Part shown: piece after piece, positions 1 through 64,000 of the stretch
How positions within the stretch are numbered: position 1 is the first letter of the stretch
Layout of the letters: each line of letters begins with the position of its first letter
DNA from: Amphiscolops sp. MND2022
Lineage: Eukaryota
NCBI GenBank assembly: GCA_964187785.1
Contig: OZ076409.1
Location: 16,060,001-16,124,000 of the forward strand
DNA: 64,000 nucleotides
Reading direction: 5' to 3'
Program-made: the position numbers and the translations under genes
The notes under the pieces: model-generated
The model's input: only the letters and a program-made list of their open reading frames with translations
Database searches by the model: none
What the model was told of the DNA's origin: nothing

Positions 1-2450
1 AAATGTGATTTTCAACCGGCGTGATAGGGTTTCCAAACGTGCTGGTTTCGCCGTTCCAAGTAGTCCCAGAGAACATTGAGAAAGCAGCCTGCAACACCGA
101 TTGCCCCCTCTTTCTTCACCAGCTCTTAATGCTGTGCTGAGTCAAACGCTTCCGCAAAGTCGGTGTAAGAAGCAACTACTGTATCAAAATGTTTATACAA
201 GGCTTCATGTATGTCTTTCACATTTTTCAGCATGTTTGTTTGAACTGATATTCCACGGACGAATCCGTGCTGGTTTCTGGAGAGAAAGAGAGATGAAGAT
301 AGAGAGGATCATGCATTTTTCGGAAGTTTTGCTATCAATATGCAAAAGCGATACTGGTCTGTAGTTCTTTACCAATTGTTTGTCTCCTATCTTGTAGATA
401 GGTACGATAGTAGCATCTTCCCAAGATCTAGGAAGTGTTCGTAGTCTCTCAACATCCTTGAATAGTTTGGTCAGAGTAGTACAGGAGTACAGTAGTACAG
501 CTCATTTCAACAGCAGTTTTTTGAAAAGTACTTGTGGAAATGGTTAGGGCCTCTTGGCTTGGTGATGTCTAGGTCCGTTGAACTACTTCGAACCTTGAAA
601 CGTCAAAGTTTGTCAACGGATCTTCCGTTTCAAATTCTTGTAGTGTTTGAGCTAATATTGGGGAGTAGACTTAGACGTCAACGTTTGTCGACGGATCTTC
701 CGTTTCAAATGTCTTGGAGTATGTAAGCTCTTTTTGGGGGAGTAGACCGAGTGAAAGAACTCGTTGAAGAAGCCAGCTGTTTCGTTTTCCAAACGACTGG
801 CCTCATCTTTGTACATTACTATAGGAATGGTTAGTTTTGTTGAGATAGTTCAAGTGCTTGAATTTTTTTCCGGTATTGCGTGAGCCGAGTTCTTCTGGGT
901 AAAACAAAAGATCAATCTCATAGTTGGTTAATACCACGTTTTCCAGTTTCGATACGGTATTCCTTCGGAATGCAGTAGGTCTTTTCAGAAACAATTTCTT
1001 CTGGGTGTTCAGTCTGTTAATGATGTTCGATGTACTTGGAGTTATCCAAGGGGGCATTTCTTGTCGATGTCTCGTTCTCAGGGAACACACTCCTGTATCA
1101 AAGTTTCAGTGTTTTGACACAACTCAGGATACATTTTGTCAATGTTTGTATAACAAACTGGACTGAAGGGACGTGTGGTCATGATGTCAAATCATTTTTT
1201 GAAAGTCAGCCTTCCCGTAACTTCCACACGGGAGCTCACCCTACGGGTGTAAAGATTTCTCTTTGTGCTATTAGCTTAGAATAATAACTTTTTTTGCATT
1301 TTGTTTTCATGACACACACTCTTAGTTTAAATACTTTGTTTTTATATATTTTTCAGAACTGATGATGACATTAATTGTCGAAAACGTTTTTCACCACTGA
1401 TTGTTTTCTATTGTAATTCGATACTTCTGAAAAATGGGTTTGTTGGTCGTGCGAACATTTGAGTCTCATTTTCGTTTCTGGATGATTTCTGATGTTGTAG
1501 ACATTCGTGGAAACTTCGTCCTTTTGAACCAAGATGTTGCATTTTCTGTGGAAGACCAAGACGATGTTGTCTGCTCATGTGGGAAAGTCAACTACTTGCC
1601 GAAGCATGTGGCGATCAAAGAAATCAATGACGTTTTGTTCGTAGTCGTCGGAGCTGCATAACTTTAGGCATTTACCAATTTTTTTATTCTTTCCAAAGGC
1701 TTCGACTATTCAATGACATCAGTCAGGCAGTTTTTTTCATCAATCAGTAGGACTTTCTTTCCATTGGTAAATAGTTCAATGTTTTTTCCAGTTGGTCAGG
1801 CAGTACATGGCTGTTGTTCAGCTCCTTCCCCTTCATCAAACACAAATTTTCTTTCTTTGCATCTCTTGACAGGCATCTGAAAAATGTTCTCCCCATTAAG
1901 TTCAGTTCGTTTCTCATAGTTTTTTGCTAGCACCAAGTGTGCTTCGTGTTCCGCGTTGAAGGTAACAATGACAGTCCTGGACCACTTTCTGTCTGTCAAA
2001 CATTCCAAGTCTTCTCAATTATTTGACCTTTATGTCAACGTCAGTTTTGATAAGTATTTCGTTGATTTTTTTTTCGGTGGTTGGAACAAGGTATTCTTGT
2101 TTCTCTTTATCGAGATCTCAGGTTTCCGTGAATTCTCAGACTTGATGAGATGTTGTGGTTCAGGGTTTGTTTCTGGTCTGGCTCCGGCAAGGGTCTCTTC
2201 ATGGAAACTGTTTCAACGTTTATTGCTGCTATGTCGCTATAGCTGTTTTGGATTACTTTACAGGAGACTTTCAAGACTTCCACTTTTTCCATCAGGGAAG
2301 TTAGTTTCACCTCTAGCCCCATTTTGAGGGCTTGAACTTGTTCGTTCGGTTTTGTGTATTGTCCAACTTGTAATGATGTTATCTCGTTCATTGTCAATAC
2401 AGATGTTGCATATTAACATGCAACTGAGCCTGAGTTCTTTTATTCGATTT
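1..2450 (-). mobile_element. Decayed CR1/L2-type non-LTR retrotransposon (ORF1-like, endonuclease and RT remnants)
   Basis: Manual minus-strand translation of ~100-600 gives RT motifs PRSWEDATIVPIYKIGDKQLVKNYRPVSLL, QHGFVRG and TDFAEAFD. The linker PPWIT lies in ORF 803-1090. An endonuclease-like LRQVVDFPT*ADNIVLVF lies at ~1545-1610. ORF1-like RTVIVTF and coiled-coil pieces lie at 1796-2397. Many stops and frameshifts; ends approximate. Confidence 0.8.
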
Positions 2451-2744
2451 ATGGGTGTGCCTTTGGGTATTTTCCAGCACTGTAACTTTCATAACATTTC
2501 AACAATAGTGCAGATTTTTAAAAAAATGCTTTTTGTGAACTTTGAGCGGGGTGCGGAATTGGACCGTTCCCGGTTTGTTTTTTTACTAGTAATGGTTACC
2601 GGCAATACTACTCACGAGACATTTTCTGTTATAATCGAAAGTGTTAGTTTTTTGGTCATTTGTGGTGAATTTGCTTATCCATTTGACGTGATACGAATCC
2701 TAAATCACCACAATCATTAGAAATTACGCATGCATTCTTTTCAG

Positions 2745-2884
2745 ACGAAGGCTACGTGGAAGACTCTTTGCGCCAGTCGTTTCTGCAACTGGACAGTGAA
2801 ATGATGACATCAGAGGAACTGATGCACGACTTAGCAGGTACCACTGCTATCATTGTGCTGTCCAGGTCTAACAGATTGTACTGT
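2745..2884 (+). CDS. PP2C/PPM-family Ser/Thr phosphatase, internal exon A (earlier exons lie outside the window)
   Basis: Acceptor ttcttttcag| and donor |gtaagt; encodes EDSLRQSFLQLDSEM...AGTTAIIVL...LYC. Confidence 0.9.
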
Positions 2885-2965
2885 GTAAGTCTTGCTCTGT
2901 TGTTGTACTTCTTGAAACAATTCCGTCTGTTAATTTTATTTAGCGGAAAAGTTGCATATTTGAAT

Positions 2966-3325
2966 CAGAGTTCTGTCACCGCTAATTAGTGAATTAGCGT
3001 CCGTGCAGAATTTCTTGAGCAATTTTATTAGCGATTCATATTAGTGACAGCTAATAAACCGTCCAAATTGTTTCCTCGGAGCATACACAGTTACAAAATT
3101 AATTTCAAAAAATTGCAGCGCTCACATTTATAAAACCCACACTGTATAGAAAATTCTAGTCTCTTCTCTTGCATAAACTGAATTAAGTTATTTTAAAACA
3201 TACTGGAACCTAAGCATTTAATATTTTGCAGAAATATGTTTTGAGCGGAATAGCGATTTTGAAATTAGCCGTTTAGCGGTTTTGAAATAAGTGAATAGCG
3301 AAAAAATAGCGATGTCAAAACCCTG
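2966..3325. mobile_element. hAT-type MITE (~360 bp) in a PP2C intron
   Basis: Imperfect TIRs: cagagttctgtcaccgcta versus right-end reverse complement cagggttttgacatcgcta (15/19). 8-bp flanks atttgaat / atttaaaa (6/8). Many subterminal tagcg motifs. Confidence 0.6.
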
Positions 3326-3620
3326 ATTTAAAATGGAGTAGTTTCCTGCTTCGGATTCTTTCTAGCTTTTTAAAAGTCATATTGGGCGGTGCTCGGCAGT
3401 TTTTGCAGTGCATCATTTGATTGTTTCCAAGATAGCGAAAATGTTACAATTTAGTTTGGAGCCATTAGTTTATCTATTTAGGATATGTTCGACAGAAACG
3501 GCATTTGTGGCTCTTTCGTTCGAGGTCGACTTGTGTTTTGAAATTTGAATCTCTGATGGGAAAGATCTTTTGATCTACTGAGTTTTCAATCTGTTGATAG
3601 AATAGATTGGTGTTTCACAG

Positions 3621-3846
3621 GCCAACGTGGGTGATTCCAGAGCAGTGATCTCGCATGGCGGACATGCAGTGGCCTTGTCCAGGGACCACAAGCCCAATGT
3701 ACCAGAGGAGCAGAGAAGGATCATGGCAGGTGGGGGTTGGGTGGAATTCAACCGGGTTAACGGAAACCTCGCCTTGTCTCGTGCTCTGGGAGACTTCAAT
3801 TTCAAGCGCAACAAGGCCCGCAAACCTGAAGATCAAATTGTTACAG
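3621..3846 (+). CDS. PP2C phosphatase exon B
   Basis: tttcacag| acceptor and |gttggt donor; ANVGDSRA, LSRDHKP, RVNGNLALSRALGDF. Phase matches both neighbouring exons. Confidence 0.95.
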
Positions 3847-4984
3847 GTTGGTTGATGTATAAATTGAACACCTTGAAATGCATCTGATCAAATGTTGCTG
3901 TGTTTTTATTGTAGTTCCTATTATTATAGGAACTGTATTATAGGATTCTGTAGAAACTGAAGAAGTTTCATTCGAAACAAGTTTCCAAAATTTAAAGGTG
4001 AATGTTTCGAGTATGAATACATTTTCAACTTCCAGACAAACGTTTCTTCCTCCCTGTAAAGTATCTTTTCGGTGAAAATTGACAGCTGAAATTTCAGAAT
4101 GAGATACATTGCTCGATCAAAACTTGCAGTGATTTACTTGCTTCTTGTTTCACTTATTATATCTTCTGAGTGGAAAGTTATTTAATTCGTGCTTTAAACT
4201 AGTTCAGTTCTACGTAACCGTAGCAACAGTGGTTTCAAGGAAGTACCAAACTGTAATAAATGAATTGGACCTGTGATTGTAAAAACTTATTTGGACTCGA
4301 TTTAAGGATGCCAAAATCTTTCGAACGAAAGTATTTTTGAAAACAGTAAAATTAAAAGTTTAATAAATTTTAATGTTGAAATTCTCCGATCAATATACAA
4401 AAACTTACAAACAATGCATTTTACTACTGATTTCGTTTCTAGCTTATTTCAGTTCAAATTTAGAAAGCCTCGAGACTTGAAAAAGAAAACGTTTTTAATC
4501 TTTCAGACGCTTTTTCAACAAAAGTATCCGCTGAAATGATTTTTATTCCAGAACTTTGAAAAGAAATCTTCTTGAACAGGACATTTCAGAGAACATAAAA
4601 TTCAGTGTTGAGAAACCCATATATGACTATAAGTTTTCTTTGAACATTCTGTAAACAAAACATTATCGTCATTAGTGGATGGATTAGTTTCTGTCAATCA
4701 CAGACCCAGTTTTGCCATTTTGTATTAGACGTGTAATTTTGCAAAAACTTGCTCCGAGATTAGGATTTAGTAGTAAATACAAGTTGTTGAAATGGATATT
4801 ATAAAGCTCCAAAATTGTTTGCAGAACTGATTCTGAAGTGTTTTCACAAATATTTATCAAGCATTTTTATTACCTCCAGAACTCGGGTTTCGAGCTAATT
4901 CAACTTCAGTCCAGATCATTTTTTACAATCAGTGGTCCCATTCATTTATTACAGTATGGTAGATTCGTTACTTGTTTGCTACAG

Positions 4985-5130
4985 CGTTTCCTGAAGTGTC
5001 TGTGTACAATATGTCAAACGAAGTAGAGTTTATGGTGCTAGCCTGTGACGGCATCTGGGATGTTCTCACTAACTCTGAAGTGGTCGAGTTCTGCAGAAAG
5101 AGAATTGCCAAGCAAATGGAACCCATACAG
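4985..5130 (+). CDS. PP2C phosphatase exon C
   Basis: ctacag| acceptor; phase-1 join gives VTAFPEV; FMVLACDGIWDV motif; |gttagt donor. Confidence 0.95.
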
Positions 5131-5439
5131 GTTAGTTTTAAAAACCTATATCCCGGGCCGTCCAAATCAATGAACCAGGTCGTAAGAAGCGTCAAATTCA
5201 ACCCATGAATCGCGAAGTATTGTGACATACATCGGTGGTTTCGTTATTTGAAAAAAACTTGAACGAAAATTGGCTTTTGGATTTGTGTTTACACCATCAA
5301 CAATGGCATATATTGAATCAACTTCTCCAAATTTATGGAAATTACTGAAAAAAGCTACGATGAATAGAGTATGAAAATTGTGTTTTTTTGTGTGTGTCAG
5401 ACGAGTATTTTGCTTGAAACTTTTTTCTAGCCATGTTTT

Positions 5440-6590
5440 CATTTTATTATTTATGCGATCGCAGGAATATTAAAATCTCAAGAATTCAACTTTTTTCAGT
5501 ACAATTTTTGACGTGATATCGAGTACCTACTGAAAAATTCCGATAATTTGTTCAGCAGTAAGTATAAGCGTGAGAATTGAATTTCTCAAGCTGCCGATAA
5601 CAGGTCGTTTCTCGTGCGATGGAACGAGCTAGTGGTAATTATGCTTTCGTACGCCGAGTTATCGAGATGAAGCAAACGAGTGTTAGTTATTCGTTCACCG
5701 AAGCTTCGCCTGCATTCAAATGCGAATGCGAAACTCCGTCTACGCTTATGAGTTATATTTTCTTTATTCCGAGAATTGAAGGCGGTGTAAACTGGTAGTG
5801 ATTACACTTGCGATAAGCAAGTGTTATGGGAAAATGCTGGTGCTTTTTTTCCTGGCGACAACTCTTTGCAGCCCGCAAGTCGCATAGTTCAGGCGTTCGT
5901 GGTCTAGTGGTAAGATGCTTGCTTTTCAACCCAGAGGGTTCGTGTTTGAACCCGTGCGTATGCGCTAATTTTTTTACAAGTATTCCGAAGCAGAAGGTTC
6001 TCACTTTTTTCGGCACTGAGACTTTTCGAAAAAATTTTTAAGACTCCAAATTTTTAAAGACCCTTCATTTTTTTGAAATTTTGTAACAGAATGGATGTTA
6101 AAAAATCTCATAGGGCCCCCTTTCACAGTTCTCGGCATTGTGAGGATTTTCAAAAGGAATAATTTTTGTCCTAAAATGAGGTTTTCTCAGGCCCAGCACG
6201 CTATATCCGATATTTTTTTAAAGACAGGTGTTTTTCTATGCGACTTTTTTAAAAGTTTGTTTTCACCGAAGCCTCTCCTCATTTTTTTCCAGAAACGAAA
6301 CGTTTTGCGAGCGGTAAGGACTCCTCAAGGTTTTCGGCACTATGAGACTTACCGGAGACCATCAAAAAAAATTCCATCGAAATTTTTTTTCTCAATTTTC
6401 TGTTTTTTTTGAGGGTTTCTCTTGAGAAAGATGGTTTTTTTGCTGTTTTCAGTTGGGGAAGAATGGTTTTCGAGACTCGGGTATTTTTGGCGCTGTAAAA
6501 TTGATCAAATTTTGATGTCCTTTTACCTTTGATTCTCCGTATGATATTGCTTATTTGGTTTTCAAAAGCACTGCTTCGCCTTTGTGTTAA
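5440..6590 (+). mobile_element. Non-autonomous interspersed repeat with an internal tRNA-like module
   Basis: Shares the 5' motif ttttattattt(a/c)tgcgat(c/a)gcaggaatatt, the tRNA-like core and the 3' gcttcgcct(t/c)tgtgt end with copies at ~19120-20425, 26270-27572 and 30666-31968. Confidence 0.75.
5893..5965 (+). pseudogene. tRNA-derived (Glu-TTC-like) module inside the repeat
   Basis: A-box tggtctagtgg; B-box gtttgaaccc (ggttcgaaccc in the other copies); partial acceptor stem gcgttcg/cgtatgc; anticodon stem broken. Confidence 0.6.
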
Positions 6591-7189
6591 TTGTGCTACT
6601 ACTACAAAAAGACTGAATTGATTCTAGTCAACACAATAGAAATACTTGATGATATTTACATGTACAGGCTACTTTTTTTAACAACAGCTACATTTCAGGA
6701 ACATTTTACAGCCGCTGTCTTCATTTTACAGCAGCTCACCTTTGTTGGTGAATAGTTCAACCTTTTTTAAGCCTTAGAATCTTCTTTGAATTCCTCTAAG
6801 AGATACTCTTTAAGTTTCTTTCTCTGATGGGTAGGTTGTCCATTTCTACTAGATTTGTTGGAAGATGAGGACCTGTCATCAATGACTTCGATCGCTGTCC
6901 AGGGTTGAAGAAACTCATCTTTTCATTATTAGATTCTATTTGTATATCCACATGAGGCAAGGGACTTAAACTATGTGTGTAACTTTCCCGCGTTCCATAG
7001 ATGGAAATTAATCAGAACAAATCTATCGTTTTTCATGTTCGAAAAGATTTTGAAATTTGTCCAGGACAGCTTGTGCAATAATGCTGAAAAATGTTAAACC
7101 TTTCTTAGAAGCCAAGAGGAAACGAAGCTGTTTACAGGTAGTTACCATTGTTTAGATTGAGTGAATATGTAATCAAACTCTGAAGTTTC

Positions 7190-7470
7190 TGTACAGTATT
7201 TGCTAAAAATTTCGAGTATAAACAGTAGAAGATTCCAGATATATGCCCGAGGTAACAATAATTGAGAAGTCAGTACTTATTCCAGGAAAGTGAAAGCATA
7301 ACAGTAACCTGGACCTTAATCCATTTCCTTTTCATAAAACCAGATGCATCGTGTAAAATGGCATGTATGTGAAGAATTTTTGAAAAAGATGGAAAACGAT
7401 CAAGAGGTGAATCAATACCGGTAATGCCACCAAAAGATGTCTGTACATCTAATTGTAACATATATTCATC
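7190..7470 (-). pseudogene. Frameshifted intronless orphan gene remnant (HAILHDA...GPGYCY...LGHISG)
   Basis: ORF 7270-7461, plus continuation in shifted frames reading GPGYCY and CYLGHISGIFYCLY. Confidence 0.4.
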
Positions 7471-8225
7471 TTTGAATTAAGTGATTTACAAGCAGCTAAA
7501 AAATAAATTTTTGGTTTCGTGTTATTTCTGAAACGGTAGTCACACGATATTTCTTCTCGATGGCGCGTTCAATGTCCATTTCGTAAATCAAAGACTATGA
7601 AGGAAAACTATTGATTTTTATGGGAAGTAGATATTCCGCAAGTGATTTCAGCTTCATAAAAGCATTCATAAAATCAATTAAACAACCGACTTGATAGATG
7701 GAACTTTACTTTTACAATGAAACAAAGAATTCCGAAAAGAGGATCATATTGTATTGAATTTTTTCTGTTCCCATTGAAAATTTCAACTTATTGAAAAAGA
7801 CCACTAGAAAAATTCGGTACTGAATGAATTCCTAGGGGAAATAATTTTACACTCTTCTCTGAGGGAGACTCGGTTACCTTTCTAATGAGAATAATGTTTC
7901 TGTTCACAATCAATGTGAAACCTGACTTTTTTTAGAACTGTGTATTTACTCGGAAAAAATATAATGAAGGATGGAAACAAAAAATTACAATTTTTAGATG
8001 TTTGGTGATTTAGTACCACGAACAAAACTTTACATGAAGAGGGAAGAAAATGAAATAGACATAGGAAGTTTTTTATTCATCCCTGACGAAAGATTCCATG
8101 AGCTCCACTTTGGAATAAAGAAACTTCACAACCTCTCCAACTTTCATTTTGATACAGCCTTTCCTCAAACCATCGGATGTGTTGAGTCGGGCTGTATAAC
8201 TTCAACTATATATAGGAGCGATCGA

Positions 8226-10115
8226 CTAGGGTCGGAACCGTACGGTCTTTATTCAAAATCTACGGTCTACGGGTTTCTTCTTGCGGTCTACGGTCCTAGG
8301 CTACGGTCCTGAGTAAAAAAAACATTTGGAGAAACAAATTTCAAATTACAAATTATTCAAAATTCAATTCCTCTATCAAAATCAAACAAGTTTGCAACAG
8401 CAGTTTTTTCGGCGAATATAGGCAATGTGGTGTAGACTCGTGAAGCATTGTAACGAATGAAAAGTACCTCGGACACAACATCTGGAGAAAGTCGTGCCCG
8501 CACCGCTGTATGAATAAGTTTATGGCGTGAAAAAACCCGCTCCACTGCTGCTTCAGAAGTAGGAATTTTTCTCAAAAATTGATCGGCAAAGATTTTTAGG
8601 CTAATTGGGCTGGTCGACTCTATTTTCATAATCACCTCCAAGTATTTTTTCTCAAAGGCCTCGGCAATGCTTGGGCTCAAGTGTCTCACCCATTCAATTG
8701 CTTGTCCAATGGTTTCTTCGGAAAACAGATCAATTTCACCATCAAGAACACCAAGAAGTATCTTAGGGTAGTTTTCGACCCATGGAAGATAATCACTAAT
8801 AACAGTGCTGAGGCCTTCATAGCCAAGCTGAAAAGCTTTCGACGCAACAGAAAGTAGCTCGGAATGCAGTCTTGCCCTATTGTAATTGTCCGATTGAGCA
8901 TTGTTGAGCAACGAAATCACAGACTGCATAACAGATATAGCATTTTTTAAAATACATAGTTCACGCGTAGAATCTTCACACATCTCCCCAGCTGGTAGTC
9001 CCTCGAGTTTCCCCGACAATTCCTGCATACGGTCAAATTTGCTATTCCAGCGAGTTTCCACGAAGCGACCGATTGTTCCCTTTTCAATGTACTTAAGCAA
9101 AACTTCATCTGCCTTTTTGAGAATCGGGACAGACGCCGTTGATTTTTGACCAATCAAATTTAAAATATGTGCTCCGCATCTCAACTGCAATTCGCTTATC
9201 TTCGCAGACTCGCTTGATTGCAGCTTGACACGATCTTGCGTTATCGGCAATTATTGCAACTGGTTCGATATTGTTTTCGCGGAGCTCACTGATTACATTT
9301 GAAATCTGCTCACAAAGACGTTCAGCAGACTGTCCGCTTTTAACAAAGCTTTTCCAATAGATGGGGGCACGTCGACTAAAAATCTCGAAAATAATAAATG
9401 TCTGGTGCGCATCTTTCGTAACACTGTTTTTCCACCCATCGAAGGCAATTACAACCCGTGCATTTTCCAGTGACTCCAAAATTTTCTTCATCGCCTCTTC
9501 GTGCATTTTTTAAATTTCGTTTTTCAAGGTTTTTGCTGAACACTCAATTCTAGTTGCCCATTTTACCGCGTCGTCTTCGTAAAAATTGAAAGGCAAAGGA
9601 TGGGCACTGACGCAGAACGATAGTGCTAACTTCTGATTCTTGGACATTTTCTCACATTTTTTGTCTGACTTGAAAGATTTGGCAACACTAGGAACTGATT
9701 CCGCTTGATTTCTTCTCAAATTAAACTGCCTGATTTCCTCTGGATAGGTGGTCGCATAGTGTTCCTTGATTGTAGTATAACCAGTCTTTTGGGGATGAAA
9801 TTTGAAAATTTTAGGGCAATTCTTCCAATGGACAACACCTTGTGCAGGACAGTAATCATATAAAGTTGCATAATCACTGCTAATGCCAGACATTATAAAT
9901 CTGTAATAGATAAAAAACGGATGTTAAGAAATACAGAATCAAAAATAAAAAAATTAACGTTAAGCTTGAATTAGAACTGAACTTACATGTAAAGTGGCCT
10001 TTTCTGTGAAATATGGGCTTGCCTTTTCTCAGAAATGCGTTTTACGGTCTCAACGTACGGTCTATGGTCCCAAGGCACGGTCTACGGTCCTGCGGTCCCT
10101 AATCGCCGACCCTAG
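8226..10115 (-). mobile_element. Full-length hAT DNA transposon (1890 bp)
   Basis: Perfect 10-bp TIRs ctagggtcgg (8226-8235) / ccgaccctag (10106-10115). Perfect 8-bp TSD gcgatcga (8218-8225, 10116-10123). Clustered acggtc subterminal motifs at both ends. Confidence 0.93.
8357..9893 (-). pseudogene. hAT transposase with one nonsense codon (9510-9512) and one frameshift (~9185)
   Basis: Degenerate BED-like N-terminus, AFDGW, IADNA, RCGAHILNL (CxxH), ETRWNS and IPTSEAAVERVFS dimerisation motif. Candidate upstream intron 9901-9986 (gtaagt...ttacag on the minus strand). Confidence 0.9.
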
Positions 10116-11247
10116 GCGATCGAAGTTTTCTTTGTCATAAACTGTCATTGAAGCACAAATCCTGTGTGTACCTTTTTCACTGAGTTCCCAAAACTTAAAC
10201 TTGACACAATTGTTGGAATCTTCGATTGGATAGTTTACATAATGACTTTCATTGGCGTGTGTCGTTATCATCATATTGTTAGGATATTCAGCACACATTG
10301 TTTGGGCTTCTTGCAACACTTCATCGAGCGACGATAGGACCCTCCTGATTTCCCAGGTGTAGAGAATCAGAAGCTGGTGTAACTTCATTCGTCCGACATC
10401 TTCGAAAGTTTAAGATGAACCCAATTACTGTTTGAATGTTTCCATGATTCAGTCGCAGCGATGGATGTTCTCGCTGGTACACAAAGTCCCAGCGTTTGAT
10501 TGAAGATTGTGCATATGCAAGAAAGCCAATTTGTTGATAGCTATCCAGTATAGATATCCCAAATTTTGATGTGCCAGCAGTTGTGATACTGCGAGTGAAC
10601 CGAAGTCTAATGTCTCTTCTGGTCCAACATTTGCAGAACTTTAAAACAAGTCGGTAGAGAAATTGGGAGATTGATCAGGAGTTGGACATATTTGAGTTTG
10701 TTCCATTTTTTTATTAAGTCGTGGATAATCGACTGATTTGTCAGAAATAGTTTTGCGTTTCATTACGAGGAAAGTATCAGACTCAATTCAATAAATTCAA
10801 AAATAGAATGAGAAAAGAGTTTTCCTCCTTTTATACCCCCCGTTTCAGCTCACTCTAAACTACCTACGAGTTCTACAATAGAAATACTGTGATTCTTATG
10901 CATTCTATCCATGCGTTGATTCTATTGAAGAGACACCCTAGAATATCTCTGCAAGTTACAATAGATGTTTTCTTTCCTTGAACAATATGTTCATTGACTG
11001 TGCTCTATATTTAAAGGCTATGGGTTACAGCCGCAACGAAAAAAAGTTTTCACGAAAAAAATAAAGAATTGCCCTCATAGAAAAATGTGCATTACAGACA
11101 ATATCTGCATAATAAGCATACTTGAAGATAAGTCGAAACTTAGACTCAATTCCAGAACAAATTTCAAGCCGATATGAAGAGCTTTAATTTAATGACATTC
11201 AAATAAATGAAAATTTATTATGATAAATTTGCCTGCCTCCTTTGTAG

Positions 11248-11427
11248 ATTTGTGAGGAGCTGATGGACCAGTGTCTTGCCCCTGACTGTCACATGGGGGG
11301 CCTTGGGTGCGACAACATGACTGTGCAGCTGGTGTGTTTCCTCAACGACCAACCCTATTCCAACCTAGCCACCAAGTGCGCGGCCCTGCCCTCCAAAAAC
11401 TCTCCCATCGAACCACACTTCTCTTGA
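11248..11427 (+). CDS. PP2C phosphatase terminal exon (Ptc2/Ptc3- or PPM1A/B-like); missed by the ORF track
   Basis: tttgtag| acceptor; [31 protein letters not shown]...PHFS then TGA at 11425-11427; contains the GCDNMT motif. Confidence 0.93.
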
Positions 11428-13775
11428 ACGCCGCCGCCGCCATAAAGCAAGAGAACTCTTGCAACACTTGAGTAGGACACTACATGACCACTTGTTTGCT
11501 TTTATTTCATCACAATAACTCCAATATCCAATTTCAAATATTCAATTGTTTCAACGAATTTCCTTCCTCCGTCTCCTGTCAAACTCTGGACTGGACGCTT
11601 AGCCAGAGCAAGTTACTTGCCCGAACTGCCGGCTACATAAAATCTACTTCATTTATTGTTGCTTTCGTGAATCCTCACATTCGTTTGTTCGATAATGAAG
11701 ACTGCTCTGATGATGCTTTCCCTCCTAATAAGGAAGTGTGACGAACCACCCAACCTCGTTTCAGCCTTATTGCCTGATTTCCTGCCAAGGCCTTATTCTT
11801 GTGAGCCCCTGCAGCTGTATAACGAGAAATGGCCGCCTCCTGTTTGCCACAATTACCAATATTTTCTCATTCCAAATACGGACGCTCTTAAAATTTATAA
11901 TGATGCCCTTATTTACCGGCAACCACGTGAAGTTTTTTAATTTGAAACACTCTTTTTTTACTTTTACCCAAAACCATAGTTTGAGCTCTCTAAAACTTAC
12001 GGAATTATTGGTTAAATACAGTTTTAGGGTGGTGCCGGACATCAAGTCCGGTCCGGTATTCGGCCGAATTTCAGAAAAATGTCCGTTCCCCTACCCGAAG
12101 TAAAACATCGAATTTCTTATAAAAATTTTTTAGAATTTCATCTAGTTTACATTAGTTTTTTTTAATTTCTGAGAAAAATTGAGAAAGTTACAAGTAGCTG
12201 ATTTTGAGCCAAATTCGGACTTTTTGCCGTTTTTCCAATTTTTGACCGCTTTATCCACAGTTTTTTGGGGGAGTTTCATGTTCAATTAACTCCAGAAGTC
12301 TACTGAATTCATTGATGCATTTTGATTTCAAAATAGATGAACCGTTTCCGAATTATCAGGCTCAAAAGGTAAAATTTCCTCAATTTGCGTAAATTTCACT
12401 TGATGCGCCAATCAAAAATGAAAGTGAGAGCAAATAAACAATTTTGATTGGCTGAGAACGTCATAAGGGGACGATCTTTTAATCACAGTACTGTATTTAA
12501 AGGACTTGAGCATAGCTAACACCCTACTGAACTTGCAGAAAAAGTTGGAGGGAAATTAAAACACATCAGGGTCTGTGTTGAAAGTATGGTAAGAAAGTAT
12601 TGTGTTGTTGAAATCTGTAAATTCATAACCACCAAAACATTTAAAACGTGTACCAAAAATATTCTGTGGCTTTTTCAGAAAAATCTCATGAGCCACACAA
12701 TACCGAAAAGTCTCATACATCTTTGCTGCAATTCAAATAAAATAATCAATGGAAAAACCCTTTGTGTTCCCTTTTTAGACCTTAAGGGTAAATGTCCGTA
12801 AAAAATGAACCATTCAGACTTTCTTTGATGTGTCGAAAAATGCTCCGGTGTACATCTCCGTTTTTATTAAAAGAAAATTCAAATCACTTGTAATTTCGCT
12901 GAGCTTTGAATAGGAACCCAGATTATTCGTACTTGAACGTGATTGGTTGCCGGTGAAGGAGCTGTAGGAATATTCTAGAATCAGTGATCACTTGTTTCTG
13001 TAGACGACACTTAATTGCATTCCACTGGTTTTGGTGCTCACTTTAACTGTTTCCTCTTCCTCCCTTTAACCACTGCTGCTGTTTGCTTTGCTGTATCTGC
13101 TTTTCTCTGCAGCCCAGCAACCTTCAAGTTAAGTCTTCAGATGTAAAATTAAATGTTACAATTTGTTAGTTAGTAGTTTATATCCAGTATTTCTCAAAAT
13201 GGAACTGGAACATGTGTTTCGAGTGCTGAAAAAACAATAAGCATAGAGTTTGTTAATAGCAAAATTTGGCGAAGCATCATGAATGCCGAGTGAAACACTT
13301 GTTTGATACTATGACCATATAATGAAAAATAATGTTTACTCCATGTGATGACCATGTTACCATACAATGACCATGTCAACCCGGGTATACAAACCAAGGA
13401 TTTTCATCTGTGAAGTTATGAATTATCGGAGTTTCGAATAGGTTACGACCTATTATGGTTTTTTCCAATGATAGGTTACTCGTATGGAAATTATGATAAT
13501 CTCCATTTTCAATTCTGCCATTAGTCACCACGGATATGATTTATCCATCCCAATTTCTGTAACGTCGTCAGATTTGATCTAGTTCATTGACTCCAGTTTA
13601 ACATATTGAAGGTAACTATGAGCCGAAAAGCATTTAAATCGCATTGCTTTTATTCTGTACAGTACTCAATTGCTCACAAGGTTTTGAAAGTTATCTCACA
13701 ATAACTTTTGATGGTTAGTAGTTGTGCACATTGTCATAACTGCACATCGCAAGCATGGGAGTAGGTTGTATTTTA

Positions 13776-13850
13776 TGGTGGAGCCCGGGATTCAAACCCA
13801 GGCACCTTGGGGATGAAAATCAGGTATCTAACCTCTAGGCCACGAGACCG
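13776..13850 (-). pseudogene. tRNA(Glu-TTC)-like relic ending in an encoded CCA
   Basis: Minus strand reads cggtctcgtggcctagaggttagatacctgattttcatccccaaggtgcctgggtttgaatcccgggctccacca; A-box and B-box-like motifs, imperfect stems. Confidence 0.55.
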
Positions 13851-14517
13851 TCAGTCATCAAAAACGTTCTTTATGTACTAATTAGTACCCGATGAACACA
13901 CCCTCTCCAAACTCCAATTGCAAAATTCGAAATGGTTTTGTTCAGTTCCATTTTGATCCGATAAGCATATCATTCCATCATTCTCTGAATGCTCCTCCAA
14001 TGATGATGTTATTAGGTGACTGAAAATAAAATTCAGCTTCAGAGCGTCCCATTCATGGGTTCTAGAAGTATTTAGCTGTGAATATGAACTTGGCAATACC
14101 AATAAGCACATGGAGAAGCATTGAAATTTATAGGGTAAAAGTTACAATTCACTCAAATTTCGATGCTATGTACTGTCGGTTGTAAATTGTTATAATGTCC
14201 AATGTCGCTTAATTTCCAATTTTGCCTTCGGAACCAGTGCGTAGAAAGTTTGGAAAGTTAATCATTACTTTTATTTTAGTCTTTTATTTCTGTATTTACT
14301 ATAATTTTTCAATACAATTATTCACCATCATGCGTTTTGTCTTACTGAAACTTGCGCGCGAGAGTTTTTGTTTAGGAGTCGGAACAAAAGTTTCAACTAT
14401 TTATGCGATCGTACCTTTTTCTATCCCGACTTTCCAATGAAAATTTCAAATTTCTCAAACCAAAGAGAAATAGGTTTTAAAAAATAAATTTTGTAACTTT
14501 CCACGGGGATCAGAAAG

Positions 14518-15100
14518 ATGTGTGCTCACATCAACGTACGTCAAGGTCTTTTGTGTTCATTTTTAGCTAACTACGTACTGGCGTTTTCTTCACTGGATAA
14601 AGTTGCTGCTCTCTGGGTCCCTATCACCTACAAAACGTACGGAAAACCAAACATTGCTGTTTGGACAACAATATCTTTGCAAGCGTCAGTGCAATTTTGT
14701 GCTTTCCAGTATTTACAATGTATGACCTCATTGAAGGTGACTGTTTTGTGGCTAGTAGTGGAATTTTCACTGAAAAACAAAAAACTATGCGTTCTGGATT
14801 ACGTTTGTTGGGTTAATCGGAGTTCCACTTTTGAGCATTTTGATATCGGATTCTTTGATAGTTTACGAGTTGAAAAAAAATGAAAGGGGCAGTGAGCAGA
14901 CAAGAAAGAGAGGTAACAATTTCGTTGGTGGGAGCGACAGTATGTTTCCTTGTTTTGAACTTGGGGATAGGAAGCTGTCTCGTTACAACGGCACTATTCA
15001 AAACCGACACTCATTGACATTACCGCATCACTGGAATGTTGAACGTTTTGGCATTAGGTATTTTTATGAGCTACTTGAAGACACCTTGAATGTATAACGC
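14518..15100 (+). pseudogene. Class A (rhodopsin-like) GPCR pseudogene fragment, TM3-TM6
   Basis: LAFSSLDKVAALWVPITYK (TM3/ICL2), IGVPLLSILISDSLIVYELKK (TM5) and SRQEREVTISLVGATVCFLVLNL (TM6) lie in different frames. Confidence 0.6.
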
Positions 15101-16236
15101 CTAGGGAGTCGTAGGACATTATTCATAGAAACATGTTATAGTCTACATTGTTTTTTTATTCAAAAACATTTGCTGCAACGTTTTCCATTCAATTTTTGGT
15201 CAGTTCGCGTACTAGTGTTTCGAGTGGCTACAAGCGATATTCAACCAGAGACAACAAATTGGCAGAGAATCGAGAATATGATATCGAGTGAGAGCAATAA
15301 TTCGCTAAATATAAAAATATTAACATTGGAGAAGTCTTTTTTGGTTAACGGACAATTGTTCTTTCAATTGAAAAAAGGTCAATTAGCGCCCTCAGAAGTG
15401 CTTGACTTGACCAAAATTGAGAACAACATTCTAAAGGTTTTGGTATTCAAGATCAACTCATATGTTGAACTCGCTGTGAAATGAGACGATCAAAAACTTC
15501 GTAAAGGAATTGGCACGTTAAATGTAGAAATCCGAAACATCGAGTCCAACTGTAGCATTTTCTTTCCGTCTAAAAATTGGATACTGATTGAATGAAAAGG
15601 CTTGAAAAGATTTTATATAAAGATGTAATTGCGAGAGCGAAGCGACGTGCCGCACAAGCTGGCTGTAACGAAGTGAAAAACAATCATTACTTGTAACAAG
15701 CGTTAAGTTGTCTACATTCCGACAGTCTTTCTAATGCAACTGTTTCATTGATTTCATATAAGTCTAATGAGTGTATGATTTTCATCTTTGAATATAAAGG
15801 CATTGGATTTTCGTATTCAGATTTTCTCGTATGTAGCAAAACTTAGTCATTTGCATATTGTAGATAAAAAACAATCGGTTTTCACTTTTTGAAAGCACTT
15901 TTATTGTTTTGAATTTTTCATCTTTCTTTTTTGAGCTTGCGTATCATAATGACACTTTCACCCGATGTTCCTATCGGGTGCAGGACCTGCATCACATTTC
16001 GAACTAAATTTACGTTCATTCATAATTCATAATTTTTCGTCTTTTAAGGAATGAAAAATCAGTTTTCGCATGGAAAACATTCAACAATTTTTACTATTAA
16101 CTAATGAATACTGGTGAAAAATACTTTTCACTGCGCTTAAAGGTTGATATGAGTTTCTCTGCGTGGTGACTAGAGCTGGAAAGCAGGTTTACGTGAATTC
16201 GAATTGACTATTCAAATATTGACTATTGAAATAATC

Positions 16237-16640
16237 CCGAAATGGCTGATTTTAGTGTACTTTATATGGCACAAGTTCTGTCGGTTTGAAAAATTGTTGA
16301 TTGTCGAGCATTTTGGTTTTTATTTGTCTTTAACTCTCAAAATGACTCACTTTAGTGTACTTCCATAGGTAATGTAGGTGATGAGTTCTGTCGTTTCTCA
16401 AAAATTGTTATTTCCAGCATTTTAACTTTTCAATTGTCTTTAACTCACAAAATGGCCTACTTTAGTGTACTTAAATAGGGGATAGGTTCTGTCGGTTTGA
16501 AAAATAGTTGATTATGTCCAGCATCTTAGTTTTTATTTCTTTTTAACTCTCAAAATGGCTTACTTCAGTGTACCTCCATGGGGGATAAGTTCTGAAAAAT
16601 TGGTGATTATATCCAACATTTTAATTTTTCAAATGTCTAA
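16237..16640. repeat. ~102-bp satellite, block 1 (~4 monomers)
   Basis: Monomer ctttaactctcaaaatggcttactttagtgtacttccataggggataagttctgtcggtttgaaaaattgttgattatgtccagcattttagtttttatttgt. Confidence 0.9.
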
Positions 16641-19600
16641 TTCTCCAAAGGTATTAGTTTTGATTAATTTTTTAAGAGACCTCCTATGTTTGATTGAAAA
16701 AATGTCGCTTATTTGCGGAAATTTGGTGAATAGTTCGTCTTTGTCGCATAAAATGGTTTTGTTTAGTATTCTTCCGTTTTTTTATTATTCTTTCGGTTCC
16801 TTGTGCAAATTTTGTCTTCCTCTGATTTGCTATTTGGTAATTTCACCACTCTCATCAGAAATTGCAACACCAGATGAGATTTCAACAAGGAACAGGAAAT
16901 TGGATTCGAAGGATCTTCGGGAGCAGCTTGGAATAGTTTTGAAGAACTACGAGACCAAGATTGGAACTTTGCTTTGCCGAAAAAATCGAGTAGAATCTGG
17001 ATCAATTAATTAATTGATTCCTAATCAATTGAAAAATTTAGTCGCTTAAAGCTAAAAGTAGCTGACAGCTAGACCCGAGCCGAATTGCTGAACGGATGCC
17101 CTCTACAATGGTCTGAAAATCAAACTGAAGAACAAACAAGATATCACGAGCATTGAAGCCTCACAGATCTAAATCCAGCAGGAACAGAAGCTAAACTAAT
17201 ACACGAACTAAAAGCATCAGTTGATGCACGATCCTTGTTAAAATGTTCATCAAGTTCCACGCCTTTTAAGAGAAAGCCACAAATGCTCAATCGAAATGAA
17301 ACCCCAAAACAGAATATTTAAAAGCAGCACGTGAATGACTAATTTTTGAAAAGGAAAGAACCTCTTGTGTGTGATGGGAAAGAGAAAGAGACTGGAAAAG
17401 AAAGTAAACCCAGGTCAAAAAGTGAAAGTGTCAATTTACGGTTGCTGTACAACAAGTGAGCATTTGATCTGAAGGGACATAGAATGATTCAATAACCTGA
17501 ATTTTTAATGAAATTTCACACTCATCCACATTCCTAGATACAGTACATCTAAAATGCCTACCTTTGACGGGTCCTGTAAATATCCAATCTTATAATGTAC
17601 CAAGCAAACATTCTTAAACACATGCCATTGGTTTTGATCTATACAGATTGTTCTTATACAAAAGTCAGCTCAAATACGCAAGCAAGGTTTTTTAAAATTT
17701 ATCAAATATTGAACCACCGTTGAAAAAATTAATAGCCAATGTTTGCTCATCCGTAGAAATTTCAAATTCCATTAATCTCAAATTCATCAATCCTCTTCAA
17801 ATGTTTTTAGTCGGCGCCTTTTAACAAGTTTTTTCCTTTTTTCGTCAGATAACAATGTATGCGTAGTGGACACTTTTTACAGAACTACTAAACTACTGGA
17901 CCGGCAAACGGAAACGCATCTAAGTTAGTGCAAAGGGTCTCCTCTTTTATTTACTCCTTATGTAAGATACTTTTTAGCGTAAGATACAAAACCGGACGAG
18001 ACTATAGGGTCCCCCTTTGAGTTTTTTCGGCGACTTTTTTGATTTTTTTGTCGCCAAATTGTCTCCCCTTCAAATTTTTTGATATTTTGCAGCAAACTGA
18101 AGTATCAAAAAGCCTAAAGGGTCCCTCCTTTCAAGTTTTTCGGCACTATTAGACTGTTTCAAAATTCGCATTTTTCGTTTTTTCGATTTTTTAAAAATGT
18201 CTCCGAAGGGTCCTCCTATTTTTTTGATATTTTGCAACACTTGATTATCAAAAAGCCGAAAGGGTCCCCCTTTTACAATTTTAAAAACTTTGCGGTTTTT
18301 GAGTCTCAGAGATAACGCCGACTTTAGATGTTCCCGTCTTGTTGAAGAGTAAGAACGTCTTCGGTAGAATTCGCCTGCGTTGACCTAATTTCCTCTACTG
18401 GATCATCTATCGACCTTTGTTCGGAAATATTCTTAGTAATGTCTTGAACTTCAAGACTTAATCGTTCAATTTTTCTGTGAATACTTCTAAAAAACTGTCT
18501 ACCAGCTTCTTTTTCAGTATTGGTTAAAATATTCCGAGATATCTTGCTTGGATTACTAAGTGTCGCACCAAAAAACTCCTCAGCAAAAAACATCGTATTT
18601 ATAATTGCTGTCAAATTTCCCTTTCATTTTAAAGGACAAAGCATCCTTTATAGGGAAATCTTTTCAAATGATCGATGTTTGAAGCAAGGATTTTTTAAAA
18701 GGATCCTTTGAAGGAAAATAAAAAGGGTGATCCCTGATTACGTGGATTCGAGTCTCGCACTAAACCAATTTTTATGCTTGCAAAAAAGTAGAGGGGAGAC
18801 CAAAGGGTCCCACTTTGGTTTTTCTGCACTCTGCTACTTTTCTCCCCGAAGTTTTTTCAATCAAAGTGCCACTTTGCTTTTTAGCGGAAACAAAGCATTT
18901 TCCGAGCATATAGGATCGTTTTAGGTTTTTTGGCACAATTCGATTTACCGAACAATTTTGCAAACGTCTGAAAAAAGTTTTGTGTGAGGAAAACATATTT
19001 TTGAGTCCTAAGGGTGAACTTTGATTGTTTTGGTTCTGTGGAGCTGATGAAAGTTTTCTGAATAATTGTGGAAAAGATCAACGGTTTTCTTTCGACACTG
19101 AGCGACTTTTTCTTGGAAAATATTTTATTATTTCTGCGATAGCAGGAATATTATTGAAACCTCAAAATGTCTACATTTTTGTTCAGTAAAATTTTTCGCA
19201 CGAAACTGAATAATTCAGAAGTTTTGTTCGGCAATGAGTGTGAGCGAGAGATTTAAATTTCTCAAGCTGCTGAAGACAATTCAATTCTCGTGCAATGAAG
19301 CGAGCGAGTGTTCAGCAGTGAGTGTAAGCAAGAGATTTAAAATTCTCAAGCTGCCGAAGACAATTCAGCTTAGTAGTTATTACACTTGCGATAAGCAAAT
19401 GTTATGGGAAAGTGCGGGTGCTTTTTTTCCGCGCGACAACTCTCTCGTTTCAGACCGCAAGTCGCATAATTCAGACTTTTTTGGTCTAGCGGTAAGATAC
19501 TTGCTTTTCAACCCAGAGGGTCCGGGTTCGAACCCGTGCCTATGCGCTAATTTTTTCACAAAATTTTCGAAGCAGAAGATTCTCACTTTTTTCGACAATA

Positions 19601-20659
19601 TGAGACCCCCCCTCCCCTTTTTCGGCTTTTTGAGACTTATTTTCGAAAATTTTTTAATGTCCCCAAAGGGTCCTCCCTTCATTTTTTTGATATTTTGCAA
19701 CAGAACGAGCGTTAAAAAATTCAAAAGGGTCTCTTCTTTCAGATTTTTCGGCACTACGAGACTGTTAAAAATTCGCATTTTTTTCGAAAATTTTTCGAAG
19801 TCTCCAAATGGTCCCCCTTCAATTTTTTTGAAATATCGCAAAAGAATGGATGTTCAAAAATCTCAAAGAACCCCCTTTCACAGTTTTCGGCCTTGTGAGG
19901 CTTTTCAAAAGTAATAATTTTTGTCTTAAAGTTAGGTTTTCTCAGGCCGAGCAAGCTATATCCGATTTTTTTTCAAAGACCGGTGTTTTTCATATGCGAC
20001 TTTTTCAATTCTTTTTCATCGAAGTCCCCCCTCAATTTTTACCAAAAATGAAACGTTTTGCGACTCTAATGGACTCGTCAAGGTTTTCGGCACTATGCGA
20101 CTTCAAAAAAATTGCCGGTAACCTTCAAAAAAAATTTTCGAAAATTTTTTGGAAAAATTTTTGAAAAAAATTCAAAAAAAATTTTCCTTCAATTTTCTGT
20201 TTGTTTTTAAAGTTCTCCGTTGAGGAAGATAGGTTTTTTGCTGTTTTTAGTTGGGGAACAATGGTTTTCTAGACTTACGCCCATCCCTTCGGGTGTTTTT
20301 TGGCGCTGTAAAATTGATGAATTTTTAACATACTCCTTTTACACTTGGTTCTACGTATGATATTGCTTATTTGGTTTTCAAAACTTCGCAAGTGTTTGCG
20401 AAGCACAGCTTCGCCTCTGTGTAATATTTTTGGTCCGAGAACAATTAAAGGCGGTATAAACTGGTTCAGTAATTAATTGTTCGCTAAATAATGATTGAAC
20501 AGTTTAGTGATATTCAAGATATGATTCTATAATTGAAAATGAAAGATAGAAGGGAGTGTGTTGATAGTCCAGATATGATTTTATTATTGAAAATAAAAAA
20601 GGAGTGTAGTGAACATTCTACGTCTGATTGGAAATTTGTTTTGAATAACCGGCTTTTCA

Positions 20660-23600
20660 CCATTGTTAACTTCCATAGGGGATAAGTTCTCTCGGTTTGG
20701 AAAATTGTTGATTATTTCCAGCATTTTAACTGTTTAAATGTCTTTAACTCTCAAAATGGCTGACTTCAGTATACTTCCATAGGGGATAAGTTTTGTCGGT
20801 TTTGAAAAATTGTTAATTGGGTCCAGCATTTAAGTCTTTAATATTCAAAATGGCTTACTTCAGTATACTTCCATAGGGGACAAGTTCTGCCGGTTTGGAA
20901 AATTGTTGATTAGGTCCAGCAGCATTTTAGTTTTTTATCTGTCTTCAACTCAAAATGGCTTACTTTAGTGTACTTCTATATGGAAAAAGTTCTGTCGGTT
21001 TGAAAAACCGTTGATTATGTCCAGCATTTTAGTTTTTATTTCCCTTAAAGTCTCAAAATGGCTTACTTTAGTGTACTTCTATAGGGAATAAGTTCTGTCG
21101 GTTTGAAAAATTGTTTATTATGTCCAGCATTTTAGTTTTTCATTTGTCTTTAACTCACAAAATGGCTTACTTTAGTGTACTTCTATATGGAATAAGTTCT
21201 CTCGGTTTGAAAAATTGTTGATTATTTCCAGCATTTTACCTTTTTAAACGTCTTTAACTCTCAAAATGGCTGACTTCAGTATACTTCCATAGGGGATAAG
21301 TTTTGTCGGTTTGAAAAATTGTTGATTAGGTCCAGCATTTAAGTCTTTAACTCTCAAAACCGCTTACTTCAGTATACTTCCATATAGATGATAGCAGCAT
21401 TTTAGTTTTTTATCTGTCTTTAACACAAAATGGCTTATTTTAGTGTACTTCTATATGGAATAAGTTCTGTCGATTTGAAAAATTGTTGATTATGTCAAGC
21501 ATTTTAGGTTTTTATTTGTCTTTAACTCTCAAAATGGCTTACTTTAGTGTACTTCCATAGGGGATAAGTGCTGCCGGTTTGGAAAACTGTTGATTAGGTC
21601 CAGCAGCATTTTAGTTTTTTATCTGTCTTTAACTCAAAATGGCTTACTTTAGTGTACTTCTATAGAGAAAAGTTCTGTCGGTTTGAAAAATTGTTTACTA
21701 TGTCCAGCATTTAAGGTTTTTATTTGTCTTTAACTCTCAAAATGGCTTACTTTAGTGTATTTCTATATGAAATAAGTTCTCTCGGTTTGAAAAATTGTTG
21801 ATTATTTCCAGCAATTTAACTTTTTAAATGTCTTTAACCCTCAAAATGGTTTACTTCAGTATACTTCCATAGGTGATAAGTTTTGTCGGTTTGAAAAGTT
21901 GTTGATTAGGTTCAGCATTTAAGTCTTTAACTCTCAAAATGGCTTACTTCAGTATACTTCCATAGGGGATAAGTTCTGCAGGTTTGGAAAAATGTTGATT
22001 AGGTCCAGCAGCATTTTAGTTTTTTATCTGTCTTTAACTCAAAATGGCTTACTTTAGTGTACGTCTATATAGAATAAGTTCTGTCAATTTGAAAAACTGT
22101 TGATTATGTAAAGCATTTTAGGTTTTTATTTGTCTTTAACTCTCAAAATGGCATACTTTGGTGTACTTTCATAGTGGATAAAGTCTCTCAGGTTTGAAAA
22201 ATTGTTGATTATTTCCAGCATTTTAACTTTCCAAATGTCTTTAACTCTCAAAATGGCTTACTTTAGTGTATTTCCATAGGGGATAAGTTCTGTCGGTTTG
22301 AAAAATTGTTGATTATGTCCAGCAATTTAACTTTTTAAATGTCTTTAACTCTCAAAAAGGCAGACTTTAGTGTACTTCTATATGGAATAAGTTCTGTCGG
22401 TTTGAAAAGCTGTTGATTATGTCAAGCAATTAACTCTTTAACTCTCAAAATGGCTCTCTTCAGTATACTTCCATAGAAGATAAGTTCTGCAGGTTTGGAA
22501 AGTTGTGGATTAGGTCCACCAGCATTTTAGTTTTTCATCTGTCTTTAACTCAAAATGGCTTACTTTAGTGTACTTCTATATGGAATAAGTTCTGTCGGTT
22601 TGAAAAGCTGTTGATTATGTCAAGCATTTTAGGTTTTTATTTGTCTTTAACTCTCAAAATGGCAAACTATAGTGTACTTCCATAGTGGATAAGTTCTCTC
22701 AGGTTTGAAAAATTGTTGATTATGTTCAGCATTTTGGTTTTTTTTATTTTTCTTTAACTCTCAAAATGACTCACTTTAGTGTACTTCCATAGGTGATAAG
22801 TTCTGTCGTTTCTAAAAACTGTTGAATATTTCCAGCATTTTAACTTTTCAATTGTCTTTAACTCACAAAATGGCCTACTTTAGTGTACTTAAATAGGGGA
22901 TAAATTCTGTCGGTTTGAAAAATAGTTGATTATGTCCAGCATTTTAGTTTTTTATTTGTCTTTAACTCTCGAAATGGCTGACTTTCATGTACTTCTATAT
23001 GGAATAAATTCTGTCGGTTTGAAAAATTGTTGATTGTCGAGCATTTTAGGTTTTTATTTGTCTTTAACTCTCAAAATGGCTTACTTTAGTGTACTTCCAT
23101 AGAGATAAGTTCTCTCGGTTCAAAAAATTGTTGAAAATTTCCTGCATTTTAACTTTTCAAATGTCTTTAACTCTCAAAATGGCTTACTTCAGTATACTTC
23201 CATAGGGAATAAATACTCTCGGTTTGAAAAATTGTTGATTATGTCCAGCATTTCGGTTTTTTACTTGTCTTTAACTCTCAAAATGACTCACTTTAGTGTA
23301 CTTCCATAGGTGATAAGCTCTGTCGGTTTGAAAAAGAGTTGATTATGTCCAGCATTTTAGTTTTTTATTTGTTTTTAACTCCCGAAATGGCTGATTTTAG
23401 TGTACTTTATATGGAACAAGTTCTGTCGGTTTGAAAATTTGTTGATTGTCGAGCATTTTGGTTTTTATTTGTCTTTAACTCTCAAAATGACTCACTTTAG
23501 TGTACTTCCATAGGTAATGTAGGTGATGAGTTCTGTCGTTTCTCAAAAATTGTTATTTCCAGCATTTTAACTTTTCAACTGTCTTTAACTCACAAAATGG

Positions 23601-23785
23601 CCTACTTTAGTGTACTTAAATAGGGGATAGGTTCTGTCGGTTTGAAAAATAGTTGATTATGTCCAGCATCTTAGTTTTTATTTCTTTTTAACTCTCAAAA
23701 TGGCTTACTTCAGTGTACCTCCATGGGGGATAAGTTCTGAAAAATTGGTGATTATATCTAACATTTTAATTTTTCAAATGTCTAA
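20660..23785. repeat. ~102-bp satellite, block 2 (~31 monomers)
   Basis: Head-to-tail diverged monomers, including shorter ~91-bp variants; no spacers. Confidence 0.95.
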
Positions 23786-26700
23786 TTCTCCAAAGGTTTT
23801 AGTTTCGATTAATTTTTTAAGAGACCTCCTATGTTTGATTGAAAAAATGTCGCTTATTTGCGGAAATTTGGTGAATAGTTCGTCTTTGTCGCATAAAATG
23901 GTTTTGTTTAGTATTCTTCCGTTTTTTTATTATTCTTTCGGTTCCTTGTGCAAATTTTGTCTTCCTCTGATTTGCTATTTGGTAATTTCACCACTCTCAT
24001 CAGAAATTGCAACACCAGATGAGATTTCAACAAGGAACAGGAAATTGGATTCGAAGGATCTTCGGGAGCAGCTTGGAATAGTTTTGAAGAACTACGAGAC
24101 CAAGATTGGAACTTTGCTTTGCCGAAAAAATCGAGTAGAACCTGGATCAATTAATTAATTGATTCCTAATCGATTGAAAAATTTAGTCGCTTAAAGCTAA
24201 AAGTAGCTGACAGCTAGACCCGAGCCGAATTGCTGAACGGATGCCCTCTACAATGGTCTGAAAATCAAACTGAAGAACAAACAAGATATCACGAGCATTG
24301 AAGCCTCACAGATCTAAATCCAGCAGGAACAGAAGCTAAACTAATACACGAACTAAAAGCATCAGTTGATGCACGATCCTTGTTGAAATGTTCATCAAGT
24401 TCCACGCCTTTTAAGAGAAAGCCACAAATGCTCAATCGAAATGAAACCCCAAAACAGAATATTTAAAAGCAGCACGTGAATGACTAATTTTTGAAAAGGA
24501 AAGAACCCCTTGTGTGTGATGGGAAAGTGAAAGAGACTGGAAAAGAAAGTAAAACCCAGGTCAAAAAGTGAAAGTGTCAATTTACGGTTGCTGTACAACA
24601 AGTGAGCATTTGATCTGAAGGGACATAGAATGATTCAATAACCTGAATTTTTAATGAAATTTCACACTCATCCACATTCCTAGATACAGTACATCTAAAA
24701 TGCCTACCTCTGACGGGTCCTGTAAATATCCAATCTTATAATGTACCAAGCAAACATTCTTAAACACATGCCATTGATTTTGATCTATACAAATTGTTCT
24801 TATACAAAAGTCAGCTCAAATACGCAAGAAAGGTTTTTTAAAATTTATCAAATATTGAACCACCTTTGAAAAAATTAATAGCCAATGTTTGCTCATCCGT
24901 AGAAATTTCAAATTCCATTAATCTCAAATTCATCAATCCTCTTCAAATGTTTTTAGTCGGCGCATTTTAACAATTTTTTTCCTTTTTTTCGTCAGATAAC
25001 AATGTATGCGTAGTGGACACTTTTTACAGAACTACTAAACTACTGGACCGGCAAACGGAAACGCATCTAAGTTAGTGCAAAGGGTCTCCTCTTTTATTTA
25101 CTCCTTATGTAAGATACATTTTAACGTAAGATACAAAACCGGACGAGACTATAGGGTCCCCCTTTGAGTTTTTTCGGGGACTTTTTTTGATTTTTTTTGT
25201 CGCCAAATTGTTTCCCCTTCAAATTTTTTGATATTTTGCAGCAAACTGAAGTATCAAAAAGCCTAAAGGGTCCCTCCTTTCAAGTTTTTCGGCACTAGTA
25301 GACTGTTTCAAAAATCGCATTTTTCGTTTTTTCGATTTTTTAAAAATGTCTCCGAACGGTCCTCCTATTTTTTTGATATTTTGCAACACTTGATTATCAA
25401 AAAGCCGAAAGGGTCCCCCTTTTACAATTTTAAAAACTTTGCGGTTTTTGAGTCTCAGAGATAACGCCGACTTTAGATGTTCCGGTCTTGTTGAAGAGTA
25501 AGAACGTCTTCGGTAGAATTCGCCTGCGTTGACCTAATTTCCTCTATTGGATCGTCTATCGACCTTTGTTCGGAAGTATTCTTAGTAATGTCTTGAACTT
25601 CAAGACTTAATCGTTCAATTTTTCTGTGAATACTTCTAAAAAACTGTCTACCAGCTTCTTTTTCAGTATTGGTTAAAATATTCCGAGATATCTTGCTTGG
25701 ATTACTAAGTGTCGCACCAAAAAACTCCTCAGCAAAAAACATTGTGTTTATAATTGCTGTCAAATTTCCCTTTCATTTTAAAGGACAAAGCATCCTTTAT
25801 GGGGAAATTTTTTTCAAATGATCGATGTTTGAAGCAAGGATTTTTTAAAAGGATCCTTTGAAGGAAAATAAAAAGTGTGATCCCTGATTACGTGGATTCA
25901 AGTCTCGCACTAAACCAATTTTTATGCTTGCAAAAAAGTAGAAGGGAGACCAAAGGGTCCCCCTTTTGTTTTTCTGCACTCTGCTACTTTTCTCCCCTAA
26001 GTTTTTTCAATCAAAGTGCCACTTTGATTTTTAGCGGAAACAAAGCATTTTCCGAGCATATAGGATCGTTTTAGGTTTTTTGGCACAATTCGATTTACCG
26101 AACAATTTTGCAAACGTCTGAAAAAAGTTTTGTCTGAGGAAAACATATTTTCGAGTCCTAAGGGTGAACTTTGATTGTTTTGGTTCTGTGGAGCTGATGA
26201 AAGTTTTCTGAATAATTGTGGAAAACATCAACGGTTTTCTTTCGACACTGAGCGACTTTTTCTTGGAAAATATTTTATTATTTCTGCGATAGCAGGAATA
26301 TTATTGAAACCTCAAAATGTCTACATTTTTGTTCAGTAAAAGTTTTCGCACGAAACTGAATAATTCAGATATTTTGTTCGGCAATGAGTGTAAGCGAGAG
26401 ATTTAAATTTCTCAAGCTGCCGAAGACAATTCAATTCTCGTGCAATGAAGCGAGCGAGTATTCAGCAGTGAGTGTAAGCAAGAGATTTAAAATTCTCAAG
26501 CTGCCGAAGACAATTCAGCTTGGTAGTTATTACACTTGCGATAAGCAAGTGTTATGGGAAAGTGCGGGTGCTTTTTTTCCGCGCGACAACTCTCTCGTTT
26601 CAGACCGCAAGTCGCATAATTCAGACTTTTTTGGTCTAGCGGTAAGATACTTGCTTTTCAACCCAGAGGGTCCGGGTTCGAACCCGTGCCTATGCGCTAA

Positions 26701-27802
26701 TTTTTTTACAAAATTTTCGAAGCAGAAGATTCTCACTTTTTTCGACAATATGAAACCCCCCTCCCCCTTTTCGGCTTTTTGAGACTTATTTTCGAAAATT
26801 TTTTAATGTCCCCAAAGGGTCCTCCCTTCATTTTTTTGATATTTTGCAACAGAACGAACGTTAAAAAATTCAAAAGGGTCTCTTCTTTCAGATTTTTCGG
26901 CACTACGAGACTGTTAAAAATTCGCATTTTTTTCGAAAATTTTTCGAAGTCTCCAAATGGTCCCCCTTCAATTTTTTTGAAATATCGCAACAGAATGGAT
27001 GTTCAAAAATCTCAAAGAACCCCCCTTTCACAGTTTTCGGCCTTGTGAGATTTTTCAAAAGTAATAATTTTTGTCTTAAAGTTAGGTTTTCTCAGGCCCA
27101 GCAAGCTATATCCGATTTTTTTTCAAAGACCGGTGTTTTTCATATGCGACTTTTTCAATTTTTTTCATCGAAGTCCCCCCTCAATTTTCACCAAAAATGA
27201 AACGTTTTGCGACTCTAATGGATTCGTCAAGGTTTTCGGCACTATGCAACTTCAAAAAAATTGCCGGTAACCTTCAAAAAAAATTTTCGAAAATATTTTA
27301 GAAAAATTTTTGAAAGAAATTCAAAAAAAATTTTCCTTCAATTTTCTGTTCGTTTTTAAAGTTTTCCGTTGAGGAAGATAGGTTTTTTGCTGTTTTTAGT
27401 TGGGGAACAATGGTTTTCTAGACTTACGCCCATCCCTTCGGGTATTTTTTGGCGCTGTAAAATTGATGAAATTTTAACATACTCCTTTTACCCTTGGTTC
27501 TACGTATGATATTGCTTATTTGGTTTTCAAAACTTCGCAAGTGTTTGCGAAGCACGGCTTCGCCTCTGTGTATTATTTTTGGCCCGAGAACAATTAAAGG
27601 CGGTATAAACTGGTTCAGTAATTAATTGTTCGCTAAATAATGATTGAACAGTTTAGTGATATTCAAGATATGATTCTATAATTGAAAATGAAAGATAGAA
27701 GGGAGTGTGTTGATAGTCCAGATATGATTTTATTATTGAAAATAAAAGAGGAGTGTAGTGAACATCTAATTGGAAATTTGTTTTGAATAACCGGTTTTTC
27801 AC

Positions 27803-28181
27803 CATTGTTAACTTCCATAGGGGATAAGTTCTCTCGGTTTGGAAAATTGTTGATTATTTCCAGCATTTTAACTTTTTAAATGTCTTTAACTCTCAAAATG
27901 GCTGACTTCAGTATACTTCCATAGGGGATAAGTTTTGTCGGTTTGAAAAATTGTTAATTAGGTCCAGCATTTAAGTCTTTAATATTCAAAATGGCTTACT
28001 TCAGTATACTTCCATAGGGGACAAGTTCTGCCGGTTTGGAAAATTGTTGATTAGGTCCAGCAGCATTTTAGTTTTTTATCTGTCTTCAACTCAAAATGGC
28101 TTACTTTAGTGTACCTCCATGGGGGATAAGTTCTGAAAAATTGGTGATTATATCCAACATTTTAATTTTTCAAATGTCTAA
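27803..28181. repeat. ~102-bp satellite, block 3 (~4 monomers)
   Basis: Same monomer; starts like block 2 and jumps to the terminal monomer. Confidence 0.9.
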
Positions 28182-31100
28182 TTCTCCAAAGGTTTTAGTT
28201 TCGATTAATTTTTTAAGAGACCTCCTATGTTTGATTGAAAAAATGTCGCTTATTTGCGGAAATTTGGTGAATAGTTCGTCTTTGTCGCATAAAATGGTTT
28301 TGTTTAGTATTCTTCCGTTTTTTTATTATTCTTTCGGTTCCTTGTGCAAATTTTGTCTTCCTCTGATTTGCTATTTGGTAATTTCACCACTCTCATCAGA
28401 AATTGCAACACCAGATGAGATTTCAACAAGGAACAGGAAATTGGATTCGAAGGATCTTCGGGAGCAGCTTGGAATAGTTTTGAAGAACTACGAGACCAAG
28501 ATTGGAACTTTGCTTTGCCGAAAAAATCGAGTAGAACCTGGATCAATTAATTAATTGATTCCTAATCGATTGAAAAATTTAGTCGCTTAAAGCTAAAAGT
28601 AGCTGACAGCTAGACCCGAGCCGAATTGCTGAACGGATGCCCTCTACAATGGTCTGAAAATCAAACTGAAGAACAAACAAGATATCACGAGCATTGAAGC
28701 CTCACAGATCTAAATCCAGCAGGAACAGAAGCTAAACTAATACACGAACTAAAAGCATCAGTTGATGCACGATCCTTGTTGAAATGTTCATCAAGTTCCA
28801 CGCCTTTTAAGAGAAAGCCACAAATGCTCAATCGAAATGAAACCCCAAAACAGAATATTTAAAAGCAGCACGTGAATGACTAATTTTTGAAAAGGAAAGA
28901 ACCCCTTGTGTGTGATGGGAAAGTGAAAGAGACTGGAAAAGAAAGTAAAACCCAGGTCAAAAAGTGAAAGTGTCAATTTACGGTTGCTGTACAACAAGTG
29001 AGCATTTGATCTGAAGGGACATAGAATGATTCAATAACCTGAATTTTTAATGAAATTTCACACTCATCCACATTCCTAGATACAGTACATCTAAAATGCC
29101 TACCTCTGACGGGTCCTGTAAATATCCAATCTTATAATGTACCAAGCAAACATTCTTAAACACATGCCATTGATTTTGATCTATACAAATTGTTCTTATA
29201 CAAAAGTCAGCTCAAATACGCAAGAAAGGTTTTTTAAAATTTATCAAATATTGAACCACCTTTGAAAAAATTAATAGCCAATGTTTGCTCATCCGTAGAA
29301 ATTTCAAATTCCATTAATCTCAAATTCATCAATCCTCTTCAAATGTTTTTAGTCGGCGCATTTTAACAATTTTTTTCCTTTTTTTCGTCAGATAACAATG
29401 TATGCGTAGTGGACACTTTTTACAGAACTACTAAACTACTGGACCGGCAAACGGAAACGCATCTAAGTTAGTGCAAAGGGTCTCCTCTTTTATTTACTCC
29501 TTATGTAAGATACATTTTAACGTAAGATACAAAACCGGACGAGACTATAGGGTCCCCCTTTGAGTTTTTTCGGCGACTTTTTTTGATTTTTTTTGTCGCC
29601 AAATTGTTTCCCCTTCAAATTTTTTGATATTTTGCAGCAAACTGAAGTATCAAAAAGCCTAAAGGGTCCCTCCTTTCAAGTTTTTCGGCACTAGTAGACT
29701 GTTTCAAAAATCGCATTTTTCGTTTTTTCGATTTTTTAAAAATGTCTCCGAACGGTCCTCCTATTTTTTTGATATTTTGCAACACTTGATTATCGAAAAG
29801 CCGAAAGGGTCCCCCTTTTACAATTTTAAAAACTTTGCGGTTTTTGAGTCTCAGAGATAACGCCGACTTTAGATGTTCCGGTCTTGTTGAAGAGTAAGAA
29901 CGTCTTCGGTAGAATTCGCCTGCGTTGACCTAATTTCCTCTATTGGATCGTCTATCGACCTTTGTTCGGAAGTATTCTTAGTAATGTCTTGAACTTCAAG
30001 ACTTAATCGTTCAATTTTTCTGTGAATACTTCTAAAAAACTGTCTACCAGCTTCTTTTTCAGTATTGGTTAAAATATTCCGAGATATCTTGCTTGGATTA
30101 CTAAGTGTCGCACCAAAAAACTCCTCAGCAAAAAACATTGTGTTTATAATTGCTGTCAAATTTCCCTTTCATTTTAAAGGACAAAGCATCCTTTATGGGG
30201 AAATTTTTTTCAAATGATCGATGTTTGAAGCAAGGATTTTTTAAAAGGATCCTTTGAAGGAAAATAAAAAGTGTGATCCCTGATTACGTGGATTCGAGTC
30301 TCGCACTAAACCAATTTTTATGCTTGCAAAAAAGTAGAAGGGAGACCAAAGGGTCCCCCTTTTGTTTTTCTGCACTCTGCTACTTTTCTCCCCGAAGTTT
30401 TTTCAATCAAAGTGCCACTTTGATTTTTAGCGGAAACAAAGCATTTTCCGAGCATATAGGATCGTTTTAGGTTTTTTGGCACAATTCGATTTACCGAACA
30501 ATTTTGCAAACGTCTGAAAAAAGTTTTGTCTGAGGAAAACATATTTTCGAGTCCTAAGGGTGAACTTTGATTGTTTTGGTTCTGTGGAGCTGATGAAAGT
30601 TTTCTGAATAATTGTGGAAAACATCAACGGTTTTCTTTCGACACTGAGCGACTTTTTCTTGGAAAATATTTTATTATTTCTGCGATAGCAGGAATATTAT
30701 TGAAACCTCAAAATGTCTACATTTTTGTTCAGTAAAAGTTTTCGCACGAAACTGAATAATTCAGATATTTTGTTCGGCAATGAGTGTAAGCGAGAGATTT
30801 AAATTTCTCAAGCTGCCGAAGACAATTCAATTCTCGTGCAATGAAGCGAGCGAGTATTCAGCAGTGAGTGTAAGCAAGAGATTTAAAATTCTCAAGCTGC
30901 CGAAGACAATTCAGCTTGGTAGTTATTACACTTGCGATAAGCAAGTGTTATGGGAAAGTGCGGGTGCTTTTTTTCCGCGCGACAACTCTCTCGTTTCAGA
31001 CCGCAAGTCGCATAATTCAGACTTTTTTGGTCTAGCGGTAAGATACTTGCTTTTCAACCCAGAGGGTCCGGGTTCGAACCCGTGCCTATGCGCTAATTTT

Positions 31101-32198
31101 TTTACAAAATTTTCGAAGCAGAAGATTCTCACTTTTTTCGACAATATGAAACCCCCCTCCCCCTTTTCGGCTTTTTGAGACTTATTTTCGAAAATTTTTT
31201 AATGTCCCCAAAGGGTCCTCCCTTCATTTTTTTGATATTTTGCAACAGAACGAACGTTAAAAAATTCAAAAGGGTCTCTTCTTTCAGATTTTTCGGCACT
31301 ACGAGACTGTTAAAAATTCGCATTTTTTTCGAAAATTTTTCGAAGTCTCCAAATGGTCCCCCTTCAATTTTTTTGAAATATCGCAACAGAATGGATGTTC
31401 AAAAATCTCAAAGAACCCCCCTTTCACAGTTTTCGGCCTTGTGAGATTTTTCAAAAGTAATAATTTTTGTCTTAAAGTTAGGTTTTCTCAGGCCCAGCAA
31501 GCTATATCCGATTTTTTTTCAAAGACCGGTGTTTTTCATATGCGACTTTTTCAATTTTTTTCATCGAAGTCCCCCCTCAATTTTCACCAAAAATGAAACG
31601 TTTTGCGACTCTAATGGATTCGTCAAGGTTTTCGGCACTATGCAACTTCAAAAAAATTGCCGGTAACCTTCAAAAAAAATTTTCGAAAATATTTTAGAAA
31701 AATTTTTGAAAGAAATTCAAAAAAAATTTTCCTTCAATTTTCTGTTCGTTTTTAAAGTTTTCCGTTGAGGAAGATAGGTTTTTTGCTGTTTTTAGTTGGG
31801 GAACAATGGTTTTCTAGACTTACGCCCATCCCTTCGGGTATTTTTTGGCGCTGTAAAATTGATGAAATTTTAACATACTCCTTTTACCCTTGGTTCTACG
31901 TATGATATTGCTTATTTGATTTTCAAAACTTCGCAAGTGTTTGCGAAGCACGGCTTCGCCTCTGTGTATTATTTTTGGCCCGAGAACAATTAAAGGCGGT
32001 ATAAACTGGTTCAGTAATTAATTGTTCGCTAAATAATGATTGAACAGTTTAGTGATATTCAAGATATGATTCTATAATTGAAAATGAAAGATAGAAGGGA
32101 GTGTGTTGATAGTCCAGATATGATTTTATTATTGAAAATAAAAGAGGAGTGTAGTGAACATCTAATTGGAAATTTGTTTTGAATAACCGGTTTTTCAC

Positions 32199-35100
32199 CA
32201 TTGTTAACTTCCATAGGGGATAAGTTCTCTCGGTTTGGAAAATTGTTGATTATTTCCAGCATTTTAACTTTTTAAATGTCTTTAACTCTCAAAATGGCTG
32301 ACTTCAGTATACTTCCATAGGGGATAAGTTTTGTCGGTTTGAAAAATTGTTAATTAGGTCCAGCATTTAAGTCTTTAACTTTCAAAATGGCTTACTTCAG
32401 TATACTTCCATAGGGGACAAGTTCTGCCGGTTTGGAAAATTGTTGATTAGGTCCAGCAGCATTTTAGTTTTTTATCTGTCTTCAACTCAAAATGGCTTAC
32501 TTTAGTGTACTTCTATATGGAATAAGTTCTGTCGGTTTGAAAAACTGTTGATTATGTCCAGCATTTTAGTTTTTATTTCCCTTAAAGTCTCAAAATGGCT
32601 TACTTCAGTGTACTTCTATAGGGAATAAGTTCAGTCGGTTTGAAAAATTGTTTATTATGTCCAGCATTTTAGTTTTTCATTTGTCTTTAACTCACAAAAT
32701 GGCTTACTTTAGTGTACTTTTATATAGAATAAGTTCTCTCGGTTTGAAAAATTGTTGATTATTTCCAGCATTTTAACTTTTTAAACGTCTTTAACTCTCA
32801 AAATGGCTGACCTCAGTATACTTCCATAGGGGATAAGTTTTGTCGGTTTGAAAAATTGTTGATTAGGTCCAGCATTTAAGTCTTTAACTCTCAAAATGGC
32901 TTACTTCAGTATACTTCCATATAGTTGATAGCAACATTTTAGTTTTTTATCTGTCTTTAACTCAAAATGGCTTATTTTAGTGTACTTCTCTATGGAATAA
33001 GTTCTGTCGGTTTGAAAAATTGTTAATTATGTCAAGCAAGTTAGGTTTTTATTTGTCTTTAACTCTCAAAATGGCTTACTTTAGTGTACTTCCATAGGGG
33101 ATAAGTGCTGCCGGTTTGGAAAATTGTTGATTAGGTCCAGCAGCATTTTAGTTTTTTATCTGTCTTTAACTCAAAATGGCTTACTTTAGTGTACTTCTAT
33201 AGAGAAAAGTTCTGTCGGTTTGAAAAATTGTTATTATGTCCAGCATTTTAAGTTTTTATTTGTCTTTAACTCTCAAAATGGCTTACTTTAGTGTACTTCT
33301 ATATGAAATAAGTTCTCTCGGTTTGAAAAATTGTTGATTATTTCCAGCAATTTAACTTTTTAAATGTCTTTAACTCTCAAAATGGTTTACTTCAGTATAC
33401 TTCCATAGGGGATAGGTTTTGTCGGTTTGAAAAATTGTTGATTAGGTCCAGCATTCAAGTCTTTAACTCTGAAAAAGGCTTACTTCAGTATACTTCCATA
33501 GTGGATAAGTTCTGCAGGTTTGGAAAATTGTTGATTAGGTCCAGCAGCATTTTAGTTTTTTATCTGTCTTTAACTCAAAATGGCTTACTTTAGTGTACTT
33601 CTATAGAGAAAAGTTCTGTCGGTTTGAAAAATTGTTATTATGTCCAGCATTTTAGGTTTTTATTTGTCTTTAACTCTCGAAATGGCTTACTTTAGTGTAC
33701 TTCTATATGAAATAAGTTCTCTCGGTTTGAAAAATTGTTGATTATTTCCAGCAATTTAACTTTTTAAATGTCTTTAACTCTCAAAATGGTTTACTTCAGT
33801 ATACTTCCATAGGGGATAAGTTTTGTCGGTTTGAAAAATTGTTGATTAGGTCCAGCATTCAAGTCTTTAACTCTCAAAAAGGCTTACTTCAGTATACTTC
33901 CATAGTGGATAAGTTCTGCAGGTTTGGAAAATTGTTGATTAGGTCCAGCAGCATTTTAGTTTTTTATCTGACTTTAACTCAAAATGGCTTACTTTAGTGT
34001 ACTTCTATATGGAATAAGTTCTGTCGGTTTGAAAAATTGTTAATTATGTCAAGCAATTTAGGTTTTTATTTGTCTTTAACTCTCAAAATGGCTTACTTTA
34101 GTGTACTTCCATAGGGGATAAGTGCTGCCGGTTTGGAAAACTGTTGATTAGGTCCAGCAGCATTTTAGTTTTTTATCTGTCTTTAACTCAAAATGGCTTA
34201 CTTTAGTGTACTTCTATAGAGAAAAGTTCTGTCGGTTTGAAAAGTTGTTATTATATCCAGCATTTTAGGTTTTTATTTGTCTTTAACTCTCAAAATGGCT
34301 TACTTTAGTGTCTTTCTATATGAAATAAGTTCTCTCGGTTTGAAAAATTGTTGATTATTTCCAGCAATTTAACTTTTTAAATGTCTTTAACTCTCAAAAT
34401 GGTTTACTTCAGTATACTTCCATAGGGGATAATCTTTGTCGGTTTGAAAAATTGTTGATTAGGTCCAGCATTCAAGTCTTTAACTCTCAAAAAGGCTTAC
34501 TTCAGTATACTTCCATAGTGGATAAGTTCTGCAGGTTTGGAAAATTGTTGATTAAGTCCAGCAGCATTTTAGTTTTTTATCTGTCTTTAACTCAAAATGG
34601 ATTACTTTAGTGTACTTCTATATGGAATAAGTTCTGTCAATTTGAAAAACTGTTGATTATGTCAAGCATGTTAGGTTTTTATTTGTGTTCAACTCTCAAA
34701 GTGGCATACTTTAGTGTACTTCCATAGTGGATAAGTTCTCTCAGGTTTGAAAAATTGTTGATTATTTCCAGCATTTTAACTTTTCAAATGTCTTTAACTC
34801 TCAAAATGGCTTACTTTAGTGTATTTCCAAAGGGGATAAGTTCTGTCGGTTTGAAAAATTGTTGATTATGTCCAGCAATTTAACTTTTTAAATGTCTTTA
34901 ACTCTCAAAAAAGCAGACTTTAGTGTACTTCTATATGGAATAAGTTCTGTCGGTTTAACAAATTGTTGATTGTTGAGCATTTTAGGTTTTTATTTGTCTT
35001 TAACTCTCAAAATGTCTTACTTTAGTGTACTTCTATATGGAATAAGTTCTCTCGATTTGAAAAATTGTTGAATATTTCCAGCAATTTAACTTTTTAAATG

Positions 35101-36545
35101 TCTTTAACTCTCAAAATGGCATACTTTAGTATACTTCCATAGGAGATAAGTTTTGTCGGTTTCAAAAATTGTTGATTAGGTCCAGCATTTAAGTCTTTAA
35201 CTCTCAAAATGGCTTACTTCAGTTAACTTCCATAGGGGATAAGTTCTGCAGGTTTGGAAAATTGTTGATTAGGTCCACCAGCATTTTAGTTTTTCATCTG
35301 TCTTTAACTCAAAATGGCTTCCTTTAGTGTACTTCTATATGGAATAAGTTCTGTCGGTTTGAGAAACTGTTGATTATGTCAAGCATTTTAGGTTTTTATT
35401 TGTCTTTAACTCTCAAAATGGCAAACTTTAGTGTACTTCCATAGTGGATAAGTTCTCTCAGGTTTGAAAAATTGTTGATTATGTTCAGCATTTTGGTTTT
35501 TTTAAATTTTTCTTTAACACTCAAAATGACTCACTTTAGTGTACTTCCATAGGCGATAAGTTCTGTCGTTTCTAAAAATTGTTGAATATTTCCAGCATTT
35601 TAACTTTTCAATTGTCTTTAACTCTCAAAATGCCCTACTTTAGTGTTCTTAAATAGGGGATAATTTCTGTCGGTTTGAAAAATAGTTGATTATGTCCAGC
35701 ATTTTAGTTTTTTATTTGTCTTTAACTCTCGAAATGGCTGACTTTAGTGTACTTCTATATGGAATAAGTTCTGTCGGTTTGAAAAATTGTTGATTGTCGA
35801 GCATTTTAGGTTTTTATTTGTCTTTAACTCTCAAAATGGCTTACTTTAGTGTACTTCCATAGAGATGAGTTCTCTCGGTTCGAAAAATTATTGAATATTT
35901 CCTGCATTTTAACTTTTCAAATGTCTTTAACTCTCAAAATGGCTTACTTCAGTATACTTCAATAACGGATAAATACTCTCGGTTTGAAAAATTGTTGATT
36001 ATGTCCAGAATTTCGGTTTTTTACTTGTCTTTAACTCTCAAAATGACTCACTTTAGTGCACTTCCATAGGTGATAAGCTCTGTCGGTTTGAAAAATAGTT
36101 GATTATGTCCAGCATTTTAGTTTTTTATTTGTCTTTAACTCCCGAAATGGCTGATTTTAGTGTACTTTATATGGAACAAGTTCTGTCGGTTTGAAAAATT
36201 GTTGATTGTCGAGCATTTTGGTTTTTATTTGTCTTTAACTCTCAAAATGACTCACTTTAGTGTACTTCCATAGGTAATGTATGTGATGAGTTCTGTCGTT
36301 TCTCAAAAATTGTTATTTCCAGCATTTTAACTTTTCAATTGTCTTTAACTCTGAAAATGGCTTACTTTAGTGTACTTCCATAGGGGATAGGTTCTGTCGG
36401 TTTGAAAAATAGTTGATTATGTCCAGCATTTTAGTTTTTATTTTTCTTTAACTCTCAAAATGGCTTACTTCAGTGTACCTCCATGGGGGATAAGTTCTGA
36501 AAAATTGGTGATTATATCCAGCATTTTAATTTTTCAAATGTCTAA
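32199..36545. repeat. ~102-bp satellite, block 4 (~43 monomers)
   Basis: Same monomer, with recurrent multi-monomer higher-order patterns. Confidence 0.95.
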
Positions 36546-39039
36546 TTCTCCAAAGGTATTAGTTTCGATTAATTTTTTAAGAGACCTCCTATGTTTGATT
36601 GAAAAAATGTCGCTTATTTGCGGAAATTTGGTGAACAGTTCGTCTTTGTCGCATAAAATGGTTTTGTTTAGTATTCTTCCGTTTTTTTATTATTCTTTCA
36701 GTTCCTTGTGCAAATTTTGTCTTCCTCTGATTTGCTATTTGGTAATTTCACCTTCCTCATGATGTAGACACAATGTACTGGGTAAGACGGGCCTAACCCT
36801 GCCTGCAGAGTACGAGTGTCTACTGGGTTCTTAGTATTGGTTGACCTCTCTTGAAGTTACAGCTCTACTATTCAAGAATATGGTTGAGGTTAACCCTAGA
36901 CTCCAGTAGACACTCAAAATCTCTCGCACAAGTACTGATTTGATTCGATTCAAATCTTTACTTTTTTTCCCTCCTCGATTTAAATACCTCTACACAGACT
37001 ATATGGCGGTATCACAGTAAATTATGCACTTTCTCTACGTGGTATGGAAATACTGCAATATTGTTTTAATCAATTGTACTTAAAATTAACCAACTTACTC
37101 CCTCATTTTTTTTTACTTTTGCTGACCTCTCTTTTGTCTTGGAAATAGTTTTTCTTGCTATCGTTTTTTTTTGCTTCTGAAAGGGTATAAAAGCGGAAAT
37201 AATATTGTGGCCCGGAGGGGCCTATTTTATCAAATATTGAACCATTCCAAATATTTTTGAAGTAATTGAAGAAATTTGAAGAAATATTTTTGGATTGCTG
37301 TGTAGAGTCGAATTACGTAGGAACGAAAAGTTTGTACAGTGTAGGGGATCGAATTGTAACGTGATTTTGTCTAGGATTGGAAAACGGGAAGTTTGCTTTA
37401 TGATACACCGTACATATAGCGCATTAAATGCAGCAGCGAAGCGAAGCTGGCCAACTTGCCACTACTTGACCAGCACAGGTTTTGACATAGGCCAACCTGG
37501 AGGGGCACAAAGCGCAAGGAAGGAGGAAGGCCGAGTTATACAACCAATTTTGGTTTCTAAATTTTTATTGAAATTATCAATTTCGATATTCTGAAAATCG
37601 ATCCTAAAGCCGAGACAGCTGTTATCCAATTTTACGGGACATTTACAGAATAAGCTGTTTCTCAAGCACCCTCGTGAATAAAATTTCTTCGGAAGTTTCA
37701 GGGAAAACAGTCGTTAGATAGCCACTAGCACCAGAGGCCAAAACCAAAAAGGGAAGAAGTGCAAATGATTACGCAAATGACACCCCTAGACCACATACTT
37801 AAGCCGGCAGAGCTGGCTAAGCACTCAAAAAACCGTCAAAATACACGTTGAACACTTTGGAAAGCCGCCTCTATCGGCTTTTGCTTTTTTTCTCCGACGT
37901 GCTGCAGGATTGAAAGACAAGTTGGTGCGCAGTATGTTGAGAAACTTCGCTGAACTGGAAGAAAATCTGAAATCTCTAATGCCCAACTATTTTTCCAGCA
38001 AACTCAGTTGTTCTTTTTTCCGATTCTCTTCATTTGTTTGCACTAAGACTACCTGTGACTTCACGCCTAGTGGTAGTCCGAAAATACGTAGTTCGTCTCT
38101 CGTCAGAGTTTTCAGCCCCAGAAAAATTTTTGAAACATGGAAGAAATCGTTAGGTTGCATTATGGTGTCATCGCATTTTGAGGGTTCGATTTTGAGGCCA
38201 CGTTTTATCTGCCTATATGGGGGGTTTGGGGGTTGGGGTATTTTACCACGGTTCCGGTTTTGTCACTTGGAAGTCCATTGTCGAGGTAAGATACAGCCGA
38301 GGTTAACCTCCTATTTGTCAGGGCATTTGGTTCGAAGTTCAATATTTTTGATCCGTCAAATTTGCTCGACAAAGAGAAGTCTCCGGGTGAACCAACCGGT
38401 AACGTTTGTCGGTGGTAACGTTGGGGACAAACTTTTCAATAGTTTGATTAAGGTCTGGTTGATTTCAGGGTGAATTGTCACTTGGCTTGAAGTCATTTGG
38501 GTTAAACACATTTATTTGGCTTTTGTGCATTTGGTCATTTGGCTCTATTTGTTCATGCCAAACGTCTTGGGTAAGAGGTCACTTGGCGTAATACCATTTG
38601 GCTGAAAATCACTATGTTGAAAAAGCATGCCAGACTTCGTCGAAATTATTTTTATTATTCTTATGTAGTCAGCTTCATTGACGTACCCTTGTGTCCTTAC
38701 TCAGTGTCCTAAATCCGGGAACGAAGCGAAGGGGAACGACGTGCTATATGGTCATATCTCAAAAGTGCTACTTGGCGAAGACAGCGAGGCGACCTAGCAA
38801 TACAACAATTATACTGAACATTTCAAAACTTTTTTTAGTTTCTCGAACAATTCGCTAAAAATTAAATTCAGTTTTCATCTTCATTAGGTTGTTTATAGAC
38901 ATTGCTTGAGTTAGAATGAACTTGGTCTAGCGTTGGGGTCATTTGGTTTAAAAACATTGAGCCACATGACGCGAAAATAAAATTAATTCAAACGAAATCA
39001 AAGTTTTAGTAACAATTAGGCTCGATAGGAAAAGTTTCA

Positions 39040-42000
39040 AAAACATCTGAGGCCTATTATGCATCCCCGTAGTACTAGCCACTTCGGTACCTCGCCTTTC
39101 GCGAGTCAAAAATAAATTTTTCAAAGTAATATTTTAAAATTCGGTTCGAAATTTGAGTTTAAAAAAAATAAGTTAAATTTAGTCTTACAATGCGTTTTTT
39201 GAACTCGATTTTCCAGGCAGCGATGCAATGATCTACTGAAATCTTTTCACGGCAAAGTTTTTGTCGAAAGCTGAGTCTAACCACTTCCCGGAAGTGTGCA
39301 CAAACTGCGTTCTAAGGAATAAGATTGAAACCCACTTCTGTAACTATGATCTATAGAACTGAGATCTAAATGTCATTTTTCGTGACTAAGATCTATTGAA
39401 TGCCAGCTCCCGATTAGTAACTCCAAAAAGTCGTCCAAAAATTTTCTTGATCGAAATTTTGAAAAATATTTTTGCTGTTTGGCGACCAATTGTCCAATCT
39501 GTTTTGTCAAGATTTTGGTTGTCGAAAAGTCGTACAAATATGTGTAAAAAGCGTTTTGTCGACCAATTGTTCAAATGAGTTATCTTGCCAATTGTGTGAA
39601 ATTTGTGTATAAAGCTTCTTGGGAATAGCGTCTAAAATCGGGCGAATTTCAAGCCACATAAGTTCTAAAACTGTAAAGTGATTTAAAGCATAAAACGTGT
39701 CTAGGATATGTCCCCCTTTTCCTCTAGTGCCCTACTGCCCTTGGAGCTGCCAATAGTATCATCTTGCCAAGCGAGGTCGAACAGGAGCAAAGACAGTTGG
39801 AACTGAGATCACAAAGCAATCGTAGTTGGAGCTGGTCTTTGCGACGGTGAGGGCGAGCGTGCATACGCTTTATATGACCCCATATCAGGTGGCGGCTGAA
39901 CTACTTTTCCGGGAAAGTAGTGAAAGTATCTTGAACGCTTTTAGACGTAATTCTTTTTTAGACATTATTCCTTAGACGTTATTCCTGTTCTCCGTGTTTT
40001 GTTTTGGTTTTTAGCTTTTAGACGACGTTTCGACGAGAAAGACGTTTCGGCGACAGTGTTGTTTCCGAAACGTCCGTTGCCATATATTCGCCGAAACGTC
40101 CGGAATCCATTGGCAATCATCGGCAATTATTCATTGGCTAAAAGACCAATGAATAAATAATTGGTCTATAAACTTTCAGAACCAATTGGGTGCCCCTGAC
40201 TCTCATCCTTAAATTCTAAAATGACTTTATCCAATTATCAATGCTTTTTTATGCATTTTCATACGTGAATTTTCCCGTAAATTGAGGATTTTATAACAAA
40301 TTGCTGGTAGATTTTATTGTTGCCGCCGAATAAAGTTTAGTACACACTCGGTACGGTGCATCTCCAGACTTCATCCCACTCAGTGGAGTCTACCACCTTT
40401 GATGCCCTTTCAGGTTTTGCAATCCGTCATTTCAAATATGAAAATGTTGGGAACTTCAACTACCGTGCGAAAAACATCTGAGGCCTATTATGCATCCCCG
40501 TAGTACTAGTGACTTCGGTACCTCGCCTTTCGCGAGTCAAAAATAAATTTTTTAAAGTATCAATTTAAATGTCAGTTCGAAATTTGAGTTTCAAAAAAGT
40601 AAGTTAAATTTAGTCTTACAATGCGTTTTTTGAACTCGATTTTCCAGGCAGCGATGCAATGATCTACTGAAATCTTCTCACGGCAAAGTTTTTGTCGAAA
40701 GCTGAGTCTAACCACTTCCCGGAAGTGTGCACAAACTGCGTTCTAAGGAATAGGATTGAAACCCACTTCTGTAACTATGATCTATAGAACTGAGATCTAA
40801 ATGTCATTTTTCGTGACTAAGATCTATTGAATGCTAGCTCCCGAATAGTAACTCCAAAAAGTCGTTCAAAATTTTTTTGATCGAAAGTTTGAAAAATATT
40901 TTTGCTGTTTGGCGACCAGTTGTCCAATCTGTTTCGTAAAGATAATGGTTGTCGAACAGTCGTACAAATATGTGTAAAAAGCGTTTTGTCGACCAATTGT
41001 CGAAATGAGTTATCTTGCCAATTGTGTGAAATTTGTGTATAAAGCTTGTTGGGAAAAGCGTCTAAAATCGGGCGAATTTCAAGCCACATAAGTTCTAAAA
41101 CTGTAAAGTGATCTAAAGCATAAAACGTGTCTAGGATATGTCCCCTTTTTCCTCTAGTGCCCTACTGCCCTTGGAGCTGCCAATAGTATCATCTTGCCAA
41201 GCGAGGTCGAACAGGAGCAAAGACCTAGCTGGAACTGAGATCACGAAGCAATCGTAGTTGGAGCTGGTCTTTGCGACGGTGAGGGCGAGCGTGCACACAC
41301 CGTATATGACCGATTCTATTTATGACCATATATGCAATTATAAAGATACCGTATTATATGACCAAATCTGGTGGCGGAAAGTAATGAAAGTATCTTGAAC
41401 GCTTTCAGACGTAATTTTTTTTGTAAGACATTATTCTTTAGACGGTACTCCTGTTCCTCGTGTTTTGTTTTGGTTTTTAGCTTTTAGAGGACGTTTCGAC
41501 GACAGTGTTGTTTCCGAAAAGTCCGCCGCCATATTCTCGCCGAAACGTCCGGAATCCAATGGCAATAATTGGCAATTGTTCATTGGCTAAGAGAACAATG
41601 ATTAAATAATCGGTCTATGAACTTTCAGAACCAATTGTAAGTGCCAAATAACTATTGGGTGCCACTTACTCTCAGCCCTAAATCCTAATATGACTTTATC
41701 CAACTATCAATGCTTTTTATGAATTTTCATACGTAAAAATTCCCGTAAATTGAGGATTTTATAACAAATTGCTCGTAGATTCAACTGTTTGCTACCCATG
41801 AAAGTATCGTAGACACTCGGTACGGTGCATCTCCAGACTTCATCCCACCACCTTTGATGCCCTTTCAGGTTTTGCAATCCGCCATTTCAAATATGAAATT
41901 GGGTTGGGATTTTTCAAATACCGTGAGAAAAACATCTGAGGCCTGTTATTCATCCCCGTATTACTAGCCACTTCGGTACCTCGCCTCTCGCGAGTCGAAA

Positions 42001-44376
42001 GTATGTTTTTTAAAGTATTAATTTAAAACCCGGTTCAAAATTTGAGTTTAAAAATTTAAATTAAATTTAGTCTTACAATGCGTTCTTGGAATTCGATTTT
42101 CCAGGCAGCGATGCAATGATCTATTGAAATCGTCTCACAGCAAAGTTTTTGCCGAAAGCTGAGTCTAACCACTTCCCGGAAGTGAGCACAAACTGCTTTC
42201 TAAGGAATAAGATTAAACGCACTTCTGCAACTATGATTTATAGAACTAAGATCTAAATGTCTATTTTCGTAACTAAGATCTATAGAATGCCAGCTCCCGA
42301 ATAGTAACTCCAAAAAGTCGTCAAAAAAATTCTTGATCGAAATTTTGAAAAATTTTTTTGCTGTTTGGCGACCAGTTGTTCAATCTGTTTTGTCAAGATA
42401 TTGGTTGTCGAACAGTCGTACAAATATGTGTAAAAATCGTTTTGTCGACCAATTGTCCAAATGAGTTATCTTGCCAATTGTGTGAAATTTGTGTATAAAG
42501 TTTCTTGAGAATAGCCTCCAAAATCGGGCAAGTTTTAAACCACATAAGTTCTAAAACTGTAAAGTGATTTAGAGCATAAAACGTGTCTAGGATATGTCCC
42601 CATTTCCTCTAGTGCCCTGCTGCCCTTGGAGCCGCCAATAGTCCCATCTTGCCAAGCGAGGTCGAACAGGAGCAAAGACCTAGTTGGAACTGAGATCACA
42701 AAGCAATCGAAGTTGGAGCTGGTCTTTGCGACGGTGAGGGCGTGCGTGCATACGCCTTATATGGCCCCATTTCAAGTGGCGGAGAGTATTGAAAGTATCT
42801 TGATCGCTTTTAGACGTCATCCCTTTTTTAGAAGTTTTTTTAGACGTAATTCCTGTTCCTCGTAATTCGTTTTGGTTTTTAGCTTTTAGAGGGCGTTTCG
42901 GAGAGAAAGACGTTTCGGCGACAGTGTTGTTTCCGAAACGTCCGCCGCCATCTTGTCGCAGGAACGTCCAGACTCCATTGGCAATGAATGGCAATTAATC
43001 ATTGGCTAAGAGACAAATGACTGAATCTTCGGTCTATGAAAGTTCAGAGCCAATTCTAAAGGCCAAATAACTATTGGGTGCCCCTGACTCTCATCTCTAA
43101 ATCCTAATAGGACTTTATCCAATAATCAATGCTTTTTATGAATTTTCATACGTAAAATTTCCCGCAAATTGAGGATTTTATAACAAATTGCTCGTTAATT
43201 CTATTGATTGCCGCCGATGAAAGTTTAAAACACACTTCGGTACGGTGCATTTCCAGGCTGCAACCCACTCAGTGGAGTCTACCATTTTTGATGCCCTTTC
43301 AGGTTTTGCAATTCGCTATTTCAATTATGAAAATGCGTTGGGAACTTTCAACTACCGTGCGAAAAACATCTAAGGCCTGTTATCTATCCCCGTAGTACTA
43401 GCCAGTTCGGTACCGCGCCTTTCGGGTGTCGAAAATATGTTTTTAAAACAATTAATTTGAAAATCGGTTCAAAATTTCAGTTTTAAAAAAAATAAGTTAA
43501 ATTTAGTCCTACAATGCATTTCTTGAACTCAATTTTCCAGGCAGCGATGCAATGATCTACTGAAATCTTCTCACGGTAAAGTTTTTGCCGAAAGCGGAGT
43601 ATAACCACTTCCCGGAAGTGAGCACAAACTGCGTTCTAGGGAATAAGATTGAAACGCACTTTTATAACTATGATCTTTAGAACTGAGATCTAAATGTCAT
43701 TTTTAGTAACTAAGATGCCAGCTCTCGAAAAGTAACTCCAAAAAGTCGACCAAAAATTTTCTTGATCGAAAATTTGAAAATTGTTTTTGCTGTTTGGCGA
43801 CCAGTTGTCCAATCTGTTCTGCTGTCAAGATATTGGTTGTCGAACAGTCGTACAAATATGAGTATAAAGCGTTTTGTCGACCAATTGTCCAAATGAGTTA
43901 TCTTGCCAATTGTGTGAAATTTGTGTATAAAGCTTCTTGGGAAGAGCGACCAAAATCGGGCAAATTTCAAGCCACTTAATTTCTAAAACTGTTAAGTGAT
44001 TTAAAGCATAAAACGTGTCGAGGATATGTACCCATTTCTTCTAGTGCCCTGCTGCCCTTGGAGCCGCCAATAGTCCCATCTTGCCGAGCGAGGTCAAAGA
44101 GGAGGAAATACATAGCTGGAACTGAGATCGCGAAGCAATCGTAGTTGGAGCTGGTCTTTGCGAAGGTGAGGGCGAGCGAGCATACACCGTATATGACCAA
44201 TTTTTATTATGACCATATATACAGTTATAAAAATACCGTATTATGTGACCATATCTGGTGGCGGAAAGTAATGAAAGTATCTTGAACGCTTTTAGACGTC
44301 ATTCCTTTTTTTACACATTATTCCCTGGATGTTATTCTTGTTCCCCGTGTTTTGTTTTGAATTTTAGCTTTTAGAC
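39040..44376. repeat. ~1.43-1.46-kb tandem repeat, ~3.7 copies
   Basis: Unit start aaaacatct(g/a)aggcct at ~39040, 40471, 41929 and 43363; the last copy is cut at ~44376. Confidence 0.93.
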
Positions 44377-46215
44377 TGAGCTGTTAAAAAGTTTGAAGTT
44401 TGGTGGTTGTTTCTTTTAGAAATATTAGTACTGACATAAGAAGTCTAAGATTTTAACAGCAGTGTCGTCTTATCTTACGCTTGGTAGCTAGCTAGTTCTG
44501 AGTACAATCTATTTCTGAGATCTCAGTTCTTGGAGTGTTGGAAGAAGACTGATCGTCAGGAAGAATTCTCAATTTCTCCAAGTAGATATATTCTATTAAC
44601 TAGGGTAGGTTTCATCAATTACAATGTGACAGCAACAGGATGAATTGGAGAAGCTTGGTACAGGATATATTAATTGAAGTTTCTTCTAGAATAATTGGTT
44701 TCTAGATTCAATTAGATTTACTAATTTCTTTTGTTAAGAGTTCAGAGTATTTCAGATTTATAAAATCTTTGAGGACATGCATCATGGCATCACAATCAAC
44801 CGGGAATTTAAAAATAAAATTACATATATGCACTTTGAGTTTAAGGAGTTCTAGAAGTTTTTGTTATATGCATGGGTTTGTTTCATATGTGTTGTACTAA
44901 AGTTGCATGAGTTTCGTTTTGTAGAGTACCATACTTAAGGAGTGAGAACAACCTAAGACGATTTGACTTCTTACGTCATAGACGATTCAATTGGTGCAAA
45001 AAGGTTCAAACAGGTTCAAGTTCTTTCAGTTTCTTTGACTGACAAGTTCTTTGAAGTTATTGTTGACAACTATTTATCGTTTCATGTTTCTTTTTCGTAT
45101 CAGCCATCGGCTTGTTTGAAAAAATTCTTTCATCAACATGAGTTAGTCAGCATTGAAAACTTTTCAAGTTGAGGAATTAAAGCGTGAAGTTGTCAATGAG
45201 TTGTGAACCAACATTGGCGGGTATGTGAACCAAAAATGAAGAAGTTTTGAAAAGTCAAGGTTGTAGTGAGAGTTCATTTTCAACAAAGGTGAAGAGTAGA
45301 GCAGAAGCAAGAGTTGAAAAAAAAACTTTGGCTATTTCAAGTTTCAAACATCTGAAAACTAGAAGTGACATTTTTCAAGAGTTCTAAAGAAAAATTTGGA
45401 AAATTTTTGGGAAGGCTTTTGAAGATTAAAACAAAGGTGTAGAACATGACTTGTAAAAGAAAATTTTTGTCCAAAAATCTTAGAAAATTTCTTGTGCTGT
45501 AAGTAGGACTTGTGTTCTGTAAAAGACGGGGAATATAGATGTATTTTGAAGTGTATAATTATGTAAGATAATGTTAATGTTCTATAGACAATACAATGGA
45601 AGGAATTAATATTGTGGTTACAAGAATAATTATGGATAGAATTTGGGAAGGATTATGGTTAATGGGGGGTAATTATACTACGATTATAGAAGATTAAGAG
45701 TAAATAAGAGTAGATAGCACTAAAGAGTAGATAAGGGTATATAGCATTATACGATATTAAAGTTAAAATTGGATAGGTTGCAAGAAGTTACAAGTTATAT
45801 TTGTTAAATTGGATTATACAGTTCAGTTTGAAAATTGAGTCAAAGTTTTGATTACAATGTTTGAATATTGTATTGGTCATTGGAGTATGAAGACCAGTTC
45901 AGGAAGTCAGCAGTTGAGGTGTGAAGACCAGGCAAGAAGTCAGCATTGGAGGATGAAGACCAGTCAAGAAGTCATCGTGGGGTGTGAAGACCAGTGACGA
46001 GGACAAAGTTTGGCAACGTCGATGAACCCAAAGTGTAGATGGATGTTGTTGACCATCGTGGGTGGGTGAAGTGAAGAATTTCAGCATGTGTAGGAGTTCT
46101 TTGAAGAAGTAATCATCAACCACATTTCGAGGCATCATCGAGAGAAGATGAAGGATTTGGAGACGAAATGCAGTCAAAGAGTGAAATAGAAGTAAATAGA
46201 AGTTTGTGTTAGAGA

Positions 46216-46668
46216 TCATTGAAAGAGAGAGTTTTGCGATGGAGGATGAGTTTGGTGTTGGATCGGGTCATAAAGTTCTAGTTTTTGAGTATACCCGAAA
46301 TCTTTCAGCATATTATTAAAAGCATCTATAGCTTCTTGGATAGCAGTACGAAAGTACTGATCCTTTGAAGTAAAGGACGAATTGAGGACGAAAACAACAT
46401 TAGATGCCGTTTCACAAATGGCAATTTTAGGTCCTTGAAGATGGATTCGCGAGTATTGCTCGAAAGTGGTTTTCTTTTTCTTTATTTGCGTGACATTGTA
46501 GAGTACTTTTAAGAAAGCGATGAGACATTTGGGCGTAATTTTGTTTTTGTGAATCTCAAGCGAGAGTTTGAAGGCCATGGTGTGAAATATGGCGGCTTTA
46601 AGACTATGCACTTTCGAAAATTCTGAAGTCATGGTTAGAATGTCGTTTGTTTCAGCATTTGGAGCCAT
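46216..46668 (-). CDS. ORF5: orphan 150-aa accessory protein
   Basis: ATG-initiated, normal-complexity ORF on the element's sense strand downstream of ORF4; no family recognised. Confidence 0.5.
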   Translation of the reverse strand: MAPNAETNDILTMTSEFSKVHSLKAAIFHTMAFKLSLEIHKNKITPKCLIAFLKVLYNVTQIKKKKTTFEQYSRIHLQGPKIAICETASNVVFVLNSSFTSKDQYFRTAIQEAIDAFNNMLKDFGYTQKLELYDPIQHQTHPPSQNSLFQ

Positions 46669-47085
46669 GATGACGAGAGTTTGAAGAATGCGAAGAAAGA
46701 GAAGTTGGGATGTTCTGAAAGAATTTGGATGAAGGAGGAGGAAGAATGGATGTTTCTAAAACAAAGGAAGTGTAAGAAGAATGACAATATCGAGTCAAAG
46801 ATGTACAACAAAATTTGGAGCTGGAATGTATCATATTTAGTGTTGTGCTAGATTGTCTTGTATGTCTTGTATTGTAGTGTTTTTAGTAGAAATAGTTAGT
46901 TTTTTGACATGTACTGTATGAAAAATTAGTGTACTTAAAAAACAGTCCTGAGATTTCATTCAAAAGCAAGAATTTACTTTAAAGAAGTAGGTAAAAATGA
47001 AAATACCTTGTAGAATGTGCCACAGATGTACCATAGAATGTACCAGAGAAGAAAAATTAAAACTTTATAATACCTGTAGAGGAGT

Positions 47086-48380
47086 TTAATGAAGATTAGT
47101 TGAGTTAAAAAGAGTAGTTATAGTTTCCAAAGCAGATTGAATTGCTTGGGATGATTGAGTGATGCGTTGAGAGTCTAAATCGAGTGTCTGAAGTAGTTTG
47201 TGTGTTCTGTCGTAGCAGTGTAGTATATGTGTAAGTGTTGTGATAGATGTTTCAGAGGAGTTTCGTTTATAGGGTTCAAGTAAATTTGTTATGTCGCGAA
47301 GTGTTCGGTTGTTTAATACAGAGGAAAGTTTGTCAGGAGTGTTTTTGATAGGAGAAGTGTATGATTTATGTTCAGTTTTTTGTTCGGCTTGTACCATGAA
47401 AGAGATAGTTTTGGCAGAGATAAAGAGAAGTTCGTTGTAGGATTATGTTTGTTTGTAGAGTGCTGTATAGTACGTTCTATCTTTATCATCAAGTGGAGAA
47501 GATACTAGATGTTTAATAACAGTAAGAGGTTTGGCAATTTGAGTAGGAATGTTGCAAGGCAACAAAGCATCATCGTAATGTATAAGATATTCTTGAGGTA
47601 CAATAAGTGGACGAGAAGTATTGTTATATGGAAGCAAACAGAAGTATTGTTTTATAGGGTCATAGTTTCGAAGGTAGCCTGTTATACAAGAGTGGTCTAG
47701 AGTGTACATATTTGTCATTGTGAACGGTGATGTATATTTGTAATTGACAAAAATGTGATTTTGTGGTTTCGTGTATTGTAGGAATTTAGTATATGTTTGA
47801 TGATGAGTAGCTTTTTGTGCTATAGAGAGGAAAGATGGATCAGATTCATCTGTTTTGAGATCGTAGATAGATGGTCGCCATTATCGAGCCAATATTGGTA
47901 TGGACCCATTATTTTGGAAGCAATGGATGTAAAGAAGTCTTGATTTTTGTCATACAAGCGAAATGAATAGTCTGTAGGATGCATGTATAGAGAAGTTAGT
48001 TGTGCTTTAAGGACGAAATCGTCTGTAGAAAGAATTGAGATCAAATTATCATCTCGATTCGTGCAAAGTGAAATTTTCGAAGGTATTGAAGGAGGATATA
48101 TTAGCGATGAAAGAAAGATTGGATCTTTCATAATTTCATATCGTTTTTTTGGAGGAGGTGGTGTCGATTGTGTGTGATCAGTATCAGCTTGTGAAGGAGT
48201 AGGTTTTGAATTTTCATGTTCAACTTTTGTATGTTCCATTGGTTCAAGAAAAAATGGAGGTGTTTGTTCAGAAGTCTCAATATAGAGAACAGGAGAATTA
48301 TTCGAAAGAGGTCTTGTTAAAAGATCTGTTGGGGTTGCTTGTTCAAGCTGTGTTTGTAGGTCAATTTGTGCTTGTGTCAT
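47086..48380 (-). pseudogene. ORF4: orphan accessory gene (~430 codons) broken by a frameshift (~47880) and a TAA (47443-47445)
   Basis: ORFs 47443-47718 and 47086-47397 share a frame that is open from ~47880 and overlaps the end of ORF 47820-48380; same codon bias as pol and env. Confidence 0.65.
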
Positions 48381-48642
48381 TGTTTTAAAACATCAACAGT
48401 CACAGTGTTATCTATTCCAAGAGGCCTTAGCACTTTAAAGTTAACGTACTATAAATTACACTAACGAGTGGATTTATCAACTTTGGTTGAAGAGTTTTTG
48501 AAGACTGTTATTCTTAGAGATGTATTATCGGGTTGAGGAAGATGAACTTCTGCAAGAGTTTCGTGTGGTGAAGGAGTAGCAATTGTGAAGAAATAGTAGG
48601 CAAGTGTTCTGGAAGAGAGTTACAGAAAAACTGAGAGAGAGT

Positions 48643-51351
48643 TCAAGAAGATGGAGGAGGAAAAAGATAGTTTATTCGCGAATAGATTTTAATTGGTGTA
48701 TCCGTAGTAGAGTTGACAGGATTGTTAATTAAAGTGTCATGTTGAGTAGTTAGATTGTCATTCGAGTGAAAGTTTTTATGAGTATAAATAGGAAGTGGAG
48801 GATGTTGAACAGGAGAGAAAGGAAGTGGAGTCGTTTTATGGTGAGAATTGTGGTGTCGTTTCGGAAAGAAGTTAAATTTAGGAAATTGAATTTTGTTAGG
48901 TCGTTTAGTATAGAAAGGTGGAGGGGAAGTAACATCTGTAGAATGGTTAATTAAATTTGGAGAAGTGTCAATAAAGTTATCTAAGGATTTGGATTTCGAA
49001 AGTGGACTTTTGGGTTTTTTGTTTTGAGTCTCATGGAGGTCACTGACCATTCTTGCTGTAAGAACATTAAAAAAACCATGTGCAATAGAACTAAGTAAAG
49101 TAATATTATTTTTAAGATTATATTTAATGGATATTGTTTTGTAAAGTTTAACAATAAGTGTAAGAGTAGCTTGTACAAAACGAAATGTAGAAAAGTATAT
49201 GCCACATTGTGTAAGAATGTAACAAAGGTATCCAAAAAGTGCAATAAAAGCATCTGAAAACCATGTAGGTGTAAGAAGAGGAGTTAAATTCAAGAGTTTA
49301 ACATGGAGTCCTATGCGTAATGAATTGTAAGGATTACCTGAGTCTTGAGGGGAATCTGCATCGTAATTTGGAGTATTAGATGAAATGAATGAATAACTAA
49401 GAGCTTTGCCTAATAGTTGAAGTGTAGAGTCAGAATGTTTAGAAAATAAGATACGGTTCCAAAATTGATCAAGTTCTGCATTTGAATATATACCAGCATC
49501 TTGGGCTGTAAAAGTATTGGGACGTATTGTAGTTTTGATTTGTGAAGGTGTAAACATTAGTGGAGGTTTACGTTTAATAGGTTCAGGTCCAAGAATGTAA
49601 AAGTCTTGGTCATCTGAGTCAGGATCTAATTCAATAATGTTACGTGGATTATTATCACATGTAATTGGTGTAGCATAATCATAAGTTTGTCTTGTAATTG
49701 GGTCAACGTACATTAAGGTGTCTTTGAAGTGTATAGGTATACGGTCAAAGCATCTATCTGCTTTGTATAAAGGAGATAAAAAATGAGGACAGTCATAAAG
49801 CCAGGCGGTTGAGCCTTCAACGTATAAGAAATTACTTCTATTACCGTTTAAAAGGAAACCAGCAAGTTGAGGGTTTTGTACTGACATTGCGAGTATTGTA
49901 AGGAGTTGGTTTCGTTCTAATTCACATATTGTATGGAGAGTATTTAGTTCTTGTACGGTCATTGATCGGAAAACATGGTTAATAGTGTAGTCTACTTTGG
50001 TGTTTATATGTGCGTCATAATCAATGGTAGCAAAATTGTTGGAGACATTTAATGCAGGGAATACAAATTTATTATTTGAAGTGTCCAATACTATTTTACC
50101 GGAAATATATTCATCAATCATAGAATGAGGATTGGGTTGTCCTGTATGCATATTGAAACCATCGGTGTAGGTAACAAAAAGGTCTGAATATTGTGTAGAA
50201 TAGAGAGGGTCTGGTTTACCACAAAAGGTTTGTGCTGTAGGGAAGACTTCAAATCTTGAAAGACTCGGATTATTTGGATGTTGTGTATGAGGAGCATGAA
50301 CATAAGGATGTTCTGTACCTTTGATACCAGAAGTGGCTTTAGATTTTATTGAGTGTGGTGAATGTACAAAGGAGTCTGTTTCAATCCAATATCTATCTTC
50401 AATTTTAGTCATACGTCCAATAAAGTCCTGTAAGGTAAAAATTAGGCAATAATCGTCATTGAACCAAACAAGAGTGAAAGGAGTTTTTGTTGTGGGTTTA
50501 CAGAAACCATCTGCAAAGTAGCAGGGTAATGTATGTCCATCTATGATCATGTCGTTAGATGTGTCATCATATGTAAGTTCTACTTCAGAAATTTCTAGTC
50601 GCCAACTAACTAAGTTGACTTCGAATTGGTGATGAGCAGGGCAGTTGTGATAAGGGTTTCGAGTAGGGTCATATATCCAGTTTTTATCAGCAGGCATAAA
50701 TGTAAATGTACCTGTATACATTTTGTTCAGTTGATATACAGTAAAAGGGGTTTGGTATTGTTCTAAACGTTCTTGAAAATAATGGTCTTCTAGGAGTGTA
50801 AAAGTTTTATTATAATGATGGTTATTTAGTATTTTATCATTTGTACCATTTAAATGTCGTATAATGTTTTTACATTCTACTGGATCAAGAGTAACAGGGA
50901 GTGGTAATGTATTATGATTCCATACGGTTCTATCGACACGACGATATTTTACTGAACCTTGAAAGCATATTTTCCTTTCTTTCTTTGCATAAGCAACACA
51001 TTTGAAAGCTTTGATGCGTTTAGCTTTTGCGCGTACATATACACGGGCTTTAACACTTGCATGTTTAATGTCAGAAGGAGCTTCAGTGCATTGTTTTACA
51101 TTAAGTAGATTAAATTGTCTCAAATTGTGTTGTTTTGCACAGTCATAATGAGAAACCATGAGATTTGTAATATTGGGATCGTCTGATGGAAGATAGTTTT
51201 CAGTGTCAGAAGGTGTTATGGGTATAGAGAAGGTGATGTTAAAGAAATGTAAATAGAGTATTAGATTTGTTATGTAAAAGATTGTGTAGGGTTTAAAAGG
51301 ATGTGGTATATTTAAGACCGGAATATGGGTTACAGAAGACAATTTTGCCAT
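48643..51351 (-). CDS. env: Envelope glycoprotein, class III fusogen-like (herpesvirus gB / chuvirus G-like), 902 aa
   Basis: N-terminal signal-like hydrophobic stretch; Cys-rich ectodomain (HYDC...C...AFKC...ICFQG...EC; CELER...NPQLAG...EGSTAWLYDC...CFDRIPI...DPITR...PITC); N-glycosylation sequons; C-terminal TM region and long tail. Confidence 0.8.
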   Translation of the reverse strand: MAKLSSVTHIPVLNIPHPFKPYTIFYITNLILYLHFFNITFSIPITPSDTENYLPSDDPNITNLMVSHYDCAKQHNLRQFNLLNVKQCTEAPSDIKHASVKARVYVRAKAKRIKAFKCVAYAKKERKICFQGSVKYRRVDRTVWNHNTLPLPVTLDPVECKNIIRHLNGTNDKILNNHHYNKTFTLLEDHYFQERLEQYQTPFTVYQLNKMYTGTFTFMPADKNWIYDPTRNPYHNCPAHHQFEVNLVSWRLEISEVELTYDDTSNDMIIDGHTLPCYFADGFCKPTTKTPFTLVWFNDDYCLIFTLQDFIGRMTKIEDRYWIETDSFVHSPHSIKSKATSGIKGTEHPYVHAPHTQHPNNPSLSRFEVFPTAQTFCGKPDPLYSTQYSDLFVTYTDGFNMHTGQPNPHSMIDEYISGKIVLDTSNNKFVFPALNVSNNFATIDYDAHINTKVDYTINHVFRSMTVQELNTLHTICELERNQLLTILAMSVQNPQLAGFLLNGNRSNFLYVEGSTAWLYDCPHFLSPLYKADRCFDRIPIHFKDTLMYVDPITRQTYDYATPITCDNNPRNIIELDPDSDDQDFYILGPEPIKRKPPLMFTPSQIKTTIRPNTFTAQDAGIYSNAELDQFWNRILFSKHSDSTLQLLGKALSYSFISSNTPNYDADSPQDSGNPYNSLRIGLHVKLLNLTPLLTPTWFSDAFIALFGYLCYILTQCGIYFSTFRFVQATLTLIVKLYKTISIKYNLKNNITLLSSIAHGFFNVLTARMVSDLHETQNKKPKSPLSKSKSLDNFIDTSPNLINHSTDVTSPPPFYTKRPNKIQFPKFNFFPKRHHNSHHKTTPLPFSPVQHPPLPIYTHKNFHSNDNLTTQHDTLINNPVNSTTDTPIKIYSRINYLFPPPSS

Positions 51352-52531
51352 ATGTGATAATGGGTATATTCAGATCGCGTTCAAATTCAATATGTACGAC
51401 TTCAAAAGGAGCAGGAGAAATTTTGTGTTCTATTTTAGAAACGTGAAATATTGGGTGTGGATTTAATCCTTGAAATTTGACTTTGACTTCAAATTTAAGT
51501 TCTAGATTTGGTGTCTGAAGACGTTTTAGTTCTGTTTCCTTGCGTTTGTGAGATAAGAGATCGTTGTTATTAATGAAACGTTCTGCAAGAATTGGAAATC
51601 GAGGATGGTTTTGTGGGTCGTAGATGGTTATACCATCGACTCTAAGTGGATAATCAGCAAAATTTGGAGTTGGGGGTCTAGAATGTTCTGCAGTATAGTA
51701 TTCAGGTAGTCTAATATGTGCAGGAACAGGAGTAGGAATTACTACTTGTGAAAAAAGGTCTCCTGATAAAAATGCAGTCTGGGCGTTAGATGAGAGTAAT
51801 GAAGCGGTTTCAATGCCAGAAGTAAAATACGGAGATTGAAAGAGTTCTGAAGATGGTGTGTCAGAGGATAACGGTTGAGAGTGTTGTCGTACAAGTCGTA
51901 ATGCAGAATAGCTAGAGAGAGCGGAAAAATTGAGTGTTGAAGTGTCTGTACTAAGTCTACGTGAGGGGAGATCGCGAAGATTGTATCGATGTTTAGGTAC
52001 AAAAAGTGAACTTGTGTCTTGTGATGGAGCGTAGTCTGAAGTATTGTCTAGGAGATCTGAGAGTGATGTAGAAGGTTTTCGAAGGGGTTTTAATGGGGGA
52101 TAGAGTTTTGAAGAAGTAGTACTGAGTTCTGATGGTAATTTCAATGAAGGTAATTTTGTATATTCAGTATCAGGGATTTGTACAAGATTAAGTTGAGGTT
52201 GCAGTCTAACAGTTTTTATAGCTGTAGGATGTTTGTAAGTTACGTATTGTTCAACACTTTCAGGATTTGGTATGTGTATAATAGGAGTGTTAATAGGAGT
52301 TTGTTGAGTACGAGTGTTTATAGGAATTTCAGTTATAGGTGGTCTATGAAGGAGTGATGAAGAGGCGGTTTCAGAGACGTATGATCTTGGTCTTTTAGAA
52401 GGAGTAGTAGGAGTTACATTACTAGAGTTTGTAGTGTTTGATACTAAAGATTCGGGTGTAGAAGGAAGACTTGGAGCTGATGGAGATATATCAGAGGAAG
52501 AATCCAGGATTGTTGAAATGTTTTCAACAGG
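51293..52531 (-). CDS. ORF2: ~412-codon Ser/Pro/Thr-rich open frame without any ATG, carrying PSAP and LYPPL motifs
   Basis: The ORF-track 283-aa ORF (TTG start) stays open upstream to a TAA at 52532-52534 by manual translation; it overlaps the env start. Confidence 0.7.
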   Translation of the reverse strand, partial: PVENISTILDSSSDISPSAPSLPSTPESLVSNTTNSSNVTPTTPSKRPRSYVSETASSSLLHRPPITEIPINTRTQQTPINTPIIHIPNPESVEQYVTYKHPTAIKTVRLQPQLNLVQIPDTEYTKLPSLKLPSELSTTSSKLYPPLKPLRKPSTSLSDLLDNTSDYAPSQDTSSLFVPKHRYNLRDLPSRRLSTDTSTLNFSALSSYSALRLVRQHSQPLSSDTPSSELFQSPYFTSGIETASLLSSNAQTAFLSGDLFSQVVIPTPVPAHIRLPEYYTAEHSRPPTPNFADYPLRVDGITIYDPQNHPRFPILAERFINNNDLLSHKRKETELKRLQTPNLELKFEVKVKFQGLNPHPIFHVSKIEHKISPAPFEVVHIEFERDLNIPIITYGKIVFCNPYSGLKYTTSF

Positions 52532-52617
52532 TTATCTTTGAGATAACTTGTTATTGGTTATATTTCATTTAACTGGAGTGACTAGTTTTGAGTGAGCCAG
52601 CAGATAGAATGATGGAA

Positions 52618-55600
52618 TTACAGTTGGGAAGGTGTAATAAAAAGTCTATAATCTAATTTGGGTTGTTGTCGTAGTTTATAAGTGGTTTTTGTGGTTCTGT
52701 CAATTAGAGGAGGAAGTGAAGTTGTTTGGTTGTTAGAAGAGTGTCTTGATCTGTCACTAGAGACATTAGTGTGAGGGGTATTAATTATATGTCTATATAA
52801 GGAGTTGTCATTGGTTGAGGAAGTTAAAGACTTGTCATTGGATGTTATAGATGGTGTATTTTGATTGAACGTAATAAATGATGGTGGTGTCACAAATGTT
52901 TGAGAATCTTCTTCAGACAAGGATTCGTCTGAGTTAAACGGAGAAGAATCACTGTTTGCATATCTGGTTGTTTGTGGAATTTGGATTTGAGTTGTGTCTG
53001 AAAAGCGCATAAAATTACGCAAATGTGGATATAAGAGTGGTTCTTTAGGGTAATATGGAATTAAATGATTTCTATGAACGTGTACTGTAGAGCCATCTTG
53101 TGCAAGTAGTTCATATGTAACATCTGATAATCTATCAAGAATTTTGTATGGTCCAATCCGAAGGGGTTTGAGTTTGTCAGAAAAATGAACATGTGTAAAA
53201 TTACGTTTTAAAACAAAGGTACCAATAGGAAGGGGATTACCTTCGTGGTAAGTTTTTGTAATGTATGCGTGTGAATTAATTTTTCGTAGGGTGTTTTCGT
53301 ATACTGTGGAATAAATTTGTAACATAGCAGTTTCTACAGCGAGAAACCATTGGGGAATGGGTTTTGAAAGTGTTTTATAGAAGAATGGGTTTAAATCTGA
53401 TTTATCATAATGAGAGTGTTCAGGAAGTTGAGAACAATAGCGTGAAATACATGTTTTGGAGGTATCGCGGTTAAGGTTTAAATCAAATGTGAGGGGTATT
53501 CTGGGTCTAGTGTGGAAAACAATTTCGTGAGGTGAAACATTGAGTTCTGAAAGTGGTTGTGAATTATGTCCATAAGCGTACATATGGACTTGAAATGCCC
53601 AATCTTTAGGTGTGTCATGTAGGAACATTCGAAGGTGAGTACCAAGATTTCTGTTTTCTACTTCAACAAGGCCATTTGTCCAAGGAGAATAAGCCGTTCT
53701 AGGAGAATGACGAATTCCCATAAGTGTACAAAGGTGTGCCATTTCTTTATTAACATATTCTGATCCACGATCAGTGACAAGGTATATGGGTGGTCCAAAT
53801 TTAATAATCCAATGGTGTAGGAGAGTTTTGATAGCAGTCTTTGCGTTGTTTGATTTGATGGGTACTGTAACAACAAAGTGACTAAAAGCGTCAATTATTA
53901 CGTGTATATAAGATTTGTTGTGAGAAGGAGGATTAATTGGTCCTTTAGTTTCCATTGAAATTCGGTAGTTGAAAGATGGAGCATGTTCTGAAAATGATTG
54001 TGTAGGAGCAGTTTGAATTTTCATATTGAAGTGTTTGTTACGTTGACATTCAATACAGTCATGTATGAAAATGGAAAGCCATTTTTCAAGGAATGGAATG
54101 TAGTAATATTGTTTGAATGTATTATATGTAATTTTCATACCAGTGTGAGAGTGTTCATTGAGTTTGTTAAAGACAGTTTTGAACATGCGAAAAGGAAGAC
54201 ATATACGAATAGTGTCTTGTACAAAATTTGGAGTAGAAGATTGGTTTGTAACAGTAGGATTTGTAATATATAGGCTAATAAGGTTTGTGGATTCGTCAAT
54301 GAAAAGTTGTGAGAATCTTTTGTAGTAGACATGTAAAAATGGAGTACCAGTGATAAGAGGTCTTATAAATTCGGGTTTTTCATTGTTTAATAACCAAGAA
54401 TAAACAGTTCTAAGAACCGGATCTTGGAATTGTTGTTGTTGAAGAGTTTTTATGTCTAATGAATAATCATCTGGAAGAAAAAAACCTTGAAAATAGTTTT
54501 TGTACTTGAAAAATGATGTATCATAGAAAGGTATAATGTGTTGACAATGTGTGAGAGAAGGTAAATTTGGTTGTACATTGATTGCAGAAACAGATTTTTG
54601 TGAGGTAATATGAGTTAATTGGTTAAGAGTAGAAAAATTTTCTGTTTGTAATGTTGTGTCTTGTAGGAAGGAAGAGTCAAATTTTGGAATTCTGGTGTAT
54701 ATATGATCTTCGTCATCGCTTGTAACATCAGTATCATTAAGCAAGAGAGATTGTTGATGAAGGGTTTTATTGTTCTTTTTTGTAGGTGTCTTAAATTTGG
54801 TTTGAAAAGGAGTTACAGATTTGAATGAGAAAGATTGTAACGGTTTTACAACAATGTCATTTCCTTTGTCATTGATGCGAATAGAGAATTGGTCTGTACC
54901 ATAATCAGCGAGAATTGGGTGAGAGTCATGTTTTTGATGAGGTAAAATTTCTTCATGTTTAAATAGGTAATGTACAGGTTTGAGAGTGTTGTCTTGTAAT
55001 AGTGCAAAATCAATTTGTGGTGGAAGTTGTTTGTGTTTTAATTGGTTTAATTGTAATTCAGCTTTTGTGAAGGAGCGACTCAACATATAGGCAACAGAGA
55101 GATTTTTTCCAGGGGTGTGAATTATCTTGAGTTTTGAAAATTTTGTCAATTGCATTTGAGCTCTGTAGAAACGAGGGCTGAGATTACCTTTCTTTGTAAA
55201 ACAATGTAATAAAGGTTTGTGATCAGTGAAAATGTGTATTGGATGGGGAGAACCTATGATAAGAAATTCATAGATTTGAAGTGCGTGTACTATACCAAGG
55301 AGTTCTCTATCAAGTGTGGAGAGTTTTTGTTCTTGTGGGTTAAGTATACTAGAGTTGTACGATATGACTTTCATTTTGTTTTGTTCACTTAACTGGAATA
55401 AGACAGCGCCTAATCCAATAAGGGAAGCGTCAACTGTAATGAAAAATGGATGTTTTGTATTTGGTATTGTTAATTCTGTTTCAGAAGTGAGAGACATTTT
55501 AAGTTTTTGGAAGAGACTTTCGTGTTCATCTGTCCATTTCCAAGGAGTGTTCTCATTTAAAAGATCGTAAAATGGTTTGAGGTTAATATGTAATTTTTCA

Positions 55601-58600
55601 ATAAATTTGGTGTAAAAATTGAGTGCGCCAATGAAACTCATTAGGGCAACTTTGCCAGTTGGAGAAGGGATTTTATGAATAGCTGCAATTTTCGAAAGAA
55701 TTGGTTTAATTGTATTGTAACCAATTTCATGTCCAAGAAATTTGACTTTAAGAAGCATGAAAAAGGATTTTTCAGGAGCTAGTTTAAGATTGTGTTTTGT
55801 ACTAATAAGGTGTAGTTGTTCTATGAGTTGGAACATGTGTTCTTTAGAGTCTGATAAAAGTAATATATCGTCTATATAGACAAGAGCGAAACCTTGTTCT
55901 ATGAGGGTTTAAAAGAAGGTAGACATTTGTTTTGTAAAGAAGTTTGGAAGTCCTTTGAGACCATAAAAGCCTCGGATGAAAGCAAAGAGTTTATCTCCGG
56001 AGGAGAAACTAGTAAGTTTTATAGTGTCTTCGTCAAGAGGTGTATGTGCATAGGCATACATAAGGTCAATAGCGGATTTGTACTTTTTGTTTGCGCGTGC
56101 TAATTGTGGAGCAAGAGGTTCAATAGTCCAAGATTCATCAGATTGTTCTGTATTGGAATTAAGGTGTCGAGCGTCTAATACACATTTTATTGTATCTCCC
56201 TTGGGAATTATAATAAGAGGGTTTAAATAAGTTGTGCCATAAACGGGTTTGTCTTGAGGGGAAGAACCAATTTGTTTGATAATGTTATATTTTTCGAGTT
56301 CTTTGAGAAGTACGTTAAGTTTGTCTCGGTAGTGAATAGGGACTTTGGAAGGACGTTGTGTTATAAGTTGAGCATTTGGTTTAAGTCGTATACGAAAGGG
56401 TGTTGAAATTTTTCCAACATAGTTTTTATGAGTTGCATAACATGTTTTATATTTGAGTAACATATTGCAAAGAGTAATGTATTCTGTATCTGTAAGGTCA
56501 GAAAATTGGAAGTTAAATTTATTAATGAATTTTAAATTTTCAGAAGTGTATGGTAAGGAAGGAAAAATGCGTTTTTCAGAAGTGTGAGAAGTAGGTTGAA
56601 CGTTTTATAAAGGAGAAGTTTGATTTGGAATGTCATCATTTGTCATATAAATTTGATGTAGAGAGAATTGAGGAGGGGGGGTTGTAGGATCATCATATTG
56701 TACAATATAGTTAGTTTGTGGAAGTGGTTCTGTAATATCAGGATGATAAGTATGAGTAACATTATGTATTAAAGTATTAATGTCGTTAACTTGGAAGAAT
56801 TTAGGTTTTTCATTAGTAATTGGAACTTCAATGTATCCAATATGTCCTGTAGGTAGTGTTGCAACATGTTTCGAAGTGTTCTGAATAATAGTTGCACAAA
56901 TGTCTGGTTTGTCATCAGTAAATACTTCAATAAAGTTAAAATTTGTACGAAATTTGGTAGCAAAATAGGTATGAGGTACTGAAGGGAAGAAGTGGTTTTG
57001 TGGTGTAGTTGTAAAATGAAGATTATGATAATTTTTTATTGGAAAGTGTGCGATTTTTGAAGACTTGGGTTTTAGACGTATTTGAGTTTTTGAGTTTATT
57101 CTATAGATGTAAGAGAAATATGGATAATCTTTGGATAGGAGTGTTGTGAACTTTGTATGGTTTGGGTGTGTTTTTGATTGATATTTAAATTCGAGTGTAA
57201 AGTCTTGTATGTTTATGTTTTGTATATTGTCTTCAAAGAATGGTGTTCCAAGGATGTTGTATTTGATATCAGCTACTGCAAAAGGTACTGAAAAGTAACG
57301 GGAGTTTTCATCAATAGTGGTGTTCGAAATTATATTGGCATAATGTAAAATAGGAACTTCAGTTTGGTTTGCAACAGTTAATGTTTTGGAATTTCGAGTT
57401 GGTCCAACATCAGAGGTGTGATTTGATCTGATATCTAGAAGTTTTGTGAGAGTTATATATGTTGGGTAATTTAGTACTGAAATGGAAGCACCGCTATCTA
57501 GAAGAAATGCAATTTCTAATCTAGATGGGTTATCTCTTTGTACTATAATTGATGGTGTATGTACATATAGTGTATAAAACCAACTTGTAGGTGTGACAGC
57601 ATTTGCCATTGCTGTTGGATGGTACATGTGTACTTCAAATTTTATAGGGTCAGTTTGGTCTTGTTGTTGTATCATATTAATTTTATTTTTGGAATTTGAA
57701 TGTGAGCGAGATCTAGAAAATCTAGAGTCTCTTGGTCTTGAAGGTGGTCTATATGAATTTGTGTATTTTGTGAATTTGTTGTCTCTTGAATAGGAGCGTG
57801 ATCTGTATCTAGGACGAGAGTTTTGTCGATATGGGGATCTATAAGAAGATCTGTAAGGAGAACGGTAAGATCGAGAATCACGTTTGTATGTATCATATCT
57901 TGATCTAGAGTAGTGTGGAGGAGTGGTACTTTTGTCATAACGAAATCTATCTCTATCTCGAGATGTAGAACGGTATCGGTTTTGTGGATAATTTCTGTTA
58001 TAAGAGTTGTCTCGTGAGGTACTTCGATTTCGGTATCGATTATCATATTGTTTTGTTCTATCATTGGAAGGAGAACGGAAGTACTGTACAAATGATTTTT
58101 GTGGAGATTTTGATCGAGCATATGCTTCTCGTTTATCTTCATCATCTCGTTGTTTTTTGAAACAAGCAGAAATGGAGTGATTTGTTCTATGGCAGTATGA
58201 GCAGTATTTTTTATAGGCAGGTTTATTTTTGTTATTTGGGTCTTTAGGTTGTGTATACATAAGTTGTTCTTGAGATGAATGATCAAGAGTTTGAGTGTTC
58301 AATTGTTTTGTAATATTATTAATTTCAAGTGCAAGATCGTGTGTTCTGATTTTGTCGTTTGCAATATCTTCGGCGTCAACAAGTTTTACTAATGTATGAA
58401 AAGGGATTGAAGGTTCTAGAACAGTGAAAGTGTGTTTTACTTGTCTTTTATTTGCAAAATCTTTGAGATTCTTTGGAAGTCCTTTTGTGAAGATTTCATT
58501 ACATTTAAGGTTAATAGTGGATGCATTCTCATTACACCAGCCTTTTTCAACCAGTTGTTGAACTTTGAGTGCAAAGTGACGTACTGTTTCATTATCTTTT

Positions 58601-60816
58601 TTAGGTAAATTAAGGGCTTCAACTTGAGCATAGTAGGCGTTCTTTTGTGATGAGAATTGTTTTTTGAAAGCTTGTTCGAAAGCGTGCCAATCATGTTTAT
58701 AGGTGTCGTTTAAACAAATGTACCAGCTGAGTGCTGTACCTGTTAAAGAGCATTGTATGAAAGCCATGCGACGGGCGTGCCAAAATTTATATTCATGTTC
58801 CAATGTAGGTTGTAAACCTAGGGAAAATGTGGCACGTGCTTCAATATGTTGTAAATATTCTTCAGGTGTATAATTGTGATCGAGTCCATCAAAAGGTTTA
58901 ATGGGTTCTGATATAGAGGTAGAAGAATTAATATATGTTGGATGTGACATAGGGTTAGGAGTTATAGTAGTTGGTGGTGTTGTGTTATACGTAGGAATGT
59001 TTGAAATGTTAGTTAAAGAGGTAGTTGAAGTGTTTTGGAAGTGAGGGTTTGTTCTAATTGTTGTTGAAGGAGGATTTGATATATGAAATTGAGAAGTTTG
59101 TAATGTAGGGTTAATTGTATTAGATGTATGTTGAGAAGAGAGAGTATTTAATTGGTTTGGAGTGTTGTAATTTATCTGGGCTTGTTGTGGAGGATTTGGA
59201 TTAGTACTGGTGAGACTGTAAGATAATGGATTAGTTAATATAGGTTGTAATGGAGGTCGAGAAAGATGTCTGGCAGTTGTATAATTAGAGGATGGGTTGG
59301 AATGAATTGTGTTAATATTTAAGGTAGGTTGTGTAGTTTGTACTGGATTAGTTTGAGCTGGAGTATAAGTTGAAGTTTGTATTTCAGAAGATGATGGTGG
59401 AGTTGGTGTGTGAAAATGTACTGTATTAGTATTCTGTGCAATATAGTGTGTATTTGATGAGCTTGGTTGAGGAGAGTTATGGGTGTTGATCTGAGTTGAG
59501 AATTGAGGTGGATCAGGAGGTGGATTATAATTTCGGGGAGATAATATTTGTGTCTGAGAGGGTTGTGTAATATTAGTATTAGAAGTAGATATCATGGAGG
59601 TATTGTCTTGGTTGATATTTGAAGTATTATCTTGACTTTGGTTTGTAATGTCGTTTTGTGTGATATTGTGGGTAGGAATTATTATACGATTTGAATCATC
59701 AGTTATTGTAAGACTTTGTGTATTTTGTACTGTTTCTTCAGAGAATTCTGATGTATTGTGAATTGTATTGGATTCAGAAGGATTTGGTTGTTGTATATCA
59801 GGAGCTTGTAATTGTGGTGAGTATAATAGTTGTTCTTGAGGAGAATCAGGATTGTGAAAAATATTCGCAAAAGCTTCTTGTTCTGAAGATTCTTGTTCTG
59901 ATTGTTCTGATTGTTGTCTTGTATATAAAGGTTCAACACTAGAGGTTTGTTCTTCAGGAGTTGTTTCATGAGAAGTATCAGATGTAGTAAAAGGTCTGTT
60001 ATCTGATGTTTCAGAATGTTCAAGTATAAAGGTAGAATCTAAATTTATTTGTTCAAGATGTGTAACGTTTAATGAAGTGAGATCTCTATAATGTAAATGT
60101 TTGTTTTCGTTTTGTATGATGTAGGGTAAGAGTTCTGTATGGGTCAATATATGAGGGAAGTTAACGTAGGCTTGTTGATCTTTTTGTTCCCAAATTAGTT
60201 GATAGTTAAAGCTGAGAAGCTTAAATAAGAATTGTGTAAAAATTTTGACTTGTGGTATTGTATCATCCGTAAGGATAATGTTGTTAAAGAATCTGTATTG
60301 AAAATGTTTGATTTGTACTATATCTCGTTGTAACCAATAATGAGGATTATTATGTCGTTGTACTTTTGTGTCAAGATCTGGGACTTCGAAATATTCAGAT
60401 CTGTGTTTTAGTTCTTGTAAATGAGAAGGACGATAAAGTGGTGTGTCTTGGTTTTCATTGAATTCGATGAGTTTTTGCATATATGTGTTAAAAACATCTT
60501 GTATAGAAAGTGTAATATTTTTTGGATGTATAGTTCTATGAAATGTTCCAGAGTTTATTCCTTTGACTGGGTTAAAAATAACTTGAAAAGGGGTTTGTGA
60601 TGGTGTTATATCAAGTGTTTTATATCGAATATAATATAGATAAGAATCAGAATGTTCTCGTACTAATGGAATAGTATGTAATATATAAGGTTCTGTTTCA
60701 AATGGTAATGGGTTTGTGTACTGAAAGATAATGTTATTTAGGAAAGGTGTTACATCTTGTATAAGAGATCGATTTTGTCTTTTTTCAGTAGTGAATGTAA
60801 ATGGAGTGGGAATCAT
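52618..60816 (-). pseudogene. Single-frame gag-pro-pol (~2730 codons) with two in-frame TAA codons (56605-56607, 55909-55911)
   Basis: The three ORF-track ORFs share one frame. Capsid-like PFDG...WY...FKKQF; CCHC knuckle CSYCHRTNHSISAC (58162-58203); protease LLDSGAS (~57490); RT VLDARHLN and YIDD (55867-55878); RNase H TVDAS/DRELL/FTDHKPL; IN HSHTG...CIEC, TDRGSE, NGLVE and a GPY module. The order PR-RT-RH-IN is gypsy-type. Confidence 0.95.
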
Positions 60817-61060
60817 TATAAGGTATTAAGTTTGGTTAGTACAATAAGATTGCCATAACGGATAGATGTATCGGAAAAGAAGATATTTTGTATTGAATTT
60901 TGAATTATATGGTAAAATTTGATCTATAAATACAACTTGTAAGAAAATAGTAAGTGCAATACTTATAAAAAGAAGAAATGGGTTTTGTATATATTGAATA
61001 AGTATATGGAAGGTGTGGTAGATACTAAGTAGTCCAAAAAGGGGTGTTGGCGCCAGTCAT

Positions 61061-61474
61061 CAGAAAGCAGAGAAAGTCGATTTGGAACATGCTGGTTGAG
61101 AAACAAGAACTTAAAACTCTTCGAAACTTAGATGAAAATTTGAACGAAAACCTCACCTTGCTAAAGCGAAAACCCCCCCAGTCGGGATTTTCTCTACAAC
61201 TATTAACCATAGAGACTTGAAACTTGGTACACATATGCAAGTACATAATACGGACACACCGGCTAAGTTTCAAGGTCATTCCCCCCTTATAACCCCCATT
61301 ACCCCTCACATGTGTAGTATTCAAGGTCATTGAGACAAAAATGTAAACATTGCTATTTACCCTTCTGACCACATTAGAATGCAGCTCTGTTGAAATTGAT
61401 GATATTTACATAGTGTAAACATGCTTCTGAGCCCACCTGACCAACATGCCAAAACCACCACATTCTCTGTTTAC
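61061..61474. mobile_element. Possible small non-autonomous element with imperfect terminal inverted repeats
   Basis: cagagaaagtcgatttggaacatgctggtt (left) resembles the reverse complement of gaccaacatgccaaaaccaccacattctctg (right); base composition breaks from the gypsy-like element. Confidence 0.4.
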
Positions 61475-61553
61475 ATAGCCAATAACTTTAATAATTCACT
61501 TAAATGTCATTTATTTATACAACATATTTCAACTTATATTTGCTTATATTTAC

Positions 61554-61964
61554 TGTAGAATTGTAAACCACATTTATACCATTATTAGATAGAGATTTTC
61601 TCCACTGAATAGCTATAGAATAGTTGGGTCTTAGGACCAAGAGACTAATTAATCAACTTCTCAATCTTCACAACTTTTCGCTAGAGTCAGAGCGACTAAG
61701 TAGCTACTCTCATAGTTGGAGAGCCGGAGCGCGTGAAGATACTGTGAGGGAAGTGTGTGCAGGATCACATCGGATCCAATTCAGTGCAAAGAGGAATCGC
61801 AGGAGATTCCACGGGTCACATCGGACCCGCCAGCCAAAAGATACAGTCCTTTAAACAAGAAAACCAGGATTTGTTTAGTGACGGTCCACAGCACTAAGCA
61901 ACGGATCAGGGCGGCGTAAAGCTTGTCAAGCCTCAGCGCAGGATAAGGGCAAGCAGCCGTTACA
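61554..61964 (+). repeat. 5' LTR of a BEL/Pao-like retrotransposon
   Basis: Begins tgta (61554, alternatively 61562), ends gttaca (61964) and is followed 2 nt later by a TGG-initiated PBS. The partner LTR lies outside the window. Confidence 0.7.
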
Positions 61965-61966
61965 TT

Positions 61967-62057
61967 TGGTCCGCCGACCCGGACAACTAGTTGGTCCGCC
62001 GACCCGGACAACTCGTTGGTCCGCCGACCCGGACGAATCGTTGGTGGACGACCCGGA
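61967..62057 (+). promoter_or_regulatory. Primer-binding site tggtccgccgacccgga (tRNA-Tyr-like), three perfect copies plus one degenerate copy
   Basis: Copies start at 61967, 61992, 62017 and 62042 (25-bp period). The reverse complement ends ...ggcggACCA like a tRNA 3' end. Confidence 0.75.
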
Positions 62058-62142
62058 CTAGAAGAAGAAGACGACTCGCTGGTGGACAACTGAGAAGATT
62101 GCCCAAGAAGAACAAGTGTCTGGATCTTGGAGTTGCTGATTT

Positions 62143-62458
62143 TGTGTCTCTGGGAGATTGGGCTACTGTGTCTCTGGGAGATTGGGCTATTGTGTCTCTG
62201 GGAGATTGGGCTACTGTGTCTCTGGGAGATTGGGCTATTGTGTCTCTGGGAGATTGGGCTACTGTGTCTCTGGGAGATTGGGCTATTGTGTCTCTGGGAG
62301 ATTGGGCTACTGTGTCTTTGGGAAATTGGGCTATTGTGTCTCTGGGAGATTGGGCTACTGTGTCTCTGGGAGATTGGGCTATTGTGTCTCTGGGAGATTG
62401 GGCTACTGTGTCTCTGGGAGATTGGGCTATTGTGTCTCTGGGAGTTTGGGCTATTGTG
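62143..62458 (+). repeat. 24-bp minisatellite (13 units) with alternating 48-bp dimer
   Basis: tgtgtctctgggagattgggcta(c/t); the c and t variants alternate. Confidence 0.95.
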
Positions 62459-62492
62459 ACTTTGGAACTAAACTCAATCGACAATAGAAGAG

Positions 62493-64000
62493 ATGGCAGA
62501 ACCAAAACGGTTCGATATCAACAAAATTGAAAACTTTCTGAAGAACTCTGCTGACAAAGCCCAAACGTTGAGTTATTGGACTGCAGCTGTTGAACACGGT
62601 AAGACTGTCAAAGAAATTGATGAGAACCTAGCTAGAAATGTTGACGACAAGCAGATAGCAGATTTACTGCTAAGACGAACAGATGCCATAAACAGGAGGG
62701 ATCGGCTCATTAAGGCAGTCGAAAACGCGATCAAAGTCAAGTATCAACCGCAGATACCCGAAATCTTCTCAACAGTGAACAAAGAAATGCAGAGCCGATT
62801 GGCTGAGTTGCAGCAGCAAAGCTCTAGCGTTGGAAGGGTACAAATGCTGATGTCAGCATTGCAAGACGAAAATCAGATACTAAATTACTTGGATCTTGAC
62901 GAAAAGAAACGTGCTATTGATAGACTAATGGATAGCAACAAAAAGTTGCGGGAAGATTCAATCGCAAATGGCAAAATTGTCGACGAAGAAGATTATGCTG
63001 CAGCATGTCAAGAATTGCTGCAGAAACGGTCTGACATTAAAACGAAAATTGAAGATCTGCTGAAGACAGGAGAAGGAGGAGCCATTTTGCGAAGCCTTGA
63101 AGACGCAGAACAAAGACTAGCAGACGTTCGCGCAAGCGTAGCCGCAGACAAATCAAGAAAAAATGGCACTTCACCACAAAAGGAGCCGCAACCAGACGAT
63201 GAGCAAAAGGAACATGATGGTCACAACGCGGAAGACAGCCAAGAGCCAAGAAATGGAGCTAGATCATTGCCAATAGAAGAATTGAGCATACATTCGCGAA
63301 GTGAAAGAGCCAAAAGCAACAAGACGTCTGTGATTTCAAAAACATCAAGCGCAAGACGAGTTCTACACTTGGAGCTAAAAGCTCTGAAGGAGCAAGAAGA
63401 ACTGCAATCCCGCCTGGAGAAACTGGGAAGAGAAACAAAACAAAAGGAAATGGAAATAGCAGACTTGCAAGGTGAGGTCGCCCGCAAGGCCAGAATTGCA
63501 GAAAAGGAAATAGAACTGGCGAAATTTTCAAGTAGTTGTGGCACCAGCTTGCGAAGTATTTCACCAGTCGAGTCACCAGACGACAATCTGACGAAAGTCT
63601 CAGATTGGATGGACAAGACCGAAGAAGCTGAAAACGTGGCATCGCCGAATAACGTGCCATCTGTATACCAGCAAACGTCCGCCTCAGCACCAGTGATTAC
63701 AGTACGATCAACTCATGAAGGACAACGCTCCGGGCTAGTGGGGGACTTGAAACTCTCCGTGAAACCGACCATATCCACAGAAGCCGCTGTGCGAGGCATT
63801 GGAAAGGACAGAACAAAGACTGTCATAGATGTTATCAGTCAAAGAGCAACAGCACAACCAGAAGTGAAATTCGCCTCATCGAAGCCGTCGATGACTCTCA
63901 GTGCAGAACAGATTGGGTTACCGCCTACGTCAGGAGGCATCCCGAGTGGTGCATTTCAAGTGCCACAGCTTGAGAACACGCAGAAGCCGTATCTGCCTCG
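62493..64000 (+). CDS. BEL/Pao-like gag N-terminus, apparently open to the window edge (absent from the ORF track, consistent with no in-window stop)
   Basis: ATG at 62493: MAEPKRFDINKIENF...SVISKTSSARRVLHLELKALKEQEEL...TKVSDWMDK. Coiled-coil plus Ser-rich pattern typical of BEL gag; follows the LTR and PBS. Confidence 0.7.
   Translation, partial: MAEPKRFDINKIENFLKNSADKAQTLSYWTAAVEHGKTVKEIDENLARNVDDKQIADLLLRRTDAINRRDRLIKAVENAIKVKYQPQIPEIFSTVNKEMQSRLAELQQQSSSVGRVQMLMSALQDENQILNYLDLDEKKRAIDRLMDSNKKLREDSIANGKIVDEEDYAAACQELLQKRSDIKTKIEDLLKTGEGGAILRSLEDAEQRLADVRASVAADKSRKNGTSPQKEPQPDDEQKEHDGHNAEDSQEPRNGARSLPIEELSIHSRSERAKSNKTSVISKTSSARRVLHLELKALKEQEELQSRLEKLGRETKQKEMEIADLQGEVARKARIAEKEIELAKFSSSCGTSLRSISPVESPDDNLTKVSDWMDKTEEAENVASPNNVPSVYQQTSASAPVITVRSTHEGQRSGLVGDLKLSVKPTISTEAAVRGIGKDRTKTVIDVISQRATAQPEVKFASSKPSMTLSAEQIGLPPTSGGIPSGAFQVPQLENTQKPYLP

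Follow-up and report, generated by a model that had tools for sequence, protein, structure and literature searches.

A Ty3/gypsy LTR element, most of whose approximately 18-kb unit lies within the 64,000-nucleotide stretch of DNA analysed here (the window), is probably a recently active endogenous metavirus with a complex genome, in which ORF2 and env would share a bicistronic RNA, ORF2 would act as a budding adaptor and transfer would be enveloped. All ORFs of the element were located on the minus strand, at the place given in a preliminary description, and have a common strong C-over-G skew from approximately 44.4 to 61 kb, which bears out the single orientation and shared base composition described there. 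The boundary at 61056 and the length of approximately 16.6 kb were revised. Identity to other copies ends at 61045, where a BEL/Pao element of 8.7 kb with 921-bp LTRs is inserted into the leader of the gypsy element; this foreign element occupies 61045–64000 on the plus strand of the window (5′ LTR 61045–61964, gag start from 62472). The leader is approximately 1,155 nt long in total; its 3′ end lies at 60817–61045, and the part further 5′ lies, with the primer-binding site and the 5′ LTR (all minus strand), beyond the window at window-equivalent positions of approximately 69757–71048. The 5′ LTR itself lies at 70639–71048 behind the nested element, ruling out a simple 5′ truncation and giving a net length of approximately 18.0 kb. 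The 5′ and 3′ LTRs of the window copy differ at 6 of 410 positions and are flanked by an identical 4-bp duplication.

The genome carries at least 1,525 3′ junctions of the element. Twenty copies were fetched on the basis of matches at both ends, a choice biased toward full-length copies, and all 20 were collinear, with LTRs of 411 bp and 4-bp target duplications (16 of the 17 copies in which both LTRs were parsed). The LTR pairs had a median of 3 differences per approximately 411 sites. The 3′ LTR of the window copy (44377–44794, minus strand) is 418 bp long, compared with approximately 411 bp elsewhere, and has TG...CA ends which, with the 4-bp duplication, agree with the termini and 4–6 bp duplications of Metaviridae. 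The primer-binding site after the 5′ LTR has 13 nt of complementarity with a tRNA-Val(UAC) encoded in the same genome and 11 nt with a tRNA-Met. The integrase-type duplications, tRNA primer site and near-identical LTRs show that the element propagates through LTR retrotransposition. A polypurine tract before the 3′ LTR is usual in Metaviridae but not strictly defining. The plus-strand primer site of this element (44795–44825, minus strand) consists of a T-rich run followed by a C-interrupted tract in which 7 of the last 15 bases are purine; seven subfamilies of the same genome have 7–12 purines in these 15 bases and the relative L115 has 14. The site was read as a degenerate polypurine tract because it keeps the position, A-run and G-rich end of the purine-rich relative. 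The idea that lokiretroviruses have a palindrome in place of the tract found no support in the available text of PMC7947760.

Gag, pro and pol form a single reading frame of approximately 2,730 codons (60816–52618, minus strand). The window copy contains two in-frame stops. One of them occurs in none of the 20 other copies, and the other is missing from 19 of these, the twentieth being deleted there; as the stops are private to this copy, programmed gag/pol read-through was rejected. The gag-pro part (56605–60816), whose 3′ end is one private stop, begins with an orphan domain of approximately 250 aa (60816–60061) that is 41–65% identical across families and had no sequence match in the PDB and nothing credible in Pfam. 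After a low-complexity linker follow a gypsy-type capsid (approximately 58761–58543), a CCHC knuckle (58203–58162) with an R/S-rich stretch behind it, and a protease with its Asp at 57498. The pol part (52618–56604), containing the other private stop, encodes a reverse transcriptase (RT) with YIDD at approximately 55872, one gypsy-type RNase H directly after it, a spacer of approximately 330 aa and an integrase with HHCC, core and SH3/GPY tail, the GPY motif being read from the translation. One catalytic position of RNase H and one of integrase are altered privately in the window copy. The domain order PR-RT-RNase H-IN, capsid type and integrase tail match Metaviridae (Ty3/gypsy).

The unusual RT motifs of the preliminary description are real, being common to 18–20 of 20 copies, and NP-x-I and GFYGL mark the RT of a wider clade. 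The best match among solved structures was Ty3 (123 bits), followed by CaMV (96), foamy virus (69) and MLV (32). FastTree was run on 106 rows. The IQ-TREE analysis of 35 selected rows, none of them a named reference, placed the RT in a separate 18-row clade with support of 100/100, upholding the divergent RT lineage. This clade includes env-bearing relatives from marine metagenomes.

Sister families at 73–93% RT identity share the order gag-pro-pol, ORF2, env, ORF4, ORF5, and gene order, primer site and 3′ site were the same in all eight copies of families B, B′, C and D. Between the window family and family D, dN/dS was 0.11–0.12 for gag-pro, 0.03–0.10 for pol, 0.16 for ORF2, 0.09 for env and 0.05–0.23 for pieces of ORF4, while ORF5 gave a pN of 0.25 against a pS of 0.84; between B and B′ the values were 0.06–0.10, with 0.26 for the last ORF. 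An excess of third-position changes was present in ORF2, env, ORF4 and ORF5 and absent in a 3′ UTR control. These substitution patterns show that selection preserved the five predicted genes throughout the divergence of the families. The checks proposed with the preliminary description, conserved gene order and dN/dS below 1, came out in its favour, with purifying selection found for env as well as for each of the three orphan ORFs. That the ORFs are a chance nesting of separate insertions, or are open through base composition alone, is very hard to credit: C/T-rich strands do yield long spurious frames, among them a small ORF at 46267–45899 and several overlapping frames, and the window copy does hold one nested element, but the collinear copies, the shared order and the substitution data refute this explanation for ORF2, env and ORF4, and for ORF5 between families A and D. 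The ORF at 46267–45899 was rejected as a sixth gene, having no match in families B, C and D.

ORF2 (51293–52507, minus strand; 404 aa) is rich in S, T and P, lacks Met and is mostly low-complexity with a conserved C-terminal part. It has no start AUG and begins at a CUG (52507–52505) that is kept in all five subfamilies; all 20 copies and all 8 sister-family copies have this codon with an A at −3 and a G at +4. In gag, pol and env, CTG encodes approximately 1% of leucines, yet it is kept at the ORF2 start, and similarity between families begins exactly at this codon. Only 0–3 AUGs occur in the 1.2–1.3 kb between the CUG and the env AUG, compared with 17–32 per 1.2 kb of pol and env, and the remaining AUGs listed there open frames of 1–17 codons. 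Depletion relative to codon shuffles held in five of five families (p 0.000–0.026), and under synonymous resampling the deficit was significant in three of five (p 0.014, 0.040 and 0.006; the others 0.094 and 0.73). The depletion is partly compositional, and a low-complexity stretch of gag is likewise AUG-poor. No strong hairpin was found downstream of the CUG. YPxL occupies one aligned site in all five ORF2 proteins and PSAP occurs in three of them, the window ORF2 carrying both; in two relatives that lack ORF2, YPxL sits in the Env tail instead. Such four-letter late-domain motifs arise by chance in 2–26% of shuffles of the same proteins. ORF2 had no sequence match in the PDB and nothing credible in Pfam, and its profile had no match in the relatives family E, L115 and L119. 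The missing AUG, conserved CUG, scarcity of AUGs and conserved late-domain-like motifs were taken together as suggesting that ORF2 is a budding protein co-translated with env via leaky scanning.

The env ORF (48643–51351, minus strand; 902 aa), whose start is overlapped by ORF2 over 59 nt, encodes an N-terminal hydrophobic leader, a cysteine-bearing ectodomain, a C-terminal membrane segment and a long tail with PPxY, a motif present in five of five Env tails. Env matched the class III fusion family PF24664 (E 3.5e-23), and its neighbours in the atlas were all class III fusogen clusters, with a recognition score for env below the atlas threshold. By this family match Env is a class III (chuvirus/gB-like) fusogen, which agrees with the earlier claim of a fusogen different from baculovirus F: no Baculo_F match and no R-x-K/R-R site were found. 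No sequence match was found in the PDB, and the AlphaFold model had a mean pLDDT of 32.8, too low for any conclusion about a gB-like fold.

ORF4 (47086–48380, minus strand) encodes a soluble orphan protein of approximately 442 aa, interrupted by one frameshift and one stop in the window copy and open as a single frame of approximately 442 codons in 13 of 20 copies. It gave chance-level PDB sequence hits, nothing credible in Pfam and no result in the atlas; among the best 120 of 339 matches, all were at least 35% identical and from one source. A likeness by eye to the ORFs that follow env in family E, L115 and L119 was rejected (hhalign probability 0.1%), and the ORF4 profile found no match there. 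ORF5 (46216–46668, minus strand; 150 aa) is an orphan with nothing credible in Pfam, 64% identical in family D and weakly similar in C, with a different ORF at its place in family B. Sister family E carries a MATH/TRAF domain.

The element was compared with known systems. The preliminary description had proposed an undescribed system, and the divergent RT and orphan genes stand; the class III fusogen is no novelty, since env genes of this type have been described as widespread in gypsy elements of many animal phyla (PMC13524379). Giant gypsy elements that carry accessory ORFs besides env, such as Burro, are also known (PMC6431247). The closest description is that of 'ancient errantiviruses' with HSV/gB-type env (Chary and Hayashi, PMC13524379), which share the Ty3/gypsy pol order, LTRs, tRNA primer site, multiple copies, invertebrate host and a class III env 3′ of pol, here with leader and membrane anchor. 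As described, they differ from the window element, which has a 1.27-kb gene between pol and env, two genes after env and a gag-env span of 12 kb; the prefilter of that survey capped the pol–env interval at 1,000 nt and the total at 10 kb. Its main text, as available, makes no mention of accessory or polypurine features, and the primer sequence and three RT motifs were unmatched in its seven supplements, which may hold no protein sequences. Burro/GYPSM1 of planarians, in the available account (PMC6431247), is likewise a very large gypsy element with a mononegavirus-fusion-like env, accessory coding capacity and a MATH/TRAF domain, of a type also present in family E; its env is encoded in frame within a 4,900-aa polyprotein, flanked by gag and pol, whereas env and the accessory genes here are separate ORFs after pol. 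The Tor elements of Oikopleura are gypsy-type with a membrane glycoprotein env and three ORFs, and the available text (PMC4402516) mentions no CUG-initiated gene before env; it does describe env RNA transcribed from an internal promoter and expression in the soma beside germ cells, both of which serve as precedents. Anakin elements carry a chuvirus glycoprotein of the same fusogen family (available text of PMC7642597 and PMC13524379) on a BEL/Pao pol, whereas the best solved match of the window RT is Ty3, and the gypsy element lacks a Pao peptidase domain and, unlike the nested element, any gag or pol domain of Pao type. In rice tungro bacilliform virus ribosomes gain access to a downstream ORF because the first ORF starts at a non-AUG codon and approximately 900 nt contain no AUG (available text of PMC5902531), but this is the pregenomic RNA of a plant pararetrovirus, not homologous, and the downstream ORF here is env. 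Insect errantiviruses of the gypsy/ZAM type have a baculovirus F-like class I env in place of the PF24664 family. Troyka, with CG...CG termini, a 3-bp duplication and no env, fits in none of these features. Retroviridae and lokiretroviruses have a tether then a second RNase H, a class I env and vertebrate hosts, unlike the one RNase H and class III env here, and a mitochondrial gene of the host follows the invertebrate code.

Two further explanations concern how the genes are used. The element may be an intracellular retrotransposon that uses env and its extra ORFs for ends other than free enveloped particles, such as direct cell-to-cell transfer or host-cell tuning. This is considered unlikely: env is open at full length in just 5 of 20 copies and more than 1,500 copies are attainable by germ-line transposition alone, but Env dN/dS is 0.06–0.09 at saturated or near-saturated silent sites, its leader, membrane segment and cysteines are kept across relatives at 26–30% identity, and all three late-domain motif types are present. 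Somewhat less probable still is that ORF2 is real but expressed via splicing to an upstream AUG exon or a frameshift from pol, with a regulatory (Rev/Tat-like or phosphoprotein-like) role and the CUG kept as an RNA signal. Several pyrimidine-AG sites lie upstream of the mostly low-complexity ORF2, and Tor elements show both spliced env RNAs and internal promoters (available text of PMC4402516). Splicing would leave the loss of out-of-frame AUGs and the onset of similarity at the CUG itself unexplained, and a frameshift is opposed by the pol stop and by the other frame of ORF2 with a stop just upstream, each in 20 of 20 copies.

In the preferred reading of an enveloped metavirus, full-length RNA would yield one Gag-Pol polyprotein and a subgenomic RNA starting after pol would be bicistronic for ORF2 and env. 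Part of the ribosomes would start at the ORF2 CUG and the rest scan the AUG-poor ORF2 to the env AUG, leaky scanning setting the ORF2:Env ratio. Counting against this reading, none of the five leaders scanned showed a GTRAG splice donor from which subgenomic RNAs could arise. ORF2 would most likely recruit ESCRT via PSAP/YPxL, aided by PPxY of the Env tail, and Env would carry the enveloped particle into a further cell by fusion, the likeliest route being soma to germ line. The products of ORF4 and ORF5 may be soluble accessory proteins from further short RNAs, with a guessed role in RNA export or host counter-defence, and plus-strand DNA synthesis would be primed at the C-interrupted tract adjoining the 3′ LTR.

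In the literature searched, no account was found of a CUG-started, AUG-poor ORF2 with late-domain-like motifs, of a polypurine tract C-interrupted throughout, or of a separate env-bearing RT clade. Surveys restricted to adjacent pol-env and approximately 10 kb overlook those members that are the most complex. Three predictions follow: that a separate protein, not part of Gag, serves budding, that env of an LTR element is controlled through non-AUG initiation and leaky scanning, and that RNase H tolerates a C-interrupted primer; as the family is young and very abundant, with several diverged lineages in one genome, the function of each gene is testable. The wider question is whether gypsy elements with an env count as real viruses in animals other than flies. 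We tentatively raise the possibility, on which we would put rather less than even weight, that marine invertebrates host a lineage of genus rank, made up of complex reverse-transcribing viruses that are still infectious, with a class III fusogen, a CUG-started budding protein coupled to env by leaky scanning, non-purine-tract priming and exchangeable accessory genes, among them, in a sister family, one for a TRAF-like coiled-coil/MATH protein acquired by capture. If true, these would be invertebrate counterparts of complex retroviruses, moving between cells and perhaps between animals.

The open reading frames listed in the preliminary description were borne out, lying between 61045 and 44377 on the minus strand within a single block of strong base skew. 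A search for LTR pairs within the 64-kb window revealed none. The LTR of other copies is 411 bp long and matches the window at 44794–44377; in those copies it is followed by a leader of ~1,155 nt, into which, in the window copy, an 8.7-kb BEL/Pao element has inserted at 61045. The 5′ LTR of the window copy lies beyond the window, at window-equivalent 70639–71048. It and the 3′ LTR are mismatched at 6 of 410 positions, and an identical 4-bp flank is present at both element ends. The LTR positions and matching flank therefore define a full-length element of ~18 kb, the primer site of which matches, over 13 nt, a tRNA-Val(UAC) gene present in the same genome. This copy is dead: gag-pol contains two stops, ORF4 has one frameshift and one stop, and two catalytic positions carry private changes. 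The nested BEL/Pao element (61045–64000 of the window, and locus L194) looks complete and lies in the opposite orientation, with LTRs 99.2% identical and an array of 24-bp repeats in its leader. The gypsy element was inserted at the edge of an array in which a 1.43-kb unit is repeated in tandem about four times (~39000–44376), and 104-bp satellite arrays occur at 20669–23739 and 32371–36499, within 4.4–7.1-kb segmental repeats spanning ~16.2–36.7 kb.

The element's own family (family A) is real, young and abundant. Exact 21-base patterns for the 3′ and 5′ junctions occurred 1,525 and 1,780 times in the genome, the latter count possibly including sister family D, and the reversed controls both gave 0. 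The best 40 matches per element end yielded ~25 pairable copies, of which 20 were fetched; the five left out had much longer or shorter spans, so the sampling is biased towards full-length copies. All 20 were collinear with the window at 97.2–98.1% identity, showing one element and not the chance nesting of separate insertions, with internal deletions or duplications of ~0.1–1.1 kb in seven. Both LTRs were parsed in 17 copies; 16 of these had a 4-bp target duplication, and the LTR pairs differed at 0–7 sites, except for one pair at 15. Full-length frames were open in 12 (ORF2), 5 (env), 13 (ORF4) and 17 (ORF5) of the 20 copies.

Pfam searches identified gypsy capsid, RT, RNase H and integrase zinc finger, core and SH3 tail domains. 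The 902-aa ORF (env) matched PF24664 Monjiviricetes_fusion (E 3.5e-23), the sole viral fusion family matched, while the same search gave no credible family for ORF2, ORF4 or ORF5. Relatives of env at 78, 61 and 53% identity belonged to families D, C and B/B′ of the same genome. The order LTR, gag-pro-pol, ORF2, env, ORF4, last ORF, LTR was found in 8/8 copies of families B, B′, C and D, confirming the gene order proposed for the element. Pairwise dN/dS between natural copies was 0.03–0.23 against family D, for every gene with unsaturated silent sites, and 0.06–0.26 between B and B′; the expected value below 1 was obtained for each ORF, with ORF5 assessed against family D by pN (0.25) and pS (0.84). 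Protein-guided alignment somewhat lowers dN; the nucleotide-aligned position test is free of that bias, and excess changes at third codon positions were present in ORF2, env, ORF4 and ORF5 and absent from the 3′ UTR. Clear ORF5 homology is confined to families A and D, and the gag N-terminus is an orphan domain of ~250 aa, 41–65% identical between families. The family is thus a real one, and its five genes, a class III env among them, are under selection.

The Env sequence contains an N-terminal hydrophobic stretch, a C-terminal membrane segment and 14 ectodomain cysteines, and lacks a furin-type site. In the atlas it lies next to chuvirus-like, herpes gB and rhabdovirus G clusters, and family matches predict a class III fold. 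The preliminary description had proposed a different fusogen, which holds in that PF24664 is not the baculovirus F type of insect errantiviruses; a class III fusogen is, however, not new, since the 1,512 gypsy elements with env described by Chary and Hayashi include many in which it is of the gB type (PMC13524379). Their prefilter (pol-env gap ≤1,000 nt, region ≤10 kb) would pass over the family A layout, and Xenacoelomorpha is absent from their phylum list (PMC13524379). Host mitochondrial cox1 (L095, contig C1929) reads with NCBI table 5, the invertebrate code (AAA Lys, AGR Ser, ATA Met), and the cnidarian/ctenophore, tunicate and flatworm/echinoderm codes are therefore excluded; the host may be an acoel. 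Two gypsy contigs from a viral contig collection (L105, L106) have short terminal repeats, an 890-aa ORF after pol, which in L105 matches Baculo_F, and an RT of a different clade.

Among solved structures the RT was closest to Ty3. Most of the 150 matches listed from a representative library were 27–36% identical, and the listed matches included a few unnamed proteins at 37–46%, together with near-identical fragments. The 37–46% proteins, families A–E and five metagenome contigs formed one 18-row clade (100/100) on a long stem, with which a FastTree analysis of 106 rows agreed. As the tree was midpoint-rooted and built without named references, it gives distinctness among these rows and no formal placement; the RT described earlier as divergent is separate to that extent. 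Every clade member with enough post-pol sequence (families A–E′ and metagenome contigs L115, L119 and L120) carries a PF24664-type env, and accessory ORFs vary among them. Sister families E and E′ (L096–L104; contigs C4 57.33–57.35 Mb, C7 50.94–50.96 Mb and C6 49.24–49.26 Mb) have an RT ~45% identical, a length of ~19 kb, 2.1-kb LTRs, separate gag and pol frames and ~4 kb from pol to a class III env like that of family A. A MATH domain of the TRAF type (PF21355, E 2e-22 and 8e-22) is present in their last ORF, with a coiled-coil-like stretch ahead of it in family E, and this ORF may be a TRAF decoy. L115 and L119 carry other orphan ORFs after env; a short domain is common to these and the small ORF that follows env in family E.

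Related features are described for Burro elements (env and accessory domains including MATH/TRAF; PMC6431247), Cer1 (a Rev-like protein; PMC10309623) and Tor elements (internal env promoters; PMC4402516), and identity with Troyka was excluded (PMC12440569). Searches of the paper literature found no account of an LTR element in which a CUG-initiated gene precedes env, nor any of the layout with these five genes or of the 18-row RT clade.

Family A has no purine run before the 3′ LTR. In seven subfamilies of the genome this site opens with a T-rich stretch, continues through an A-run and two to four Cs and ends G-rich, purines making up 7–12 of the last 15 bases; L115, which has the family A primer site, carries an ordinary, canonical tract at the same place (14/15), and the site is therefore a degenerate tract, which persists in recently transposed families. 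A wording-dependent, hence weak, literature search found no account of atypical polypurine tracts.

No Met occurs in ORF2 of the window or of 7/8 sister-family copies, the remaining one having a late Met. Similarity between families begins at a Leu encoded by CTG (52507–52505), preceded by A at −3 and followed by G at +4 in 20/20 family A and 8/8 sister copies; ~1% of the leucines in gag, pol and env are encoded by CTG, compared with 2–7% of those in ORF2. Between this CTG and the env AUG there are 0–3 AUGs in any frame, compared with 17–32 in 1.2-kb controls. The deficit was significant in 5/5 families against codon shuffling and in 3/5 against the stricter synonymous resampling, and a low-complexity part of gag is likewise AUG-poor. 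Leaky scanning in rice tungro bacilliform virus yields the same AUG-scarcity pattern (PMC5902531). An AUG with an immediate stop, common to families A and D, lies at 52419, 88 nt past the CUG.

PSAP, YPxL and PPxY are the three ESCRT-recruiting late-domain types (PMC2958808). YPxL occupies one aligned place in ORF2 in 5/5 subfamilies, PSAP occurs in ORF2 in 3/5 and PPxY in the Env tail in 5/5; in L115 and L119, which lack ORF2, YPxL sits in the Env tail. Each motif is weak singly, arising in 2–26% of shuffles. These sequence features suggest that ORF2 is probably a budding adaptor, which would be produced in a set ratio to Env. The combination of particles with a budding protein made by CUG initiation and leaky scanning is a tentative proposal, somewhat doubtful as a whole; more broadly, we infer that the family works like an enveloped endogenous retrovirus.

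Follow-up and report, generated by a model that had tools for sequence, protein, structure and literature searches.

The long minus-strand reading frame studied here (env in Table 1) very probably encodes the envelope protein of an 18-kb Ty3/gypsy retrotransposon family that has multiplied recently in the likely acoel host; this protein is a predicted class III fusogen, likely serving particle entry into other cells, and the copy in the window, by which we mean the whole 64,000-nucleotide stretch analysed, is decaying with its env left intact by chance. The features of the window copy are collected in Table 1.

Table 1. Features of the retrotransposon copy, with window coordinates.
Feature	Position	Strand	Description	Basis
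env	48643..51351	-	902 aa; predicted class III (gB/chuvirus-type) fusion glycoprotein	Pfam, AlphaFold model, structure searches
Predicted Env transmembrane anchor	49192..49248	-	aa 702-720	Hydropathy only
PPxY in Env cytoplasmic tail	48910..48921	-	4/4 subfamilies
ORF2	51293..52507	-	404 aa from CTG (52507-52505), A-3/G+4 context; overlaps env start
PSAP in ORF2	52472..52483	-	3/4 subfamilies; D without
[LI]YPxL in ORF2	52091..52105	-	4/4 subfamilies
gag-pol	52618..60816	-	Single frame; stops near 56605 and 55909 in this copy	Pfam, PDB search
ORF4	47086..48392	-	430-495 aa in siblings; 1 stop and 2 frameshifts in window copy
ORF5	46216..46668	-	150 aa; 61% identity to subfamily B, only 15-20% to C and D
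3' LTR	44377..44794	-	418 bp, TG..CA; GTCT target duplication at flank
Nested BEL/Pao retrotransposon	61045..64000, extends past window	+	Inserted in element leader; its LTR ~61045-61964

The env frame spans 908 open codons (48643-51369), with the earliest ATG at 51351 defining the 902-residue product, and its translation contains all of the motifs quoted in the sequence-only reading from which this work started (YDCAK..C, CELERNQLLTILAMSVQNPQLAG, GSTAWLYDC, CFDRIPI and DPITRQTYDYATPITC). Env has 16 cysteines, 11 N-glycosylation sequons and a long P/S/T-rich tail, and no R-x-K/R-R furin site occurs in the 902-residue sequence. In a hydropathy scan the predicted anchor is the sole 19-residue window scoring above 1.5, with the N-terminal apolar stretch falling below threshold. 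The Pfam family PF24664 (Monjiviricetes_fusion) matches Env at E 3.5e-23 (81.9 bits, cut-off 27), and searching PDB sequences with an Env sequence profile returned no match.

An AlphaFold model of Env residues 71-720 was obtained from an alignment of 45 relatives (a single-sequence model reached a pLDDT of 32) and has a mean pLDDT of 65 and a pTM of 0.43, with 172 of its 650 residues below 50 pLDDT and a central long helix at 381-425. The comparison by AlphaFold and Foldseek that the sequence-only reading had named as a check gave a gB-like result: all 32 PDB matches listed are herpesvirus gB, the best at E 2.4e-12, and the whole-chain TM of 0.25-0.32 and rmsd of ~17 Å to solved gB leave the domain arrangement uncertain. 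Among the viral models of BFVD, glycoproteins of chu-like and xinmovirus type and qinvirus-related ones match best (E 1.5e-26 to 7.6e-24, 11-15% identity, TM up to 0.45), herpes gB first appearing at rank 23, so that the predicted structure is nearer to chu-like/xinmovirus glycoproteins than to herpesvirus gB. VIA-align places five gB entries first (Z 7.8-9.4), followed by rabies and Chandipura G, and superimposes gB domain IV on the model with Z 9.0 and an rmsd of 3.4 Å across 155 residues. By structural prediction, namely three comparisons of one model together with the Pfam match, Env is thus of class III (gB/chuvirus-type), as the sequence-only reading had proposed from motif spacing. With the glycoproteins of Jingchuvirales and Xinmoviridae and with herpesvirus gB it shares the Pfam family and the predicted fold at 8-15% identity, and it differs from them in being encoded by a retrotransposon and in carrying a tail of 130-190 residues that includes PPxY.

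The backbone had been called gypsy-type, and this assignment stands. From its 5' end the element consists of LTR, ~1.1-kb leader, gag-pol, ORF2, env, ORF4, ORF5, ~1.4 kb and LTR. The gag-pol frame comprises a long N-terminal region (nothing above the Pfam cut-off), Retrotrans_gag, a CX2CX4HX4C knuckle, a protease motif, RT with YIDD, RNase H, and an integrase with H2C2 and SH3; Pfam identifies RVT_1, RT_RNaseH(_2), Integrase_H2C2, rve and SH3_Tf2-1 in pol, in the order PR-RT-RH-IN, and the top PDB match is Ty3 Gag-Pol at E 3.7e-39, versus 2e-10 for foamy virus. Anakin and other BEL/Pao elements are said, in work by Dezordi from 2020, to carry a chuvirus-like glycoprotein; the glycoprotein class would be shared with these, whereas the acoel element has a Ty3/gypsy backbone, and the BEL/Pao markers Peptidase_A17, DUF1759 and DUF5641 give no Pfam match within it while all three match the nested BEL/Pao element. 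Neither ORF4 nor ORF5 has a Pfam match above cut-off; for ORF4 a PDB-sequence profile search was likewise empty, and among the 120 listed of its 338 homologues none carries a name.

The window copy is complete, with GTCT at both ends, its 5' LTR lying ~7 kb past the window end behind the nested BEL/Pao insertion. Fetched siblings have LTRs of 401-419 bp with TG..CA termini. A primer-binding site, TGGTGCGACCACG, is found in 16 of 19 copies and is complementary to the 3' ends of host tRNAs, that of subfamily A pairing over 13 nt with tRNA-Val(TAC) and over 11 nt with tRNA-Met(CAT). A polypurine tract is usual, not universal, in Ty3/gypsy elements; before the 3' LTR it is absent in all four subfamilies, where a T-rich run, an A-rich run and CCGG are found instead (in the window copy a T-rich run and CCCGG), and we treat its absence as a variant feature that gives no ground for excluding Ty3/gypsy membership.

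The element belongs to a young family that has recently multiplied. We fetched 20 siblings of the window copy (subfamily A) from at least 150 loci, all of which had been preselected by a near-identical env core: LTR pairs are 99-100% identical in 19, a matching 4-bp target duplication flanks 17, the length is 17.8-18.2 kb in 17, and gag-pol is unbroken (~2,730 codons) in nine. Three further subfamilies, B, C and D, whose Env is 80, 59 and 53% identical to that of subfamily A, reside in the same genome (Env identity across all four is 51-80%), each with at least ~35 copies of at least 97% identity among the 50-63 scored; the layout is common to all, as judged from two copies fetched for each of B-D. 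The genome has 3,143 sites matching a degenerate env motif (control 0) and 3,147 matching an RT motif (control 3), the latter possibly also catching other families, and an RT site lies 4.5-9 kb upstream for 73 of the first 100 env-motif sites. If every env-motif site were full length, the family would occupy ~5% of the 1.07-Gb assembly, which is an upper figure. The env, ORF2 and ORF4 genes are under purifying selection: between subfamilies A and B, dN/dS is 0.02 for RT, 0.09 for env, 0.13 for ORF4 and 0.16 for ORF2. Env gives 0.07-0.23 between subfamilies wherever dS is computable, and ORF2 0.08-0.47, with the upper values where dS is near-saturated, as is the case in comparisons with subfamilies C and D.

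The intact env of the window copy, next to a broken pol and ORF4, had been noticed in the sequence-only reading and ascribed either to chance or to retention by the host. The pattern itself is there, gag-pol having two in-frame stops and env and ORF2 none, and domestication of env by the host, in the manner of a syncytin, with pol and ORF4 left to decay, would account for zero breaks over 2.7 kb of env against five in gag-pol and ORF4. Breaks were therefore compared across copies, with frames taken from natural siblings as the standard. Among the ten copies nearest to this one (the best 10 of 40 scored), env carries 0.31 breaks per kb versus 0.35 for gag-pol, so that env is not spared, and it is unbroken in four of the ten; in 20 younger copies, once the env core used for preselection and the copies serving as the standard are left out, the figures are 0.075 and 0.126. 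The probability of finding no env break in the window copy is 0.28-0.38. A first count of its private changes did tilt towards synonymous changes in env (11 nonsynonymous to 12 synonymous, versus 34 to 15 in gag-pol, p 0.12), yet seven of the synonymous env changes recur in more distant copies, six of them in one block, which suggests recombination, and on removing the shared changes the difference is gone (10:5 versus 33:11, p 0.52). Since the LTRs of this copy also differ at only 6 of ~410 sites, and the BEL/Pao element sits between its 5' LTR and its genes, we regard domestication as very improbable. Selection on env operates in the transposing lineage and not on the window insertion; because env breaks per kb as often as gag-pol, its intactness here is put down to chance, and of the two explanations offered earlier retention by the host finds no support.

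The pairing of a class III env with a gypsy pol is already known and has been published as widespread and ancient. According to the accessible text of Chary and Hayashi (eLife 2026, PMC13524379), a gB/HSV-type env that shares ancestry with the chuvirus-like glycoprotein of BEL/Pao stands beside gypsy pol in many phyla, and the association is argued to be of Precambrian origin; the independent capture suggested in the sequence-only reading thereby finds no support as something new. The acoel element shares with these HSV/gB-type errantiviruses the Ty3/gypsy pol, the gag-pol-env order, the gB-like ectodomain with C-terminal anchor, the optional furin site and the near-identical copies. It differs in scale, with thousands of motif sites here against one to hundreds of copies there, and in its 18-kb length and three extra ORFs, one of which, ORF2, fills a 1.27-kb pol-env gap, too long for the prefilter of that survey, which capped the pol-env distance at 1,000 nt (PMC13524379).

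That a gypsy element of acoels took up its chuvirus-like glycoprotein recently, within this lineage only, would fit the Env model, whose nearest matches are chu-like/xinmovirus G ahead of herpes gB, and is nevertheless improbable in view of four subfamilies at 51-80% Env identity with a common layout, an identity of only 11-15% to viral G, 1,950 representatives matching the Env ectodomain at E<=0.001, and the ancient pol-env association argued for in PMC13524379. Among 12 metagenomic loci, in four of which the ORFs were examined, two join a gypsy pol with 44% identical RT to a gB-type env whose core is 34-44% identical to the acoel one, and these contigs too bear extra ORFs, to which ORF2 and ORF4 show no detectable homology. 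No relatives were found in viral contigs.

Mitochondrial cox1 of the host reads under the invertebrate code, and its nearest named relatives are the acoels Symsagittifera (75% identity) and Baltalimania (73%), every other named match lying at or below 65%, the acoel Paratomella at 62% among them; the host is thus most likely an acoel (Xenacoelomorpha), and the family extends gB-type errantiviruses to a deep animal branch. Xenacoelomorpha does not figure in the genome list of PMC13524379, and acoel-related terms have no match in the accessible content of its seven supplements; because the group was left out of that survey, the acoel family is a direct test case for the claim of Precambrian origin. 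A published acoel genome paper gives gypsy elements as 28% of its assembly, and the word 'envelope' is absent from its accessible text (PMC6451197). We came across no report of env-bearing gypsy elements in acoels in the literature searched, outside of which lay Repbase, preprint supplements and most subscription papers. What is new is the host group, the scale, the accessory genes and the putative CUG/late-domain module; class III env on gypsy itself is not. Because the family is young and abundant and its env stands at ~1:1 with RT, acoels also offer a system for asking what role a class III env plays in a retrotransposon.

ORF2 is an open frame devoid of methionine. In all four subfamilies such a Met-free frame, 412-488 codons long, lies between pol and env; the ORF2 product has no membrane segment, an S/P/T-rich N-terminal two thirds and a conserved C-terminal part of ~130 residues, gives nothing above the Pfam cut-off, and returned an empty PDB-sequence profile search. 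Each ORF2 contains one CTG in R-3/G+4 context, located where conservation sets in or slightly ahead of it, in 4/4 subfamilies. As a control, gag-pol has 10 CTG among 771 leucine codons, none of them in R-3/G+4 context. The ORF2 CTG is kept in 30 of 30 copies of subfamily A and in five of six copies of B-D, the exception being one of the two subfamily C copies. Translation of ORF2 probably starts at this conserved CUG. The stretch separating this CUG from the env ATG contains 2, 3, 2 and 1 ATGs in the four subfamilies, each opening at most 17 codons, and the pol-env interval holds 3 ATGs where 11-12 are expected.

We consider it an evenly balanced proposition that ORF2 and Env are made from one subgenomic RNA through leaky scanning. 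On such an RNA, carrying both ORF2 and env, the weak CUG would start ORF2, and some ribosomes would scan past it, across the ATG-poor stretch, to the env ATG; an internal promoter, of which some Tor elements provide an example (PMC4402516), could drive this RNA. According to the accessible text of that paper, Tor of Oikopleura is, like the acoel element, a marine gypsy-like element with env, and in some Tor elements the env RNA comes from an internal promoter after pol; a Met-free ORF before env is noted only for the acoel element. A mechanistic analogy, and no more, is provided by ORFx of sobemoviruses, which are plant RNA viruses: there too a conserved AUG-less ORF is predicted to start at a near-cognate codon (e.g. 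CUG), with the downstream gene reached by leaky scanning (PMC3791421, accessible text). In the literature searched, with the same sources outside it as above, we found no conserved Met-free, CUG-started ORF before a retrotransposon env.

A rather unlikely alternative holds that Env is real, that splicing or a frameshift joins ORF2 to Gag-Pol, that the ORF2 motifs are unrelated to budding, and that the element spreads perhaps mainly within cells. ORF2 does begin 80-350 nt past the stop codon of pol, an RYNLR-like motif is common to it and the integrase tail, and the motifs considered below are short and lie within a proline-rich region. A splice acceptor at the ORF2 start was nonetheless rejected, as no splice signals are conserved across subfamilies, there being neither a conserved AG acceptor where conservation begins nor a common GTRAG donor; what is conserved is a rare CTG codon plus its context, in keeping with initiation at the CUG.

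In retroviruses, PSAP- and LYPxL-type motifs act as late domains that bind TSG101 and ALIX (PMC12789967, accessible text), and ORF2 contains both (Table 1). Shuffling gives an expectation of 0.03-0.07 per ORF2 for each of PSAP and [LI]YPxL, figures that are only descriptive because the motifs were chosen after viewing the alignments. In all four subfamilies the Env tail has PPxY and is devoid of PSAP and [LI]YPxL. Among the tails of 18 distant Env relatives, five have P[TS]AP, against an expectation of 0.11, and 13 have YPx[LIV], against 1.1, the latter pattern also being compatible with tyrosine-based sorting signals. The host genome has ALIX-domain matches above the Pfam cut-off.

Tentatively, then, ORF2 may serve in the cytosol as an adaptor for budding, recruiting ESCRT by way of PSAP (TSG101) and LYPxL (ALIX), together with the PPxY of the Env tail; the role is offered as a hypothesis, because the motifs were picked after alignment. 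ORF2 would bring TSG101 and ALIX to the budding site, and the Env tail would add PPxY. How invertebrate env-bearing elements bud is not addressed in the literature searched, and ORF2, with its late-domain motifs and its proposed CUG start and leaky scanning, would be a specific candidate answer. Speculative, and doubtful if taken as a whole, is the wider picture of an errantivirus lineage making up as much as ~5% of an acoel genome, in which the late domains moved from the Env tail, their place in distant relatives, to a separate CUG-initiated matrix-like protein co-translated by leaky scanning with a class III fusogen, and in which plus strands are primed without a polypurine tract.

Two other elements were compared. 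Membership in Troyka (PMC12440569, accessible text) was excluded, Troyka having CG..CG termini, a 3-bp duplication, a CX2CX8-10HX4C knuckle and no env, versus TG..CA, 4 bp, CX2CX4HX4C and env here. The planarian Burro (PMC6431247, accessible text) is, like the acoel element, a giant gypsy-like element with thousands of copies, env homology and accessory coding capacity; Burro exceeds 30 kb, and its env is in frame with gag and pol and lies between the two, whereas the acoel env is a separate gene that follows pol.

No polypurine tract precedes the 3' LTR of the Ty3/gypsy element, either in the copy in the window (44794-44820), which belongs to subfamily A, or at the same junction in subfamilies B-D. 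Directly adjoining the LTR on its upstream side are, in all four subfamilies, a T-rich run, an A-rich run and CCGG. The family is nevertheless clearly one that transposes.

Elsewhere in the host genome, three env matches at G000:C9:7861989-7899080 are spaced 18,204 bp apart, and because of this spacing we suggest that they represent head-to-tail tandem copies. Across the genome the primer-site core is matched 508 times, with 500 of these matches on the same strand, and tRNA-like 3' ends that match it form a dense tandem array on host contig C12 (G000:C12) from 35.59 Mb.

Sense-strand G makes up just 4-14% along the element (window 44000-61000), an extreme strand bias, with GC skew reaching 0.59. 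The frame overlapping the gag nucleocapsid region, listed below with the other features, probably arises only incidentally from repeated Arg/Ser codons.

Further features of the window
Feature	Window position	Strand	Remarks
200-246 codon frame overlapping the RS-rich nucleocapsid region of gag	57672-58298	-	seen in 4/4 subfamilies
Young BEL/Pao element nested in the leader of the gypsy element	61045-64000 and locus L174	opposite to gypsy element	LTRs 99.2% identical
Segmental repeats, 4.4-7.1 kb	16200-36700		alternating with 104-bp satellite
Separate repeat, about 1.43 kb	39000-44100

Distant Env relatives (P0198, P0201, P0207, P0212, P0225 and others) show an enrichment of P[TS]AP and YPx[LIV] motifs in their cytoplasmic tails; Env proteins of the gB type may share this trait generally across retroelements. 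Metagenomic contigs with relatives of the element also carry extra ORFs (L169:4492-8416, L162:9651-12095 and L168): in L169, ORFs of 295 and 1,032 aa separate pol from env, and in L162 two 29%-identical ORFs lie downstream of env. None of these could be aligned with ORF2, the Met-free frame between pol and env, or with ORF4, which follows env. Members of this clade seem commonly to carry accessory genes.

Within the nested BEL/Pao element, tandem repeats of 24 and 25 bp occupy 61966-62532. Broken minus-strand frames at window 8357-9923 appear to resemble a hAT-type transposase.

Follow-up and report, generated by a model that had tools for sequence, protein, structure and literature searches.

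In the 64,000-nucleotide window that was analysed, a retroelement on the minus strand carries a real, conserved stand-alone accessory gene, ORF2, between pol and env. It has 412 codons and lacks methionine. The explanation that fits best overall, with a probability of about 0.5, is that ORF2 encodes an adaptor read from a CUG on an mRNA shared with Env, with predicted budding and possible tethering roles. Translation of ORF2 would start at the CUG at 52507 of a putative subgenomic mRNA, which would also yield Env through leaky scanning. The product would act as a predicted virion adaptor: LYPxL would recruit ALIX in budding, and YNLR may tie the incoming core to nucleosomes. Whether ORF2 would be packaged in particles is an even call.

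The element and its gene between pol and env

The following features were identified in the element.

61046..61055, minus strand: TGGCGCCAAC, a putative PBS-like site
56605..60816, minus strand: gag-protease frame with Retrotrans_gag, one CCHC knuckle and PPHY
52618..56604, minus strand: pol with RT, RNase H and integrase, broken by an in-frame stop at 55909-55911
51293..52531, minus strand: ORF2, between pol and env, 412 open codons without Met
51296..51694, minus strand: C-terminal domain of ORF2, residues 280-412, predicted two helices and five strands
48643..51351, minus strand: env with Monjiviricetes_fusion (PF24664, E 3.5e-23)
46216..48380, minus strand: more open frames 3' of env, some broken

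The element is an env-carrying Ty3/gypsy-like retroelement. Gag possesses a CA-like domain (PF03732, E 3.5e-08) besides the CCHC knuckle, and its frame, shared with pol, is closed by an in-frame stop at 56605-56607, so that the examined copy is decayed by two in-frame stops within gag-pol. The closest PDB match of pol is Ty3 Gag-Pol (E 3.7e-39); the domain order is PR-RT-RNase H-IN with Ty3-like sequence and a protease DSG motif seen in translation, though this order by itself is common to BEL/Pao as well. The env gene follows pol and encodes a viral fusion ectodomain (PF24664) and a C-terminal anchor (hydrophobic peak at residue 702), with no PDB sequence match. We label the element gypsy-like without filing it as a member of Ty3/gypsy (Metaviridae), because no LTR pair was found in the examined copy, which may be truncated. 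Self-BLAST revealed none, and the best local alignment in the LTR search scored 41, where 30 shuffles reached scores of up to 40. Troyka was weighed because of the missing LTRs and ruled out, since Troyka as described in PMC12440569 has them. Neither tRNA nor Rfam matches were obtained at the examined element. The open frames 3' of env are probably additional accessory genes.

ORF2 begins 87 nt after the end of pol, and 1267 nt separate the pol stop from the env AUG. The latter, at 51351, lies within the final 59 nt of ORF2, and the same Met is the start in env relatives. A methionine-free frame of about 412 codons had been reported in a preliminary description of this DNA, and it is indeed open from stop to stop over 412 codons with zero Met. 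Given how often stop triplets occur in the element, a stop-free run of this length has a chance probability of about 4e-9; given the Met rate in the other frames, the absence of Met has one of about 0.007. The G content per codon position (0.19/0.08/0.02) resembles that of gag, pol and env. A total of 248 relatives were found at E<=0.001, with 120 at 60-97% identity among the matches listed, and a profile search retrieved 233 with C-terminal identities down to 33%. Conservation among them starts at codon 8-9. No Pfam match was obtained for ORF2 or for any of 65 family members (0/65), no PDB sequence match, and no Atlas match above 0.88. DNA of relatives was not found in viral contigs, with ORF2 and env as queries, or in metagenome contigs. 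An origin of ORF2 as a duplicate of the Gag N-terminus or the pol tail was rejected, as no similarity is detectable.

The N-terminal ~280 residues are disordered in the AlphaFold2 prediction, with block means of 33-52 pLDDT in the low-confidence part where PSAP and LYPPL sit, while the C-terminal domain has a mean pLDDT of 76.8. The prediction thus reproduces both the disordered N-terminus and the ~130-aa folded C-terminus proposed earlier, and together with family conservation it supports a separate protein. The accompanying suggestion of a matrix-like protein received no structural support from fold searches. The full model gave a best Z of 4.2 with no relative named; for the C-terminal model the best VIA match was ApaG (Z 3.9, rmsd 3.2, 71 aligned), and Foldseek returned nothing at E<=0.001 against viral and PDB structures, which does not imply a novel fold. 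ORF2 has no transmembrane stretch (maximum 19-residue hydropathy 1.02) or evident lipid anchor, and in this it differs from HIV-1 Vpu, a small membrane protein.

Candidate start codon and putative mRNA of ORF2

The proposed start and the path to env involve the following sites.

52551..52568, minus strand: upstream ORF of 5 codons (MKYNQ) in the pol-ORF2 spacer, in another frame
52505..52507, minus strand: candidate non-AUG start, the codon-9 CUG (-3 A, +4 G)
52477..52507, minus strand: pyrimidine-rich tract ending CAG (G at 52477, within PSAP), candidate rival splice acceptor
52472..52483, minus strand: PSAP in ORF2, P[TS]AP in 32/40 close relatives covering the site
52414..52419, minus strand: off-frame AUG followed by an immediate stop
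51628..51636, minus strand: off-frame AUG opening a two-codon ORF

The CUG at 52507 was missed earlier, as was the env AUG within ORF2. No other near-cognate codon of the ORF2 frame from 52300 to 52800 combines a purine at -3 with a G at +4. CTG is rare in the element (3/311 Leu codons across gag/RT/pol/env). The residue preceding the codon-9 Leu is I, N or T, corresponding to A at -3, in 38/40 rows. Gene callers place the start at this Leu in 5/83 relatives, and all three members of the P0272 cluster have an MSDSSS start at the aligned place. No stable hairpin was found 10-18 nt 3' of the CUG.

Only two AUGs occur in the 1156 nt from the CUG to the env AUG, where 18.4 are expected, and both open ORFs of <=2 codons, compared with 8/131 elsewhere. 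Among NAy codons before G, those ending in T number 2/9 versus 111/152 (Fisher p=0.003). Distant ORF2 relatives have 8 Met in 5,347 residues versus 107 in 5,817 for env, counts that are biased low by <=1 per protein because gene callers convert the first ATG into the start. A naive Poisson P of 2e-6 for the AUG depletion proved overstated once composition was controlled for and was discarded; composition-aware values are 0.025 by synonymous resampling, 0.034 by codon-order shuffle and 0.067 within ORF2. The position of the env AUG inside the end of ORF2 and the AUG-poor path suggest a bicistronic ORF2-env mRNA with Env made by leaky scanning. Support for this reading is moderate, because a low-complexity tract of Gag is comparably AUG-poor (3 in 1051 nt, P=0.048). 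Taken jointly, a CUG start at 52507 and an mRNA shared with env are slightly favoured.

The main rival explanation, which we regard as fairly unlikely, holds that ORF2 is a 3' exon that receives its AUG from an upstream exon by splicing to the CAG that lies within the PSAP codons, in which case the stretch would not be read as PSAP. Precedent comes from Drosophila errantiviruses, whose iERV env exons take their start from upstream exons (PMC12992720). The CAG at 52477 is the first AG in ORF2 and is preceded by a 74% pyrimidine tract, as which the conserved codon 9-18 block doubles; relatives without PSAP (ASVS, STVS) are still compatible with YAG, and position 19 has a G-initial residue in 58/64 pattern matches, some of them off-target. 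However, no consensus donor was found near the 5' end, itself a weak test, and the rare CTG kept at the start of the tract is left unexplained. The change of PSAP to PTAP in P0340 preserves the peptide motif, and the stop at 52532 prevents in-frame fusion from any acceptor 5' of it. LYPxL, YNLR and the mRNA shared with env are left intact by the splice model.

Late-domain and YNLR motifs

Three further motifs were located in ORF2 and the env tail.

52091..52105, minus strand: LYPPL in ORF2, predicted ALIX site, LYPKL/LYPRL in distant lineages
51974..51991, minus strand: HRYNLR in ORF2, like the foamy-virus Gag chromatin-binding core YNLR
48910..48921, minus strand: PPFY in the env tail, PPxY in 21/23 relatives' tails (x = F, K, N, P, H or E)

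PSAP, LYPPL and the env PPFY, as well as PPHY in Gag at 57910-57921, had all been correctly placed in the preliminary description. PPIY in the integrase core and LYPHL, both in pol, were outside its list. A motif scan found neither PTAP nor YPxL in the gag-protease frame. When ORF2 was shuffled 20,000 times, P[TS]AP appeared in 4.2% of the shuffles and LYPx(1-3)L in 5.6%; the two occurred together in 0.26%, and 10% had two or more of three motif classes under loose definitions. Judged in one copy alone, the ORF2 motifs are therefore suggestive only.

Comparison among relatives separates the motifs, under a mild ascertainment bias as the search profile itself contained PSAP and LYPPL. At the LYPPL site of close relatives YPxL is present in 82/99, and strict LYPxL in a lower 56/99 because IYPPL is common; PSAP ranks 32nd and YPPL 36th in conservation among 259 four-residue windows. 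In the deep alignment YPxL occurs in 16/19 rows with letters at the site. LYPKL or LYPRL is found in P0222, P0253, P0272 and P0278 (33-41% identity, chance 0.3-0.8% each), which fall in three supported deep lineages. YPxL is absent from P0340, P0070 and P0258, and from the available fragments of the fourth deep lineage. P[TS]AP, in 8/12 deep-alignment rows, is confined to nearer subfamilies: P0340 has PTAP, and the motif is absent in P0242 and P0272. It is absent from the available N-terminal regions of the four distant proteins, of which only P0272 seems to extend to the N-terminus. The idea that the motifs are conserved thus stood beyond chance for LYPxL and the env-tail PPxY and held only in part for PSAP, which is missing in the distant P0272 lineage. 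From these patterns it is fairly likely that ORF2 would recruit ALIX via LYPxL, whereas recruitment of TSG101 by PSAP-bearing subfamilies is a tentative prediction. Given PPxY in the Env tail, the predicted ESCRT-recruiting motifs would lie mainly outside Gag, which has one PPHY in its frame.

The best-kept motif of ORF2 is H-x-YNLR, which had been overlooked. YNLR is exact in 17/22 deep-alignment rows and Y-x-L-[RK] is present in 20/22. It is identical to the core of the PFV motif GGYNLRP, in which Y537 and R540 bind the nucleosome acidic patch (PMC12125541). Nucleosome binding by ORF2, as predicted from this likeness, falls just short of an even chance.

A role of the ORF2 protein outside budding, for example in tethering to chromatin or in regulating RNA export, with the proline motifs being secondary, is on balance unlikely. 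Pointing that way, YNLR is present in all four deep lineages and LYPxL in three, a similar YKLR terminates the pol tail, ORF2 has no membrane anchor, and Cer1 is reported to have an accessory protein for RNA export, CERV (PMC10309623). On the other hand, LYP-x-L stays fixed while x varies within an otherwise poorly aligned stretch, PPxY is kept in Env tails, and the distant envs P0189 and P0190 end in (L/F)YP plus PTAP. Such a role is also compatible with the budding adaptor that we prefer, as MLV p12 serves both functions (PMC6021111).

Remaining alternatives, known systems and significance

An AUG-started gene whose start was lost in the examined copy is very unlikely. The copy is decayed, many relatives have a start called six codons before I-L-D, and the P0272 start codon could be AUG. 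However, the search for a lost upstream ATG proposed earlier revealed no consensus ATG among relatives: the 83 gene-caller starts spread over 33 positions, which in the examined copy are mostly ATA, GTA, TTA, GTT, TTG or CTG. Behind the start called before I-L-D lie five hypervariable residues, and in P0007 that start position is a Leu. Recoding from pol, another route suggested before, is extremely unlikely despite the short distance between the genes, as two stops lie between them in different frames, that of pol at 52618 and that of the ORF2 frame at 52532-52534. Fused forms were not found: the 1006 candidates included no matching relative 722-2060 residues long, which is weak evidence. A noncoding ORF2 with motifs by chance, each appearing singly in 4-6% of shuffles, is hardly credible and largely refuted by the stop-free length, codon-position bias, relatives down to 33% identity and confidently predicted domain.

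The element resembles the gB-type env Ty3/gypsy 'errantiviruses' of Chary and Hayashi (PMC13524379) in gag-pol-env order, Ty3-like pol and chuvirus-like fusion env. It differs in the 412-codon gene separating pol and env and in the lack of an LTR pair in the examined copy. In that survey a first filter accepted <=1000 nt between pol and env, and later steps went further downstream for some taxa; the portions of the article consulted and a term search of its 7 supplements revealed no extra ORF. Like MLV p12 and foamy-virus Gag (PMC6021111, PMC12125541), ORF2 would combine a late domain and a putative chromatin-binding sequence in a disordered region; the likeness is one of layout and motif. Those are parts of Gag, whereas ORF2 stands alone 3' of pol and has a predicted folded domain of its own. 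On the bicistronic vpu/env mRNA of HIV-1 (PMC5220186) an accessory ORF likewise extends over the start of env, which ribosomes reach through leaky scanning or shunting; Vpu starts from an AUG in weak context, unlike ORF2, which has neither AUG nor transmembrane stretch and whose mRNA is putative. Precedent for a non-AUG start with an AUG-poor path is provided by rice tungro bacilliform virus (PMC3542737), where about 0.9-1.2 kb with almost no AUG lies between a near-cognate start and the downstream gene; the proteins are unrelated, and the mechanism was demonstrated experimentally there and is putative for ORF2. Bluetongue virus NS3 (PMC7995964) also carries late motifs outside a capsid/matrix polyprotein, but the virus is unrelated and its motifs are PSAP plus PPxY, not LYPxL. 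Accessory ORFs of gypsy elements include the MDG1-group sORF2/FAST-like proteins and rotifer ORF3s (PMC11952523, PMC5408684). Unlike ORF2, the former are transmembrane fusogens of 63-107 aa and the latter env, GDSL, DEDDy or TM proteins; a sORF2/FAST fusogen was ruled out for ORF2 by its 412 aa and lack of a transmembrane domain. The literature searched, with few subscription papers, Repbase reports and bioRxiv supplements, contained no late-domain accessory ORF between gypsy pol and env.

A wider proposal, which we consider doubtful, is that ORF2 would represent a fourth structural gene with a new fold in invertebrate enveloped retroelements, a CUG-initiated p12/matrix-like adaptor to which the late-domain and nucleosome-tethering functions of Gag have moved and with which Env is co-translated at a fixed ratio.

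How env-carrying gypsy elements exit and enter cells outside Drosophila is an open question according to the discussion of PMC13524379. The predicted ALIX- and NEDD4-type motifs conserved in ORF2 and in the tail of Env provide a testable claim that they bud through ESCRT like vertebrate retroviruses, with motifs carried by a gene separate from Gag. Gene callers and element surveys easily overlook an ORF that lacks an AUG and lengthens the distance from pol to env, and counts of the class may therefore be too low. For nucleosome tethering, a foamy-like YNLR on an accessory protein of a gypsy element would indicate convergence or an ancient origin.

A gypsy-like element with an additional coding frame

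The element is G-poor, and is given below with other features of the window.

8357-9923, minus strand: broken hAT-like transposase, with DUF659 and a weak hAT dimerisation match
16235-36735: a multi-kilobase unit present in three to four copies (96-99% identical), with ~104-bp repeat arrays between them
39039-44376: a ~1.43-kb unit repeated in four tandem copies, immediately next to the 3' side of the element
~61050 to ~45000, minus strand: the element, in the order PBS-like site, gag-protease, RT-RNase H-integrase, ORF2, env, more open frames
starting at 46668, minus strand: post-env open frame
47443-47880 and 47086-47442, minus strand: adjoining post-env frames, perhaps fragments of a single broken gene
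AUG at 48380 in strong context, minus strand: post-env open frame of 186 aa
51293-52531, minus strand: ORF2
62077-62532: array of 24-bp repeats with several open frames, lying ~1 kb upstream of the PBS-like site

Ty3 Gag-Pol is the best solved relative of pol, and env matches the Monjiviricetes fusion family. The gag and pol genes share one frame that is broken by two in-frame stops, so the copy in the window is decayed; because no LTR pair was found in it, the element is named gypsy-like and not assigned as a member. The distribution of such elements (PMC13524379) suggests an invertebrate animal as host. The open frames 3' of env (46216-48392, minus strand) display coding-like G bias and gave no confident Pfam or Atlas match. 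The first ~300 residues of the gag frame (59900-60816, minus strand) have no Pfam match, and between them and the capsid domain lies a long, AUG-poor tract rich in Q/S/T/N. No Pfam match was found for ~200 residues past the protease motif (56608-57567, minus strand), where other gypsy elements carry a dUTPase-like domain (PMC6431247); comparison with Pfam did not confirm one there.

ORF2 comprises 412 open codons without Met, as stated in the preliminary description. It is a coding frame, because its stop-free length has P ~4e-9 and its G content by codon position is like that of gag, pol and env. A total of 248 relatives were found by word-index search; identity runs from 60 to 97% among the 120 listed, every one an unnamed ENA record. 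Searching with a profile built on residues 130-412 yielded 233 matches at E<=0.001 (150 listed), with C-terminal identities among the profile relatives reaching down to 33%. The relatives fall into four deep lineages, and a search for a longer, fused form gave no match. The proposed disordered N-terminus and folded C-terminus agree with AlphaFold2, which gave a mean pLDDT of 44 for the whole protein, mostly <50 across residues 8-304, and a mean of 76.8 for residues 280-412 on a 65-row alignment, with a predicted topology of two helices followed by five strands. ORF2 has no Pfam or PDB sequence match, fold searches with the models named no relative, and it is an undescribed protein family.

Candidate start codon and the path to env

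An upstream ATG lost from this copy had been considered, and the relatives share no common AUG: 83 gene-caller starts are spread over 33 positions. Residues 5' of the I-L-D around codon 9 are hypervariable, and conservation begins at codon 8-9, where a CTG (52505-52507) has an A at -3 and a G at +4. Of the 311 Leu codons in the other frames of the element, 3 are CTG, and the codon at 52505-52507 is the only strong-context near-cognate nearby in the ORF2 frame. The residue preceding the codon-9 Leu is I, N or T in 38/40 rows. The same conserved block is also a pyrimidine tract ending in CAG within PSAP, and Drosophila iERV env exons receive their start from upstream exons (PMC12992720), both of which favor a start supplied to ORF2 by splicing from an upstream exon, a reading we regard as less likely than the CUG start.

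The env AUG (51351) lies inside the final 59 nt of ORF2, and env relatives begin at the equivalent Met. The corresponding column in ORF2 relatives is AUG-compatible in 45/62 rows, the top of 131 columns, a rank partly determined by the query. Between the CUG and the env AUG, two AUGs occur where 18.4 are expected, and each meets a stop within two codons. This layout matches that of non-AUG initiation combined with leaky scanning (PMC3542737) and recalls vpu/env (PMC5220186). However, the depletion reaches a P of only 0.025-0.034 under composition-aware controls, and the Gag low-complexity tract is about equally AUG-poor. No hairpin was found downstream of the CUG. Met counts in the relatives are skewed downward by where the gene callers place the start.

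Late-domain and chromatin-type motifs

The motifs PSAP (52472-52483), LYPPL (52091-52105), env PPFY (48910-48921) and Gag PPHY (57910-57921) were all correctly placed before; their host partners are assigned after PMC7995964. Judged from one copy alone they are only suggestive, because ORF2 shuffles contain P[TS]AP in 4.2%, LYPx(1-3)L in 5.6% and both in 0.26%, and pol holds a further PPIY and LYPHL. Among close relatives covering the sites, P[TS]AP occurs in 32/40 rows, YPxL in 82/99 and strict LYPxL in 56/99. On their own, such copies say little, since the PSAP and YPxL sites rank only 32nd and 36th of 259 four-residue windows in conservation. In five relatives forming a subfamily (P0010, P0016, P0017, P0019, P0069), a 10-residue duplication repeats the SKLYP segment directly before LYPPL.

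Evolutionary depth separates LYPxL from PSAP. In a deep, 24-row alignment of hand-picked long and diverse relatives, YPxL is present in 16/19 rows with letters at that column, among them four relatives 33-41% identical to the query that carry LYPKL or LYPRL (chance <1% each), spread over three lineages. P[TS]AP is found in 8/12 rows; the relative P0340 reads PTAP. PPxY occurs in 21 of the 23 env tails of at least 120 residues, scored among 67 env relatives, with six different middle residues. The expected conservation was thus borne out at depth for LYPxL and env-tail PPxY, and failed for PSAP in the relatives P0242 and P0272, which lack it. The distant env relatives P0188-P0191 (27-30% identity) have short tails with LYP/FYP motifs, and two of them, at ~30% identity, end in (L/F)YP plus PTAP; late motifs may be common in glycoprotein tails of this env class.

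H-x-YNLR (residues 181-186; 51974-51991) is exact in 17/22 deep-alignment rows. It corresponds to the core of the chromatin-binding sequence in foamy-virus Gag, where the Tyr and Arg contact the acidic patch of the nucleosome (PMC12125541, PMC6021111). A second YxLR-type motif, YKLR, closes the disordered tail of pol (52621-52690, minus strand).

A putative virion adaptor and its place among LTR elements

We propose that a subgenomic ORF2-env mRNA would be translated from the weak CUG, with leaky scanning carrying ribosomes on to env. The ORF2 product, presumably packaged, would be a virion adaptor whose LYPxL, plus PSAP in some subfamilies, would recruit ESCRT alongside the Env-tail PPxY, and whose YNLR would anchor the incoming core on chromatin. 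Such a role would resemble that of MLV p12, which acts from inside Gag. The coding status, conservation and gene layout are findings, and the start codon, mRNA, partners and packaging are inferred. We give this mechanism as a whole a probability of about 0.5.

A literature search returned no report of a late-domain accessory ORF in the pol-env interval of a gypsy element. In the passages and supplements examined, the errantivirus survey PMC13524379 mentions no ORF2-like gene; its figures and sequence tables could hold relatives. The first filter of that survey allowed a pol-env gap of up to 1000 nt, so it would miss an element with the 1267-nt gap observed here, although in certain taxa the subsequent steps extended farther downstream. 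Accessory ORFs are already known in LTR elements, the pol-env interval included (PMC6431247, PMC5408684, PMC11952523); ORF2 resembles none of those described in these accounts.
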